A stretch of 64,000 nt of DNA. It comes from Macrostomum lignano. Taxonomy: Eukaryota. Below are positions 1-64,000 of this stretch, one piece after another. Both the position numbers and the translations under genes were made by a program. Position 1 is the first letter of the stretch. Each line of letters begins with the position of its first letter. The notes below the pieces were generated by a model. That model had not been told where the DNA came from, made no database searches, and saw only the letters and a program-made list of their open reading frames with translations. The stretch is taken from contig NIVC01000954.1 in NCBI GenBank assembly GCA_002269645.1, positions 62,001 through 126,000 on the forward strand, written 5' to 3'.

Positions 1-720
1 TGATACTTGCCGATATGTATCGTAATATTCTTTCTGCCCTAACAAATCATCTGTGCCGCACTTTCAGCTTCACTCTTACTCTTTAATAAGGTATAGAAGG
101 AAAGGAAAATTAAACAATTAATATTAAATTATATTCAAGTGAAAGAGAATTGAAAATACTAATAAATCCGTTCCTGCTAAAAAAATTAAATATAAAAAAA
201 GAACTTGGCCCACTTGGGATTCGAACCCCTGTTTAGGCCATTTACAGAGCAACTGCCTTCGGCCCCGATCCATCTCTCGCTTAAGCGAAACTCTACAGTG
301 CACGCGCTTTATATCGAATATTCCCTATGGTAGCCACTTATACGATTTTTGCTGCTTTTTCATACATTTCTGCTCGCTGCATCGCAACGCCTTAACCTAA
401 AAATACGAGTCGCATGTCGTTACAATCAAAACATCAAGGCGCATTCATCTAATTCATTTTCAAATTATGTCAACAAATTTTTTCGGCTGCTAGGCGCCAA
501 ATTATGAATTTTTACCTGTTCTGACAGGTATTCAAACAGGTATTAAGACCTGTTAACCTAAGAATCAGTTTTCAAAACTTATTTAGTTGCATAGTGCATC
601 CATAATGCTGTTTTTAGACACCAAACTTGAGTCTCTAGGTCTCGCCAATGCAGAGTTATTAGCAAAAGTATGCTCAAAATTTGCCCGAAAATGGCCTACT
701 CAAAATTCGGAGCCAATTTT

Positions 721-2430
721 CTCAAAAATACGAATTTTCCAGCCATATTGGCGTATGACCGGTGAAACTTCAGCTATTCGACTAAACAATATTGAAAATG
801 CAGAAAAATCGGTGCGCAAAATTTCTTATTTTTCGACTTCAAAGTTTGTACCCCAAATGGGCCGTTTTTCACTTAACAGGTAAAAAGTACCTGTTAACAG
901 GTATTTTTTCCAGAGTGTCTTGCGCCATTCGAACGGGCATCCGATGGGCTACAATTTGACACCACACTCGAAAAAATTCGCCCAGTAATAAAAATTTTTC
1001 TTTAACAACATATGCTTTTTTGATCGAGTCCCCCGGCCTCTTTTTTCCCCGGTTTCCGGGTCACTGCTCCGCACCGGTAGGTCCAAATGCTTAGAAAATT
1101 TAGGAAAACAAATTTCCATATGTTTGACACGTTTTGTTAAAATCTCAACACCGTAGCTTAAAACACTTTCTTATTTTTGGAGACTACTTTTTGAAAACGT
1201 GACCCAAATTTTCAAAAACACTCTTTTTGACCCTTGTAGCCATATAGAGCAGCAATGAATGGCCCAATCAAGCAGATCTCAGCATTTCCGAATAAAAGAC
1301 ATCCATTTGAGTGATTTGGGTTGAAAAATTGAAAAAATCAAGATTTGCATCTGTATAGGATAAGCCTCTTTAAAGTGCACAAACGGTTTGTACTTTTAAA
1401 GTGCAGATAGGCAGCCATGTCAAAAGTACATTTTAGCCCAAAAAATTATAGCGCATCTAAAAGCCCCAGGTGTTGTTGACATTAGGCAGCAGCTCAAAAG
1501 CCGCGCTATTGCGCGTCCTTTTCGCTGCAGTACGGGCAAGGTTGAAAAACATGTACAAAAAATTGGCCGAAAAATTGCATTTTTAATAATCAGATGCAGT
1601 TTGCTCAAAAATACGAATTTTCCAGCCATATTGGCGTATGACCGGTGAAACTTTAGCTATTCGACTAAACAATATTGAAAATGCAGAAAAATCGGTGCGC
1701 AAAATTTCTTTTTTTTCGACTTCAAAGTTTGTACCCCCAAATGAGCCGTTTTTCACTTAACAGGTAAAAAGTACCTGTTAACAGGGGTTTTTTCCAGAGT
1801 GTCTTATGTCATTCAAAAGGGCATCCGATGGGCAACAATTTGACACTACACTCGAAAAAATTCGCCCCATTTTAAAAAAATTTCCTTAACAACGTTTGAT
1901 TTTCTGCAGAGCCCCCGGCCTCTTTTTTCCCTGGTTTCCGGGTCACTGCTCAGCACAGGTAGGTCCAAATGCTTAGAAAATTTAGGAAAACAAATTTCCA
2001 AATGTTTGACACGTTGTGTTAAAGTCTCAACACCGTAGCATAAAACACTTTCTTATTTTTTGGGACTACTTTTTAAAAACGTGACCCAATTTTTCGAAAA
2101 TGTCGTTTTTAGGCACTCTTTGGCACCTGGGCAGGTTATTGATGGCCCAATCGGCCAGATCTCAATGTTTCCGAATAGAAGACATCCATTTGAGTAATTT
2201 GGTGTAGAAATATTAAAAAATAAAGTTTTCCATCTCGACGCCATAGGCCTCACAAAAGTGCACTAAAAATTTGTACTTTTAAAGTGCAGATAGGCAGCCA
2301 TGAGAAAAGTACATTTTAGCCAAAAAAACTACAGCGCATTAGACAGCTCAAAGTGTTGTCAACGCTAGGAGACAGCTCAAAGGCCGCGCGAAAGCGCGTC
2401 CTTTTCGCTGCGGTGAGGCAAAGTTGAAAA
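721..2430. repeat. Internal ~883-bp tandem sub-repeat (about 2 copies; repeated at 4445-6150)
   Basis: CTCAAAAATACGAATTTTCC at 721 and 1604; GTGCAGATAGGCAGCC at 1401 and 2284; GCGCGTCCTTTTCGCTGC at 1511 and 2394. Confidence 0.9.
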
Positions 2431-3299
2431 AAATGCCAATTTTTCGACCTCAAAAAACACGTTTTTTGTACTTTTAGCCTAGACGTTAAAGTACAATCAA
2501 AAAATCCATTTCTGATCATTGTAGCGTTTGAATGCCCGCGTCTTTTGAGCACACTCACTAAGCGCTGCCATAATTTCCTGCCGCTGTAATTGAGATCAAA
2601 TTTTTTGACAATGTCGAAAAAACGCAGTTTTTGGTTGCCATGGCAACCAAAACGCATTGCCATGGCAACCAACTATTGTGCATCCGATAGCGCTAGGTCT
2701 TTGACACATTTTGGCAAAAACCGTTTGTAAATCGGTCGTACCGTTTTTTATGCGCAGCGTTTAAAAGTTGAAAAACGTCATTTTCCTATGTGACACCGTT
2801 GCTACATCTTATCAGGGACGATTTCGCAAAAGTAAGCACCATAGAAAAAAATTCTCGCTTCGCTCGCCTTTTTTTCTATACTACTTACTGGCTCATCGTC
2901 CCACAACTAGTGAATGAAGACGCTGTCGTCTTCAAAGGTGGGACGATGGTTTATATATTGTTCGTAACTTTTATGGCCTAATTTTAAATTAAAAAAAAAA
3001 CTAAGAAGCTTAGTTGATTATAATTTAATTTAAACAAAGTTTAAGCATAACTATTTAAAAAAATTAATAAAAATACTTATGATGGTTTATTATGTCCATT
3101 ATTGTTTATGGCTATCACCTATTTATTTAACCCAAATTAAGAACTAATTAAAACGCTATATCGTGTTTTTATATTTTAACGGCTATACTGCATTTTCAAT
3201 TTGATTTAAACAAAGTTTATACATAACTGTGGAAATATAATAATAAAAAATATTTTATTAGATTACAAGAATATCCACTCTGCTGTTGTGTAGAAAGGG

Positions 3300-3650
3300 T
3301 TGTTAAGGCGGTTGTTGTTGTTTGTTGGTTGTAAAAGGGGTTGTTGTTGTTGGGGTTTTTGTTGTTGTTGGGTTGTTGTTGTTGTTGTTGGGGGGTGGTT
3401 GTTGTTGGGGGGTTTGCGTAACGTGGGGGCTGCCGCCCCCACACCCCCGCTCCCCCACCCCTCCCGCGCGTTGTTGTTGGGGAGGGTGGTTGTTGTTGGG
3501 GGTTTGCGTAACGTGGGGGCTGCCGCCCCCACACCCCCGCTCCCCCACCCCTCCCGCGCGTTGTTGTTGGGGAGGGTGGTTGTTGTTGGGGGTTTGCGTA
3601 TTGTGGGGGCTGCCGCCCCCACACCCCCGCTCCCCCACCTAACCCCTCCG
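3300..3650. repeat. G-rich 90-bp tandem repeat (about 3 copies) with (GTT)n microsatellite
   Basis: GGTTTGCGTA at 3411, 3501 and 3591; (GTT)n at 3310-3410. Confidence 0.9.
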
Positions 3651-3924
3651 CAAATTTTCCCACCTCTAACACATCTTTTTAGCACGCTAAAACTGCTTGT
3701 AAGCCTTCTGGCGACCACGCAACACATACTTGCCGATATGTATCGTAATACTCTTTCTGCACTAACAAATCATCTGTGCCGCACTTTCAGCTTCACTCTT
3801 ACTCTTTAATAAGGTATACAAGGAAAGGAAAATTAAACAATTAATATTAAATTATATTCAAGTGAAAGAGAATTGAAAATACTAATAAATCCGTTCCTGC
3901 TAAAAAAATTAAATATAAAAAAAC

Positions 3925-3998
3925 CTGGCCCACTTGGGATTCGAACCCGGGTACATGCAGTTTACAAAGCAATTGCCTTCGGACCCGATCCATCTCTC
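3925..3998 (-). pseudogene. tRNA-like (Tyr-GTA-like) Pol III-type sequence; second copy ~207-280
   Basis: Minus strand has B-box GGTTCGAATCC, an anticodon-like loop (C/T)TGTAAA and a downstream T7 run. The acceptor stem does not pair. Confidence 0.5.
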
Positions 3999-6856
3999 GC
4001 TTAAGCGAAGCTCTACAGTGCACGCGCTTTATATCGAATATTCCGTATGTATGGTAGCCACTTATACGATTTTTGCTGCTTTTTCATACATTTCTGCTCG
4101 CTGCATCGCAACGCCTTAACCTAAAAATACGAGTCGCATGTCGTTACAGAGATAACATCAAGGCGCATCTATCTAATGCATTTTCAAACTATGTCAACAA
4201 ATTTTTTCGGCTGCTAGGCGCCAAATTATGAATTTTTACCTTTTTTGACAGGTATTCAAACAGGTATTAAGACCTGTTAACCTAAGAATCAGTTTTCAAA
4301 ACTTATTTAGTTGCATAGTGCATCCATAATGCTGTTTTTAGACACCAAACTTGAGTCTCTAGGTCTCGCCAATGCAGAGTTATTAGCAAAAGTATGCTCA
4401 AAATTTGCCCAAAAATGGCCTACTCAAAATTCGGAGCCAATTTTCTCAAAAATACGAATTTTCCAGCCATATTGGCGTATGACCGGTGAAACTTCAGCTA
4501 TTCGACTAAACAATATTGAAAATGCAGAAAAATCGGTGCGCAAAATTTCTTATTTTTCGACTTCAAAGTTTGTACCCCAAATGGGCCGTTTTTCACTTAA
4601 CAGGTAAAAAGTACCTGTTAACAGGTATTTTTTCCAGAGTGTCTTGCGCCATTCGAACGGGCATCCGATGGGCTACAATTTGACACTACACTCGAAAAAA
4701 TTCGCCCAGTAATAAAAATTTTTCTTTAACAACATATGTTTTTTTGGTCGAGTCCCCCGGCCTCTTTTTTCCCCGGTTTCCGGGTCACTGCTCCGCACCG
4801 GTAGGTCCAAATGCTTAGAAAATTTAGGAAAACGAATTTCCATATGTTTGACACGTTGTGTTAAAGTCTCAACACCGTAGCTTAAAACACTTTCTTATTT
4901 TTGGAGACTACTTTTTGAAAACGTGACCCAAATTTTCAAAAACACTCTTTTTGACCCTTGTAGCCATATAGAGCAGCAATGAATGGCCCAATCAAGCAGA
5001 TCTCAGCATTTCCGAATAAAAGACATCCATTTGAGTGATTTGGGTTGAAAAATTGAAAAAATCAAGATTTGCATCTGTATAGGATAAGCCTCTTTAAAGT
5101 GCACAAACGGTTTGTACTTTTAAAGTGCAGATAGGCAGCCATGTCAAAAGTACATTTTAGCCCAAAAAATTATAGCGCATCTAAAAGCCCCAGGTGTTGT
5201 TGACATTAGGCAGCAGCTCAAAAGCCGCGCTATTGCGCGTCCTTTTCGCTGCAGTACGGGCAAGGTTGAAAAACATGTACAAAAAATTGGCCGAAAAATT
5301 GCATTTTTAATAATCAGATGCAGTTTGCTCAAAAATACGAATTTTCCAGCCATATTGGCGTATGACCGGTGAAACTTTAGCTATTCGACTAAACAATATT
5401 GAAAATGCAGAAAAATCGGTGCGCAAAATTTCTTATTTTTCGACTTCAAAGTTTGTACCCCCAAATGGGCCGTTTTTCACTTAACAGGTAAAAAGTACCT
5501 GTTAACAGGGGTTTTTTCCAGAGTGTCTTATGTCATTCAAAAGGGCATCCGATGGGCAACAATTTGACACTACACTCGAAAAAATTCGCCCTATTTTAAA
5601 AAAATTTCCTTAACAACGTTTGATTTTCTGCAGAGCCCCCGGCCTCTTTTTTCCCTGGTTTCCGGGTCACTGCTCAGCACAGGTAGGTCCAAATGCTTAG
5701 AAAATTTAGGAAAACAAATTTCCAAATGTTTGACACGTTGTGTTAAAGTCTCAACACCGTAACATAAAACACTTTCTTATTTTTTGGGACTACTTTTTAA
5801 AAACGTGACCCAATTTTTCGAAAATGTCGTTTTTAGGCACTCTTTGGCACCTGGGCAGGTTATTGATGGCCCAATCGGCCAAATCTCGATGTTTCCGATT
5901 GAAAGACATCCATTTGAGTTATTTGGTATACAAAACAGCAAAAATAAAGTTTTCCATCTCGACGCCATAGGCCTCACAAAAGTGCACTAAAAATTTGTAC
6001 TTTTAAACAGCAGATAGGCAGCCATGTGAAAAGTACATTTTAGCCAAAAAAACTACAGCGCATCAGACAGCCTTAAGTGTTTTTAAGGCTAGGAGGCAGC
6101 TCAAAGGCCGCGCGAAAGCGCGTCCTTTTCGCTGCGGTGAGGCAAAGTTGAAAAAAATGCCAATTTTTCGACCTCAAAAAACACGTTTTTTGTACTTTTA
6201 CCTGTAAAGTGAAAGTACAATCAAAAAATCCATTTCGGATCATTTTAGCGTTCGAATGCCCGCGTCTGCTGAGCCCACTCGCTAAGCGCTGCCATATTCT
6301 CAATCCTTATTTTTTGAGATCAAATTTTTTGACAATGTCGAAAAAACGCAGTTTTTGGTTTCCATGGCAACCAAAACGCGTCGCCATGACAACCAAACAC
6401 TGCGGATCTGTTAGCCCTAGGTCTTTGACGCATTTTGGCAAAAACCGTTTGTAAATCGGTCGTACCGTTTTTTATGCGCAGCGTTTCAAAGTTGAAAAAC
6501 GTCATTTTCCTATGTGACACCGTTACCCAATCTTATCAGGGACGATTTCGCAAAAGTAAGCACCATAGAAAAAAATTCTCGCTTCGCTCGCATTAATTTC
6601 TATGCCACTTACTGGCTCATCGTCCCACAACTAGAAAAAAATGAATGAAGCAAACACAAAAGACTCTCAGACACACAGAGTGGGTGGCTCCACTGGAGCA
6701 CAAAGGCAGCCTTTATTTCAAAGAGTTGTTTTCAAGGTATATACTAAGGTAGGTAGCGCAGAGTGAATGTTTGAATGATAATTGTCACTTTAAGTAGTAG
6801 CATGTCAATTTTTCTGGACGTCCAGAAAAAATTCTGGATATTTGTCTGTCATGTGT

Positions 6857-7703
6857 TTATTCATCAATAGAAGCGCTTCCCATTTCGCTAGGGGCTGCTT
6901 CAATCGTGTCGTTCTCTTCTTCATCAAGCATGCTGTCATCCTCTCCTTCAAAGTGCAGTACGATGTCGAGTTCGAGGCGGCATGCGAAATTCTCATCTTC
7001 TGATGCTCTTTGTTCGATTGCCTTCTTGAACGTCAGAAGGGTCTCAAAGCAATATCCAGAAATTACCAGACTCGGGTACTTTGTTGTTAGCTTGTAGAAT
7101 GTAAATAGTCGCTGGGCAAACTTCACATCTATATCTAGCTTTCTTGCAACTCCTTCAATGCTCAGTCCGAGTTTTTCTTGCAACGCAGGAATTACTTCTG
7201 CTTGCTTCTTCCTGGCAATACAACCCAGCACTTCAAGGTCGGCGATGAAACCTTCCAGTTGATTGAACCGTTGGATCATGCGAGTCTTATCATCGCCAAT
7301 GATAGATGTGCACACCTCCTTTGCGTTGTAGAACCTATAATGAAAATGGACTCAAGTTATGATATTTGCTTTTATTCAATGAAATTATGGAGAATGAAAC
7401 CGAAACTTACCGAGTCTTGATAGTTGTTACTTCGTTTGTCACTCCTCTCATTTTTTCGATAAGGCATCCAATAAATCGGCTTTCTCTAATAGATTTAGAA
7501 TCGCTCTCTTTGCTCTTCTCTTCCTTCTTATCCTTCTTGAAGGACTCACATTCAATCTTTCGCAGTTTTTCCAGTAATGAGTTCTGCTCCTCGCTAGACA
7601 AGCGACTAACTGCAACTGCTGAACTTGATTGGTCTTTTGAGCTAATACTCTTAATCGTGGAAACTATTTTAGATGGAAGCTTTCTATCGCTGGAAGAAGC
7701 CAT
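6857..7703 (-). CDS. Unknown ~257-aa two-exon protein ('gene X'): exons 7703-7411 and 7334-6857, phase-2 intron 7410-7335
   Basis: CG|GTAAGT donor and TTTTCATTATAG| acceptor join MASSSDRK...TIKTR to FYNAKEVCTSIIG... in frame. A paralogue at 24.1-24.9 kb has the same intron position. Confidence 0.75.
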
Positions 7704-8243
7704 TTGAAATATGTTGTATAGATAGAATTCTAGACCTAAAGTAAATTTTCTCTTGCTCTTGCTTGCTAAGCTAAATGAAACTAATATAGCGATGGAGGGG
7801 AGGGTTGCAGTCAGCCGATAACAGGTTACAACTAGCAAAAGTGTGTGGGTGTGAGCCACGCGTTAAACTTAATATGATGTGTGTGAGTGTATTTGTTTCA
7901 ACAAAGAATCTCTAACAATTACTCACGCATTCGTTGTGCGAATTGAGATAGAGAGTATCTTTTAATAAACACACACAAATAACTAGCATAACGTTTGAGA
8001 GTTAGTGAGTGTGCCAGTCCTGCATCAGCCTGTAAATTGTTGTGAAAGACAGCTAGCATGAGGGGTGCGCCTAGTGTCTTTTATGAGTTGAATAAGGGGG
8101 TTTGATGAAGATAAAAAACACTGAACTCCTGTGAGAGTCTCGGAGAGTTGCAGCGGAGTGTGGTGTGAGTCAGTCTCAATCTCTCAATCAGCGAAACCAG
8201 AATTAAAAAACCAGATTGTAACTGCTAAATTTTCTTAGAAAAA

Positions 8244-8481
8244 ATGGAAGCTAATAACCCAAATGTTCGAAATGCTCTGCCACAAAAATACTATAATTCT
8301 ATTATAAGTTTCTCTCAAATAAAAACACCCACTCGAAAGGCTCGACTAATTGAAGAAATTGATATAGCTTACGATGAGTATAAGTAGAAATATTAAAACA
8401 CACCGATTGTAAATGCCCCCCATATTTGTATTCATTCAGAGTATATCTTGCACATGTTGATAAATGGGCATTGATTTCGAG
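8244..8481 (+). pseudogene. Disrupted copy of the small 'MEAN(Y/N)PNVRNALPQK' ORF
   Basis: 8220-8481 aligns with 25465-25731. This copy has a stop and a frameshift. Confidence 0.55.
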
Positions 8482-8751
8482 ACGCTTCTTTTTAATATAT
8501 TCTAGTTCCTCACCTGCTTTAGACATGTCACTGTATGTTTTCTTTGCGTCGAATATGTTCTTCGCTGTGGTAGCTGTTTTACCTATTGCATCAGCTCCAC
8601 TCACAATTTTACTTCCATGATTTGATAAAAAGTTTGTGACACCACTGATCATATCACCAATTCCTTCACCCTTTTTATCAGCTAGTAGCTGTGAATCAGA
8701 CGTTTCAATCTGACCCTTTGCTCGTTTGCAGTTTGTTCGATATGCGCTCAT
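8470..8751 (-). CDS. Small basic protein with a GEGIGDMISGVTNFL amphipathic-type motif, directly downstream of the integrase
   Basis: Lies within ORF 8302..8829, ATG at 8751. The resemblance to small Polinton/Maverick proteins is an inference. Confidence 0.4.
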
Positions 8752-10796
8752 TTTTAGTTGAAAAATTTGCTGGTAGAAGCTGAGATTTGTAAAATGATCA
8801 GATAATTTCTTCCCCATTCTCATCCTCAATAATGTAGGTTATGGGATTTGAAGAAACTATTTTCTTTATCCTAAACACTTCTGAAATTTTCCAATAACCT
8901 CTTCGACCCTTTTCAAAGTGCTCCTTATATCTATAGATATGAACTTTGTCACCTACTTTGAAGTTTGGTTTCTCATTTGAATACTCGAAGGAAGGCTTTA
9001 GTAATCGCTCAGGATGTTTAGATGCTTCTGAAGGAGTTATCAGAATTTCAGAATGGATTGTATTGTTGTATTTTTCAACAATAGTTGGCAATATGTGGAG
9101 CCACTTCTGGTTTCCTTGTAGATCAAATTCAAACCAGAGTTTATTTGTGAGAGTACGATTGAACCTCTCAATCATTGCATTCTTGGACTCGCCATAAATT
9201 GAAAACATCTTGTTAATATATTCACCCTTTTCATCCTTCTTTCTAATGTTGTCTTTTGAAAACGAGTATAACTTGTACATATGCTGATTATAAAACTCTT
9301 TGCCTTCATCTACAAAGTCTCTCTGATCGTCTTCCTGATTCCTTAAATACTTTTTGGAAAGCTTCTGCAACTTCCGCTCCCGTCTTTGTTTTCAAAGGAA
9401 CTGCCCAGGTGTAACGTGTACAACCATCTATGATAGTGAGAGCATATTTGTAACCTCTTTCATGTGGTAGGATAATGATATCTGCATGCCAAATTGTGTT
9501 TTTTGCATAGTGAATCATTTTTCTAAACAGTCTTGGTTTTCTATATTCCCTACGCAATTTTACTGCATCTTCATAGCTAAGACCTTTTCCGTATATAGTT
9601 AGACAGTCTATACAATTGTTGGGGTTGTGAGTATGAATTCCTAATCCAAACCGAACTTTAGCATTGATAATACGCTTTACTAGATTTCTAATGAGTCTCT
9701 CCTTTACCGACAAGTCACTAGTTGGAATCGCATCTGAATCAGCTATCATTTTTTCATCAGCAATATGCTTCTTTGCTAAAGCTTCCTCTGGAGTTGAAGA
9801 CGTCTTTTTAGCATCTCTATAGTTTTTGTCATGATAATAAGCAGTCCAATCGATTGGGTTGATTGGTGGACTGTCATACCGAGGCCAGTCTGTAATTGGA
9901 TTGAGTCTTTTGTCTGGATTTGTATCAGGCAGTTGATCCTCAATCTTTCGAAAGAGGCTGGACTTTATCTTAAGGCATCATCAGGATTGACCAGATCCTT
10001 CAGCCCCACCTCCATACTCGTAAAGTCTCTGAACCTTCTCCATATCCTTGTCAACTTTAATGGACGTACCATAGGTACTCGATCAAAGATCAGACTTAGG
10101 AGCTTGGCTGCGGATTTCCACCACGTCCTCAAGCTTGTTACCGTTGGGAACAGGAATTACCTGTGTTCCTTCAGAAGATTTCTCAGCTGAAGTGGTACTT
10201 GAGGCTTTTGAAGGAGTTCCCGCAATTTGAAGGTGTCGCCATTAACTAAGCACTTGTTTAACCTTGGTTATAATGTTTGTGTATTGATCCCCATAAAGAA
10301 ATTTCAATGCAAATTCGCCTGTTACAAGGGTGATTCCATTGTCTAGTAAAATATTCTTAGGTTGGTTTTTTTATTGATGCATACATAAAACAACTGGTAG
10401 GTCGGATAAGACTTTTTATAGTCTAATCCTATATACTAAAAATGGTCTGTCTGTGTCTATCTATCTATCTATCTATCTATCTATGTGATCGATTAGAGAA
10501 AAAAATGGCTTGACCGATTTTGTTCAAACTTGCACTGTTCGATCAGAAATTTTCCCGTGACTGTACATGCATCGCGGCTAAGAAATTTCTCGATGCTAAA
10601 GGCATTAAATATTCGAAAAACATGCTTTTTTGCAAAGGTCAAGCAAACTTTTCGACTTGAAATGCATTGTAAGAATGCTAGAGAAAAAACTGACTGGTTG
10701 AATTCTGGTTCTGAAATAGATTGCATCATCACTGAATTGTAACTCCGACTTGAATTGAAAATGCAGTGTGGAAGCGTAGCACCAGACTTGATTTAA

Positions 10797-12470
10797 ATCA
10801 TAGTAGAAAATAGTTTAAATAGTTTAAAAATCATAGTAGCGTCATGTAAAAAATCGTAGAAGCGTCATATAAAAAATTATAGAAGCGTCATATAAAAATC
10901 ATAGATGCGTCATTTAAAAAATCATAGAAGCATCATATAAAAATCATAGATGCGTCATTTAAAAAACCATAGAAGCATCATGTAAACAATCATAGAAGCG
11001 TCATTTAAAAAATCATAGAAGCATCATATAAAAATCATAGATGCGTCATTTAAAAAATCATAGAAGCATCATGTAAACAATCATAGAAGCGTCATTTAAA
11101 AAAATCATAGAAGCGTCATATAAAAATCATAGATGCGTCATTTAAAAAATCATGGAAGCGTCATGTAAACAATCATAGAAGCGTCATGTGAAAATCATAG
11201 AAGCGTCACGTAAAGAATCATAGAAGCGTCATGTAAACAATCATAGAAGCGTCATGTAAACAATCATAGAAGCGTCATGTAAAAAATCATAGAAGCGTCA
11301 TGTAAACAATTATAGAAGCGTCATGTAAAAAAATCATAGAAGCGTCATGTAAACAATCATAGAAGCGTCATGTAAACAATCATAGAAGCGTCATGTAAAC
11401 AATCATAGAAGCGTCATGTAAAAAATCGTAGAAGCGTCATTTAAAAAATCATAGAAGAGTCATGCAAAAATCATAGATGCGTCATTTAAAAAATCATGGA
11501 AGCGTCATGTAAACAATCATAGAAGCGTCATGTAAAAAATCATAGAAGCGTCATATAAAAATCATAGATGCATCATTTAAAAAAATCATAGAAGCGTCAT
11601 ATAAAAAATCATAGAAGCGTCATGTAAAAATCATAGAAGCGTCATGTAAACAACCATAGAAGCGTCATGTAAACAATCATAGAAGAGTCATGTAAACAAT
11701 CATAGAAGCGTCATGTAAGCAATCATAGAAGCGTCATGTAAACAATCATAGAAGCGTCATGTAAAAAATCATAGAAGCGTCATGTAAAAAATCATAGAAG
11801 CGTCATGTAAGCAATCATAAAAGCATCATGTAAACAATCATAGAAGCGTCATGTAAACAATCACAGAAGCGTCATGAAAAAAATCATAGAAGCGTCATGT
11901 AAACAATCATAGAAGCGTCATGTAAACAATCATAGAAGCATCATGTAAAAAAATCATAGTAGCGTCATGTAAACAATCATAGAAGCGTCATGTAAAGAAT
12001 CATAGAAGCGTCATGTAAACAATCATAGAAGCGTCATGTAAACAATCATAGAAGCATCATGTAAAAAAATCATAGTAGCGTCATGTAAACAATCATAGAA
12101 GCGTCATATAAAAATCATAGATGCGTCATTTAAAAAATCATAGAAGCGTCATGTGAAAATCATAAAAGCGTCACGTAAAGAATCATAGAAGCGTCATGTA
12201 AACAATCATAGAAGCGTCATGTAAACAATCATACAAGCGTCATGTAAACAATCATAGAAGCGTCATGTAAAAAATCATAGAAGCGTCATGTAAACAATCA
12301 TAGAAGCGTCATGTAAACAATCATAGAAGCGTCATTTAAAAAATCATAGAAGCGTCATGTAAACAATCATAGAAGCGTCATGTAAAAAATCATAGAAGCG
12401 TCATGTAAAAAATCATAGAAGCGTCATGTAAAAATCGTAGAAGCGTCATTTAAAAATCATAGAAAATCAT
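10797..12470 (+). repeat. ~23-bp satellite (AATCATAGAAGCGTCATGTAAAC)n, array 1
   Basis: Direct tandem array of about 70 variable 22-24-bp units. Confidence 0.97.
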
Positions 12471-13310
12471 AAAAATCAAAAATTAAATGCAGCTATAATG
12501 CTGTGCTGGGGAGAAAAACTGAGACGTAAAGGCTCTCAGAGAATAACTGCTGAGATTACGGGGGGGGGGGTTCTGAGATGTCAAAGCAAAAGTCAGAAGC
12601 TACTTCAAAGTTCATGTACTTTACTCAATTTTTTTATTGCATTCTTTGTTGGCTCGCCACGGGAGGCGCTTATAGAAGAAGAGTCATGTAAAAAATAAAA
12701 GTAGCACTACGAGCGTATGTACGAGCTATACATAAAATAAAAGTCATGTTCAAGTTAAAAGATTCATTTGGGAATTGCTACGATGTCAAAGCTTGGTGGA
12801 AATCGTTATAGTGCTGTGATTCTTAAAGAAGGAATCACTAAAATGTCAAGGCTTAGGGGAGAAGAATTGCTGAGATTTCAAGGCTTTAGGTTGGGTTAAA
12901 GTTAGGTTTAGGTCAGGTGTGGGTTGAGGGTTATATTTTATCGGGTTTCAAGGTTAACAGAATAACAGGGGATTTTTTAGATTTCACGGTTTATGGAGGC
13001 CATCGCTGACATGTTAAGGCTTACGGGGGGAATAGCTGAGATGTCAAGGCTCACGGGGTATAAATGAGATTTCAAGGCTAAAGTCAGAAGCTACATGTAG
13101 TTTATTGAAAACTTTTTATTACATTATTTGATGCCTCCTCAGGGGAGGGATCGCTGATAAAAAAAGCGTAATGTAAAAAATAAAAGAAGCTTCATGTCGA
13201 AGTTAAGAGATTCATTTGGGAATCCCTACGATGTCGAGGCTTGCAGGAAATCGTTATAATGCTGTAGTAGTGCTATAGTGACTCTTAGAGACAATTACTG
13301 AAATTTCAAT

Positions 13311-13373
13311 GTTAGGTTAGGGTTAGGGTTAGGGTTAGGGCTAGGGTTAGGGTTAGGGTTAGGCTAGGGTTAG
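13311..13373 (+). repeat. Interstitial telomere-like (TTAGGG)n tract
   Basis: About 10 TTAGGG/CTAGGG units; a degenerate tract also at ~12885-12935. Confidence 0.9.
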
Positions 13374-14401
13374 AAGGTTGACAGATATTTTTAGATTTCC
13401 AAGGCTTATTGGGGGCATTGCTGAGATGTCAAGGGGGGAAGTTGATATGTCAAAGCTTGTGGGGGGGAATTACTGACATGTCAAGGCTTACAAGGTTTGA
13501 CAGGAGATTTTTTTAAGATTTCAAGGATACATGTAGCTTATTAAAAAAACGTGTATTGCATTTATTTGGCTCCCCAACGGGGGGCGTAGATTGCTAGTAA
13601 ATTCCTATAGTTACTTTCACGACTTGAGGAATTGTCTGTGTTATCAGAAGATTTAAGCTCTAATGCAATCTTTCGCTCAACGTGAACCAGGTCAATCTTT
13701 TTTACCTTTTCGAATCCAAAATATTTTTTCTGCTAAAACTTCATGTAGTCTACCTAGTCTTATTTGAATAACTTTAATCTTGTATGAAATTATTAGCTCT
13801 TCTTGAAATAAATCGTAAAGAATTTGGTCATACCCCACCTTGTCGTCAATTGGTTTCAAGAGAATTTCTCTAATTTTTTGCTCCATTTTTGCTTTATAAA
13901 ATTTAACAAGTGCTTATCGATCGCCCCTAAGGGACGCGAGCTCTGCTCGATGACTAGCAAGGACATTGACTTTCCTCACTTAGGCCACAAGGTAACCTGC
14001 AAAAGAATACCCTGGAATATAAAATTCTCCAGGATATTTTCCAGTAGAGAAGATGGGTGGCAGTTTTGTCATAGCTGACTGAATGTCTAATGCAGAACCA
14101 AGAAATAGTCGTTTATTGAAGGCCATTTTATAGAGATTTTTTTATTTCTTTATTTTTACTTGTAAAGTGTTTGTATAAATTCCATTGAATACTTAATAGA
14201 CTGAATTTTAAGACAAGTCGAGACAATAATCCAAAGCGACATGTTACACAGAACAGATCGCTGATAAAAGATCTTGGTATATTTTAAAAGAACCTTATAA
14301 GACGATGCATAACAATCCTTAGTCACAGTCACAATGACAATCCTTAGTCACAGTCCTTACAGTCCCCCTTAGTCACAGTCACAGTGATAGTCCTTAGTCA
14401 C

Positions 14402-15042
14402 TCATGTTGAGCAGCTTGATGTTGAGCAGCTTGGTGTTGAGCAGCTTGGTGTTGAGCAGCTTGGTGTTGAGCAGTTTGGTCTTGAGCAGCTTGGTGTTGA
14501 GCAGCTTGGTGTTGAGCAGCTTGGTATTGAGCAGCTTGGTGTTAAGCAGCTTGGTGTTGAGCAGCTTGGTCTTGAGCAGCTTGGTGTTGAGCAGCTTGGT
14601 ATTGAGCAGCTTGGTGTTAAGCAGCTTGGTGTTGAGCAGCTTGGTGTTGAGCAGCTTGGTGTTGAGCAGCTTGGTGTTGAGCAGCTTGGTATTGAGCAGC
14701 TTGGTATTGAGCAGCTTGTCTTGAGCAGCTTGGTCTTGAGCATCCTCGTATGTCGGAGGTGCCTCTGGAACGTCTACATCTAGCGAGCGCTCGATTTCTA
14801 GTTGGCGTTGATTTTCAAAGATAGAACGCTCCTTCGCAATGTTTTTTTTTAATTAGTCTAAGCATCGCTATGTCGTTCTCAATTTTGTTGAAGTGTACGC
14901 GATACTGCTCAAGGAATTGATTCTCATTCATAGACGTGACGAAGCTAGCATCGGGGTATTGTGTGTGAATCAAACCTCTCAAATTGTTTCTCTCTTGTGT
15001 GCTCACAAGTATTCTAGCACGCCTAGTTGGATTTCCGGGCAT
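14402..15042 (-). CDS. Unknown ORF MPGNPTRR... ending in a 15-bp minisatellite encoding (HQAAQ)n; copies 15973-16545 and 22876-23494
   Basis: Present in all three units with indels. The GAGCAGCTTGGTGTT minisatellite has about 17-22 units, differing between copies. Confidence 0.5.
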
Positions 15043-16935
15043 TCTGTTCGTTCGGAATGAAAGCTGATAATTTAAGCAGAGGACACTTGTTGTGGATACT
15101 TTATTTTGGGTATGCCCTTAAGTGCTGTCTAAAATGTCTTATGCCAGCCGCTAATTGGGTGCCACTGCCCTGCCACTGCCTTGCCACTGCCCTGTTACTT
15201 TCACGACTTGAGGAATTGTCTGTGTTATCAGAAGATTTAAGCTCTAATGCAATCTTTCGCTCAACGTGAACCAGGTCAATCTTTTTTACCTTTTCGAATC
15301 CAAAATATTTTTCTGCTAAAACTTCATATAGTCTACCTAGTCTCATTTGAATAACTTTAATCTTGTATGAAATTATTAGCTCTTCTATAAATCGCAAAGA
15401 ATTTGGTCATACCCCACCTTGTCGTCAATTGGTTTCAAGAGAATTTCTCGAATTTTTTGCTCCATTTTTGCTTTATAAAATTTAACAAGTGCTTATCGAT
15501 CGCCCCTAAGGGACGCGAGCTCTGCTCGATGACTAGCAAGGACATTGACTTTCCTCACTCAGGCCACAAGGTAACCTGCAAAAGAATACCCTGGAATATG
15601 AAATTCTCCAGGATATTTTCCAGTAGAGAAGATGGGTGGCAGTTTTGTCATAGCTGACTGAATGTCTAATGCAGAACCAAGAAATAGTCGTTTATTGAAG
15701 GCCATTTTATAGAGATTTTTTTATTTCTTTATTTTTACTTGTAAAGTGTTTGTATAAATTCCATTGAATACTTAATAGACTGAATTTTAAGACAAGTCGA
15801 GACAATAATCCAAAGCGACATGTTACACAGAACAGATCGCTGATAAAAGATCTTGGTATATTTTAAAAGAACCTTATAAGACGATGCATAACAATCCTTA
15901 GTCACAGTCACAATGACAATCCTTAGTCACAGTCCTTACAGTCCCCCTTAGTCACAGTCACAGTGATAGTCCTTAGTCACTCATGTTGAGCAGCTTGATG
16001 TTGAGCAGCTTGGTGTTGAGTAGCTTGGTGTTGAGCAGCTTGGTGTTGAGCAGTTTGGTCTTGAGCAGCTTGGTGTTGAGCAGCTTGGTGTTGAGCAGCT
16101 TGGTATTGAGCAGCTTGGTGTTAAGCAGCTTGGTGTTGAGCAGCTTGGTGTTGAGCAGCTTGGTGTTGAGCAGCTTGGTGTTGAGCAGCTTGGTATTGAG
16201 CAGCTTGGTATTGAGCAGCTTGTCTTGAGCAGCTTGGTCTTGAGCATCCTCGTATGTCGGAGGTGCCTCTGGAACGTCTACATCTAGCGAGCGCTCGATT
16301 TCTAGTTGGCGTTGATTTTCAAAGATAGAACGCTCCTTCGCAATGTTTTTTTTAATTAGTCTAAGCATCGCTATGTCGTTCTCAATTTTGTTGAAGTGTA
16401 CGCGATACTGCTCAAGGAATTGATTCTCATTCATAGACGTGACGAAGCTAGCATCGGGGTATTGTGTGTGAATCAAACCTCTCAAATTGTTTCTCTCTTG
16501 TGTGCTCACAAGTATTCTAGCACGCCTAGTTGGATTTCCGGGCATTCTGTTCGTTCGGAATGAAAGCTGATAATTTAAGCAGAGGACACTTGTTGTGGAT
16601 ACTTTATTTTGGGTATGCCCTTAAGTGCTGTCTAAAATGTCTTATGCCAGCCGCTAATTGGGTGCCACTGCCCTGCCACTGCCTTGCCACTGCCCTGTTA
16701 CTTTCACGACTTGAGGAATTGTCTGTGTTATCAGAAGATTTAAGCTCTAATGCAATCTTTCGCTCAACGTGAACCAGGTCAATCTTTTTTACCTTTTCGA
16801 ATCCAAAATATTTTTCTGCTAAAACTTCATATAGTCTACTTACTTACTTACTTACTTACTACTGACGGGGGGCGCAGGCGCCGCGAATAGGCCGCGAGGC
16901 CCCTATCGCAACCCCAAGGTAAAAGAGCACAAGGA

Positions 16936-22021
<5,086 letters not shown>

Positions 22022-23672
22022 TTAGCCAGCAGCCAACTACTTAGCAGCCACCTGCCCCGCAAAAAAGCAGCAGGGGGGATCCGTCCCCCACCAGCAGACC
22101 AAGACGAGGAAGCTAGCCGCTTCCACGCCAGGCCAGAACGAAAAGGAGGGGGAAGAGCCTCCTCGAAAAACGAAAAGCTGGCGGATGTCACAGAGTCCCT
22201 CGGTTTAAGTTGCCGTTTGCCCCCCTTCATATAGTCTACCTAGTCTCATTTGAATAACTTTAATCTTGTATGAAATTATTAGCTCTTCTATAAATCGCAA
22301 AGAATTTGGTCATACCCCACCTTGTCGTCAATTGGTTTCAAGAGAATTTCTCGAATTTTTTGCTCCATTTTTGCTTTATAAAATTTAACAAGTGCTTATC
22401 GATCGCCCCTAAGGGACGCGAGCTCTGCTCGATGACTAGCAAGGACATTGACTTTCCTCACTCAGGCCACAAGGTAACCTGCAAAAGAATACCCTGGAAT
22501 ATGAAATTCTCCAGGATATTTTCCAGTAGAGAAGATGGGTGGCAGTTTTGTCATAGCTGACTGAATGTCTAATGCAGAACCAAGAAATAGTCGTTTATTG
22601 AAGGCCATTTTATAGAGATTTTTTTATTTCTTTATTTTTACTTGTAAAGTGTTTGTATAAATTCCATTGAATACTTAATAGACTGAATTTTAAGACAAGT
22701 CGAGACAATAATCCAAAGCGACATGTTACACAGAACAGATCGCTGATAAAAGATCTTGGTATATTTTAAAAGAACCTTATAAGACGATGCATAACAATCC
22801 TTAGTCACAGTCACAATGACAATCCTTAGTCACAGTCCTTACAGTCCCCCTTAGTCACAGTCACAGTGATAGTCCTTAGTCACTCATGTTGAGCAGCTTG
22901 ATGTTGAGCAGCTTGGTGTTGAGCAGCTTGGTGTTGAGCAGCTTGGTGTTGAGCAGTTTGGTCTTGAGCAGCTTGGTGTTGAGCAGCTTGGTATTGAGCA
23001 GCTTGGTGTTAAGCAGCTTGGTGTTGAGCAGCTTGGTGTTGAGCAGCTTGGTGTTGAGCAGCTTGGTATTGAGCAGCTTGGTGTTAAGCAGCTTGGTGTT
23101 GAGCAGCTTGGTGTTGAGCAGCTTGGTGTTGAGCAGCTTGGTGTTGAGCAGCTTGGTATTGAGCAGCTTGGTCTTGAGCAGCTTGGTCTTGAGCATCCTC
23201 GTTTGTCGGAGGTGCCTCTGGAACGTCTACATCTAGCGAGCGCTCGATTTCTAGTTGGCGTTGATTTTCAAAGATAGAACGCTCCTTCGCAATGTTTTTT
23301 TTAATTAGTCTAAGCATCGCTATGTCGTTCTCAATTTTGTTGAAGTGTACGCGATACTGCTCAAGGAATTGATTCTCATTCATAGACGTGACGAAGCTAG
23401 CATCGGGGTATTGTGTGTGAATCAAACCTCTCAAATTGTTTCTCTCTTGTGTGCTCACAAGTATTCTAGCACGCCTAGTTGGATTTCCGGGCATTCTGTT
23501 CGTTCGGAATGAAAGCTGATAATTTAAGCAGAGGACACTTGTTGTGGATACTTTATTTTGGGTATGCCCTTAAGTGCTGTCTAAAATGTCTTATGCCAGC
23601 CGCTAATTGGGTGCCACTGCCCTGCCACTGCCTTGCCACTGCCCTATGGCAGTGACAGATTTTTTCTCTCTA

Positions 23673-23780
23673 GAGTAAGTAGTAGTGTGTTATACGGGGC
23701 TGAGTCATCCAGCGAGCTGGCGCGCAATTCGCCCGAGCAATAAGTGTGGCATAGCCCCGTATAACACACTACTACTACTC
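23673..23780. mobile_element. ~105-bp mini-element with Polinton-type AGTAGT terminal inverted repeats
   Basis: AGTAGTAGTGTGTTATACGGGGCT (23678-23701) is the exact reverse complement of 23753-23776. Confidence 0.6.
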
Positions 23781-24148
23781 ATCTTCTACACTGGAAAAAA
23801 GGGGGAAGTCTCGAGATTGCACTTTGAATATCTATTCAATTGCCAAAATAAATAGTTTTTCTAAAAGCCATTTTTACTATGATATTTTGGTAAAAATTAT
23901 TGTGCCAAGGAGCTAATTAAAAGAGAAAAATGAAGATAAAAGTAATTTTTTCAATCCAAAGATGATAACTTGGCTCAGTTTGAGCTTTGTTAATGATAAA
24001 TGTGTATTTCTTCATAAATATGTTTTGTATACTACTTTGAGTAGCAGCGAAAGCAGTAAAAGCATTTTTTCATGTTAAGTCATTTTTTTCTGGATCTCCA
24101 GAAATTTTTCTGGACATTTTTATCATAAGGAATTCTTTCTCTTTACAG

Positions 24149-24950
24149 TTATATTTGCATGTCGCCAATGTTGTCTTCAATCGAACGCTCGTTTTCTCCC
24201 TCGAATCGTATGTTGAGTGAAACTTCAAGGCGACAAGCAAAATTCTCGTCTTCTGTCGCCGTTTTCTGAATAAGAGCCTTGTAGGTTAGCAGTGTTTCAA
24301 AGTTGTAACCTGAAACCACCAGAACTGGATATTTGACAATTAGATTTTGAAAAGTATAGAGTCTTTCTGCGAACTTTTCATGGATTTGCAGTTTAGCAGC
24401 AACGCCTTTGATGCTCAAGCCAAGGGATTCGCGTAGCTTGGCAACAACTTCCGCTTGCTTCTTTCTACCTAGACAGGCTAAAATTTCTAGATCGGCAATG
24501 AAATTTTCCAGCTTAGTAAATCGATCGATTAGTTGGCCTTCATCCTGACTAAGTTCCTCTCCGCATAAATCCTTCGCATCATTGAAACTGAAATAAAATA
24601 TGTTGTTTTCTCATTGAAAATTTATTGACTTAGTGATAAGATTCTGTAATAAAACTTACCGAGTTTTGACGACAATTGCCTCGTTTTTTACATTGTCAAG
24701 CTTTTCCTTCAAGCGAGCAATAAATCGAGATTCTCTTAGAAACTTTGCCTCTTTGTTGTTGCTTTTCTCTCTGGTGCGATCTTTCTTCGAGGACTGGCTT
24801 TATACTACTTGTAGATTTTTAGTAGTTAGTTCTGTTCATCAACATCCAACTTACTAACTACAGCGGCGGAACTATTTGAGTCTTAGCTGCTAATACTCTT
24901 AATAGTGGCGATTATCTGACTATGGATAGGAGTAGAGGAGTCATCGCATG
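24149..24950 (-). pseudogene. Paralogue of gene X; intron 24659-24588; stops and a frameshift in exon 1
   Basis: RESRFI...KTR|FNDAKDLC...FIADLE...RKKQAEV...FETLLT...EDENFACRLE aligns with gene X. Same intron position and phase. Confidence 0.8.
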
Positions 24951-25485
24951 TATTTCTGTTTTTTGGCAGGGGTGGGGGGTAAAATAGCTACTCAGTTGCG
25001 GCAAGGTGCTCATATTTATTTTTTTCATGACAATAGAAAGAATTCATGCATTCCTTTGGCGAGCCGAAAACGTGAGAAAATTTTTTCGAAAATAAAGAAT
25101 GCCCTAGCGTTTTGGTTTAAATAGAAAGCGTGACTCACTTTGCCGTGGGTGGATGGCACTAGAGAACTCCGAATTCCTGTGTTAGTTATCAGACTGTGTT
25201 CTGTGACCCTCGGGGGCGATCGAGTGAAGTTGTAATTGCTATAGCCGACCATATTGTTGCCATGCAAACTTGTTTGTGTGTGGCGCGAATAGAGCCCCGA
25301 ATTTCTGTGTTACTCATCAGACTGTCTGAGACCCTTCAGGGCAATTAAGTGAAGTTTGCCTACTCTGCCGAAGAACCACTCTGGGTCATAATATAAGCAA
25401 AGAGGTCATGCAAGTTTCAAACTATTCAAAAAATAGTTTGTGACTTTAAAAATAAAAACTATACGGCTAAATTTTTCCTAGAAAA

Positions 25486-25851
25486 ATGGAAGCTAATTAC
25501 CCAAATGTTCGAAATGCTCTACCACAAAAATTCTATGATTCTATTATATCATTTTCTCAAATTAAAACCCATACTCGAAATTCTCGACGAATTGCAGAAA
25601 TTGATAAAGCTTACGATGAATATAAAGCAGAAATATTAAAACACACCATTGTAAATGTCCCCCATATTTGTATTCATTATTCATTCAGAGTATATCTTGC
25701 ACATGTTGATAAATGGGCATTGATTTCGAGACAGCACATTGGGAATGACGAATTTTTCGTCATGCTTAAGTTAAACATTTTCAAACTCCCCATAGCCTTT
25801 AAGAAGTACATTGAAACCGATAAATCATATTGTTATATTTATTTTGAATAA
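25486..25851 (+). CDS. Small unknown ORF MEANYPNVRNALPQK...
   Basis: 121-aa ORF. A homologue lies at 8244 in the same position relative to gene X. Confidence 0.5.
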   Translation: MEANYPNVRNALPQKFYDSIISFSQIKTHTRNSRRIAEIDKAYDEYKAEILKHTIVNVPHICIHYSFRVYLAHVDKWALISRQHIGNDEFFVMLKLNIFKLPIAFKKYIETDKSYCYIYFE

Positions 25852-25959
25852 AATGGAAAGAAAAAATCAAAACGATTCAAATGTCTCTCCTCAGATCGTA
25901 CAGGATCTGTTTCAAAACTATGATGCACCACCGCCAAAATTGACAAATTTAAAGCAAAC

Positions 25960-26258
25960 TGTCACGTTGTTGGCGTAGTAGTGGCTACAACCCTAAAAAG
26001 GGCCGTTTTGACGAGAGTTACTGACGCTATTAGTCCCAAAAGGATGGTGAATTCAACAATGGCGGCGGATTTGTAGCGGTAGCACTTGGCAATGGCGGTA
26101 GATAACAAAAGACGCCAACTGGTTTATTATTATCAATGTTTAATATTAATACAGAAGCTTATGACGTTATGGGGCACTGGCGGCTGCAACAATGGGTTGA
26201 TGTAATCTAGTTGTATAGATGAAAGTTGAGTAGATGATTTTTTTTTACTAGAAACACA
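25960..26258 (+). repeat. Dispersed LTR-like repeat (TGTCACG...ACTAGAA(A)CACA), homologous to 38426-38921
   Basis: Shared blocks AAAAGGGCCGTTTT, GCACTTGGCAAT and GGGCACTGGCGGCTGCAACAATGG; TG...CA ends; no TSD seen. Confidence 0.45.
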
Positions 26259-26299
26259 GAAGTAGAAGAGTTGTAAAGTTGGTAAGTATAATATAATAC

Positions 26300-27700
26300 A
26301 AAACGAGGACTATGATTCTTAGTACAAGGAAGCACTCATACTCCGCGACATAGACAGTGGTGATGAAATGTACAAAGTATTCACTGATTGGTCAAAAGTA
26401 AATTATAATAAGTTCGATTTCGAGTCATGTAAAAAGGTGTGGAATAGCACCAGTACCAGCTCTGCTGATGCACAGGACAGACTTACTGTCGGTACGTTGA
26501 AGAAAATGGGCTAGTGAAGAAAACTATGGTAAATATAAGGAATGGAAAATCAAATATGATTACTATGGTAGGATTGAGTATCTTGATGATAATTTCACTG
26601 AATTTAACATAACCAACTTTGTTTATGAATATAAGAAGAATAATATTATTTACAATAGCGATTGTATTTACTATTTTGATGATGAGAAGTAGAGAGAACT
26701 AATTAGTATAAATGACATATTTCTTAAAATATCAAATCTTGTTAGCAGTGAGTTAAACCACCGAAAGACTAGACTCGAAGTTGCAATTAGGAGGGCTGAT
26801 GATAAAGAGAAGTTAAAAGCACTTGAAAAGAAACTACAGAGTACAATGAAGAATATAAATTCAATACAAGGAGCCAACAAGCTCAAACAGGTAACTAATT
26901 TGTTCAAAGAGAGGTTTACTAACAATGAAATTGAATTCGATATGAAATGGAATTTGCTAGGGTTTAACGATGGAGTATATGATCTCGCTACAGGTGAGTT
27001 TCGCAAGCATAGATATGACGATTACGTTACTAAATCGGTGGGATATAATTACTCGGATATACTTAAAGTGAGTGATGACGACTATGAGTTCATTGTTAAT
27101 CTTCATAACCAAATTCATCCCGATCCAGAAAATAGAAAGAGTTGGGAATCCGTTATAGCCACAGCTCTAATGGGAAAGAATGTTGAAAACTTTATAATGT
27201 TTGATGGCGCTGGTGGAAATGGCAAGGGGGTTGAGGACAACCTACTTCTTAGAACTCTAGGATCTGATTATGCAGCACCACTGAGTCCTGATGTTTTTGA
27301 ATTCACCAATAAGAATAGACAAGCCACAACCTGCCCTAGCACAAATTAATAAAAAGAGTTTGGTTAACAGTCTATTCTTAGACTGCGTTCTTAGTCTATT
27401 CAGTCTATTCTTAGTCTATTCTTGGTCTTGAACAACGCATCAATAAAATTACTAACTGGTGGGGGAGTTATTAAAGCTAGAAATTTATATTCAAGCCAGT
27501 GTAATGTTGTTTTACACGGAACCCTAATAGTCGAATGTAATAACAAGCCCAAATTTAGACAAAATATTGGAGATGCAGAAAAAAGACGAATTATAAATAT
27601 TAATTACCCATGCAAATATACAACAGATACCGACATCATTGATCATTAGAAACACATTTATAAAGCCGATTATAAGGAAAGATATAGACGAACGATAAAT
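26300..27700 (+). pseudogene. D5/P4-type primase-helicase remnant (PriCT-2-like, D5_N, SF3 helicase)
   Basis: DYDS*...DWSK...CKKVWNS...LTVGTLKK; NLLGFNDGVYDLATGEFR; Walker A GAGGNGKG; IKLLTGGGVIKARNLY; ECNNKP; RRI. Multiple stops and frameshifts. Confidence 0.85.
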
Positions 27701-27769
27701 AACAAACAACATGAAACCAGAAATGTGTTGCTACAGTGCACGAAAAAATAAACGAAGATGTTATCAAAT

Positions 27770-28681
27770 AGATTACATTTGCTGATGAGGAATAGATCTT
27801 ATAGGATCCAAATAATATATTTTACCATCTAAAGGACTCATTGTTTGTTTCATAATATCACGAATATATATTTTTACTGCTTTTATCAACTCCTTGATCT
27901 TAACACACTCTCCTGAAACTGTGAAAGCATACTCCTTTGACCGCAGGAACACAGCTTCGGAAATTAATATAAACAAAGTGACTGTAATAATTGCATAATC
28001 CTAAGAAACTTCTCAGCTCTTTCACATCTCTTGGCTTCGGCCAGCTCCTAATTGCTTCTTATTTATCTTCGTCAGTTCTATTTCCTTCTCTTCCAATTGC
28101 ATAGCCTAAATATTTTGATTCGCTGTGAAATAAATTAAATTTCTTAGCTCCTTATTTCAGTCCGGCATTAAATAATCTTTGAAATACCTCCTTGAGGTAT
28201 TTTAAATGGTTCCCAAACTGCTTAGAATAGGTCACTATATCATCTATGTATGAGATGGCATATTTATGCTAAATGCCTGCTGATACCAAATTCATAGGCC
28301 TTTGAAAAGTACCTGGGGCATTAGATGAGCCCTGAGCCATAACTTGGTACTCAAATTGACCTTTCGTAATGTTGAAAATGCAGCCATAAACTTGTGTTCC
28401 TCTTTTATTGGAACTTCCTAATAACCAGAATTTAAGTCAAGGCTGCTAAAATACTGAATACCTGTCAAATGCGAAAATGTCTTTTGAATAGCATGGCAAG
28501 TCGAATAGCATGGCCTAATTATATTCTTGGCTAAAATTTCGTCTAAATGGGCATCCACCTGCTTCTGAAGATGAGGGGGAATCCTTCTAGTCGGAATCCT
28601 GACAGCTGTCTTATCTTTTAGCGTGACTAATGATGCTGTTACGCTTCTTTCCGAGTTCTTGATGATGTACCTAAATTTGAA
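27770..28681 (-). pseudogene. Degenerate Ty3/Gypsy reverse-transcriptase fragment
   Basis: RRIPPHLQKQVD, FSSLDLNSGY, FEYQVMAQG.SNAPGTFQR and SYIDDIV. Confidence 0.85.
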
Positions 28682-29406
28682 CTCGCTGCTCTGGAAGTAG
28701 CTAGATAGCACCGTTGTACTACCTTTTGATTTGCCTGTGAAAAACCTAAAACGTTAGCCTTAGACTTGGTAGGGTTGCTGCCACATTGGTTTGCGGACTC
28801 GACGCGTCGGCAGAGTTGTCTATGCGCAACCTGAAATAAAATACTGAAGTCGCTCGGAGCAAGGCAAATCTTAAAATTTCTCGACAGTTAATCGTTCCAA
28901 GTGCTGCTCGAACCTGTAAAGCCTGAAAATCCTCAAATGAGAGAGGAGAGCTCGGAGGCAGAGAGGCAGCTTCGGTCGCCGGACGGACGCGAACGATCTG
29001 GGGTAAAACGGCTCCCAGATGCTCTGTATTTATAGCCGATTGGACCCCCAAAAGTCACGTGAGTTTTATGCGGTTAGCGCGTGAAACTTCCTTATTTGTT
29101 CTTCCGAGTCATGCAAGAGGTGCGTGACTCAAGGCTAACTTCCGAATAAGGTAACCCTGTCACGCCGCCGTGGCGTGACTCAAGGTCAGCTTCCACGCAC
29201 AACTAGCGTGCTTTTCTGTGCTAAAATAGATTACGGCGGATGAGTCTTCCTGTTTACTCCCTCCAGGCAGCCATTACACTCAGGGCAGGTAATGAGTCGT
29301 CCTGCTGTGCCTCCTCAGCGCGGGCGGGAAAGACATTGTGTGTGGCTGCCCGCGCCTGCTCAGGCGATGAGTCATGGGGTAGCAAACACTTCGGCCCTTA
29401 GTGACA
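28682..29406 (-). mobile_element. Gypsy LTR (diverged copy, one end lost; retains the TGTCAC terminus)
   Basis: Aligns with 49516-50100; ends GTGACA at 29406. Confidence 0.75.
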
Positions 29407-29699
29407 GACACACATCTTAGTGACAGACAACAAGCTTATCAAATACAATAATCATTGAATTATCAACTGAGAGGCTACCCCGGTGTTACTACACCAAGCT
29501 TATTAGGTCTTCACCTGACTTATGTTATCAAGAATATCCCAAACACAAGGGTTCTGGTGACATATACGGAATTGGTGGAAATGCAGTCTGCATTTGTGTG
29601 TTGTGGAAACAAAATTTCTACATTCAACACAACAACTCGGCATATAAGGATGGTCATTACACTATTAGCTTCCTGATGCTCAACTGGGCAACTTGGTGA

Positions 29700-29950
29700 C
29701 TCATAATAACTATATCTTAGTGACATACAAGAAGCTATCAAGTGCAGTAATCCTTGGATTATTAAGTACAAAAATCCCTGGCTTATCAGGTGCAATAATC
29801 ATTGCTTTATCAAGTACAATAATCCTTGGCTTCTCAAGTGCAATAATCCTTGGCTTATCAAGTGCAATAATCATTGGCTTCTTAAGTTTAATAATCATTG
29901 GCTTCTTAAGTTTAATAATCATTGGCTTATTGTGTGTAATAATCCAAGTC
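29700..29950. repeat. ~24-bp tandem repeat (AATAATCCTTGGCTTATCAAGTGC)n
   Basis: About 9 degenerate units. Confidence 0.8.
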
Positions 29951-29974
29951 TTTTAAAATAGTTCTTTGATACAG

Positions 29975-30100
29975 GCTTTCAATAAAAAAGTCACACTATT
30001 AAGATTCAAACCCACATTGTTGCATTAGTAGTCCAGCCTATTCATATGTAGGCTATGTCATTAATTTTATAAATGAATTGAAGCACCACTTATAATCCAT
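29975..30100 (-). repeat. Diverged copy of the tRNA-Ser-like block found in the Helitron cores
   Basis: Aligns with 41310-41450 (GCTTTCAATAAAAAA...AAGATTC(A/G)AACCC...GCATTAG(T/C)AGTCCAG). Confidence 0.7.
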
Positions 30101-33100
30101 TACTCCCACTCCATGGTCAGAAAAATGGCATTCTTTATAGAAAATTCTTGCACAAAAAAGGGTTTGGATATGCGCTGTACCGGCACATTCTGGTACAATA
30201 ACAGGCAAAGAGGTAAAATCTGACGGGCAGACGGGCTCAATGTCCGCGAACTCTTAACTAGCGGAGCGACTTGTTTCTCTATTTCCGCTGACAATAGTCC
30301 AAAATAACCTATACTCACAGTAGCTGCGATAATATAGCCTAATGCTATACTCCTTATACTGCACCAACCGAAGAGCGTTACCCTGAGATGGTCTGATAGA
30401 GTAATGCCAATGATTTCTTGATAAGTTACATTCCCCGATCGATAATCTATCGGCGGCTGTAGGCAGCTGTAGATCCTAGGCGCTCAACATTAGCGCGGAA
30501 TCACATCAGGGTGCCATAAACAACAATTAATTCAACAAGAAACAGCGCTGAATGGAGGTACTGCAACATGGTTCGGTCTTTGGCATTCAACTTGTCTTTT
30601 TTTAGCGTCTTCAGCCACACTGGCAGCTCGGTCAGCGTTTTTTATCATGCTGAAGTTTAAATATGCAAAACATGTTGCGCTGAACGCTTGCGTTTTTAGG
30701 TCGGGTCGATCCATTGTCAACGCAGCCATTTGGTCGGAGGCCCCGTTCAGCTTGCCACGATGCAACTATCAATGCAGCCACTTTTGGGCTTGGACGACGC
30801 GATGCAGTGTACAGCTGAATGCATGCACATCCTCGACGAAGACAGCCAATTTGCAGCGTCCCAAAGAACGCCAAAAACTCGCCATATAAATCTGAAACAA
30901 GCGCAACTTTGCCTTTCTCGGCTTCGGAAGATGTTATGGAAATACCCGTCCGTCGAGCCGAAAACGGCCTGCTCAAGCTATATACAGCTTTATTATGGTT
31001 ATTTTCTGTCGATAATCGGCGCGTCGGTCTCAGGTAAGTCGTCGGCGATTTGGCTAAAAATACCGCCTATTTCATGTAGCGGCTGAGCCTGCTGCGCGCC
31101 AATTCCAGACATTAGAGGTGGTATTTCTAGTTCTAGTGGCTCCAGCTTCACCGGGAGGGCGACAGAGGACCGGGACCTCGCCTGATCTGAATATAATATT
31201 CGAGCTCGAGTTTCGAGTTTATAACCATAAACTCGCTCGGCAGCCGGTTCAGATGCGGCCAGCCGCACTCTTGGCCGAGCCAGCGGACCACGATCGCCTG
31301 GACTGGCTGCATTCCGCGCAAGTCTTGCAGCACGGGCCGCACAGACTCACGCTGCGGGAGTTACCGTCCGTCATCCCGGAATCTGCCGACGCGGATCACG
31401 TATAACTTGAGCGCGGTTACTCTCTGGCGATAACCGACTCGCTGTTGCTCTGGCATGACGAATGAAGCCGGCCATCAAAGGCGGTACGTCGGCGTCGGTA
31501 TCAATTCTGATTGGCGGGGTGCGGGTATTTCGGGGTCTAGGCTGGTTCAGCGGCCGCATGCCGTATTGGGGCGGCGGGTGACTTGGCTTCGCCGGTTCCA
31601 CAATCTGCGGCTTTACAGGGGATCGAGACCGGCGCCTGGGTTCTTGCGGCGATGTCGACAGTGAAGGGTGGGGTCCCAGACGTTTCCGCATTGGCGGTGG
31701 AGGGGCTTCGCTTGGTGGTAGAACGATAGCGGGTTTGGCATCGGGAGGCTGGCGCTGAACAGCGGCCGGGGTTATGGCTCCAGGAGCCTCTGTTTATCTT
31801 TTGAAGAGCTGCACCCGATCTTGCGGGCTTGTCGACACCGGTCGGCTCACCACAGATGCAATGCGCGGTTTCGGACATGGGCGATTGGGCCTAGTGGGCT
31901 GGCGCTCGGTCGCCGGTAGATCACTCTCGGAGTCGTCGAATTCGCTATCGTCGGTATCACTTAATCGCAAATCGTCTTAAGGTTTTGGGTTTAAAAATCA
32001 ATTGATAGTTTGGAAATTTGGAAAATCAAAAGTCAATCTGACAGCGGAGGGCTTGGAATCTTTGTGCAATCGTTTTAAGCCTCTTGACCTTATGGTCTTC
32101 CTATTACTAATACCCTCATTTTTGTAACCCACTCTATTTTCTGTTTTTTTTGTGCTCATTTCTTTCACGATCGATTTTTCCACGGTTTCTTTGTGCTTTC
32201 GCAGTGGCTTTGTCAAGGGCTATCTTTGTTCAAATAGCTCAATATTCTACACTAAGCTAAACATCGGTCTGGTAACTAACGCCAGAGACCGGGCTAACAC
32301 GGGAGCCAATACGGAGCCGGGAAAATAAGAGCGCGGAGTTCCAGGCCAAAGACAGGATGCAAAGTTTGAATTTGGTGTGTGCGTTTGTTTATACTGAATT
32401 TCTGGTGCATTAAAACGAGTGTTTAAACGACTGCTCAATTCTTATCGCGTAGTGTTGTACCTTTGCTTCTCCGGTTGTCTAGCACAGTGGTTTGGGCTCT
32501 CCGTATTCTAAACCGGAAGCCTTCTCGTAGCTCTTAGTAGCGGATGTAGTGCTTCTACTAGTCCGTTGCGTCTAGGCATTTGCTGAGGTGAGCTTCCGTC
32601 GGGACGAAATAATTGAGGCGAGCGAATACAGCACTGTGCAGAATCGCAGTTGCAGTATGCAGGGCCAAGGCCTGGAATACAGCCGGAAATGGCAGAAGGG
32701 CGCCAGCCCCTGAGAAAAAAGGCGCCTAAATATTGCTCGATGCCTTCAAAACAGCTGGCAGAGCCCGGGGTTTGGCTGAAAGGGGCGCTTCCGACGAAGG
32801 CGCAGGATAAAAATCAGAATGCCGTACGTACACATCGAGCTTCCTGAAATGGGTGAGAGCTCGCAGGTATGAGTAGCACCGAATAGCTGCAGCGTAAATA
32901 GAGTTGATGGGTTACCCTCGCCAAGGCATAGCCAGAAAAAGCTCAAGTCGGAGGGACTTGCAAGACCCTCGGGCGTAACGCAGATGCAGGACGAGATTCT
33001 CAGCCTAACAATGATTCGGGGGCGCTGGCCCGACAAAAAGGCGCCTAAATGAGAGTCAGCACCATGTCAGAGAAAAGAAAAGGGCAGATTGCATTGGTTA

Positions 33101-33260
33101 GTTCGGGCATGCATGTGACTTACAGTGTTCAACGCAGGCGGGCACTACATGAGTCCGGCCAGCAATTTCAGTAGCTGCCGGGCGGCTTACGAAGCGAACC
33201 GTCTACGGTGAAGCGCAGGTTCAGCGAGGCTATCTCGGCGGCGTCATCAAGCAGCCTCTG

Positions 33261-33572
33261 TTGTTGTTGTTGTTGTTAATTCCCGGCCGGGTTAATATCC
33301 GGGGGGCGGGTTTGCGCCCCTACCGCCTGGAGGAAGTGCAGTGCGCGCGGGCCGTCGTCGTGGAGGATGGCCAGCGTCGGGTTCTCGCCCAGAATTTGTC
33401 GTCTGGTCTCGGTCGTGGCGCGACATTCCAGGAGCAGGTGTTTGAGGTCCTCCGGGGCCTCCCCGCAGGCCGGGCAGGTGGCCTCCGGTTCCAGCCCGAT
33501 GCGGTGCCGATACTGTCGAAGTATCGGGCAGTGGCCAGAGCGTAGTTGGGCTAGCAGGACTCTGTCCTTACA
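33261..33572 (-). mobile_element. 5'-truncated LINE (C-terminal zinc-finger region) with (AAC)n tail and 16-bp TSD
   Basis: LAQLRSGHC...CPACGEAPEDLKHLLLEC; TSD CATCAAGCAGCCTCTG at 33245-33260 and 33573-33588. Confidence 0.9.
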
Positions 33573-34283
33573 CATCAAGCAGCCTCTGCAGGTCCTTGTC
33601 GGTCAGGGCGCGTAGGGTGGCCCATCTCGTCCCCTCGGTCGGTGTCGGTAGGGTCATACGATGAGCCGCGGTCGTCAGCAACCTGGCGATATAGTAGACG
33701 GCCTCGATATAGCCGTCGATCGCCGCCCGTAGCCCGGCAGGCATTGGTTCCTGAGGCCGTGCACGGCCGGGGCGACAGCCGTTGGTCCTTCCAGCGTATT
33801 GGGCGGTGCCGGAGGCAGAGCGGCGCCACAAATGTCTACAAGAGCCTTAGCCAGCCGATTGACATCGCGAATCTTATCTGCTGGAGGGCTGCATTCTAAT
33901 GTAATATTTTTGGCCAAATCTTGCAATATTTATTGGTCGCGAGTAAAAACACAATGAAACGGATGTTTGCTTTTTCGTCCATTTTCGATTCCTTTTAGGC
34001 CGGCATGCCAACTGGCTAAGTAAATTTAGACAATCTACAATATAAAAATCAAGAACCGGTTTCAGACGTTAAAATAAATTCTAAATAAAATTCATGTACT
34101 AAGATAAAACTAAACTTCTGTTCTTCAAATCCTCTCATAAAAATTTGCCTCCGCCAATCTGGATTTAGCAAGACGACCCTGCCGCCCGCCCCCATTTCCG
34201 CTGTGCCTGGTTTTTATATTTTATCCGCTTTATTTAATCATTATTAGTGCTGCGACCCCCAAAAATGGTCACGTGACCCCGCT

Positions 34284-34315
34284 GGGGGTCGCGACCCACA
34301 GGTTGAGAAGCACTG
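34284..34315 (-). mobile_element. Solitary hAT (Charlie/URR1-like) terminus
   Basis: Minus strand CAGTGCTTCTCAACCTGTGGGTCGCGACCC; flank GTGTAAAT fits the nTnTAnAn target. No partner end found. Confidence 0.6.
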
Positions 34316-34559
34316 GTGTAAATGCTCTTTGTTGAAGCCCATGGGGTCCACAACACCGAGTAGGACACGTTTCTAATGATAAACGGGCACGTTGATAGGC
34401 TTGCGATAGAGATAATATAATTCAGGTAGATTGTAAAAGCAAGCATTTGAATAAAGTTAATATTAATAATATTAATAATGTCAAGTTTTACGGCGAGACG
34501 ACGTAGTGCGGCGAGAATCCTGTAGTCCGCCGTTAGAATGTGATGTAGTTGCAATCGTT

Positions 34560-35814
34560 CGGTCAAGCGCCTCACTGATGGACGTCGATACTAGTTTAAT
34601 TGAGCGATCACGCCTTCTAGACAGGTAACGCCGGACGGTCGACTTGGCCCTCTGTCCTGTAATAGTCATAATGTCGTTCAGGTTGTGTCCACATTCGTGC
34701 AGATCTGCGATGCGCGTTACTCTAATACAATGGTTAGTATACGCTTTGGACAAATGGCAGACTTGGCACAGATGACGCATGAAGTTGGCTAACCAGTTAA
34801 TGCCTCAAACTTGATTGGCCGAATACCGAAGGTTACCGCTTCCATCATTGGTCAATGGTCGTGGAAAGGATAAATCCTTTGTGCTCTCCGGTACAAGGCC
34901 GTAGTAGTAGACTACAAGCTCTCGCTGTTGTCCATAGAGACGAGCTTGCTTTGAAGACGCTCTGCTGTGCTTCTGTCAAAGTATTTCCGCAGTCGATCTA
35001 GGTCACCATCCTCGATTAGGGGATATTGTTTTCTGACGGAACCGGATCCAATGAACTCTCGGACTTTTGCGCGTAGCATTCGGTTAGCGGCTGCAAATTC
35101 ACCTCCGGAAATTATGTTGACTGGGCGCTTGAGAATTAGAGCGAAATATCGCTGAATGCCGGCACGAATGCACACCAATGACGCAGGCGAGTAAATTCCT
35201 CCATCAACTTTCTTCAACGAGAAGTAATAGTAGCGCAGAAACTCGCTTAGCATAGCCTCGGACATTGCCACGAGAGACAGTTTTGTTTGTCTTCTTAAAA
35301 AATCCACAAATGCTTTACCATGTTGGAACATCTGTTCTTGCGTAGTTTTAGGAAGCGAATCGATTTCAATGCGATCCAGGTCGCCAACCGTCAGAGGAGC
35401 GTCATCTGATATATCCGGTAGGGGTGTATCCAGAACCGAATGGTCATCCATCGTAGGATCTTCTAAGAAACGGATGAACTCCGCTAGGTCAGCGTCGCCA
35501 GCGTGGTCGGTCGCACTCAGCAGAGAAAGGAAATCCATTTCGCTTGAAGACACTCCGTTGAGAGAATCAGTAGGCAGATTTTTCCAATTTATTAGATGCA
35601 TTTTAGTGGTTGATGTTAAAGCAAGCAAGCTTATATCAAGCCACAGTCCCCTGCATTTCTCTACTCTATATTCACTCGATAGTCTATGGTACAGTTGGAA
35701 TCGCTCCATAGCGCTTCCTATGGCCGTCTCGATTTCGTTGTCGATGTCTATGGCCAAAACCTGCGCAGTCTGAATCAGAAGACGTTTCTGATTCGCTGAG
35801 ACATCGTTAAACAA
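34560..35814 (-). pseudogene. Crypton-type tyrosine recombinase remnant with internal deletion
   Basis: N-part FLRYYYFSLKKVDGGIYSPASLVCIRAGIQRY...EFAAANRML...IEDGDL..L; C-part YTNHCIRVT...IMTITGQR...RRY (HxxR, H->Q, Y). Confidence 0.8.
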
Positions 35815-37674
35815 TCGGCGTTAAACAATGCTTCTAATCGAGTATGCTAAACGATAGTGACAATAAGTCTATACATACGGTACTATCGTTAAACAATAAG
35901 CAAAGATCACTCGTGGCTACGCCACCTCCACCTCTTGTTTACCTCTAGTACCGTATGTATAATCTCCCATTGTCTCGAACTTAGAGTTGGTCGTAGAACG
36001 CTAAGATATTTATTCTCATATTCAGTCGTCGATTAGGCGGGGTATCGGTTGTCCGTTTTCGAGTAGATTGATCACCATGGCGATGGCGGAGTCAGCACTA
36101 ATGGGTCTGGAGCTCCTTGCGAGTAACTAGTCTCGGTATGTGATCTGTCAAATTCATTTGGCGTCTTCTTTTGGCTGAGCGAGTCGGGTCCGCGTCGGAT
36201 GTTGCGGCTTTACTCGGAGACTAGAGCTCCCAGACTCAGGAGGCAAAAGCCCGCAGCTGGCAGTGAAGCAGACTGACTGCTTCCTGGCACTCTGCTATCA
36301 ACTTGACCACTCTACACTGCTGCGACCGTCCGTGCGCTGTATCCAAGTTTCTTACGTCAACACGAGGATTCGCAGCCGCTGCCTGATTGACAATTGGCGA
36401 CTTCATCATGCATCTATCACAGGCACGCATGAGACAGGCAGGTGAACCGTTCGAAGCAGCGAAGAAGTACTGCACGTTAAAATCGATTGGCTTAGGGCTG
36501 TGCCATGCAGGGGAGGGTGTAAAATGGCATTTTTAAATGCACAAGCAAGCACAATGCATAGCAATATAAGGTAATCCATTCAATCTACCTCGAACGGCTT
36601 CCACCGTCTAAATGTAGACCGGCTGATCTAGGGACGCTCAGAAAACTCGGCTAGGCACTTACTATGCAGCGACTTCAGGATGGCACACAACTATCGCTTC
36701 TGCCGCTTCTCCCTTTCGCCTGTCACCCGACCGACGCCCGTGATTTTCTCGTGCTTTGCTCGCTGACACGTGAATTTTCATCTTCGTAGAAGTCGACAAT
36801 GTGCTTTTGTTTCCCTGACTCGCTTCACTGCTTGCTTTTTCAGAATCTTAGCTGTGGCCCCAAAAACCCCAGCACTGCCTTGCGCTGTGCTCCAACTGGT
36901 GTGCTTGCCACAATGCACAGTGTATTGTGCCAATTCCATCCGACAGATGAAAAACGCCGTACTTTTGCAATCGCATCCTTTATTACCTGCCTTGCTATTT
37001 CAGCATTTTTGTGTTGACGCTCCGCCTTGGCTAAATGGCGCTGCTCCCTGCGCAGTTGAGACGCAACTTGCTTATGGCCCACTGATGACTGAAGATAGCA
37101 TCTTCATAGTGCCCAACCAACTTCCTGTGCTCTCATAACCGGGTGGCATCGGAGCGAGAAAGTTCACCGTGTCGGCCTTTTTCCGGCATCTGAAAGTGGT
37201 AAACAGCCACGTTAGCTTCGATAGGGCGCTGTTTCTGCTTCACCTGCTTTCTAGAAGGTTTACACGGCATGCTCTGAAAAGGTTCGATAATATATAATTA
37301 GGACGGAATTTCAGCCCAGATATGTGGCACATATGCTTCTCTCTGTATCATATGTACTGCTGCCAGTAGTAGTAGCATTTTTGCTTATTTTTTTTCAATT
37401 ACAGTTTTATACGAGTATGCCTTTTTGTATCATTTCAAGGATTTCAAGTTAATAAATTGTCAACTTTTTTTGAGCATGAATATAAGTTATTAGAGTATTA
37501 TAATATTTATGATCCCCCATAATAATTTATCTTTATCAAATGATTTACTTAATTTACTTAAAATTTACTTTAGTTCAATATAACTCTTTCTGGTAGAAAA
37601 TCATCAAACGGCATCAAAGCTAGACTCGCTTAACTATTGTGAGCAGTATACGTAACATTTTATTCCCTAACTAT

Positions 37675-38202
37675 TGTTACGCTTCTCCTTCTCGGGTTCT
37701 TGTAGATGTTCCTAGAAAATAGAAGCCGCTGCTCCTGAAGAAGCTAGATAGCACCGTTGTACTACCTATCAATTTACTGTCTCGACAGTCGATCGTCTTA
37801 GTAGAATGCTGCTCGAACCTGAAAACCTGTAAAACCTGAAATGAGAGAGGAGAGCTCGGAGGCAGAGAGGCAGCTCCGGTCGAGCCCAGGCAGGACGACG
37901 CGATCTGGAGAAAATGGCTCGCAGATGCTCCGTATTTATAGCCGAGCGGACCCCCAAAAGTCACGTGCGCGTGAAACCTCCTTATTTGGTCACTAAAATC
38001 ATGCGAGTGACGCGTGATTCAAGGCCAACTTCCAAATAAGGCACCCCTGTCACGCAGCAGTGGCGTGACTCAAGGTCAGTGGCCACGCACAATGTGCGTG
38101 CACAGTCACGTGCTTTTCTATGCTAACAATAGAACTTAAGCGGATGAGTCATCCTGTTTACTCCCTTTAGGCAGCCATTACACTCCGCGCAGGTGATGAG
38201 TC
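37675..38202 (-). mobile_element. Gypsy LTR (internally deleted, truncated), probably the 3' LTR of the 42-50-kb element
   Basis: Starts TGTTACG like 49467; long identical stretches with 49467-50104; same orientation. Confidence 0.8.
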
Positions 38203-39299
38203 ACGAGACACGAGATCGCAAGAATGATTTTTCTACAGTATATTTGCGCGCTTTTATAGTGAATTTTGCCAAAGTGGCGTACAAATTAAAACAACATTAT
38301 TATTACTTTCTTTTTAATAAGGCAGATGAGAAGGCTAATTGTAATTACTAAGTGAATAAAACATTTTTAATTGACTCACCAAAAGTGCTGTAAAAATAAG
38401 GCAATTTAGCATACGTGAATTACACTGTCACGTTATTTGATGTTGGCTGTGACCCTTAAAAGGGCCGTTTTAGTCCCAAAATAAGTTGAAGTCAACTTAG
38501 GCGAAGTGGATGGTGTAGCGGAGCACTTGGCAATAAGGGCAGGAAACTGCCGTAGTCGTTTTTATTATCAATATAAATAGTAAGTTTGGTTGTTACTGGC
38601 AAATAACAAACTATGGCTTTCTGGGCACTGGCGGCTGCAACAATGGTTTCTTTTTTGAAGATAAATTGGATATGAGTTCAAACGACAGACGAGTGATGTA
38701 ATGGCGACGTTACGTGATGAGTAATGGCAATGAGCACAGTGAAGGCAGTGAGACGTAGTAGGCAGGCAGATGAGCAGTGGCGAGGTTGGCGTCAGCCGTG
38801 GCGTGAGGTAAGGAGGCTCGAGGCAGCCAGACAGAGAGAAGGAAAACAAGGCTAGGCAAGGCTAGGCAAGCCAGACGGGACGGAGGACAAGCAAACAAGA
38901 AAACAAGAACACTAGAACACAAGTGAGGAGTGCCCGCCGCCAGGCGGGGGGTTTAATAAAGGAGCGCAGAGGGGGTAGCGCGAAGCACGAGCGGTTTTCA
39001 TTGGCTGGCGAGAGAACTTAAAATTATCGATCGTGCCAAAATTATACGGTCGCGAGAGAGGATAGCAAAATATACAGTGAATTAGAAATTGCCACAAAAT
39101 CGTTGGGCACTACTACAAGTAAACGTCGCAATAAACAAATGGAAAAATTTAGTTGAAACGGTGAAACTGAAAGGTTGAAACTATAGAGAAACAACAGTCC
39201 AACGGCCCTTTTGCGGGACCACTTAAACTAGCAACGTCACAACACAAAGGCAAACATAAGAGTATTGATAAGCAATTGGCTAATGAACAAATTTGGCTA

Positions 39300-41943
39300 C
39301 CTCAATTATTTTTGCATGACGCTTCTATGATAAACATTTTTAATAAGCTACATTTAGGGTTGTTATAAGCTACCCTAACCCTAACCCTAAACCCTAACAC
39401 CAACGTTAACACTAACCATACAGCCTGACATCTGCATAAGTCTGTGAAGCGCTAGTAGGATTTTTTAGCTTAGTATCTTAGCGTTGGGGAGCCAAAAATG
39501 CAGTACAAGTTTTGTAATAAGCTACATGTAGCATCTCTTTGCAATATCTCTTTGCAATATTTGCATCTCTTTGCAATAATATACTGCTTTGCAAGCAGTC
39601 CCTTGTAAGCCTTGACATGTCAGTAATCCCCCCACAAGCTTTATTATATCAACTTCCCCCTTGGCATCTCAGCGATGCCCCCCCCATAAGCCATGAAATC
39701 TATAAAAATCTGTCAACCTTCTAGCCCTAACCCTAACCCTAACCCTAAAGCATTGAGATTTCAGTAATTCTCTCTAAGAGTCTCTCTAAGAGTTTACATG
39801 ACGCTTCTATGATTTTTTACATGACACTTTTATGATTGTTTACATGACGCTTCTATGATTTTTTACATGACGCTTCTATGATTTTTTACATGACTTCTAT
39901 GATTGTTTACATTACGCTTCTATGATTGTTTACATGACTTCTATGATTGTTTACATTACGCTTCTATGATTGTTTACATGACGCTTCTATGATTTTTACA
40001 TGACGCTTCTATGATTGTTTACATGACGCTTCGATAATTGTTTACATGACACTTCTATGATTTTTTGTATGACGCTTCTATGATTGTTTACATGAAGCTT
40101 CTATGATTGTTTACATGACGCTTCTATGATTGTTTACGTGATGATTCTATGATTGTTTACATGACGCTTCTATGATTGTTTACATGACGCTTCTATGATT
40201 TTTTGTATGACGCTTCTATGATTGTTTACATGACGCTTCTATGATTGTTTACATGACGCTTCTATGATTTTTTGTATGACGCTTCTATGATTGTTTACAT
40301 GACGCTTCTATCATTGTTTACATGATGCTTCTATGATTGTTTACATGACGCTTCTATAATTGTTTACATGACACTTCTATGATTGTTTACATGACGCTTC
40401 TATGATTTTTTACATGACGCTTCTATGATTTTTTTACATGACGCTTCTATGATTGTTTGCATGACGCTTCTATGATTGTTTACATGACGCTTCTATGATT
40501 GTTTGCATGACACTTCTATGCTTTTTTTACATGACGCTTCTATGATTTTTTTACATGACGCTTCTATGATTTTTCATGACGCTTCTATGATTTTTTACAT
40601 GACGCTTCTATGATTGTTTACATTTACACGACGCTTCTATGATTGTTTACATGACGCTTCTATGATTTCTCACATGACGCTTCTATGATTTTTTACATGA
40701 CGCTTCTATGATTTTTTACATGACGCTTCTATAATTGTTTACATGACACTTCTATGATTGTTTACATGACGCTTCTATGATTTTTTACATGACGCTTCTA
40801 TGATTGTTTACGTGATGATTCTATGATTGTTTACATGACGCTTCTATGATTTTTTACATGACGCTTCTATGATTTTTTTACATGACGCTTCTATGATTGT
40901 TTGCATGACGCTTCTATGATTGTTTACATGACGCTTCTATGATTGTTTGCATGACACTTCTATGCTTTTTTTACATGACGCTTCTATGATTTTTTTACAT
41001 GACGCTTCTATGATTTTTCATGACGCTTCTATGATTTTTTACATGACGCTTCTATGATTGTTTACATTTACACGACGCTTCTATGATTGTTTACATGACG
41101 CTTCTATGATTTCTCACATGACGCTTCTATGATTTTTTACATGACGCTTCTACAATTGTTTACATGACGCTTCTATTATTTTTTACATGACGCTTCTATG
41201 ATTTTTCATGACGCTTCTATGATTGTTTACATGACGCTTCTGTGATTTTTCATGATGCTTCTGTTTTTTTTACATGACGCCTTTAGTCCTTTATTAGTCC
41301 TTTAATAAAAGCTTTCAATAAAAAAACATTTCTCTACTAAGATTCGAACCCAGGTCGCTGCATTAGCAGTCCAGTCTGTTCACATCTAGGCTAGCTCTTA
41401 TCGAATTTATAAATGAAATTGTAGCACTTTTATAATTCAACACTCACTCACGAAGCAGTTATGACATAATCAATTTCCCAGGCAAGTCAGTATCAGTCTC
41501 AATTAAAGTTGACAATATGGTTACGCAATCTAAATCAAGTCTGGTGCTACGCTTCCACACTGCATTTTCAATACTGTAACGCAATTCAGTTATGATGCAA
41601 TCTATTTCAGAATCAGAATTCAACCAGTCAGTTTTTTCTCTAGCATTCTTACAATGCATTTCAAGTCGAAAAGTTTGCTTGACCTTTTCAAAAAAGCATA
41701 TTTTTAGAATATTTAATCCTTTTAGCATCGAGTAATTTCTTAACTATGATGCATGTACCGTCACGGAAAAATTTCTGATCGAACTGCAAGTTCGAAGAAA
41801 ATCGGTCCAGCCATTTTTGCTAAAATCGAAAATCGATTGCGTACAAACAAGCAAACAAGATTTTCATTTTTAGTATATAGGATTTTGCTAAAATCGATTG
41901 CGTACAAACCAGCAAACAAGATTTTCATTTTTAGTATATAGGA
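39300..41943 (-). mobile_element. Second copy of the satellite-carrying non-autonomous Helitron (3' end uncertain)
   Basis: TCCTATATACTAAAA at 41943 and again at 41882 (61-bp duplicated 5' end); core 41290-41830; satellite 39795-41283; CCCTAA tracts at 39372-39400 and 39724-39748. Confidence 0.85.
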
Positions 41944-42149
41944 AAGGAGATGATGTTATGTTAAAGTATTTTGGATTAGATTGAATAGAGCAGCGTAAGA
42001 TTAATGATATTTTTTGAGTAAAGAAACTGATGAATAAATTGATATTAAAACTTTGTTTTGATTGATTTTTTTGAGAATGCAGAAAGTTCGCATCTGTCCA
42101 AAGTGTTATTGAACTTATTATTGAGTTGACAAATTATGGGGCTAATAAT

Positions 42150-45100
42150 GCACAAATTTGCTAAAACCGTCCGGCACTCCTAAGGCGTGTCCCAAGAAGA
42201 AAAGCAGCTTAAGAATAGCCAGCTCAAGCGTTGTGGCGTGCGGCGGATGCGGCGGGAGGGCATGGGCCATAAGTGAGATCCTCCGTTGCGGCAGCTCGGA
42301 AATGTTCTCTAATGCCTTTGGGCCATTTACGGCAGAGCTGGCCCTTGAGCCCGGACGCTAGCAGAAGTTCCGTAAGCGCGGCGATGGCTTTTTCGCGATC
42401 ACTCTGGGCCGCAGCATCCATCACTTGAGGCCGAGTGCCTCTTGATCACTTGATTGCCTCTGCTAATTCTGTTCTACTGAAAAAGCGGGGCGGCGACGGC
42501 ACTGGCGACGGTCGGCGGAAGCGCGGAGTCGGCGGCGTGGGCGGCGTCGGGAAATCGTCCAGATTTATAGTATCCGGTTGAGGCGGCGGTGTCAACACGC
42601 CCATATACTGCCCCGGCGGCGGCGAGAGTGGCTGAGGTGGCGTGTCCAACGCATCAACTCTCGGGTCTAGCAGCACTGGTGGAGCTGCCTTTGGCGAAAC
42701 TCGAGCGTTAGTGGCCAAGAGGTCTTGCAGCGCTGGGAGCTGCTCTTCTCCAGGTTCCTCTTGCAGGGAGCTCGACAGGCTGCCTATGAGGTCGAACACA
42801 CTTTCGGCTTCGCTCGGACGCTGATTAATTGGCGAGTTCTGTGCCGGTGGCTCAGCTGGCGGCTGTGCCGGTGGAGGTGTAGACCGGACAGGCGTGGTTG
42901 GATTGTCAGTAGCCGGTAGTCCGGCGTCAGCCTTGATCGCATGAGGCGGATCCAGTCGGAGCCTAATGACGGCGGCGCGTTCCCTGGCGACCGCAAGGCG
43001 CTCGCCGAGGTGAGGCGGCTGCAGCGGAGCCAGCCTGTGCACCTCGATTCTGGCTTCTTGACGCGGATGCTCGTCCCAGCGGCTCCGTCGACGGCGAGCC
43101 GGATCTTGGCTGGGCACTGGGATTAATCTAATCCTGCTGGCTGGCCGCAAGGGTTGCGTGCGCTTACGGCCACTGGCCGGTGAGGGTGTCCTTGATGGTT
43201 CCCGATCTCGGCGCCTCTTATTTTCTTTGCCCGTCATTTTTGCTTTTAGTTTTGCTTTTCAGCGCTGGAACAGGCACGAGGCCGGTGGAAAAAGTGAATT
43301 AATCGGCTCAAGTAGGACTTTGACTTTGGTTTAAGAACCAAGCGGTCAGGTTCCCTTCGAGCCCTAACTGGCCTGTCATTGACGGCCCATTCGGCTTGAC
43401 TGGTTGATTGGCCGACAAAACATGACTATGACATAGATTATACCTATCAGAGTCTAAGTTAATCCTATCGCTATTTCTATTTTCAGGTCGCCTCAGCGGT
43501 TCAACTGTAGGAGCGGATGGAGCGTCGCAAGAATCATACGGCAGTGACTCAAGCTCTACTGTCCTCTCCATAACTTCAGGTTCGTGGATGCGGACTTCAG
43601 CTGGACGTGCGCTTGGCTGAGTGGCTGATAGGAGTCGCCAGCGATAGGCGGGTCTCGTGTCCATGTCGTCTTCTTTATCAGAGTCCTCAGAGATGGCGGG
43701 GAGTGTCGCGGCTCCGGCGTCAACCTGTCGAACTCGGCGTTGCTGCTTCGGTTCAGCTGGCCCTTCGAGATCTGCAATTGGATAATCTGAAGTGGGCACA
43801 AGGAGGTTTCGGCGATGAACTACCATCTCGTCCGGTCGTTCTCGAGGGTGTCGAACCTTCCGTCGAATCTTGTAGACGACTTCTCCTTTGCTTTCCACCA
43901 CTTCATACAACGATCTCCTTGGCCTGTGAAATTTTACTGCTTCGTCTTCGTGTAGGACCGGGTTGTTCAAGAAAACGAGATCTCCCGACTGTAGCTTCTT
44001 AGCTGCTGGTCGGTTCTCGTAGTGTTCGTCTCGCGCTTGCTGATGCAGGCCTAGCTGTTCCTTGGCGAGGTCCGTGGCGTGCTTGAGGCGTTGCTGAAAC
44101 TCTGCGACGTAGTTAGGCAGGTTGGCATACTCCGGGAGTAGCTTCAATGAGTTGTCGAAAGGCATCCTGTATTCTCGGCCGTAGACTAAGAAGTAAGGCG
44201 TATAGCCTGTGACTGGATGAACGCTGGATCGGAGAGCAATCATGCACGCTGGCAGGAATGTGTCCCAATCGCGATGATCATGCTCGAGGAGACACGTAAG
44301 AATGCTGTTGATCTGCTTATTCAAATTTTCTACCAGTCCGTTAGACGCTGAATTGTACGGCGTGGTTGTCGTGTGCCTGATCGCGTAGAGATCACAGAAC
44401 TTTTTGAAGGCGTTTCCTGTAAAGTTCGTGCTAAAGATATCGGAAACTTTGATGTCGCACAGCAGAGTGTCAGGATGTATCGATGACCTCCTTTAGACGG
44501 TTGCGCAATCGGTCCGATCACATCCATGTGAAGTTTTCCAAAAAGTTTGCAGACTGGAAAACTCTGCACTGGCACTTGCTGTTTTCGTCGTGACTTGCTC
44601 TCTAGGCAGGTTCGGCATTTGCTGACGTAGGTCTCAACAGCTTGGACTAGACCTGCTCGCCAGAATCTTTCGCGCACACGTTGGGCGGTCTTCCGCTGTC
44701 CTTGGTGTCCTGCTAAAGGCGAATTGTGGAGCTCGTTAAAAACTTCGTCGTCGAGTGCTTCCAATAAGACAATCTTCGGCGGAGTGTCTTTTTCCTTCAT
44801 GTTGATCATGAGTAGATCTCGCTCGAGGAATAGTAACTCGTAGTATCCTAGCAGATTCCGTTGCTCTCTGCTAAGTCGTAATCGATCGTCAAACGCTGGT
44901 TTCGGTTGATTCTCCTTGATCAACTTGTAAACGTAGCCAATAGCTGGGTCATCCTCTTGAGCTTTGATGAGCTTGTCGCGCGGCAATGGCGGCTTCAGAT
45001 GATCCGTAAGCAATGCTAGGCAGCGCGGCAGACTTTGAGAAGTTGCGAGCTGGGGAGATGCTTCAGCTGTACGTACTCTGTCTTCCTCGTATGCAGACTT

Positions 45101-48100
45101 CGTCACCTCTGCATAGGAACGCTTCGTTTTCGGCGTAGGACGAAGGCGCGTCATGGCGCCAAACATATCGTCCACGCGTTGATAATGGGTGGTCGGCTGC
45201 AGGCTCATGGAAGAGCAACGAGACGGCTCGACCTGCTGAGTCTGTCGGCTCATGGGAGAGCAGCGGGACTCCTCAGCGGTAAATTTTCGACCGAGATCTG
45301 AGTAGTGGCGCTCGACTGGGAGGGCTGCTGGAGCGGTGGCCTCCAAATCTTCGTCCAAGTCAGTCTCCAAACTCTGTAGGTAGACCTGATGGCTGTCGTG
45401 GAAGAAGGCTGATGGTACAGTGGCTTCTCAAACTTCATCCAGGCTGGTCTCCTTGAAGTGACGGCGAGCGTGGGTGGCTCGGCAGAGGGCTGCTGGTGCG
45501 GTGGCCATCCAAGCTGTCTTCATCCAAGCTTCCTGTCTCCGGGCGTCGACGTGAACAGTGGAGAACTCGGCAGAAGGCTGCTGGTGCGGTGGCCTCTGGT
45601 TCGTTGTCCAAGTCGGTCTCTGCCTCTGGATCGCGATTGTGGGTCTCGATTGTGAGGGCTGCTGGTGCGGTGGCCTCTGAATCGATGCCCGGATTAGTTT
45701 CCTTAATGTGGCGGCACTCACACTGGGTGTTGTCTCCTGTCTCCTCGCGGTGCAAGCCAGGACAGCGTCGACGTCTTGGAGTACTCCGTAATCGCATTCT
45801 AACGGAGTCGTGTCCGGGCGTCTTGATAGTGCGTCGGCGTTGGTGTGGTCAGTACCCTTGCGATGGGAGATGATGAACTGAAATTCGCTGATCCTCTGGA
45901 CCCATCGACCTAGAATCCCTGTAGATTCAGTCTGACGTAACAGCCAGAGCAAGGCCTTATGGTCGCTTCTTACTTCGAATTTTTTTCCTATTAAGTATTC
46001 TCGAAAGTGTCGCATGGCATCGACAATAGCCAGTAGCTCCCGCTTGGTGACCGTGTAGCGAACTTCCGGGTTACGGAGCTTGCGACTGAAAAATGCGATC
46101 GGTCGTTCTAATCCATCGGATTGTAGTTGTCCTAGACATGCACCGATTCGGGTGTCGGATGCGTCGGTATCCAGGATAAACTTGACCTTCGGATCCTCAG
46201 TGAACTCTGGGAGGGCGAGTACTTCAGTTGAGCATAGCTTGCTCTTCAGAGTCTCAAAGGCAGTCTGATGCTGCTGCGTCCAATGACGCTGGAATCCTTG
46301 CAGGTCCTTGCGTGTCAATGCGTGTAACGGGGCCGCGATGCCCGAGTAATCTTCGACGAACTTCTTGTAGTAATTGGCGAGACCAAGAAAGCTTCGTAGT
46401 TTACGAACAGTCCAAGGCGTTGGCTAACTGCGTATCTGCGCGATCTTGTCTTTACTGGTTCGTAGGCCTTCCGGTGTAACCACGTGGCCTAGATAATGGA
46501 GCTCCTTTTTGAATAAATGGCATTTTTTCGGTTTTAGCTTCAAGTTGGCGGCTATAATTCGATTTAGGACTTGTCGTAGACGGTCTAAGTGATCTTCGAA
46601 TGTCACTGCGTGTACAACGATATCGTCCGTGTAACCAAGAGCGGCCTGCGGTGCTAGTCCTTCAAGCAGTTGGTTGATACTACGCTGGAACGATCCGGGG
46701 CTTTCAGTTAGTCCCATTGGTAGCACCTTGAAGCAAAATTGTCCCCGATCGAGCACAGGGAAGGCAGTGATGTCCTAGTCTTCCTCGCGGAGAGGGATCT
46801 GGTAGAAGCCTTGTACCAGGTCGAGGCTTGAATACCACTGCGCTCCTTTAAGTTTGGCGAAGGTTTCCTGAATGCGCGGGATCGGGTACGGGTGCTTCAG
46901 CGTCACTTCGTTGATTGCTCTGAAGTCGTGCACAATGTGAATCGTCTTGTCCTTCTTTGGTACTAGGATCATCGGTGAATTGTAGCTGGAGTACGTTGGC
47001 CGTATGATGCCTTTCTTCAGCATATCATCGAGCATCTGATCCAGTTGCGGTCGTAGATTCGGAGGTATCCGGCGAGGAGGAATCGCGATTGGTGTCGAGT
47101 CTGTGAGCACAATCTCATGAGTTACCAGGTGTGTCAGTCCGTGGTCCAACGGAGTTAGGGAGAATGCCTTCTCGCATTCCTTGAGTAGATCTTGAACCTG
47201 GAGCCTATGGTGGCCGTTCAGCTGGTCTCCGACGTCGACCTCGTTGATCCAACTGTCAGTCGTTTCTTCAGTCGTTATCATTTGACGAACTTCTGGCTCA
47301 TTTGACTCGCTGAAGTACTCGAGGTCCTGGGTCTTGAGTGGCGTAGCTACTCCCATTAGCATGTTGCGACGCAAGTGAACCTCTGTATCTGATAGGTTGA
47401 GTACTTCCGTCACTCCTCGACCTGTCATCGTATGCAGGACCGGGGCTGCGTCTAACTGGTGATGCTTCGCTCGCAGTCCTGATTTGAGTGGTTCGATAAT
47501 CATCGGTGAACCGTAGTTCTGCTGATGACCTTCGGCTAGCTTAATGGCGACGAGGCAGGAACATTGAGGCGGCAGAATGCATTTTTTCAGCGACGTACAC
47601 TCGGCAGGCCCTCAGTTCTCTCCTTGAATAGCGTACCGGAAGTCGGGTGCCTTGTCGGAATGTGAGCATTCCTTGCTGGAAGTCCAGTCGTTGGCAATGA
47701 CTCCGGATGAAATCAATTCCTAAAAGATTCTCACAGTCTCCTTCGGCGACGAAGAATTCGGTTTCCGCGACATAGTCCCCGAATTCAATTGATAGGGTAA
47801 CCTTGGCGGTGAGACTTAACTCGTCCCATCGTACATGGCGACTCGGTTAGGGTAAGCAGGTGCAACTATACAACGTGGTGAACGACGCCTAATAGCGGCC
47901 CAAGTGGTCGCTCCGAGAAAGTTTCTTCTGCTTCCGCTGTCTAGCAGAAAGGTGACATCTCGTCGAGCCACTCGTCCTGTAATAAATGGGTCGGCGTCAC
48001 GCGCATGGACTGTATTTACAAAGGAGGCGTCCACGAAACCTCCATCCAACGTTTCCTCGTTTACTGACGACTTGGACGAGTCAGCTGCCGCGGCTGCGGG

Positions 48101-49466
48101 GCCATACTCTTCCAGGGCGTGTTCGGTGTCGGCTGCATAGCCTGGGCTGGAGCTCGGGGGGGGGGCGTTGCCGTTTACGTCCTCCGGCCGGCCGTTTCCC
48201 GTAAACTGCTGAGTTGATTGGCGTCTATGCGGACAATCTCTCGCCTTGTGTCCTTGATTACACTCGTAGCACGTGTAGTGCGGCGGTCGGTTCGCTTGAC
48301 CGTTCACTTGATTGGCTGTGACTTGCTGAGCCAACGTGTTGAGTAGATGCTGCTGCTGCTGCATTATTGCAGCTTGTTGCTCAACGACTTTTTCCAACTT
48401 CGAAAGGGCGCTGTTGTTGGGCTCCTTTGAGGCTTGTCCCTCCCCGTCCAACATTTTGACCGGGGGCTCTTTCGAACTATGAGCCAGGTGTTGGGCTAGT
48501 TCCATCCTCTTCAGTGTTTGCAAGGCTTCGCTGAGTGTCGTAGGTCGGATCCAGAAAAGTTTCTCGCGGCAGTCTGATGACGTGCCGATCCCGCGCAGGA
48601 ACTGGTCAATCAGCTCTTGCTCTAGATGTCGAGGCTCGAGCCAAGGGAAGGCTTGCTCTCCTAGCTCCTGCAGAGCGTCTGCGTAATCTTCCGTTGACTC
48701 GTTCTTGCGCTGACTGCAGCCTCTGAATTCTTCTCGATACTCGTCAGGTCCTGAGAGTCGTGCGAATCTCTCTATTAGTCGTTGCTGAAGCTGTCGATAG
48801 GTGATGCGGTCGGGCAGCCTCATGCGAAGTACCGCAGCGTAGGCCGAATTTAAGTCTAAATTCGCCAGCAATTGGGCCTTCTTGTCGTCTTCATCCTGTA
48901 GATCTTCTGCTTCGCAGCGTAGGTCGCGTATATGGTGGCGTAAAGATGATGGCGTATAGCTCTTCATCTTGTCCTGCTTCTTAGGCTGTAGATCTAGCCG
49001 ACGTTGCATGGCCTGCAGCATCCTGCGGATCATGTCCGGGTTGGTGTCGCGTCCGAGGTTGTTGAGTCCTGCAAATAGATCTTACTCCTCCTCTTCTCCT
49101 GAGTCATCCCTAAAATTAATCCTCTACCGCATGGTATGGCTGAACCTGCAGCAGCTGCGGCGGAGTTTCCGTTGTCCTGACGCGTGTGCTGTTGATCACC
49201 GATTAAATCTTCTCGATCACTGTCGTGAGACATCTTGATACTAACTTAGTCGTGGTAGGCGTGACTGATGACGTTGCCGAAAGGGTGATAGTTGAGTGAC
49301 GTTGACGTCGATTCGGTGACGTTCTCCTGCTTGCTTGCCAATCTCGTATCTCGAATGTCGTATCCCGAATCTCGAATCTCGAATCATTTGTCTCGAATCT
49401 CGAATCCTTTGTCTCGAATCTCGAATCCCTTGTCTCGAATCTCGAATCTCACCGCTGTGCCACCAG
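42150..49466 (-). mobile_element. Degenerate Ty3/Gypsy internal region: gag-protease, RT, RNase H, integrase and an extra 3' ORF
   Basis: Gag 47816-49033 with CYECNQGHKARDC and LDSGS; RT LDLVQGFYQI and YTDD; RH TDASD, RELLAI and SDHKAL; IN HNSP..GH...CRTC, MDVIGP and NGLVENLN. Order RT-RH-IN; many stops. Confidence 0.92.
49443..49465 (-). promoter_or_regulatory. Primer-binding site, tRNA-Leu-like
   Basis: TGGTGGCACAGCGGTGAGATTCGA lies 1 nt inside the LTR end (...TAACA). It resembles the complement of a tRNA-Leu 3' end with a 2-nt insertion. Confidence 0.65.
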
Positions 49467-50104
49467 TGTTACGCTTGTCCTTCTCGGATTCTTGTAGATG
49501 TTCCTAGAAAATAGAACCCGCTGCTCCTGAAGAAGCTAGATAGCACCGTTGTACTACCTATCGATTTGCCTGAAAATGAACCTAAAACGTTAGCCCTGAC
49601 TTGGTAGGGTTGCTGCCACCTTGGTGAGCGGACTCGACGCGTCGGCAGAGTTGTCTATCCGTCACCTGAAAGAAAATTAACAAAGTCGCTCGGAGCAAAG
49701 GCAAATCTGAAAATGTCTCGACAGTCGATCGTCTTAGTAGAATGCTGCTCGAACCTGAAAACCTGTAAAACCTGAAATGAGAGAGGAGAGCTCGGAGGCA
49801 GAGAGGCAGCTCCGGTCGAGCCCAGGCAGGACGACGCGATCTGGAGAAAATGGCTCGCAGATGCTCCGTATTTATAGCCGAGCGGACCCCCAAAAGTCAC
49901 GTGAGTTTCATGCGGTGAGCGCGTGAAACCTTATTTGGTCACTAAAATCATGCGAGTGACGCGTGATTCAAGGCCAACTTCCAAATAAGGCACCCCTGTC
50001 ACGCAGCAGTGGCGTGACTCAAGGGCAGTGGCCACGCACAGTGTGCGTGCACAGTCACGTGCTTTTCTGTACTAAAAATAGAACTTGGGCGGATGAGTCA
50101 TCCT
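49467..50104 (-). mobile_element. Gypsy 5' LTR, outer end truncated
   Basis: Adjoins the PBS. Homology to the other copies breaks at ~50104. Confidence 0.85.
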
Positions 50105-51718
50105 AGGAACATAGAGTGCTAGGAACATAAGGAAAATGGCAATTCCTTTTCCGCCTCAAATCTGCATCTGACCTAAAATCATATTCAATATCTCAATGTA
50201 TTATAGTAATGTAATATATATATGGTACATAAATATGAACTACTTACGTTCGTTAAAGTTGGGAAAGCGGTTCCGCGTAGCAGCGTTCACCCGAATGACA
50301 GCAGACAGCAGATACGGATTTTTTTACTATTGAGAGGAACCAAATCTTGCATTCGCCTAATACAATCAGACATATCCACTTTTGTAAAAATAATTTGCAG
50401 AGTTGTGGCGCTGTACAGTTCGTGGTTGTATAAAACTTTACACCCGATGTGTCTTTCGTAATATCTTGGAAGATTTAGCCAATCGTCTCGTGTGTAATGC
50501 TGTTCTTTCAAGAAAAAACAGGAGGAGAAGGCACTTAAATAACGTCATCGTCGTCTTGAAAAATAATATGACAGCTTAAAAAGCTCATGATTAAGATGTG
50601 GAAGCGAAGTGTAGAGCTAAATTTAGACCGGGACTTTGTTAAGAGGTTTTGCTTTTCGCTCCTTAAATGCGGAGCCAATGGGGACAAACTCGTCCCAAAA
50701 GGGACAGATGCATATACGATCATTGGTGGGATTCATGCCTCACACCCGCTCTACCGAGCCAATGCATGCATTCCGCCACTTCACTCCAAAACCAACCCAA
50801 ACGAGCAAACATGCTTTTTTATTATTAGTATACTATTTTTTTTCATTTTTAGAATACTAGAAGTTCACTTAAAACATACACACAAACAACGCTAGAGTTT
50901 TAGTATTCAGAAAAGTCAATTTGTAATTTTTTATATTAATATATGAGAAATGCCAAATTTGAATTCCCGCCCTCTCCTAGGAAACCTTTAGGAATTTTAG
51001 TTAAAATGTATCTCGTCCCGACCTCATTTTAATATAAATAGAAGTAAAATTCGTTCCCAGAGAGGCAACCATTTTCTTGGCTTAAAGGTGATTTGCCCGA
51101 CAAACTGAATAAGCTAGTTGTTAAAGCCTTCCTCATTTGCTGAAGTTGAGAGCGAATGCTCATTGGACAGGTAGAAAATACTAAGAGCACAAGACTAAAA
51201 GAGTAGGGGCGTAGGGAGCCAATTGACAAGGGAGGAATATCCCAATAGAATTGTTCGAATTGAACAGCCAATAAGAAGTCGTATCTGACACAAGTAAATC
51301 CGTAAGAGAAAATTAAATTTCACCGGGCAACCTCGATCCATTGGAGGGCGCCGCTTTCAAACTTAGTCACCCCCTTAGCTAAAAAGTGTCTTGCCGCTCG
51401 GGCACTGTGCGCTACCATGGTGATCCGTACTTACGTGAAAGCCCATAACCCAACTCCACAACATTGTAATCTTAGTAGTTTATGACGACTCCAACCGAAT
51501 TAATTTTATGAGAGTCTAAATTAGAACAAATTTACCCTGTAATAACTTATTGGCATTGTGGGATTGTAAACGATAAAAGATTAGCCCTCGTGCAACTTGA
51601 TTACTTGGATATTTTAGTAAAAGACAAATACGCCTGTTACAACTTTTGGCACCTGTGGGACCATTAGCCGTAGTTAGCCGTAGGACCATTAGCACTGTCA
51701 CATATTTTTAAGCATCTA

Positions 51719-52351
51719 CGAGGGGTGTCTGGGAAATAGTGTTACTTTTACTTGTAGCGGACGTTTGGTAAGTTGCATTGACACAAGTTTGGTGTCGTTT
51801 GAAAAAGACAAGCCTCTTCTTTAAAATGACAAACTGTGATCGATTTGAATTTGATTTCAAGAGATTGTGCACGTAAGTAGAGGGAGATCGATTTTAGACT
51901 TACAGAACCTAGATACAAGCTTTCTGGATAGACGATCCAGTTTCATGTCCTCAGTAAGCCGTCAGGGAACCCAACGGGCACTCAGCTTGACATGATCCAT
52001 CTTTTGCAGACACCTGTAAACTGTGGACTTTGAGCAATCTAGTCTATCGGCTATTTCGCAGATGCTTTGGCGGCAGTCTTCATTGATCAAGTCGAGAATG
52101 CAACCCATTAGGCTGCTACTGTCACAGATCTCAAGGCATCCTATCCTAACAAGGCTCACGTCAGTTCTTCCACCCTTGAACTCGTTCACCCGCCTGTTCA
52201 TTGTCATCTTGCTGACGCAATGGTCGCCATGCGCAGTGCCGAATTGCCTGTGAGTACCAGCAGTTTCGCACCTGGAGCTCCAAAGCGGAAAAAAGTCGTG
52301 ATACAAACAAAGCGAGAAGACTACGAAGTCTACTGTTGACATCTTTGTCAA
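51719..52351 (-). mobile_element. Internally deleted mariner element: one TIR plus transposase N-terminus
   Basis: TA|CGAGGGGTGTCTGGGAAATAG terminus; FKGGRTD...CEIADRLDCSKSTVY...KLSARWVP motif. Confidence 0.85.
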
Positions 52352-55300
52352 CAGTGCGTCAGTGCGTCAGAGAGAGCAGCCCAATTTTGGCAACACTAAC
52401 ATTAATGCCCTACTGATGGATGTCTCTTCGAATGATTTTGAAATGCCTACCGAAATAGACGAGCCACCCCTGGGTGCTCTAATAAAATTTAAGCATGACG
52501 AGTTTAATCCATATGCAGAGTGGCCTTCAGACTGACAGCGAGATGGGAGAAGATTCGGATAAATAATACTAAGTGACTGAAGAGAGGAAACCAACATTGG
52601 ATAGTCTGGACGATGACTTCCTGTAGTTCTTTCTGCTTTTCAACATCTGCGTCGAAGGTTCTTTACAGCCGGGGTCTGCCGGTGTCGAAGTCATTGCTTC
52701 AAGAGTTCAAGAATAAAATGTGTTAAAGAGTCGACATCCGCAACATGCCGCCTTCGTAAAATAGAAATCGGGCAGTTTGCTTACACTTTGGAATAGCTTC
52801 AAATATCACGTTTCTTCTGAGCAGAAATCTGCTAAAACTGAGCAACAGTTCAACACAGTTTGATGGGACGAAAGTTTACAATGTCGAAGGGACGGCAAAC
52901 GTAGACGGAATTCCACTTTTTAGGAGTTCTAATCGGTCTACATGGCTTATTCTACTTATGCTATACGACTTCCCTAGGCCTTTGCCGTTAGCTTTGTCAG
53001 CTCGCAAAAGCCACATCACGGATGCGGCTATTGCAGGTACGCAAACTGATAAAATTTTCAGTACTGTATACAACCTATTACTTTTAATGCATCATTAACT
53101 TCAATGTCTAAAAAAAGTCCTTTACAAAGTTAAAACTTGCAAATTCTCCATCCTTTTTTCTTTTGTGCCCTCTTTATCCTGTTCTCTCTCTCTTAATTAT
53201 TCTACCTCCAACTCCATCTCTTATTTAATTTTTGTCCTCCCTCCAAAATTTATTTTACTCATGTAATGCTTTATGTGGTTTGGTTGCTCGGGATTTCACT
53301 GAGGTGGTCCGGTAGGTCTTGGTATCCTACCTCTGCCACCAGTGTTGTGCCTTTTGTCTTGGTTCTCACTACTGTGGCGGAATTTACAAGGACTGCTCTG
53401 AGCAACTTTACCAAGCACTTGGAGGGGGACAGAGTGGGGAAAAATCTAAGATCGAGGGTACTGCTGCCACCAGCGTGAGGAACATAGGATTCGCAATGAA
53501 GGGTTCTGTTTGGGTTCCACGCAAATAAATAACGCTAAAACAACTATTCTCAGAGAATTCAATGTCCAGCTAACAGGACTCAATGGTAGCAAATAGCCTG
53601 AGCGGTGCAGTCCTGTCACTGACTGAAATTGTCCGCGCTTGAGCGTATCTAAGTTTAGCCCTTTGAGGATTCCTAACTCCTGATAACCCTATTACTAGTC
53701 TCGCGCAGATGGGCGGCGTGGATAAGTCTATGCGCCTGAAGCAGCAATAGACTCACAGCTAAGTCTAACCAGCAATTTCTTAGAATCGTGCACGTGTGCT
53801 GCGACTGCACAATCACTCTCACTCTTATATTTGCGCCTATGTCGCGAATAGACAATCACTAGAATGGCTTTAGCCAACTGGATTCCTGCCAATAGGGAGG
53901 CTGGAAACAGAGCCATAGCTCAAGCTTGCTCTACCAAAACCTGCTTAGGAGTGTGCTTCTGCTTTAAGCGCTGCAATGTTCTACCAAGACCTGCTCAGCA
54001 GCTTGCGTCTGCTTCTAGCGATTCTTTGCTCTACCAAGACCTACTCATGAGCTTTGCTTCGCTGTCAACCGTCTAACCCAACGGTCAAAACGGTTCTGAG
54101 GAGAAATTGAGTCAGATCGGCCTGCATCCATTGATAAATAACGCGGAGGATGGAGCGTTTGGGTATTTCGTGGGCTAACCAGGGAACGTCAGCCCGAAAA
54201 GTGCGGATAATGATGCACAAAAATTCTTGATTAAATATCGCAGGGGGGTTGGCTTTGTACGAAGCGCCGACAGTCGCCTCAGGCTACTAGAGAAAATGGC
54301 ATGCCGAATTTCGGCTTGTGCGCGGAACGCCGCACAAGGGGAGGGTTCAGCCCAGGACACATGGTCCGAGAGACCCTTAGTCTAAAAATAGAATGACGCA
54401 TAAGGAGAGGCTCGGACAGCGGAAGAACGAGAGAGCAAAAGGGGGGAGGGTCCAGCAAGCGCACAAAGGGGATGTGCAGCTAACTAGACTAACGTACACT
54501 GAGCAAATGTACGCGGCAGGCGAAGCAACAGCAGTACAGGCAAGCGCCAAATATGGCGGCTTCCACTAACCCTAAACTAGAACCCCCCCCCCCCACAATT
54601 TCCTATGATAATGAGCCTCATTATTACGACTCAATTGCGCCATCTTGTGCAACCTTTAAGCGCCAATGACGGCTGCTTAGAGCGCAAAGAGGCTGCAGAA
54701 CAGTTCCTATTCCAGATGCTAGCAGCGGACAGAAGTGCCTAAGATGTGACTGCGGTTCTATGCTTGCAGCAGAAGGCTGCGGTCACATCACTCTTCTCCA
54801 GCTAAAAGATGAGCCGGAAGAAACTGACGGAAGAAACTGAATATTAAACCAGCTTTATTCATAAAAATGGAAAAACCTTTTTTGTAGGCAAAGTAAAAGA
54901 ACATGAATTAATTTGGCTTACTAAATTCCGTCCACATGAGCGTTGAACTGAGACTGAGACAGAATGAATTTCTTATACCATGCCTAAATAACTCTTGCTA
55001 TCCCTTTGATATCTCTAGCTGTCTCTTGAAATCCCCTGCTATCCATTGACATCTCTAGCCATCCTATCGATATCTCTAGCTATCTCTTGCAATTTTCCAT
55101 TGATATCACCTGCTCTCCCCACGAAATTTCATGCTATTCTCTCGAAATCAGGCTACCCCTTGAAAAATTACATCACATGCAATCTGCCGGAACTCTCACG
55201 ATGTACCAGGAAATCTTAAACTATCCCCTGGAAACGCTTTATCCGAAACTTTTTGTCTAGAAATCACCTCGAAATTTCATGCTTTACCTATAAATCTAGA

Positions 55301-55409
55301 ACACATCACGTTGTTCCATCAATATGTCATGCTACTCTCTTTTAAATCGTTCTACCTGCTAGATAATTTTTGTTATCCCCTCGATAAACCATGTCGTCCC
55401 CGTCTTAGA

Positions 55410-55860
55410 AGTTCCCCAAGACTTGACATCTCAGCAATTCCCTCAATCCTCGACATTTCTGCCATTTCACCAAGCCTATAAATCTCAGCAATCCCTCAAG
55501 ACTTGACATCTCAGTAATTCCCCCAAGCCTAGACATCTCAGAAATACCCCCAGACCTACACATCTCAGCAATCCCCCAAGACTTGACATCTCAGCATTCT
55601 TAAACCTTGAAATCTCAGCAATTCCTCCCAAAGACTTTACATCTCAGCAGTCCCCCAAGACTTGACATCTCAGTAATTCTTCCAAGCCTACACATCTCAG
55701 AAATACGTCTAAGACTTGACATATCAGTAATTCCCACAAGCCAACACATCTCAGAAATACCCCAAGACTTGACATCTCAGCATTCTTAAGCCTTGAAATC
55801 TCAGAAAATCTTCCCCAAGACTTTACATCTCAGCAATATCCCCCATACTCTACATCTCAC
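55410..55860. repeat. Degenerate ~24-26-bp tandem repeat (CCCCAAGACTTGACATCTCAG...)n
   Basis: Its reverse complement resembles the GCTGAGATGTCAAGG motifs at 12540-13490. Confidence 0.8.
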
Positions 55861-56424
55861 CCATAACCCCCTAGTATTTCCCCGAAGCCCGAAGTTTGAT
55901 TTGAATCCAGTCGAATGTGAGCTGACCACTGCGGTGAAAACTGGGACGAGGACAGAAAGCACATCAAATAAAAACTTGAACGCGAAAAAATTGAACCATC
56001 TTTGTTACTTTTCAAAACAAGCAAAAGAGAATTACTAAAATTATAACTACATGAGCAAATAGATTAAAGCGTACAGTAGTTATACGTAGGGAAATTTTTT
56101 GGTGGGGTACAATTCTAACAAGCATATATGCTTCATAGCAATAATTAAATTGCAAAGCGATCCAACTAAAGTCCGAAGATAGCCTATTAATTGAGCTAAT
56201 TATGAAAGTTAAACCAAATAAAAATACAATCTTCGTTTTATTAATGCACTCCTACAGTACTAAAATAGTTATAAATTTTATTCATTATAACAATTCATAT
56301 AATAGTAGCCTTGTATTATATATTGACCTAACCGGTGAATTCCAGGTACATCATAGATTAACCTAACCGGTGAATCCCAGGTACATAGATTAACCTAACC
56401 AGGGAACCACAGGTATCACAGACT

Positions 56425-56690
56425 ATCGCTATGAGATTATTGCAAAGCTGCTATAAGATTATTGCAAAGCTGCTATGAGATTATTGAAGAGCTACTATGA
56501 GATTATTTAAGAGCTACTATGAGAGTATTGAAGAGCTACAATGGGGGTATTGCAAAGCTGCTATGAGACTATTGCAAAGCTGCTATGAGATTATTGAAGA
56601 GCTACTATCAGATTACTGAGGAGCTACTATGAGATTATTAAAAAGCTACTATGATATTATTAAAGAGCTGCTATGAGATTATTGTAAAGA
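56425..56690. repeat. 22-bp tandem repeat (CTATGAGATTATTGCAAAGCTG)n
   Basis: About 11 units; preceded by ~32-bp repeats at 56325-56420. Confidence 0.85.
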
Positions 56691-56706
56691 ATTATTATTA
56701 TTAATA

Positions 56707-57412
56707 TTAAAAGTGACCGCAGTGCCTACACATGGCTCCCCAGAATAAACCAGACAGTTCGCAGTTTGGGTAGCGCGACCGATTGCTGCCACCAGAGCCT
56801 TAAGTGTAGCTGCCAGAGCCTTGGGTGTAGCCGCAAGAGCCTTGGGTGTAGCCGCCAGAGTCTTGGGTATAGCCGCCAAAGCCTTGGGTGTAGCCGCCAG
56901 AGCCTTAGGTGTAGCCGCCAGAGCCTTGGGTGTAGCCGCCAAAGCCTTGGGTGTAGCCGCCAGAGCCTTGGATGTAGCCGCCAGAGCCTAGGGTGTAGCC
57001 GCCAGAGCCTTGGGTGTAGCCGCCAAAGCCTTGGGTGTAGCCGCCAGAGCCTTGGGTGTAGCCGCTTGTCAATTCAACGTTGAAATCGATGCCGGCAGCG
57101 CTACGCAACTGAGAGCGTCGTTTTCGGCACCCCTTGTACGCATGGCTCTTGGAACCGCAGAAGTAACATTCTGTGAATGATTTTGTAAATAAATAAACAA
57201 ATTATTATTTCAATCAAGGAGCTAACAACGAATATGTAAAATCGAATAACTAACAAGAAAAGTCGCTTTATGAGCTTTGTAAATATAACTGTAGTCATTA
57301 AACTCACTTTTCTGCACGCCACCGTCCTCTCCACGGCCACGGCCACGACCTCTGTCACTACCGCCGCCGCGGCCACCTCCACGGCCGGGACCGAAAAATT
57401 GTTAATAATCAT
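56707..57412 (-). pseudogene. Two-exon RGG / CCHC knuckle / (GGYTQGS)n / Cys4-like gene, disrupted; intron 57307-57170
   Basis: A phase-1 GT-AG intron joins GPGRGGGRGGGSDRGRGRGRG...QK to KCYFCGSKSHAYKGC in frame with the 21-bp repeat (56790-57064). Two CAA->TAA-type stops. Confidence 0.65.
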
Positions 57413-58074
57413 CTTTAAGATAAAAAAATGCGACGCAAAGGTCTGAAACAAAAATGGGAGCGTTCCGCCAGTTAAGAAATCTGTAAACTCAAATATGAAG
57501 TTGTTTGTGTAAAGTTTTCGAACAATTGCATTTATTAATCAAAAGTACCAGAATTTATGCTACCCAGGGAGTCACCCCTAAGCGTAAATGAATTGCAAAT
57601 TATTAGTAATTCATGTATACATAAATTATATACTACAATATTCCTAACAAGGACTTACTGTACCCTCTCTTAAACAAGAAGGGGATAATAATTAATACAA
57701 CTAACAAAACGGAGAATTAAAGAATAGACAGAAATCCAACAAATGACAGGACTTTGTGAAAGGTCTTTTAACATTTTTTCTATCCTCTTTTAGATGACTG
57801 GACATTATTCAAAGAAAATAGGTAGCGCATAATTAAGTGAATGGACATTATTTAAGGTAGCGTATAAATATGTGTTTGAACATTATTCAAGGTAGCGCAT
57901 AATTATGTGAATGAACATTATTCAAGGTAGCGCATAATTATGTGAATGAACATTATTCAAGGTATTCAAGCCAATAACGTCAACGTATCTGTGAAACACG
58001 AATGGGATTTGGAATTTCTAAGTTTCTTAGACCCTTAGCACATTCTTCTCTCTTCCATCCTTCCAATTGTTTGT

Positions 58075-59085
58075 TTGTTTGTGTGTACGCAATCGATTAG
58101 AGAAAAAATGGCTGGACCGATTTCGTTCGAACTTGCACTGTTCAATCAGAAATTTTCCCGTGACGGTACATGTGTCTTGGCTAAGAAATTGCTCGATGCT
58201 GAAGGCATTAAATATTCGAAAAACATGATTTTTTGCAAAGGTCAAGCAAACTTTTCGACTTGAAATGTATTGTAAGAATGCAAAGAGAAAAAAATTGACT
58301 GGTTGAATTCTGATTCTGAAATAGATTGCATCATAACTGAATTGCGTTACAGTATTGAAAATGCAGTGTGGAAGCGTAGCACCAGACTTGATTTAGATTG
58401 CGTAACCATATTGTCAACTTTAATTGAGACTGATACTGACTTGCCTAGGAAATTGATTATGTCATAACTGCTTCGTGAGTGAGTGTTGAATTATAAAATT
58501 GCTACAATTTCATTTATAAATTCGATAAGAGCTAGCCTAGATGTGAACAGACTGGACTGCTAATGCAGCGACCTGGGTTCGAATCTTAGTAGAGAAATGT
58601 TTCTTTATTGAAAGCTTTTATTAAAGGACTAATAAAGGACTAAAGGCGTCATTTAAAAAATCATAGAAGCGTCATGAAAAATCATAGAAGCGTCATGTAA
58701 ACAATCATAGAAGCGTCATGAAAAATCACAGAAGCGTCATGTAAACAATCATAGAAGCGTCATGTAAACAATATTAGAAGCGTCAGGTAAAAATCATAGA
58801 AGCGTCATGAAAAATCATAGAAGCGTCATGTAAACAATCATAGAAGCGTCATGTAAACAATCATAGAAGCGTCATGTAAACAATCATAGAAGCGTCATGT
58901 AAATGTAAACAATCATAGAAGCGTCATGTAAACAATCATAGAAGCGTCATGTAAACAATCATAGAAGCGTCAGGTAAAAATCATAGAAGCGTCATGTAAA
59001 AATCAATTTTCAATCAATAATTTTTGTCATTGTGATTTTTTTGTGTTTGTGATTTCAAAGCTCTGTGCACCCCATTGGCAGCTAG
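58075..59085 (+). mobile_element. Third Helitron-family copy: core, tRNA-Ser-like block (58528-58592), satellite (58645-59005) and alternative 3' end
   Basis: Near-exact reverse complement of 41290-41830; ends CCCCATTGGCAGCTAG. Confidence 0.8.
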
Positions 59086-59445
59086 ATACAGCCTCTAAAC
59101 AGACCATAAAATACAGTCAGTAAACAGACAATACAGCCTCTTAACAGACCATAAAATACAGTCAGTAAACAGACAATACAGCCTCTTAACAGACCATAAA
59201 ATACAGTCAGTAAACAGACAATACAGCCTCTTAACAGACCATAAAATACAGTCAGTAAACAGACAATACAGTCTCTAAACAGACCATAAAATACAGTCAG
59301 TAAACAGACAATACAGCCTCTAAACAGACCATAAAATACAGTCAGTAAACAGACAATACAGTCTCTAAACAGACCATAAAATACAGCCTCTAAACAGACA
59401 ATACAGCCTCTAAACAGACCATAAAATACAGTCAGTAAACAGATA
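59086..59445. repeat. 45-bp tandem repeat
   Basis: ATACAGCCTCTAAACAGACCATAAAATACAGTCAGTAAACAGACA repeated about 8 times. Confidence 0.92.
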
Positions 59446-60456
59446 TAGTACAGGTATAAGCAGGTCAAACCTGTATGTATAATTGGAATTTATGAAGCAG
59501 CCCTCATTGAGAGTAGGTTGACTGCATCTTAACTGGGCTAAAAGAGTTTGTGAATGGTGTATAGGAGCTGCTCTATATACCCTGTGGTTCCAGACTCTAA
59601 AAGGAGCATTTGCAGTCAAGCTCTGTAGCAGCCTTAAGCAGAGCGGAGCGACTTAATGTTTGGTTTGAGAATGAATGTCTCTACATTTGCTTACACCGAA
59701 TGCATGCAATTGAGCAGTGACGCGAGTCGGCAGGTAGTCAGGATGGCATATACATGTACATTTTTGTACCGCTAAAGCTATACTGGCTGCTTGTCGATGG
59801 CACCATCTGCTGAAGCGACAGTCGATCCTTTTGTAATAAATTATTACATTTTTCAATATCTGTACCAAATATTAAACTTGCTCAGCGTTAGTAGTCAGAA
59901 GCAGATCATATATCGTTTGAATAAATACAAGTGTTTGTTTAACTTTTGTTTCAATTTTTAAACTTCAATTTGTGGTTGTTAATAGTTTAAAATTTAATTT
60001 GCCGTTCGCTTCTTTGTTAGTTATAGCAGTTAAAAAAGGATAAAACAGTTTTTTGTACTGTGTGTAATAATCCTAAAACTTTGAAATTATTACATTATTG
60101 CAAATTTTCACTTGCTACGCTCGTATTAGCAGCAGAAGATCATATCATATCATTTGAATAAATACGTGTGTTTGTTAAGGTATTGTTTTTTTAACTTCTG
60201 AACGTCAATTTTCGGTTGTTTGAAATTTAATTAAAAGGACGTACTGGTTTGTTGTTCCTTTGTTTGTTGTAGCTCGTAACAGTACAGTTGAACAGTATTG
60301 GTATTTTGTACATGTACTGTGTATATGTTTAATACGAACAGAAATGTATAATACTTCGGCGAATTTATGCACGCAGTTTCGTATCATCCTACACTCAAAG
60401 TATGCAAGTAGTAAATGATACGCGTATATGCACGTTCTTCGTAGTGATGTGCTATG

Positions 60457-61339
60457 GTCATGTAAACAATTATAGAAGCGTCATGTAAACAATCATAGAA
60501 GCGTCATGTAAAAAATCATAGAAGCGTCATGTAAACAATCATAGAAGCGTAATGTAAACAATCATAGAAGCGTCGTGTAAATGTAAACAATCATAGAAGC
60601 GTCATGTAAACTATCATAGAAGCGTCAGGTAAAAATCATAGAAGCGTCAAAAAAATCATAGAAGCGTCATGTAAACAATCATAGAAGCGTCATGAAAAAT
60701 CATAGAAGCGTCATGTAAAAAAATCATAGAAGCGTCATGTAAAAAAAGCATAGAAGCGTCATGTAAAAAATCATAGAAGCGTCATACAAAAAAGTCATAG
60801 AAGCGTCATGTAAACAATCATAGAAGCGTCATACAAAAAATTATAGAAGCGTCATGTAAAAATCGTAGAAGCGTCATGTAAAAAATCATAGAAGCGTCAT
60901 GTAAACAACCATAAAAGCGTCATAGAAAAAATCATAGAAGCGTCATGTAAATGTAAACAATCATAGAAGCGTCATGTAAAAATCATAGAAGCGTCATGTA
61001 AACAATCATAGAAGCGTCATACAAAAAATCATAGAAGCGTCATGTGAACAATCATAGAAGCGTCATGTAAAAAATCATAGAAGCGTCATGTAAAAAATCA
61101 TAGGAGTGTCATGTAAACAATTATAGAAGCGTCATGTAAACAATCATAGAAGCGTAATGTAAGCAATCATAGAAGCGTCATGTAAACAATCATAGAAGCG
61201 TCATGTAAACAATCATAGAAGCGTCATGTAAAAATCATAGAAGCGTCATGTAGAAATCAGTTTTCAATCAATAATTTTTGTCATTGTGATTTTTTTGTGA
61301 TTGTGATTTCAGAGCTCTGTGCACCCCATTGGCAGCTAG
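60457..61339 (+). repeat. 23-bp satellite array 4 with the same 3' tail as copy 3
   Basis: Array 60457-61257. The tail TTTTCAATCAATAA...GTGCACCCCATTGGCAGCTAG is shared with 59005-59085. Confidence 0.9.
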
Positions 61340-61810
61340 ATAATTGCTCGTACTGCCAATATTATTGCACAGACCTGAGACTGATTAAAAGTTGAAATTC
61401 AGGCTTGACTGTGCCGACCTTGCTTCCTACTCCAAACCCTTACCCCCTCAATCTTGAGGCAGGCAGTGTACATTTCTAGCCCTCCGCTTCCGAATGTACA
61501 CACATGGACTGGAGAGCCCACACCGACTCTGTTTTATCTGTCTTATCGAGTTTTTATTTTTTTTTTACAACAATAGCCTAGCCCTAGGACCTGATAAATA
61601 ACTTGCTATTAAGTTTGGTTATATCTGATTCTTCAGACATTCAACTCAATCTGCTAAAAACTCTCCTATCATTTCAAGCATTCCATTCTATATTCTATTA
61701 TTCAATTATTCTATTACTATTTACTACTCTATTATTCTATTACTATTCTATTACTATTCTATTACTATTACTTTTTTAGTATTCTATACTATACTATAAA
61801 TACTATAAAT

Positions 61811-64000
61811 ATGGTTCGACGCGGTGCCAGCAGTTTAAAGAAGAGTCGCGATGCCAAGCGACGGCGACAGGCTGAATCGGAGGCTGATCGCGAGGCCCGA
61901 CTGGAGGAAGAACGGCAGCGGGTTGCTCAGCGCAGAGACGCAGAGACTGAGGCTGAACGAGCTGCCCGACTGGAGGAAAAACGGCAGCGGGTTGCTCAGC
62001 GCAGAGACGCAGAGACTGAGGCTGAACGAGCTTCCCGACTGGAGGAAAAACGGCAGCGGGTTGCTCAGCGCAGAGACGCAGAGACTGAGGCTGAACGAGC
62101 TGCCCGACTGGAGGAAGAACGGCAGCGGGTTGCTCAGCGCAGAGACGCAGAGACTGAGGCTGAACGAGCTGCCCGACTAGAAGCCGAACAGATTCGTCGC
62201 CGTGGAGCTTCGGTTTCCAGGTGAGTTTTATGATGCTTTTACTCATGACACTATACTCATGAAACATTAATGAAATATTATGAAATATTATGAAATAAAA
62301 TATTAGAGATTTAGTATTTTTGGATTGGATATTGCATAGGAATGTGTTTCTAAGAATCTGCCTTTCTAAGAAACGTTTCTAAGAATTTGTAATTGTAAGA
62401 AAGGTTTTCTAAGAATCCGTATTTGCAATAATGTATTTCTAAGTATCTGCATTTCTAAGAACCGTTTCTAAGAATTTGTAATTGTAGGATTGTAGGAAAG
62501 GTTTTCCAATCTAATGATCTGTTTTTGTAAGAAAGCATTTCTAGGAATCTGTATATTACATAGGAATGTGTTTCTAAGAATCTGTATTTCTATGAATCTG
62601 AATTGCAAGAAACGTTTCTAAAAATCTGTATTTGTAGGAATGTGTTTCTGGTTTCTCAGAGTTTTTATATGTGACAATAAGCTTTTCAGAGTCTTCTAAA
62701 TATAATTCAATCTTTCAGGTTTGGTAGTGGTGAGTTGGATACACGAGCTGTGGTACCATTCGATACGCTAAGTGTTGTTTGGATCCCTGGTGATGGGAAT
62801 TGCTTTTTTCATGCAGTCTGTGACCAGTTGCAGGGCACTCCGCTTGAGACTAATGCGGCATCTTTAAGGCAGGAGCTAACGTGTCGTGCAGTGCAGGTAA
62901 TGCCAGAATTGATTGAAGAAGGCTTTGTTTTACCGGAGAATGCAGATTCTATAATTAATGAGTCTTTTTCTGAGGGCACCTATGTTCCAGATGACGTTGT
63001 GCCACTTTTAAGCCGCTTTTTCAATGTTGACCTGGTTATTTATCAGGCAAATGGCAGTGTATTGCAGCACTGCATGTCCACTGTGCAGCCACCCACTGCA
63101 ATTGTGCGTATCCTTTTACGTCATGAGCACTATGAGTCGTTGCGCGTGACTGATCCACTGCCAGTTTCTGAGCCCGTTGCAGATGCAGAGGCGCCGAGTT
63201 TAACGGAGCAGAGGGCAGATCTGTCCGATTCAGGCCATTTTGGTGCGGGTCGTTCTGATGCAGGATCTGCTCAAATTAGGTAGGCTTATTTGTGCTGCTG
63301 GTACGTGTAATTTTTTATATTGTAGTTTTTATATTTACATTTTACATTTTATAAACTTTGGGTGTCTATATTGTTACAATAGTAACCATTTTGTGCATGC
63401 ATATAACTCGATCGCAGGCCTGACAGAATACCGAGGCCAGAGGCCCCGGCCCATGATTGCGGCCCAATGAATAGGGCATGCAATGAATGCGGTGCTCTAC
63501 TCTGGCGGGCAGAAACCAGGAATTTCTGCTGCGCCAAAGGTAAGGTGAAGTAGCCCAGCCGCACCGTGCCTCAAGTGCTGGCGGATCTGTACATGGGGCG
63601 GCACAGATTCAGTGCCGCGTTCCTGGCCAACATCAGGAGCTACAACTCGGCGCTGCACCTGACCTCGCTGGGTGCCAAACTGCGGTTGGTGCCAGGCTGG
63701 TGTCCCAGCTTCATCATCAGCGGCCAGATGCATCACCGCACGGCGCCGCTGTTTGCAGAGGCTTCAGCTGAAGCTCAGGGATGGCAGGTGTATTTCAACG
63801 ATCGCGAACTCGAAAGCCGCCAGAGTCTCAGCCAGAAGGTAAAGCCGGAGCTACTGGAGCTGCTGCAGACGCTGCTTCACGAGTGCAACGGCTATGTCCG
63901 CAGCCTGAAGGCTGCTGCTGAGCGAATTAGCCAAGACCCGGAGCTGGGAGATGCGCGAATTGTGATTCACCCTGACCGTCGACCATCTGGGGAACACATT
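61811..64000 (+). mobile_element. 5' part of a Helitron RepHel gene: charged-repeat exon (61811-62220), OTU protease exon (62719-63279), Rep/Hel N-terminal exon (63418-end) with in-frame stop 63551-63553
   Basis: Both GT-AG introns are phase 2 and keep frame. 69-bp repeat encoding EAERAARLEEERQRVAQRRDAET; PGDGNCFFHAV...HYES; CGPMNRACNECGALLW..E...CCAKGKV, NIRSYNSA, GQMHHR and NGYV. Confidence 0.88.

Follow-up and report, generated by a model that had tools for sequence, protein, structure and literature searches.

Nuclear group I introns have been described as exclusive to the rRNA genes of microbial eukaryotes (PMC3679873), and those of animals as lying mostly in the mitochondria of sponges, corals, and placozoans (PMC11835236). 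A 64,000-nt stretch of Macrostomum lignano DNA (contig NIVC01000954.1, positions 62,001 to 126,000), hereafter the window, appears to hold one in a protein gene of an endogenous Polinton-like element. This raises the question whether a genuine group I ribozyme lies in animal chromosomal DNA and, if so, what keeps it there. The initial annotation of the window, which placed the intron at 9930..13994, had proposed a search with the Rfam group I covariance model. This search returned RF00028 at 9939-10305 (minus strand) with 74.3 bits and an E value of 5.5e-17 (gathering cut-off 50), the sole Rfam match within the 64-kb window. The window row pairs P3, P4, P5, P5a/b/c, P6/6a/6b, P7, P8, and P9, and its P7 reads GACUU/AAGUC as annotated, followed by a 6-nt extra stretch. 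The ribozyme core, P3-P9 with P5abc, occupies 9930..10245 (minus strand). The alignment of intron cores has 98.3% paired cells, and two-sided (compensatory) changes affect 22 of the 68 base pairs, a level reached in 0 of 500 shuffles, with at most 5 pairs in slid controls. The G-binding G-C pair of P7 is kept in 15 of 16 rows. Modest further support comes from folding one natural intron as a single strand (z -2.7). Of the loci tested, 7 of 14 in one set and 4 of 12 in another exceed the Rfam cut-off; L076 and L079 give no Rfam match even at E 0.1, though their introns are present by alignment. P5abc with an A-rich bulge and a GAAA loop, P2, and P2.1 are all present, and P7.1/7.2 are absent, which we take to be the marks of subgroup IC1. 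The ribozyme fold, as judged by these features, is IC1-like; it is maintained by selection and sits at the Gly|Pro codon boundary of the PLA2 calcium loop.

The boundaries are given by natural alleles. An exact-pattern census of the genome found 22 intronless alleles of the gene; these carry an unbroken 452-aa frame reading YSF(T/A)G-PGT, which fixes the splice junction. Exon 1 (13995..14126, minus strand; 44 codons ending in YSFAG) is collinear with them, so that the intron of the window copy runs from 13994 to 9930, with a terminal G. The YSFAG|PDT joint of the initial annotation is thus confirmed, but its PDT departs from the PGT of most other copies. P1, with a U.G pair at the 5' splice site, reads CAGGU/GCCUG in most copies and CGGGU/GCCCG in a second intron type, where it covaries with the exon. 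The annotated U.G pair stands; the window copy itself forms four pairs only (GCCUA), against GCCUG at the two remaining 5' junctions of the window. Downstream, exon 2 (8700..9929, minus strand) encodes the remaining PLA2 domain and an rve integrase domain (PF00665), and its frame is broken near 9306-9391 in the window copy.

The length of the window intron is explained by an insertion. The 5' intron piece (13598..13994, minus strand) carries P1 with the guide sequence, P2, the 5' strand of P2.1 with its extension, and the start of a nuclease frame. The 5' part of this nuclease gene (13598..13886, minus strand; PF09553, Eco47II family) is frameshifted here and open in other copies; its 3' part, with the 3' strand of the P2.1 extension helix, lies at 10246..10426 (minus strand). 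Between them, splitting the nuclease gene, is a 3.2-kb Helitron-like insert (10427..13597, plus strand), which has a 23-bp array repeated 72 times, a 5' TC, and a 3' hairpin plus CTAG, and which sits between A and T with no duplication. Such traits, together with a Rep/helicase gene, characterize Helitrons. The insert contains no ORF of at least 100 aa and no Rep/helicase gene, and is therefore non-autonomous. It is absent from the 19 best other copies, all of which have an intron of 836-891 nt at the same position. The annotated intron ends, terminal G, and insert were correct. Two truncated copies of exon 1 plus 5' intron follow on the minus strand, one from a tandem duplication (15195..15711) and one (22226..22614) cut by a non-LTR retrotransposon with endonuclease, RT, and RNase H (16843..22224, minus strand), which lies inside a duplicated piece of the nuclease gene. 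The window copy is a dead fossil.

The same census, in which all counts are lower bounds, found 146 exact 5' intron junctions across many contigs. Wnt genes lie on four intron-bearing contigs (C67, C393, C506, and C952, the last with Wnt 24 kb from an intron), which places the host in Metazoa and no finer, and the 20 of 20 runs holding the stretch, from seven studies, bear a single organism label. As annotated, the intron thus belongs to an endogenous Polinton-like element of an animal genome; it sits in the calcium-loop codons of PLA2. These observations, together with the 12 different host flanks found at a shared left end of the elements, make an origin of the contigs in a contaminating or symbiotic protist or fungus very improbable. 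Such an origin would agree with the nearest intron and nuclease relatives with context being in giant-virus contigs. It would also agree with the published introns of Polinton-like viruses, which are reported as restricted to the protists Rhodomonas lacustris, Paulinella micropora, and Desmodesmus armatus (PMC12220804). Those introns resemble ours in matching RF00028, in size (∼300-380 nt), and in residing in endogenous Polinton-like viruses. As reported there, their host gene is short, lacks annotation, and precedes the capsid gene, and no nuclease was identified, whereas ours is a PLA2-integrase gene in an animal, with a restriction-type nuclease attached. No group I intron of a Polinton-like virus in animals was found in the literature searched. 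Other known introns share the ribozyme fold, i.e. nuclear rDNA introns with His-Cys endonucleases (PMC3679873) and animal mitochondrial introns (PMC11835236, PMC8146996), but they occupy rRNA genes of microbes or the mitochondria of sponges, corals, and placozoans, unlike the present protein gene on animal chromosomes.

The intron-bearing elements fall into two families. In family 1, the restriction-fold nuclease gene lies inside the P2.1 loop of the intron, flanked on both sides by a -23 kcal/mol helix, the P2.1 extension. In family 2, the intron at the same site has no ORF, and a free-standing nuclease, either of the same kind or HNH-like, is encoded just upstream of the PLA2-integrase gene. 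The HNH-like call comes from a motif, from Atlas leads, and from a giant-virus protein matched weakly by BLAST (E 1e-6); the protein has no Pfam match. Downstream of family-1 junctions, at a distance of ∼3.5 kb, at least 15 contigs carry a double-jelly-roll capsid gene (PF21738), which was not seen in family 2. In family 2, eight contigs have a gene for protein-primed PolB (PF03175) 10.6-11.0 kb upstream, in the same orientation; in family 1, none was found among the 91 of 974 candidates scored, and the DNA 9.7 kb upstream of one copy is host DNA with no PolB. The shared left end is AGTAGTAGT, an AGT repeat. Such a terminus, along with terminal inverted repeats and a 6-bp target duplication, is a trait of Polintons, Mavericks, and adintoviruses. 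The elements further have rve integrase and parvovirus-like PLA2, as well as pPolB (family 2) and double-jelly-roll capsid (family 1), in common with adintoviruses/Mavericks (PMC8502044), but here the fusion partner of PLA2 is the integrase instead of a pX domain, and group I introns split the PLA2 part. The chromosomes of this animal carry well over a hundred integrated copies of DNA viruses in which an intron splits the PLA2-integrase gene. The annotated reading of an intron in an endogenous Polinton-like element stands, except that the gene is viral rather than a host gene, the window copy is dead, and the element belongs to a large family of Polinton/adintovirus type. The main feature, the nuclease frame inside the intron, had been missed, and this nuclease probably moves the intron.

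As assessed by a Pfam search, in which it was the sole family returned, the intron-encoded nuclease belongs to PF09553 (31 bits against a cut-off of 25.9). Its frame is open (211-228 aa) in 10 of the 19 other copies and broken in 9. The predicted structure (pLDDT 93) is a compact 160-aa fold with no extra DNA-binding domain. Restriction enzymes and DdmD head the fold lists: the best whole-domain match is EcoO109I (Z 9.7, rmsd 3.5, 157 aligned; next Z 7.5), and the lowest Foldseek E-value belongs to the DdmD nuclease domain, fold likeness being no measure of specificity. None of the residues E49, D65, E76, and K78 is substituted in any of the 16 homologues, and dN/dS is 0.155-0.27 in six of six pairs, indicating purifying selection. 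The nuclease is related to bacterial and giant-virus type II restriction enzymes. Identity to methylase-linked viral genes is ∼30%, a C5-methylase-like neighbor was recognized by motif in 35 of 43 distant relatives (PF00145 in five of five tested), and no intron was found in the 19 of these that were scanned. The Pfam family, fold, and catalytic residues are common to Eco47II, EcoO109I, AvaII, and giant-virus restriction-modification (R-M) pairs, but the present nuclease has no adjoining methylase (no cognate methyltransferase gene within ∼1.5 kb in L012 or L080) and is encoded either in the loop of an intron or immediately 5' of the gene that hosts the intron. In a tree, in which the context of the P-series proteins was inferred from tails only, the intron-linked nucleases separate from their R-M relatives as a clade of their own, with long branches (100/100). 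Free-standing nucleases fall among the intronic ones and hence need not be ancestral; the tree requires three changes for the intronic label, compatible with gain or escape.

Restriction-fold (PD-(D/E)XK) nucleases in group I introns have precedents in I-Ssp6803I (PF11645) and I-Bth0305I (Vsr-like/EDxHD). Both are prokaryotic and, in the classification of PMC3424549, grouped separately from Eco47II (PF09553). I-Ssp6803I also has a long target of 17 bp, whereas the relatives of the present PF09553 enzyme are type II enzymes encoded beside methylases. Free-standing phage endonucleases have been described in collaborative homing (PMC11296320), which resembles family 2, with its free-standing nuclease beside an ORF-less intron in a neighboring gene. 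Unlike in phage, the virus here is eukaryotic and the position is taken by either of two unrelated nucleases.

The insertion site is the sole Gly-Pro in the 452-aa PLA2-integrase protein, at GGN|CC. EcoO109I recognizes RGGNCCY (PMC3299994), and an Eco47II homologue is predicted to recognize GGNCC (PMC10305163). GGN|CC is the recognition core of the Eco47II family and, by family and fold match, presumably that of the intron nuclease. We consider it reasonably probable that this is a mobile homing group I intron of animal integrating viruses of Polinton/adintovirus type, with an endonuclease recruited from a viral R-M system. The layout is that of homing introns, the nuclease gene lying in a peripheral intron loop (family 1) or next to the intron (family 2). 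The intron RNA would splice itself out and restore the PLA2-integrase mRNA, while the nuclease, putatively descended from a viral type II R-M enzyme and no longer beside a methylase, would cut intronless alleles at a site built on GGNCC, present because the Gly-Pro codons are forced to spell it. Repair off an intron-bearing genome would copy the intron in, and the intron, by splitting the site, would shield its own carrier. Cutting at a bare 5-bp site would destroy host DNA, so more extended recognition or confinement to a separate compartment has to be assumed, and homing would probably take place between co-replicating viral genomes rather than chromosomal copies.

The allele comparison gives a mixed picture. 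Around the site, each of the 19 family-1 alleles without an intron departs from the intron-bearing ones at 4-5 of 10 bases, compared with ∼7% nearby. This divergence clusters at -7 to +3, with a mosaic elsewhere and no clean co-conversion tract. These 19 intronless alleles retain GGNCC, and two intronless family-2 alleles keep a guide-compatible site. Subfamilies 1a and 1c have a near-identical exon 2 (dS 0.03) and divergent nucleases (dS 0.21), a pattern that ordinary recombination could produce as well.

The nuclease could alternatively be a weapon rather than a homing enzyme, its short restriction-like site serving to destroy competing viral genomes (intronless relatives or a helper virus) and the intron, in place of the lost methylase, protecting its own genome at the one site that could not be avoided. 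Its restriction-enzyme ancestry and its compact fold would suit this role, and an intron endonuclease in phage competition offers a precedent (PMC11620839). GGNCC is absent from six of six intron-bearing loci (3-5 expected in each), but it was counted over ∼3.5 kb per element only and host flanks are also depleted (6 against 25.6); avoidance by the elements is thus unproven because host DNA is GGNCC-poor too. With the nuclease in an intron loop at the presumed cut site, the classic arrangement for homing, we regard the weapon reading as unlikely, but the two can be compatible.

The spliced junction of the intron-bearing allele, for which the initial annotation had suggested searching RNA data, was absent from the contigs of all three runs guessed, rather than recorded, to be RNA; assembled contigs drop rare variants. 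For family 1, this junction does not occur in the genome assembly either (0 of the 22 intronless matches). Unspliced junction contigs are present in the three runs, and the only exon joint is that of the intronless allele, also found in a fourth run of unrecorded kind. The lack of a spliced contig would be expected if the intron no longer spliced in its host and were immobile, inherited with the elements and shuffled by recombination, with integrase translated from a start codon inside exon 2 or provided by intronless copies and the nuclease having another viral role. An internal ATG in exon 2 indeed opens a 348-aa frame holding the whole integrase domain, and the broken nuclease frames in 9 of 19 copies and the free-standing nuclease of family 2 point the same way. 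Compensatory changes throughout the core and the covariation of P1 with the exon in the second intron type argue against it, as does purifying selection on the exon-2 PLA2 codons, seen when intron-bearing and intronless alleles are compared (dN/dS 0.09). Among the matches listed (100 of 127, counted by eye), the last intron base is G in 20 of 20 family-1 ends, as in the window copy, and A in 60 of 80 family-2 ends. The terminal A would fit loss of splicing, but a terminal-A group I intron that splices is on record, the anemone ND5-717 (PMC8146996). Taken together, we find a non-splicing, immobile intron quite improbable.

Coming back to a mobile homing intron, we tentatively extend it into a proposal that we hold possible rather than probable. 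Group I ribozymes may remain splicing-competent in the cells of this animal; a type II restriction enzyme may have become a new homing endonuclease family because Gly-Pro codons spell out its GGNCC site; and one genome may keep a whole homing ecosystem at one codon boundary. Its members would be nucleases in both intronic and free-standing states, an HNH-like competitor, two different ribozyme cores with peripheral domains in common, a terminal-A variant that predominates, and target alleles that have escaped. The arrangement suggests a type of selfish mobile intron hitherto described in microbes and organelles, and viral elements show a route for group I ribozymes into animal genomes. With more than 100 intron copies in animal chromosomal DNA, ribozyme function in animal cells becomes testable. 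Restriction enzymes paired with methylases and an intron-borne endonuclease are here linked directly, by alignable sequence of ∼30% identity, and the transition from a short-site enzyme to a homing enzyme can therefore be approached with purified protein. Homing or competition among elements, if true, would imply co-replication as viruses, which bears on the infectivity of animal Polintons.

In other datasets, a PLA2-integrase query found no match among viral contigs. The 5' junction pattern matched 69 viral loci, of which only L137 and L141 have intron cores and none has the PLA2 gene, the remainder being taken as chance. The same arrangement of intron and nuclease does occur in other public datasets, and an unrelated metagenome contig (L101) carries the same intron, nuclease, and site.

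Rfam returned one match across the 64-kb window, to the group I intron model RF00028 at 9939-10305 on the minus strand, with 74.3 bits against a cut-off of 50, as expected from the group I intron proposed in the initial annotation. The boundaries and insert span proposed there were also borne out: exon 1 (44 codons, minus strand) ends at 13995 and the intron covers 13994-9930 (minus strand), including a Helitron-ended insert of 3,171 bp at 10427-13597 with no coding frame. Exon 2 completes the parvovirus-like PLA2 domain and adds an rve integrase. P1 is present as annotated, except that its fifth pair is missing. The window copy is dead: the reading frame of its intron is interrupted by frameshifts and stops as well as by the insert, its integrase frame is also disrupted, and this P1 pair is gone. 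Upstream lie two further truncated copies of exon 1 and the 5' intron, one interrupted by a non-LTR retrotransposon. Across 13610-23645, the element's upstream gene, with its 15-bp repeat coding region, is triplicated in tandem together with exon 1 and the start of the nuclease. The window also contains a D5-type primase-helicase fragment (PF08706) at 26693-27349 (plus strand), close to the element (hereafter family 1), additional fragments of the Helitron-like family seen in the insert, which carry its 23-bp array (39600-41860, 58070-59005 and 60457-61340), a degraded Gypsy-type element (42400-49100, minus strand), a frame resembling Crypton-type elements by eye, with no Pfam match (34912-35820, minus strand), and an OTU-like frame (62681-63283, plus strand).

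Insert-free and intron-less copies, which the initial annotation had proposed seeking, were both found in the 764-Mb assembly (5,269 contigs). In each of the 19 best other matches, an intron of 836-891 nt separates exon 1 from exon 2, and the Helitron-like insert is missing. Separate exact patterns (control 0 for each) identified 146 5' junctions and 22 intronless alleles genome-wide. An intronless allele has an uninterrupted 452-aa PLA2-integrase frame, which places the junction between Gly44 and Pro45 with no need for reconstruction. In family 1, a double-jelly-roll capsid gene lies ∼3.5 kb downstream, and the element's left end begins AGTAGTAGT, with 12 different flanks. In a second element type, family 2, the integrase shares about 56% identity with that of family 1, and pPolB lies 10.6-11.0 kb upstream on at least eight contigs. 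The host is an animal, as had been suggested: four contigs bear both Wnt genes and the intron (one pair 24 kb apart), and the 20 runs from seven studies that contain the stretch carry a single organism label. These elements harbor a genuine group I intron family resident in animal endogenous viruses. Within the full-text literature searched (subscription journals, bioRxiv supplements and the PMC11835236 database being outside its scope), group I introns in Polinton-like viruses are recorded for protists only (PMC12220804), and we found neither an animal Polinton-like-virus group I intron nor an Eco47II-type intron nuclease; related work includes PMC3679873, PMC11835236, PMC8502044, PMC3424549, PMC3943268, PMC11296320, PMC11620839, 10.1101/2023.08.22.554363 and 10.64898/2026.10.13.758929.

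The ribozyme fold is under selection. In an alignment of 16 cores drawn from both families and one outside contig, 98.3% of 1,072 cells were paired, and 22 of 68 pairs had changed on both sides (4/6 in P7). None of 500 shuffles reached this level, and slid controls gave at most five two-sided pairs; this contrast is large, and it is not a probability because the 16 rows come from just three lineages, from which the structure itself was derived. By the usual subgroup criteria, the layout is IC1-like. Family-2 introns are ORF-less, ∼300 nt long and inserted at the same site. Among the matches listed, 60 of 80 end in A rather than G (including L076, L077, L081, L083, L084, L088 and L090), with P7 altered to GAGCA/UGCUC and the G-binding pair retained; a terminal-A intron that splices is on record (PMC8146996). 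Three loci (L086:365-690, L087 and L079) have a different, IE-like core at this site, with a covarying P1, a 3' exon start one residue longer than normal, and P2, P2.1 and P5abc near letter-identical to those of the IC1-like introns, which looks chimeric. At L080:2411-2416, the intron ends in an ATG that is in frame with exon 2 and could permit its translation without splicing. Perfect short palindromes with 3-nt loops, possibly mobile hairpins, have been gained and lost within loops of the intron and close to the starts of genes (window 13920-13950 and 10050-10095; L011, L012, L069, L083, L084 and L090), some being common to both families.

Between P2 and the core, flanked by the two strands of a long helix, family-1 introns contain a nuclease frame that the initial annotation had overlooked. 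Of 19 copies, ten keep it open over 211-228 aa and nine have it broken; its product matches the Eco47II restriction endonuclease profile above cut-off. The best whole-length alignment of the predicted structure (pLDDT 93) is with EcoO109I (Z 9.7, rmsd 3.5, 157 residues); a separate Foldseek search ranked DdmD, EcoO109I and AvaII at the top. The catalytic residues E49, D65, E76 and K78 are unchanged in 16/16 homologues, and a dN/dS of 0.155-0.27 shows selection on the nuclease as well. Every Gly-Pro codon pair spells GGNCC, and the sole Gly-Pro of the PLA2-integrase protein is the insertion site. EcoO109I recognizes RGGNCCY (PMC3299994) and an Eco47II homologue has GGNCC as its predicted site (PMC10305163).

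The nuclease occurs in a second arrangement. In the four nuclease-bearing family-2 loci examined (L076, L077, L079 and L080), it is free-standing, directly upstream of the PLA2-integrase gene, and 65-68% identical to the family-1 nuclease; in a tree, free-standing forms are sister to family 1, nested among intronic forms. An HNH-like gene (129 matches across the assembly) occupies this slot in nine of ten further family-2 loci. This zinc-finger gene (L085:25-588), which alternates with the Eco47II-like gene, has no Pfam match and a weak likeness to a giant-virus protein.

On viral and metagenome contigs, distant relatives of the nuclease (28-39% identity) belong to restriction-modification pairs. 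A methylase-like neighbor was recognized by motif for 35 of 43, and PF00145 was confirmed in 5/5 tested; none of the 19 scanned has an intron. In P0062 and L120:1720-3519, a C5 methylase and an Eco47II-family nuclease are fused in a single frame. Beyond this assembly, the intron (80.6 bits) is present at the same PLA2 site on the JGI contig Ga0224502_10072777, with a 55% identical nuclease. Ten of 165 homologous proteins examined continue into translated intron core; two integrase homologues start with residues derived from the intron, and one other lacks an intron. On two giant-virus contigs (L137 and L141), the RNA polymerase subunit-2 gene carries three group I introns, one with the same guide sequence as the present intron, of which they are a possible source. 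The gene contains an HNH-like frame as well, and what looks like an intein.

The restriction-derived nuclease is likely the intron's mobility factor. The intron RNA would splice out, the nuclease would cut intron-less alleles at a target built on GGNCC, and repair would copy the intron into the cut allele, a sequence of events that we judge, taken jointly, somewhat more probable than its failure. The nuclease may be translated from unspliced RNA once the short frame of exon 1 has ended in P1. Alternatively, it may be transcribed from its own promoter, a possibility raised by the likeness of its start context to the A-rich starts of neighboring viral genes. We speculate that a short-site cutter would be safe only if its site were longer or if it acted off the chromosomes, e.g. 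in a helper virus's factory. Against mobility by splicing and copying, the junction search suggested in the initial annotation gave no spliced intron-bearing allele in contigs from three presumed RNA runs, which contain unspliced junctions and the intronless allele; an internal start could provide integrase without splicing. The prevalence of terminal A among the listed family-2 introns also speaks against it, tempered by the splicing example cited above, and no clear co-conversion tract was found. All 19 intronless family-1 alleles, a single lineage, differ at 4-5 of 10 bases round the site, which is consistent with their having escaped the intron or with a short tract having arrived with it. 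None of the six intron-bearing loci examined for site avoidance contains GGNCC (3-5 expected in each), but the motif is scarce in host DNA too, at 0.23-0.7 of order-2 Markov expectation (L135 and window host DNA).

Follow-up and report, generated by a model that had tools for sequence, protein, structure and literature searches.

Free-standing homing and "collaborative homing" in phages are typified by the seg and mob genes of T4 and by the cyanophage psbA intron with its neighboring endonuclease. As generally understood, these systems resemble the locus described here in that a nuclease gene lies beside its presumed target gene, the intron splits the cut site, and enzymes of one family are found in both positions, within the intron and adjacent to the gene. 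They differ in that the enzymes are of the GIY-YIG or HNH type and belong to bacteriophages, whereas the present one has a restriction-enzyme fold and belongs to eukaryotic virus-like elements.

A restriction-enzyme fold encoded within a group I intron is known from I-Ssp6803I, a homing endonuclease of the PD-(D/E)xK type whose intron lies in a cyanobacterial tRNA-fMet gene (Zhao et al. 2007, cited in PMC3424549). I-Ssp6803I is bacterial, belongs to family PF11645 (matched by 0/22 of our relatives) and has a target of approximately 17 bp or more; the present nuclease, by comparison, belongs to the Eco47II family, is hosted by a eukaryotic virus-like element and probably has a short site. The Eco47II family has been listed as bacterial only (PMC3424549). 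Its homologues are linked to GGNCC and a C5 methylase (PMC10305163), and EcoO109I cleaves RG^GNCCY (PMC3089450). With the Eco47II/Sau96I-type enzymes and EcoO109I (PF09553; PDB 1wte) the nuclease shares its sequence family, fold and D...ExK motif, and the insertion point of its intron lies inside GGNCC, the target linked to that family (PMC10305163, PMC3089450). It differs from them in that no partner methylase was found in the short contigs and in the position of its gene, which is inside an intron or directly upstream of the presumed target. Self-splicing introns are also found in other small integrating dsDNA virus-like elements of eukaryotes: the group I introns of polinton-like viruses interrupt a short gene lying upstream of the capsid gene, with no intron-encoded endonuclease annotated, and the homing endonuclease genes reported are GIY-YIG and HNH (PMC12220804). 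The intron described here, by contrast, splits a phospholipase-A2 (PLA2)/integrase gene and carries a nuclease.

The intron and its host gene

The window analyzed is a 64,000-nucleotide stretch of Macrostomum lignano contig NIVC01000954.1. On its reverse strand a group I intron splits the PLA2/integrase gene of a decayed polinton-like element (Table 1). The group I core beside the nuclease is borne out by Rfam, where Intron_gpI (RF00028) scores 74.3 bits at 9939-10305 against a gathering score of 50; the scores of the window, L001, L002, L006 and L007 range from 74 to 87 bits (relatives up to 86.8), and the window core scores on a par with those of the intact relatives. Compensatory changes affect 28 of the 63 predicted core pairs. 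The P1-P2 assignment made by Rfam (10244-10305) is spurious: it falls within the end of the nuclease reading frame, and the intron-less alleles place the true 5′ part of the intron at 13887-13994.

The 5′ exons end in ...GGU and a terminal G closes the introns in the window, L001, L006 and L007. We propose by eye that P1 pairs exon CAGGU with the internal guide sequence GCCUG in L001 and L006, with one mismatch in the window; P2, likewise assigned by eye, is kept despite changed sequence in L001, L006 and L007. Its score, covarying P3-P9 core, exon-terminal U and terminal G thus mark the window intron as group I, and self-splicing is predicted. As present, it measures 4065 nt, compared with 825-837 nt in intact related introns. 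The boundary with exon 1 was set by comparing the intron-less L065 with the intron-bearing L006. Exon 2 matches rve (E 3.7e-8) and Phospholip_A2_4 (E 0.002) and is a pseudogene, with one frameshift and one premature stop close to its end. The host is a polinton-like or adintovirus-like integrating element that has decayed within a eukaryotic genome.

Table 1. Features of the intron, its nuclease pseudogene and its host gene in the window
Feature	Position	Strand	Evidence or remark
Exon 2: remaining PLA2 domain (HDxxY), rve integrase core, C-terminal domain	8762..9929	-	Pfam
Complete group I intron, including nuclease pseudogene and inserted repeats	9930..13994	-	Rfam, nhmmer
Intron catalytic core P3-P9	9930..10243	-	Rfam, nhmmer, covariation
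Eco47II-like PD-(D/E)xK nuclease pseudogene, start to stop codon (ATG 13884-13886, stop 10242-10244)	10242..13886	-	Fragment alignments, Pfam, homologue search
3′ arm of ORF-closing 12-bp stem	10249..10260		Encodes last nuclease codons (...KQVLS*)
Intron 5′ part: internal guide sequence, P2 hairpin, two small extra hairpins, 5′ arm of ORF-closing stem	13887..13994	-	
5′ arm (RNA sense) of ORF-closing 12-bp stem	13905..13916		Inverted-repeat search
Exon 1 of PLA2/integrase gene, duplication unit 1 copy; 44 codons, ...GYSFAG, last codon GGT	13995..14126	-	Homologous to L001 exon 1
Duplication unit 2: exon 1 (15574-15705), intron 5′ part, partial nuclease (15194-15465)	15194..15705	-	
Duplication unit 3: exon 1 (22477-22608), intron 5′ part, partial nuclease	16697..22608	-	

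The nuclease pseudogene

The initial annotation described an open reading frame at 10242-13916. This stretch is not open: the nuclease copy joined to the core contains two frameshifts and one repeat-rich insertion of approximately 3.1 kb, and inserted satellite DNA therefore makes up most of the 3.7-kb span. No in-frame stops were seen in the aligned parts. Tandem duplication has left two further partial copies in the window, both of which lack the 3′ half of the nuclease; no intron core was found in either unit. The copy in unit 2 has one frameshift, which it has in common with that in unit 3, and the latter is also interrupted by a LINE retrotransposon. The window gene is dead, and the nuclease system is extinct in the window.

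Single reading frames of the window fragments contain the string ...KKIDLVHVERKIALELKSSDNTDNSSS..., in which the D, E and K of the catalytic triad are kept. The motif reported earlier, ID-x9-ELK followed by NTDNSSS, is present, although with the spacing D-x10-ELK. A search with a 68-residue single-frame fragment returned 22 homologous proteins with E-values down to 1.1e-21, which on sequence similarity places homology far beyond chance, and intact relatives were found in metagenomes. The gene is small (about 150-190 amino acid residues) and of the Eco47II family. Residues G, E and K do not vary in the alignment of the relatives, and D, L, D and N hardly do; the resulting pattern is D-x10-ELK...NTDN.

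PF09553 (RE_Eco47II) matches 20 of the 22 intact relatives at E<=0.01 (best E 2.4e-11), in agreement with the Eco47II-like resemblance that had been suggested; the window fragments themselves match weakly (E 0.0025 and 0.022; 14.8 and 17.9 bits). Against the curated cut-off of 25.9 bits, the intron-borne P0001 and P0004 fall below (20.9 and 18.6), whereas the free-standing P0003, P0005, P0019 and P0022 (31-34) and giant-virus members (39-47) lie above it. Since the intron-borne members match the profile most poorly, their specificity may have changed. Apart from RE_Eco47II, Pfam scans of the window fragments and 22 relatives gave two weak single matches; none of the described homing endonuclease families (LAGLIDADG, GIY-YIG, HNH, His-Cys box, PF11645, Vsr-like EDxHD) was found in them, as had been stated of the first three and His-Cys.

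An AlphaFold model of the relative P0002 (pLDDT 93.2, pTM 0.87) was compared with the PDB using Foldseek. The top match was EcoO109I (probability 1.0, TM 0.60, 12% sequence identity), followed by BamHI, McrC, Hef/XPF, Mus81 and BbvCI. Together with the D...(D/E)xK triad of the alignment, the model indicates the PD-(D/E)xK fold of type II restriction enzymes, as was originally surmised.

Placement within the intron

The reading frame is housed in a peripheral hairpin located between P2 and P3, with the core directly after it; this is the placement of a homing endonuclease, in a peripheral loop of a group I intron with the catalytic core intact. The perfect 12-bp stem said to loop it out, with a 3′ strand formed by its own last codons, was recovered (Table 1); the inverted-repeat search lists it as 15 nt, 93% complementary. 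By itself it is not beyond chance, since the same 4.3 kb contain another perfect 12-bp inverted repeat, where by our own estimate approximately 0.5 is expected. Support comes from its position and from stems of differing sequence that flank the reading frame at the same place in related introns: 12 bp in L001, 9+4+7 bp in L006 and a weaker 6 bp in L007. The P2.1 helix UUGCUA/UGGCGA proposed previously can be drawn in the window, but its pairing is not kept by the relatives; what they conserve is a helix that opens directly after a conserved GCUA and closes directly before the 5′ strand of P3.

Settings in which relatives occur

The relatives fall into three settings: giant-virus bins, where they are paired with C5 methylases; a free-standing position upstream of an intron-less PLA2-integrase gene; and the interior of the same group I intron. 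The last comprises L001, L002, L006, L071 and L007, so that homologues do co-occur with group I cores, a point on which the initial annotation had called for a check. Roughly half of the close relatives are not intronic but free-standing, and lie directly upstream of the PLA2-integrase in fixed synteny (L003, L005, L084/L085 and L086). L001 and L086 open with terminal repeat or hairpin sequence immediately upstream.

The giant-virus homologues (54 loci, GVMAG L008-L061) are 28-43% identical. C5 methylases adjoin the nuclease in all ten loci tested, and these relatives are true restriction-modification pairs. They differ from the element-borne nucleases in that no introns were found in the 15 loci scanned and no PLA2-integrase gene near the nuclease loci, and in forming a separate clade in the neighbor-joining tree, in which intron-borne and free-standing forms are interleaved. 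The methylase neighbor of a type II restriction-modification system is a property of the giant-virus homologues only: tblastn with three giant-virus C5 methylases gave no match in either the window or the element contigs, which at 0.7-4.9 kb show a small part of each element and are partly redundant.

The insertion site

The exon ends read GGT and CCN in every intron-bearing allele. The insertion point, GGT|CC, always falls in the Gly-Pro codons of a PLA2 loop and constitutes a GGNCC site, the target of Eco47II-type enzymes. An intron-less target, which had been predicted, exists naturally: L065 is approximately 96-97% identical to L006 (flanks 94.8% and 97.1%) and lacks exactly the 825-nt intron between GGT and CC. 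L071, alongside L006, has the intron at the same site. Close alleles thus differ in the presence of the intron at one precise site, the pattern looked for in a homing endonuclease. All four intron-bearing lineages represent one homologous insertion site, and the coincidence with GGNCC therefore counts once, not four times.

The Gly-Pro pair is kept in 12/12 nuclease-less alleles for which 500 nt or more upstream are available. Among free-standing carriers with a readable site, three of four have Gly-Val or Gly-Ala in its place; L084 is a counter-example, its nuclease gene being free-standing and its Gly-Pro pair retaining GGGCC.

The pooled element contigs (54.6 kb) contain GGNCC 25 times against 58 expected (first-order Markov; the statistics ignore relatedness), and CCNGG 99 times against 58. 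The PLA2 site accounts for 17 of the 25, and elsewhere in these elements GGNCC is approximately 7-fold depleted. In at least nine intron-less contigs the Gly-Pro pair is the sole GGNCC, and none was found anywhere in the intron-bearing contigs. The depletion is family-wide and includes contigs with no visible nuclease gene.

Proposed mechanism and alternatives

The window contains a dead Eco47II-family nuclease gene in an intron. The explanation that we consider best, and hold to be somewhat probable, is that in living relatives this gene would serve as the homing endonuclease of the intron. The presumed specificity, GGNCC, is carried over from the name of the family and from the structural match at 12% identity. 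The enzyme would recognize a GGNCC-containing site, namely the Gly-Pro codons (GGT CCN) in the YxGPG calcium loop that PLA2 conserves, and would cut it in intron-less elements when two elements share a cell. Repair off the intron-bearing copy would then install the intron together with the nuclease gene, and insertion between GGT and CC would destroy the site and render the carrier immune. A short restriction-type site would be tolerable because GGNCC has been purged from the rest of the element genomes, the Gly-Pro pair being the one exception, held by protein function. The enzyme is probably derived from giant-virus restriction-modification pairs, from which it would have passed to a free-standing position beside the target gene and from there into the intron.

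Among the considerations against homing, known homing enzymes, to our knowledge, use long sites, and one of 5 bp would also cut host DNA. Since about half of the close relatives stand free beside the PLA2-integrase, the enzyme may serve the element rather than the intron.

Developed fully, the latter consideration makes the nuclease a weapon or defence of the element, a restriction enzyme without a methylase, made safe by the purging of GGNCC from the element and directed at the co-infecting giant virus, the host or rival elements; the intron would be a secondary "safe harbour," spreading, if at all, without the help of the nuclease. The fixed synteny with the beginning of the PLA2-integrase, the interleaved tree, the family-wide depletion, the intact site beside the L084 nuclease gene and the small restriction-like enzyme, from whose fold a short site is probable, all agree with this. 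A phage intron endonuclease acting in virus-virus competition has been described (PMC11620839). What such a role leaves unexplained is why the nuclease-carrying intron sits exactly in a very rare GGNCC, why nuclease carriers tend to lose the Gly-Pro pair, and why a close allele (L065) is missing exactly the intron. We regard it as rather unlikely as the explanation; it and homing are, moreover, not mutually exclusive.

A further alternative, which seems to us quite improbable, is that the enzyme has another, perhaps longer specificity, and that the insertion-site GGNCC and the depletion of GGNCC arose independently: every Gly-Pro pair necessarily reads GGNCC, and the depletion would be due to pressure exerted by Eco47II-like restriction-modification systems in the giant viruses that the elements encounter. 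The depletion could indeed equally represent escape from such systems, given the number of giant-virus loci with homologues, their methylase neighbors and the depletion in contigs that show no nuclease gene; the divergence of the intron-borne members from the Pfam profile points the same way. By chance, however, an insertion point would fall inside GGNCC in well below 1% of cases (25 sites across 54.6 kb of AT-rich DNA), and the element clade, and largely the wider family too, share the NTDNSSS block and the invariant residues.

That the nuclease instead assists the PLA2-integrase as a housekeeping partner (in end processing or integration, for example), and is neither a homing nor a restriction enzyme, is very hard to credit: its constant synteny with the integrase gene at the element end and the terminal sequences in L001 and L086 would suit such a role, but no end-processing role is known for the Eco47II family, and 12 related PLA2(-integrase) contigs that extend 500 nt or more upstream have no nuclease gene, which makes it dispensable and patchy, like selfish genes.

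Implications

Homing in the living relatives remains the reading that we prefer; they point to an intron homing enzyme of a new type, aimed at the Gly-Pro pair that the intron splits, and no description of such a system was found in the literature searched. Its several parts may be joined, tentatively and with more doubt than homing itself, into a single account in which, within eukaryotic virus-like elements, a short-palindrome restriction enzyme has turned into a homing endonuclease, GGNCC is avoided genome-wide except at one site, and the intron is both immunity and vehicle. If this is true, the sole unavoidable GGNCC would be the Gly-Pro pair in the catalytic loop of the essential PLA2-integrase, and the intron would at once be an immunity device that splits the site and the means by which the nuclease spreads. 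In that case the three settings would preserve the whole path from a restriction-modification system to a mobile intron.

The nuclease pseudogene and its surroundings

The window consists of genomic DNA from a eukaryote, in which repeats and mobile elements of several kinds occur, among them the remains of a virus-like element. The nuclease gene, described in the initial annotation as an ORF, is discontinuous: the copy joined to the intron core contains two frameshifts and one insertion of approximately 3.1 kb, made up of TCTA microsatellite sequence, about 72 copies of a 23-bp satellite, and TTAGGG-like repeats. Its host, the PLA2-integrase (phospholipase A2/integrase) gene of a polinton-like element, is also broken, with one frameshift and one premature stop near the end, and its conserved loop motif carries a substitution.

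A 1.58-kb segment, which runs from the upstream gene through exon 1 and the 5′ part of the intron into the nuclease gene, of which it covers the first half, occurs as three tandem copies; a LINE splits the third. The entire window contains only one intron core; the two partial copies were considered as independent introns and rejected, as they lack a core and are products of this tandem duplication. In every duplication unit, an ORF of 136-190 aa (MPGNPTRRARILV...) lies upstream of exon 1; it shows a weak Pfam match to pentapeptide repeats, and its repetitive tail (...LLNTK...) is a 15-bp microsatellite. Pfam analysis of ten further ORFs in the window yielded nothing useful. The D5-like primase-helicase fragments probably also derive from a virus-like element. 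A tblastn search of the window for the packaging ATPase and capsid-like genes which neighbor the PLA2-integrase gene in related contigs gave no matches, so that the rest of the element is untraceable here. The window copy of the nuclease-intron system is extinct, that is, dead and rearranged, and taken alone is a modest result.

Coordinates of features in the window
Feature	Position	Strand	Remarks
PLA2-integrase exon 1	starts at 14126	-	44 codons, ending ...GYSFAG
PLA2-integrase exon 2	resumes at 9929	-	Phospholip_A2_4, E 0.002; retroviral-type integrase core (Pfam rve), E 3.7e-8
Intron 5′ splice site	13994/13995	-	placed by intron-less alleles
Nuclease reading frame	start 13886, stop 10242-10244	-	not continuous
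12-bp inverted repeat	13905-13916 / 10249-10260		perfect
Hairpin stretch	13917-13951	-	about 35 nt; two small G+C-rich hairpins
TCTA microsatellite	10456-10484		
23-bp satellite	10826-12464		about 72 copies, 89% matches; inside the span of the nuclease gene
Relatives of the 23-bp satellite	three other places, including about 39.6-41.1 kb and 58.6-61.2 kb		
TTAGGG-like hexamers	13311-13373		
Tandem 1.58-kb segments	13610-23645		94-99% identical
15-bp microsatellite	14405-14750, 15984-16255, 22887-23195		tail of the upstream ORF
Exon 1-like remnant	about 23790-23880	-	fourth, degenerate; just past the array
LINE (non-LTR retrotransposon)	16936-21871	-	52-59% GC vs ~37% in surroundings
LINE ORF1	20753-21871	-	assigned by eye
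LINE AP-endonuclease part	20181-20753	-	assigned by eye
LINE ORF2	16936-19947	-	1003 aa; by eye, looks like RT with RNase H-like end
D5-like primase-helicase fragments	26846-27649	+	D5_N, E 1.5e-12
Helicase-like piece	27422-27649	+	next ORF after D5_N; by eye, without Pfam match
Ty3/gypsy-type LTR retrotransposon	42446-49033	-	gag, RT, RNase H, integrase zinc-binding domain; GC ~52%
OTU-like cysteine protease; small transposase-type helix-turn-helix ORF	62735-63283; 51962-52351	+; -	in the order listed; protease match weak (E 7.5e-4)

Nuclease family and fold

A 68-aa stretch of one reading frame (15194-15397, minus strand), used unrepaired as the query, gave no match in a word-indexed protein search; PDB sequence searches with this fragment and with the family profile, and a search of NCBIfam, were equally empty. 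A full HMMER scan of 1.84 billion representatives reveals 22 proteins of 107-232 aa (E 1.1e-21 to 8e-4), whose alignment has invariant G, E, and K residues and almost invariant D, L, D, and N residues. The catalytic motif of the window copy had been read as ID-x9-ELK followed by NTDNSSS; ELK and NTDNSSS are present, and the spacing is corrected to D-x10-ELK. Twenty of the 22 relatives match the Pfam family RE_Eco47II (best E 2.4e-11), which the window fragments match weakly.

One relative, P0002, was modeled using AlphaFold with the alignment of the relatives, and the model is confident (pLDDT 93.2, pTM 0.87). Among solved structures, EcoO109I, a type II enzyme, matches it best (E 3.2e-4, probability 1.0, TM 0.60), followed by the DdmD nuclease domain, BamHI, McrC, Hef/XPF, Mus81, and BbvCI; the viral structure library gave at most weak, generic PD-(D/E)xK matches. 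In both sequence and fold, the window nuclease family groups with the Eco47II-type restriction enzymes. The Eco47II family has been placed in the PD-(D/E)xK superfamily, where it is listed as bacterial (PMC3424549), and with these family and fold matches the resemblance to Eco47II named in the initial annotation proves correct.

Intron structure and placement of the gene

A group I core lies between the two exons (Rfam 74.3 bits; gathering score 50), the 5′ exon ends in U, and the terminal base of the intron is G. The P1-P2 region assigned by Rfam (10244-10305) was rejected as the 5′ end of the intron, as it falls in the end of the ORF. By eye, the exon end CAGGU can pair with intron GCCUG to form P1 in L001 and L006 (metagenome contigs carrying related loci), and with one mismatch in the window. 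Four distinct intron cores align well, with compensatory changes in 28 of the 63 predicted pairs, and the P2 pairing is kept across the introns while its sequence changes. Relative to its three counterparts, the window core is longer by about 32 nt in one peripheral helix.

The 12-bp inverted repeat proposed to loop out the ORF does exist, and the end of the nuclease gene forms its 3′ arm. Taken alone it is not improbable, since another perfect 12-bp pair is found in the same 4.3 kb. Comparison of the four introns confirms that the ORF is looped out of a peripheral helix, which in each case opens immediately behind a conserved GCUA and is closed directly ahead of P3. The stem sequences vary, and the stem lengths are 12 bp in both the window and L001, 9+4+7 bp in L006, and 6 bp in L007. 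The pairing UUGCUA/UGGCGA, put forward as P2.1, was rejected as a conserved helix, since L006 and L007 do not maintain it. The hairpin stretch, situated between the conserved GCUAGUC and the 12-bp stem, is absent from L001. The intron-borne relatives have conserved C-terminal tails because their reading frame extends into the intron core.

The insertion site and avoidance of GGNCC

Contig L065 is an intron-less counterpart of L006: it lacks the 825-nt intron, exactly between GGT and CC, and matches L006 at 94.8% and 97.1% identity in the two flanks. Since the exon ends are GGT and CCN in the window, L001, L006, and L007, the Gly-Pro codons in the YxGPG calcium loop of PLA2 spell GGTCC in the uninterrupted gene. 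Eco47II homologues are linked with the target GGNCC (PMC10305163), and the site of EcoO109I has a GGNCC core which is cut after the first G of the core (PMC3089450). Every Gly-Pro codon pair reads GGNCC, and the protein thus fixes the site.

In 54.6 kb of pooled, partly redundant contigs, GGNCC was observed 25 times where a first-order Markov model predicts 58, and is the rarest pattern of its type; CCNGG was observed 99 times (58 expected). The PLA2 Gly-Pro site accounts for 17 of the 25 and is the sole GGNCC in at least nine intron-less contigs, and the intron-bearing contigs contain none; all related contigs are short. Gly-Pro is kept in 12 of 12 nuclease-less alleles having at least 500 nt of upstream sequence, and among the carriers of a free-standing nuclease with a readable loop, three have Gly-Val or Gly-Ala and one (L084) has Gly-Pro; a Fisher test on these counts gives ~0.007, with contigs taken as independent despite their relatedness and redundancy. 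L084 breaks any rule that free-standing carriers always lack the site, and is the only case seen of such a gene together with an intact Gly-Pro site. This contig stops two bases past the intron insertion point, inside an intact GGGCC (734-738), possibly owing to an assembly break at a polymorphic intron site.

Settings of the relatives

One enzyme family is found in three settings: paired with a methylase in giant viruses, alone next to the presumed target, and within a group I intron that splits it, the latter two both in polinton-like elements. IMG/VR yielded 54 homologous loci (28-43% identity), mostly in giant-virus metagenome bins. A C5 cytosine methylase is encoded next to the nuclease in all ten loci examined (E about 1e-77 to 1e-83), and the nucleases score 39-47 bits, above the Pfam cut-off. 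No group I intron was found in the 15 loci scanned, nor a PLA2-integrase gene within 10 kb of the nuclease loci. These are ordinary restriction-modification pairs.

The free-standing genes (L003, encoding P0002; L005, P0005; L084/L085, P0006; L086, P0007) are located immediately upstream of a PLA2(-integrase) gene that has no intron, and overlap it by a few bases. Upstream of its nuclease gene, L003 also carries a ClpP-like protease fragment (2-157, minus strand; E 3.1e-9). The intron seen in the window recurs (Rfam 74-87 bits) in L001/L002, whose nuclease (P0001) shares 75% identity with the window fragment, in L006/L071 (P0004), and in L007 (P0011). Some nuclease homologues thus co-occur with group I cores, and others are free-standing or methylase-paired. 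In a simple neighbor-joining tree without support values, the giant-virus enzymes form their own clade, and intronic and free-standing forms are intermixed in the element clade.

In related contigs, the neighbors of the PLA2(-integrase) gene are a gene for a Pox_A32-type packaging ATPase (E 1.7e-9) and one that may encode a double-jelly-roll protein (E 0.007, below cut-off). Contig L001 opens with a 152-nt fold-back (1-152; DNA fold -47.8 kcal/mol, z -11.7), located ~170 nt upstream of the PLA2-integrase start, which could be a hairpin end of the element (parvovirus-type PLA2) or an assembly artefact. L086 opens with short direct repeats. The packaging ATPase, possible jelly-roll protein, and L001 fold-back fit a polinton-like or adintovirus-like virus. 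Scanning metagenome contigs with a PLA2-integrase alignment revealed 22 more loci; IMG/VR searches with one PLA2-integrase protein and with an alignment gave no matches. Adintoviruses are known to carry PLA2 genes (PMC8502044), and polinton-like viruses have been reported to contain group I introns, with no intron endonuclease annotated (PMC12220804).

Proposed homing and its alternatives

The specificity, cleavage, and homing of the nuclease are inferred. In living relatives it would cut intron-less elements in or close to the Gly-Pro GGNCC, and an intron-bearing copy would serve as the template for repair, so that intron and nuclease spread jointly; the inserted intron, by splitting the site, would protect its carrier. 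On balance we lean toward this as the likeliest mechanism. Homing endonucleases and restriction enzymes have long been supposed to share ancestry. To our knowledge clear intermediates are rare, and I-Ssp6803I, a bacterial enzyme with a long target, is the one well-studied homing enzyme with a restriction fold. It is the closest precedent for intron-encoded homing use, although its family differs from that of the window nuclease. The pair of free-standing and intronic nucleases recalls the "collaborative homing" of phages, and the intronic gene may have evolved from a free-standing one, and that in turn from a restriction-modification pair.

The nuclease could instead be chiefly a restriction weapon of the element that lacks a methylase and is merely lodged in the intron, which we consider rather unlikely. 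The defining methylase of a restriction-modification system was not found for the element nuclease in a tblastn search of the window and the short element contigs, and such a pair in the window was rejected, the methylase search there being empty. Polinton-like elements are believed to encounter giant viruses in the same cells; that the depletion of GGNCC arises from giant-virus restriction, and that the true site of the enzyme differs, is improbable in our estimation. A housekeeping role is rated lowest, as highly improbable, because the nuclease gene is missing from many related contigs.

In a literature search outside of which most subscription journals lay, neither an Eco47II-like intron endonuclease nor a group I intron in a PLA2-integrase gene was found. 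The value of the window copy is as a pointer to intact relatives and to a prediction testable with sequence data. If homing is indeed what these enzymes do, they would add a new homing-endonuclease family, and would include, within the searchable literature, the first intron-encoded endonuclease assigned to a group I intron of such an element. They would also show how a short-site enzyme is tamed through site avoidance, and would provide a concrete case of an intron protecting the one site not removable by mutation.
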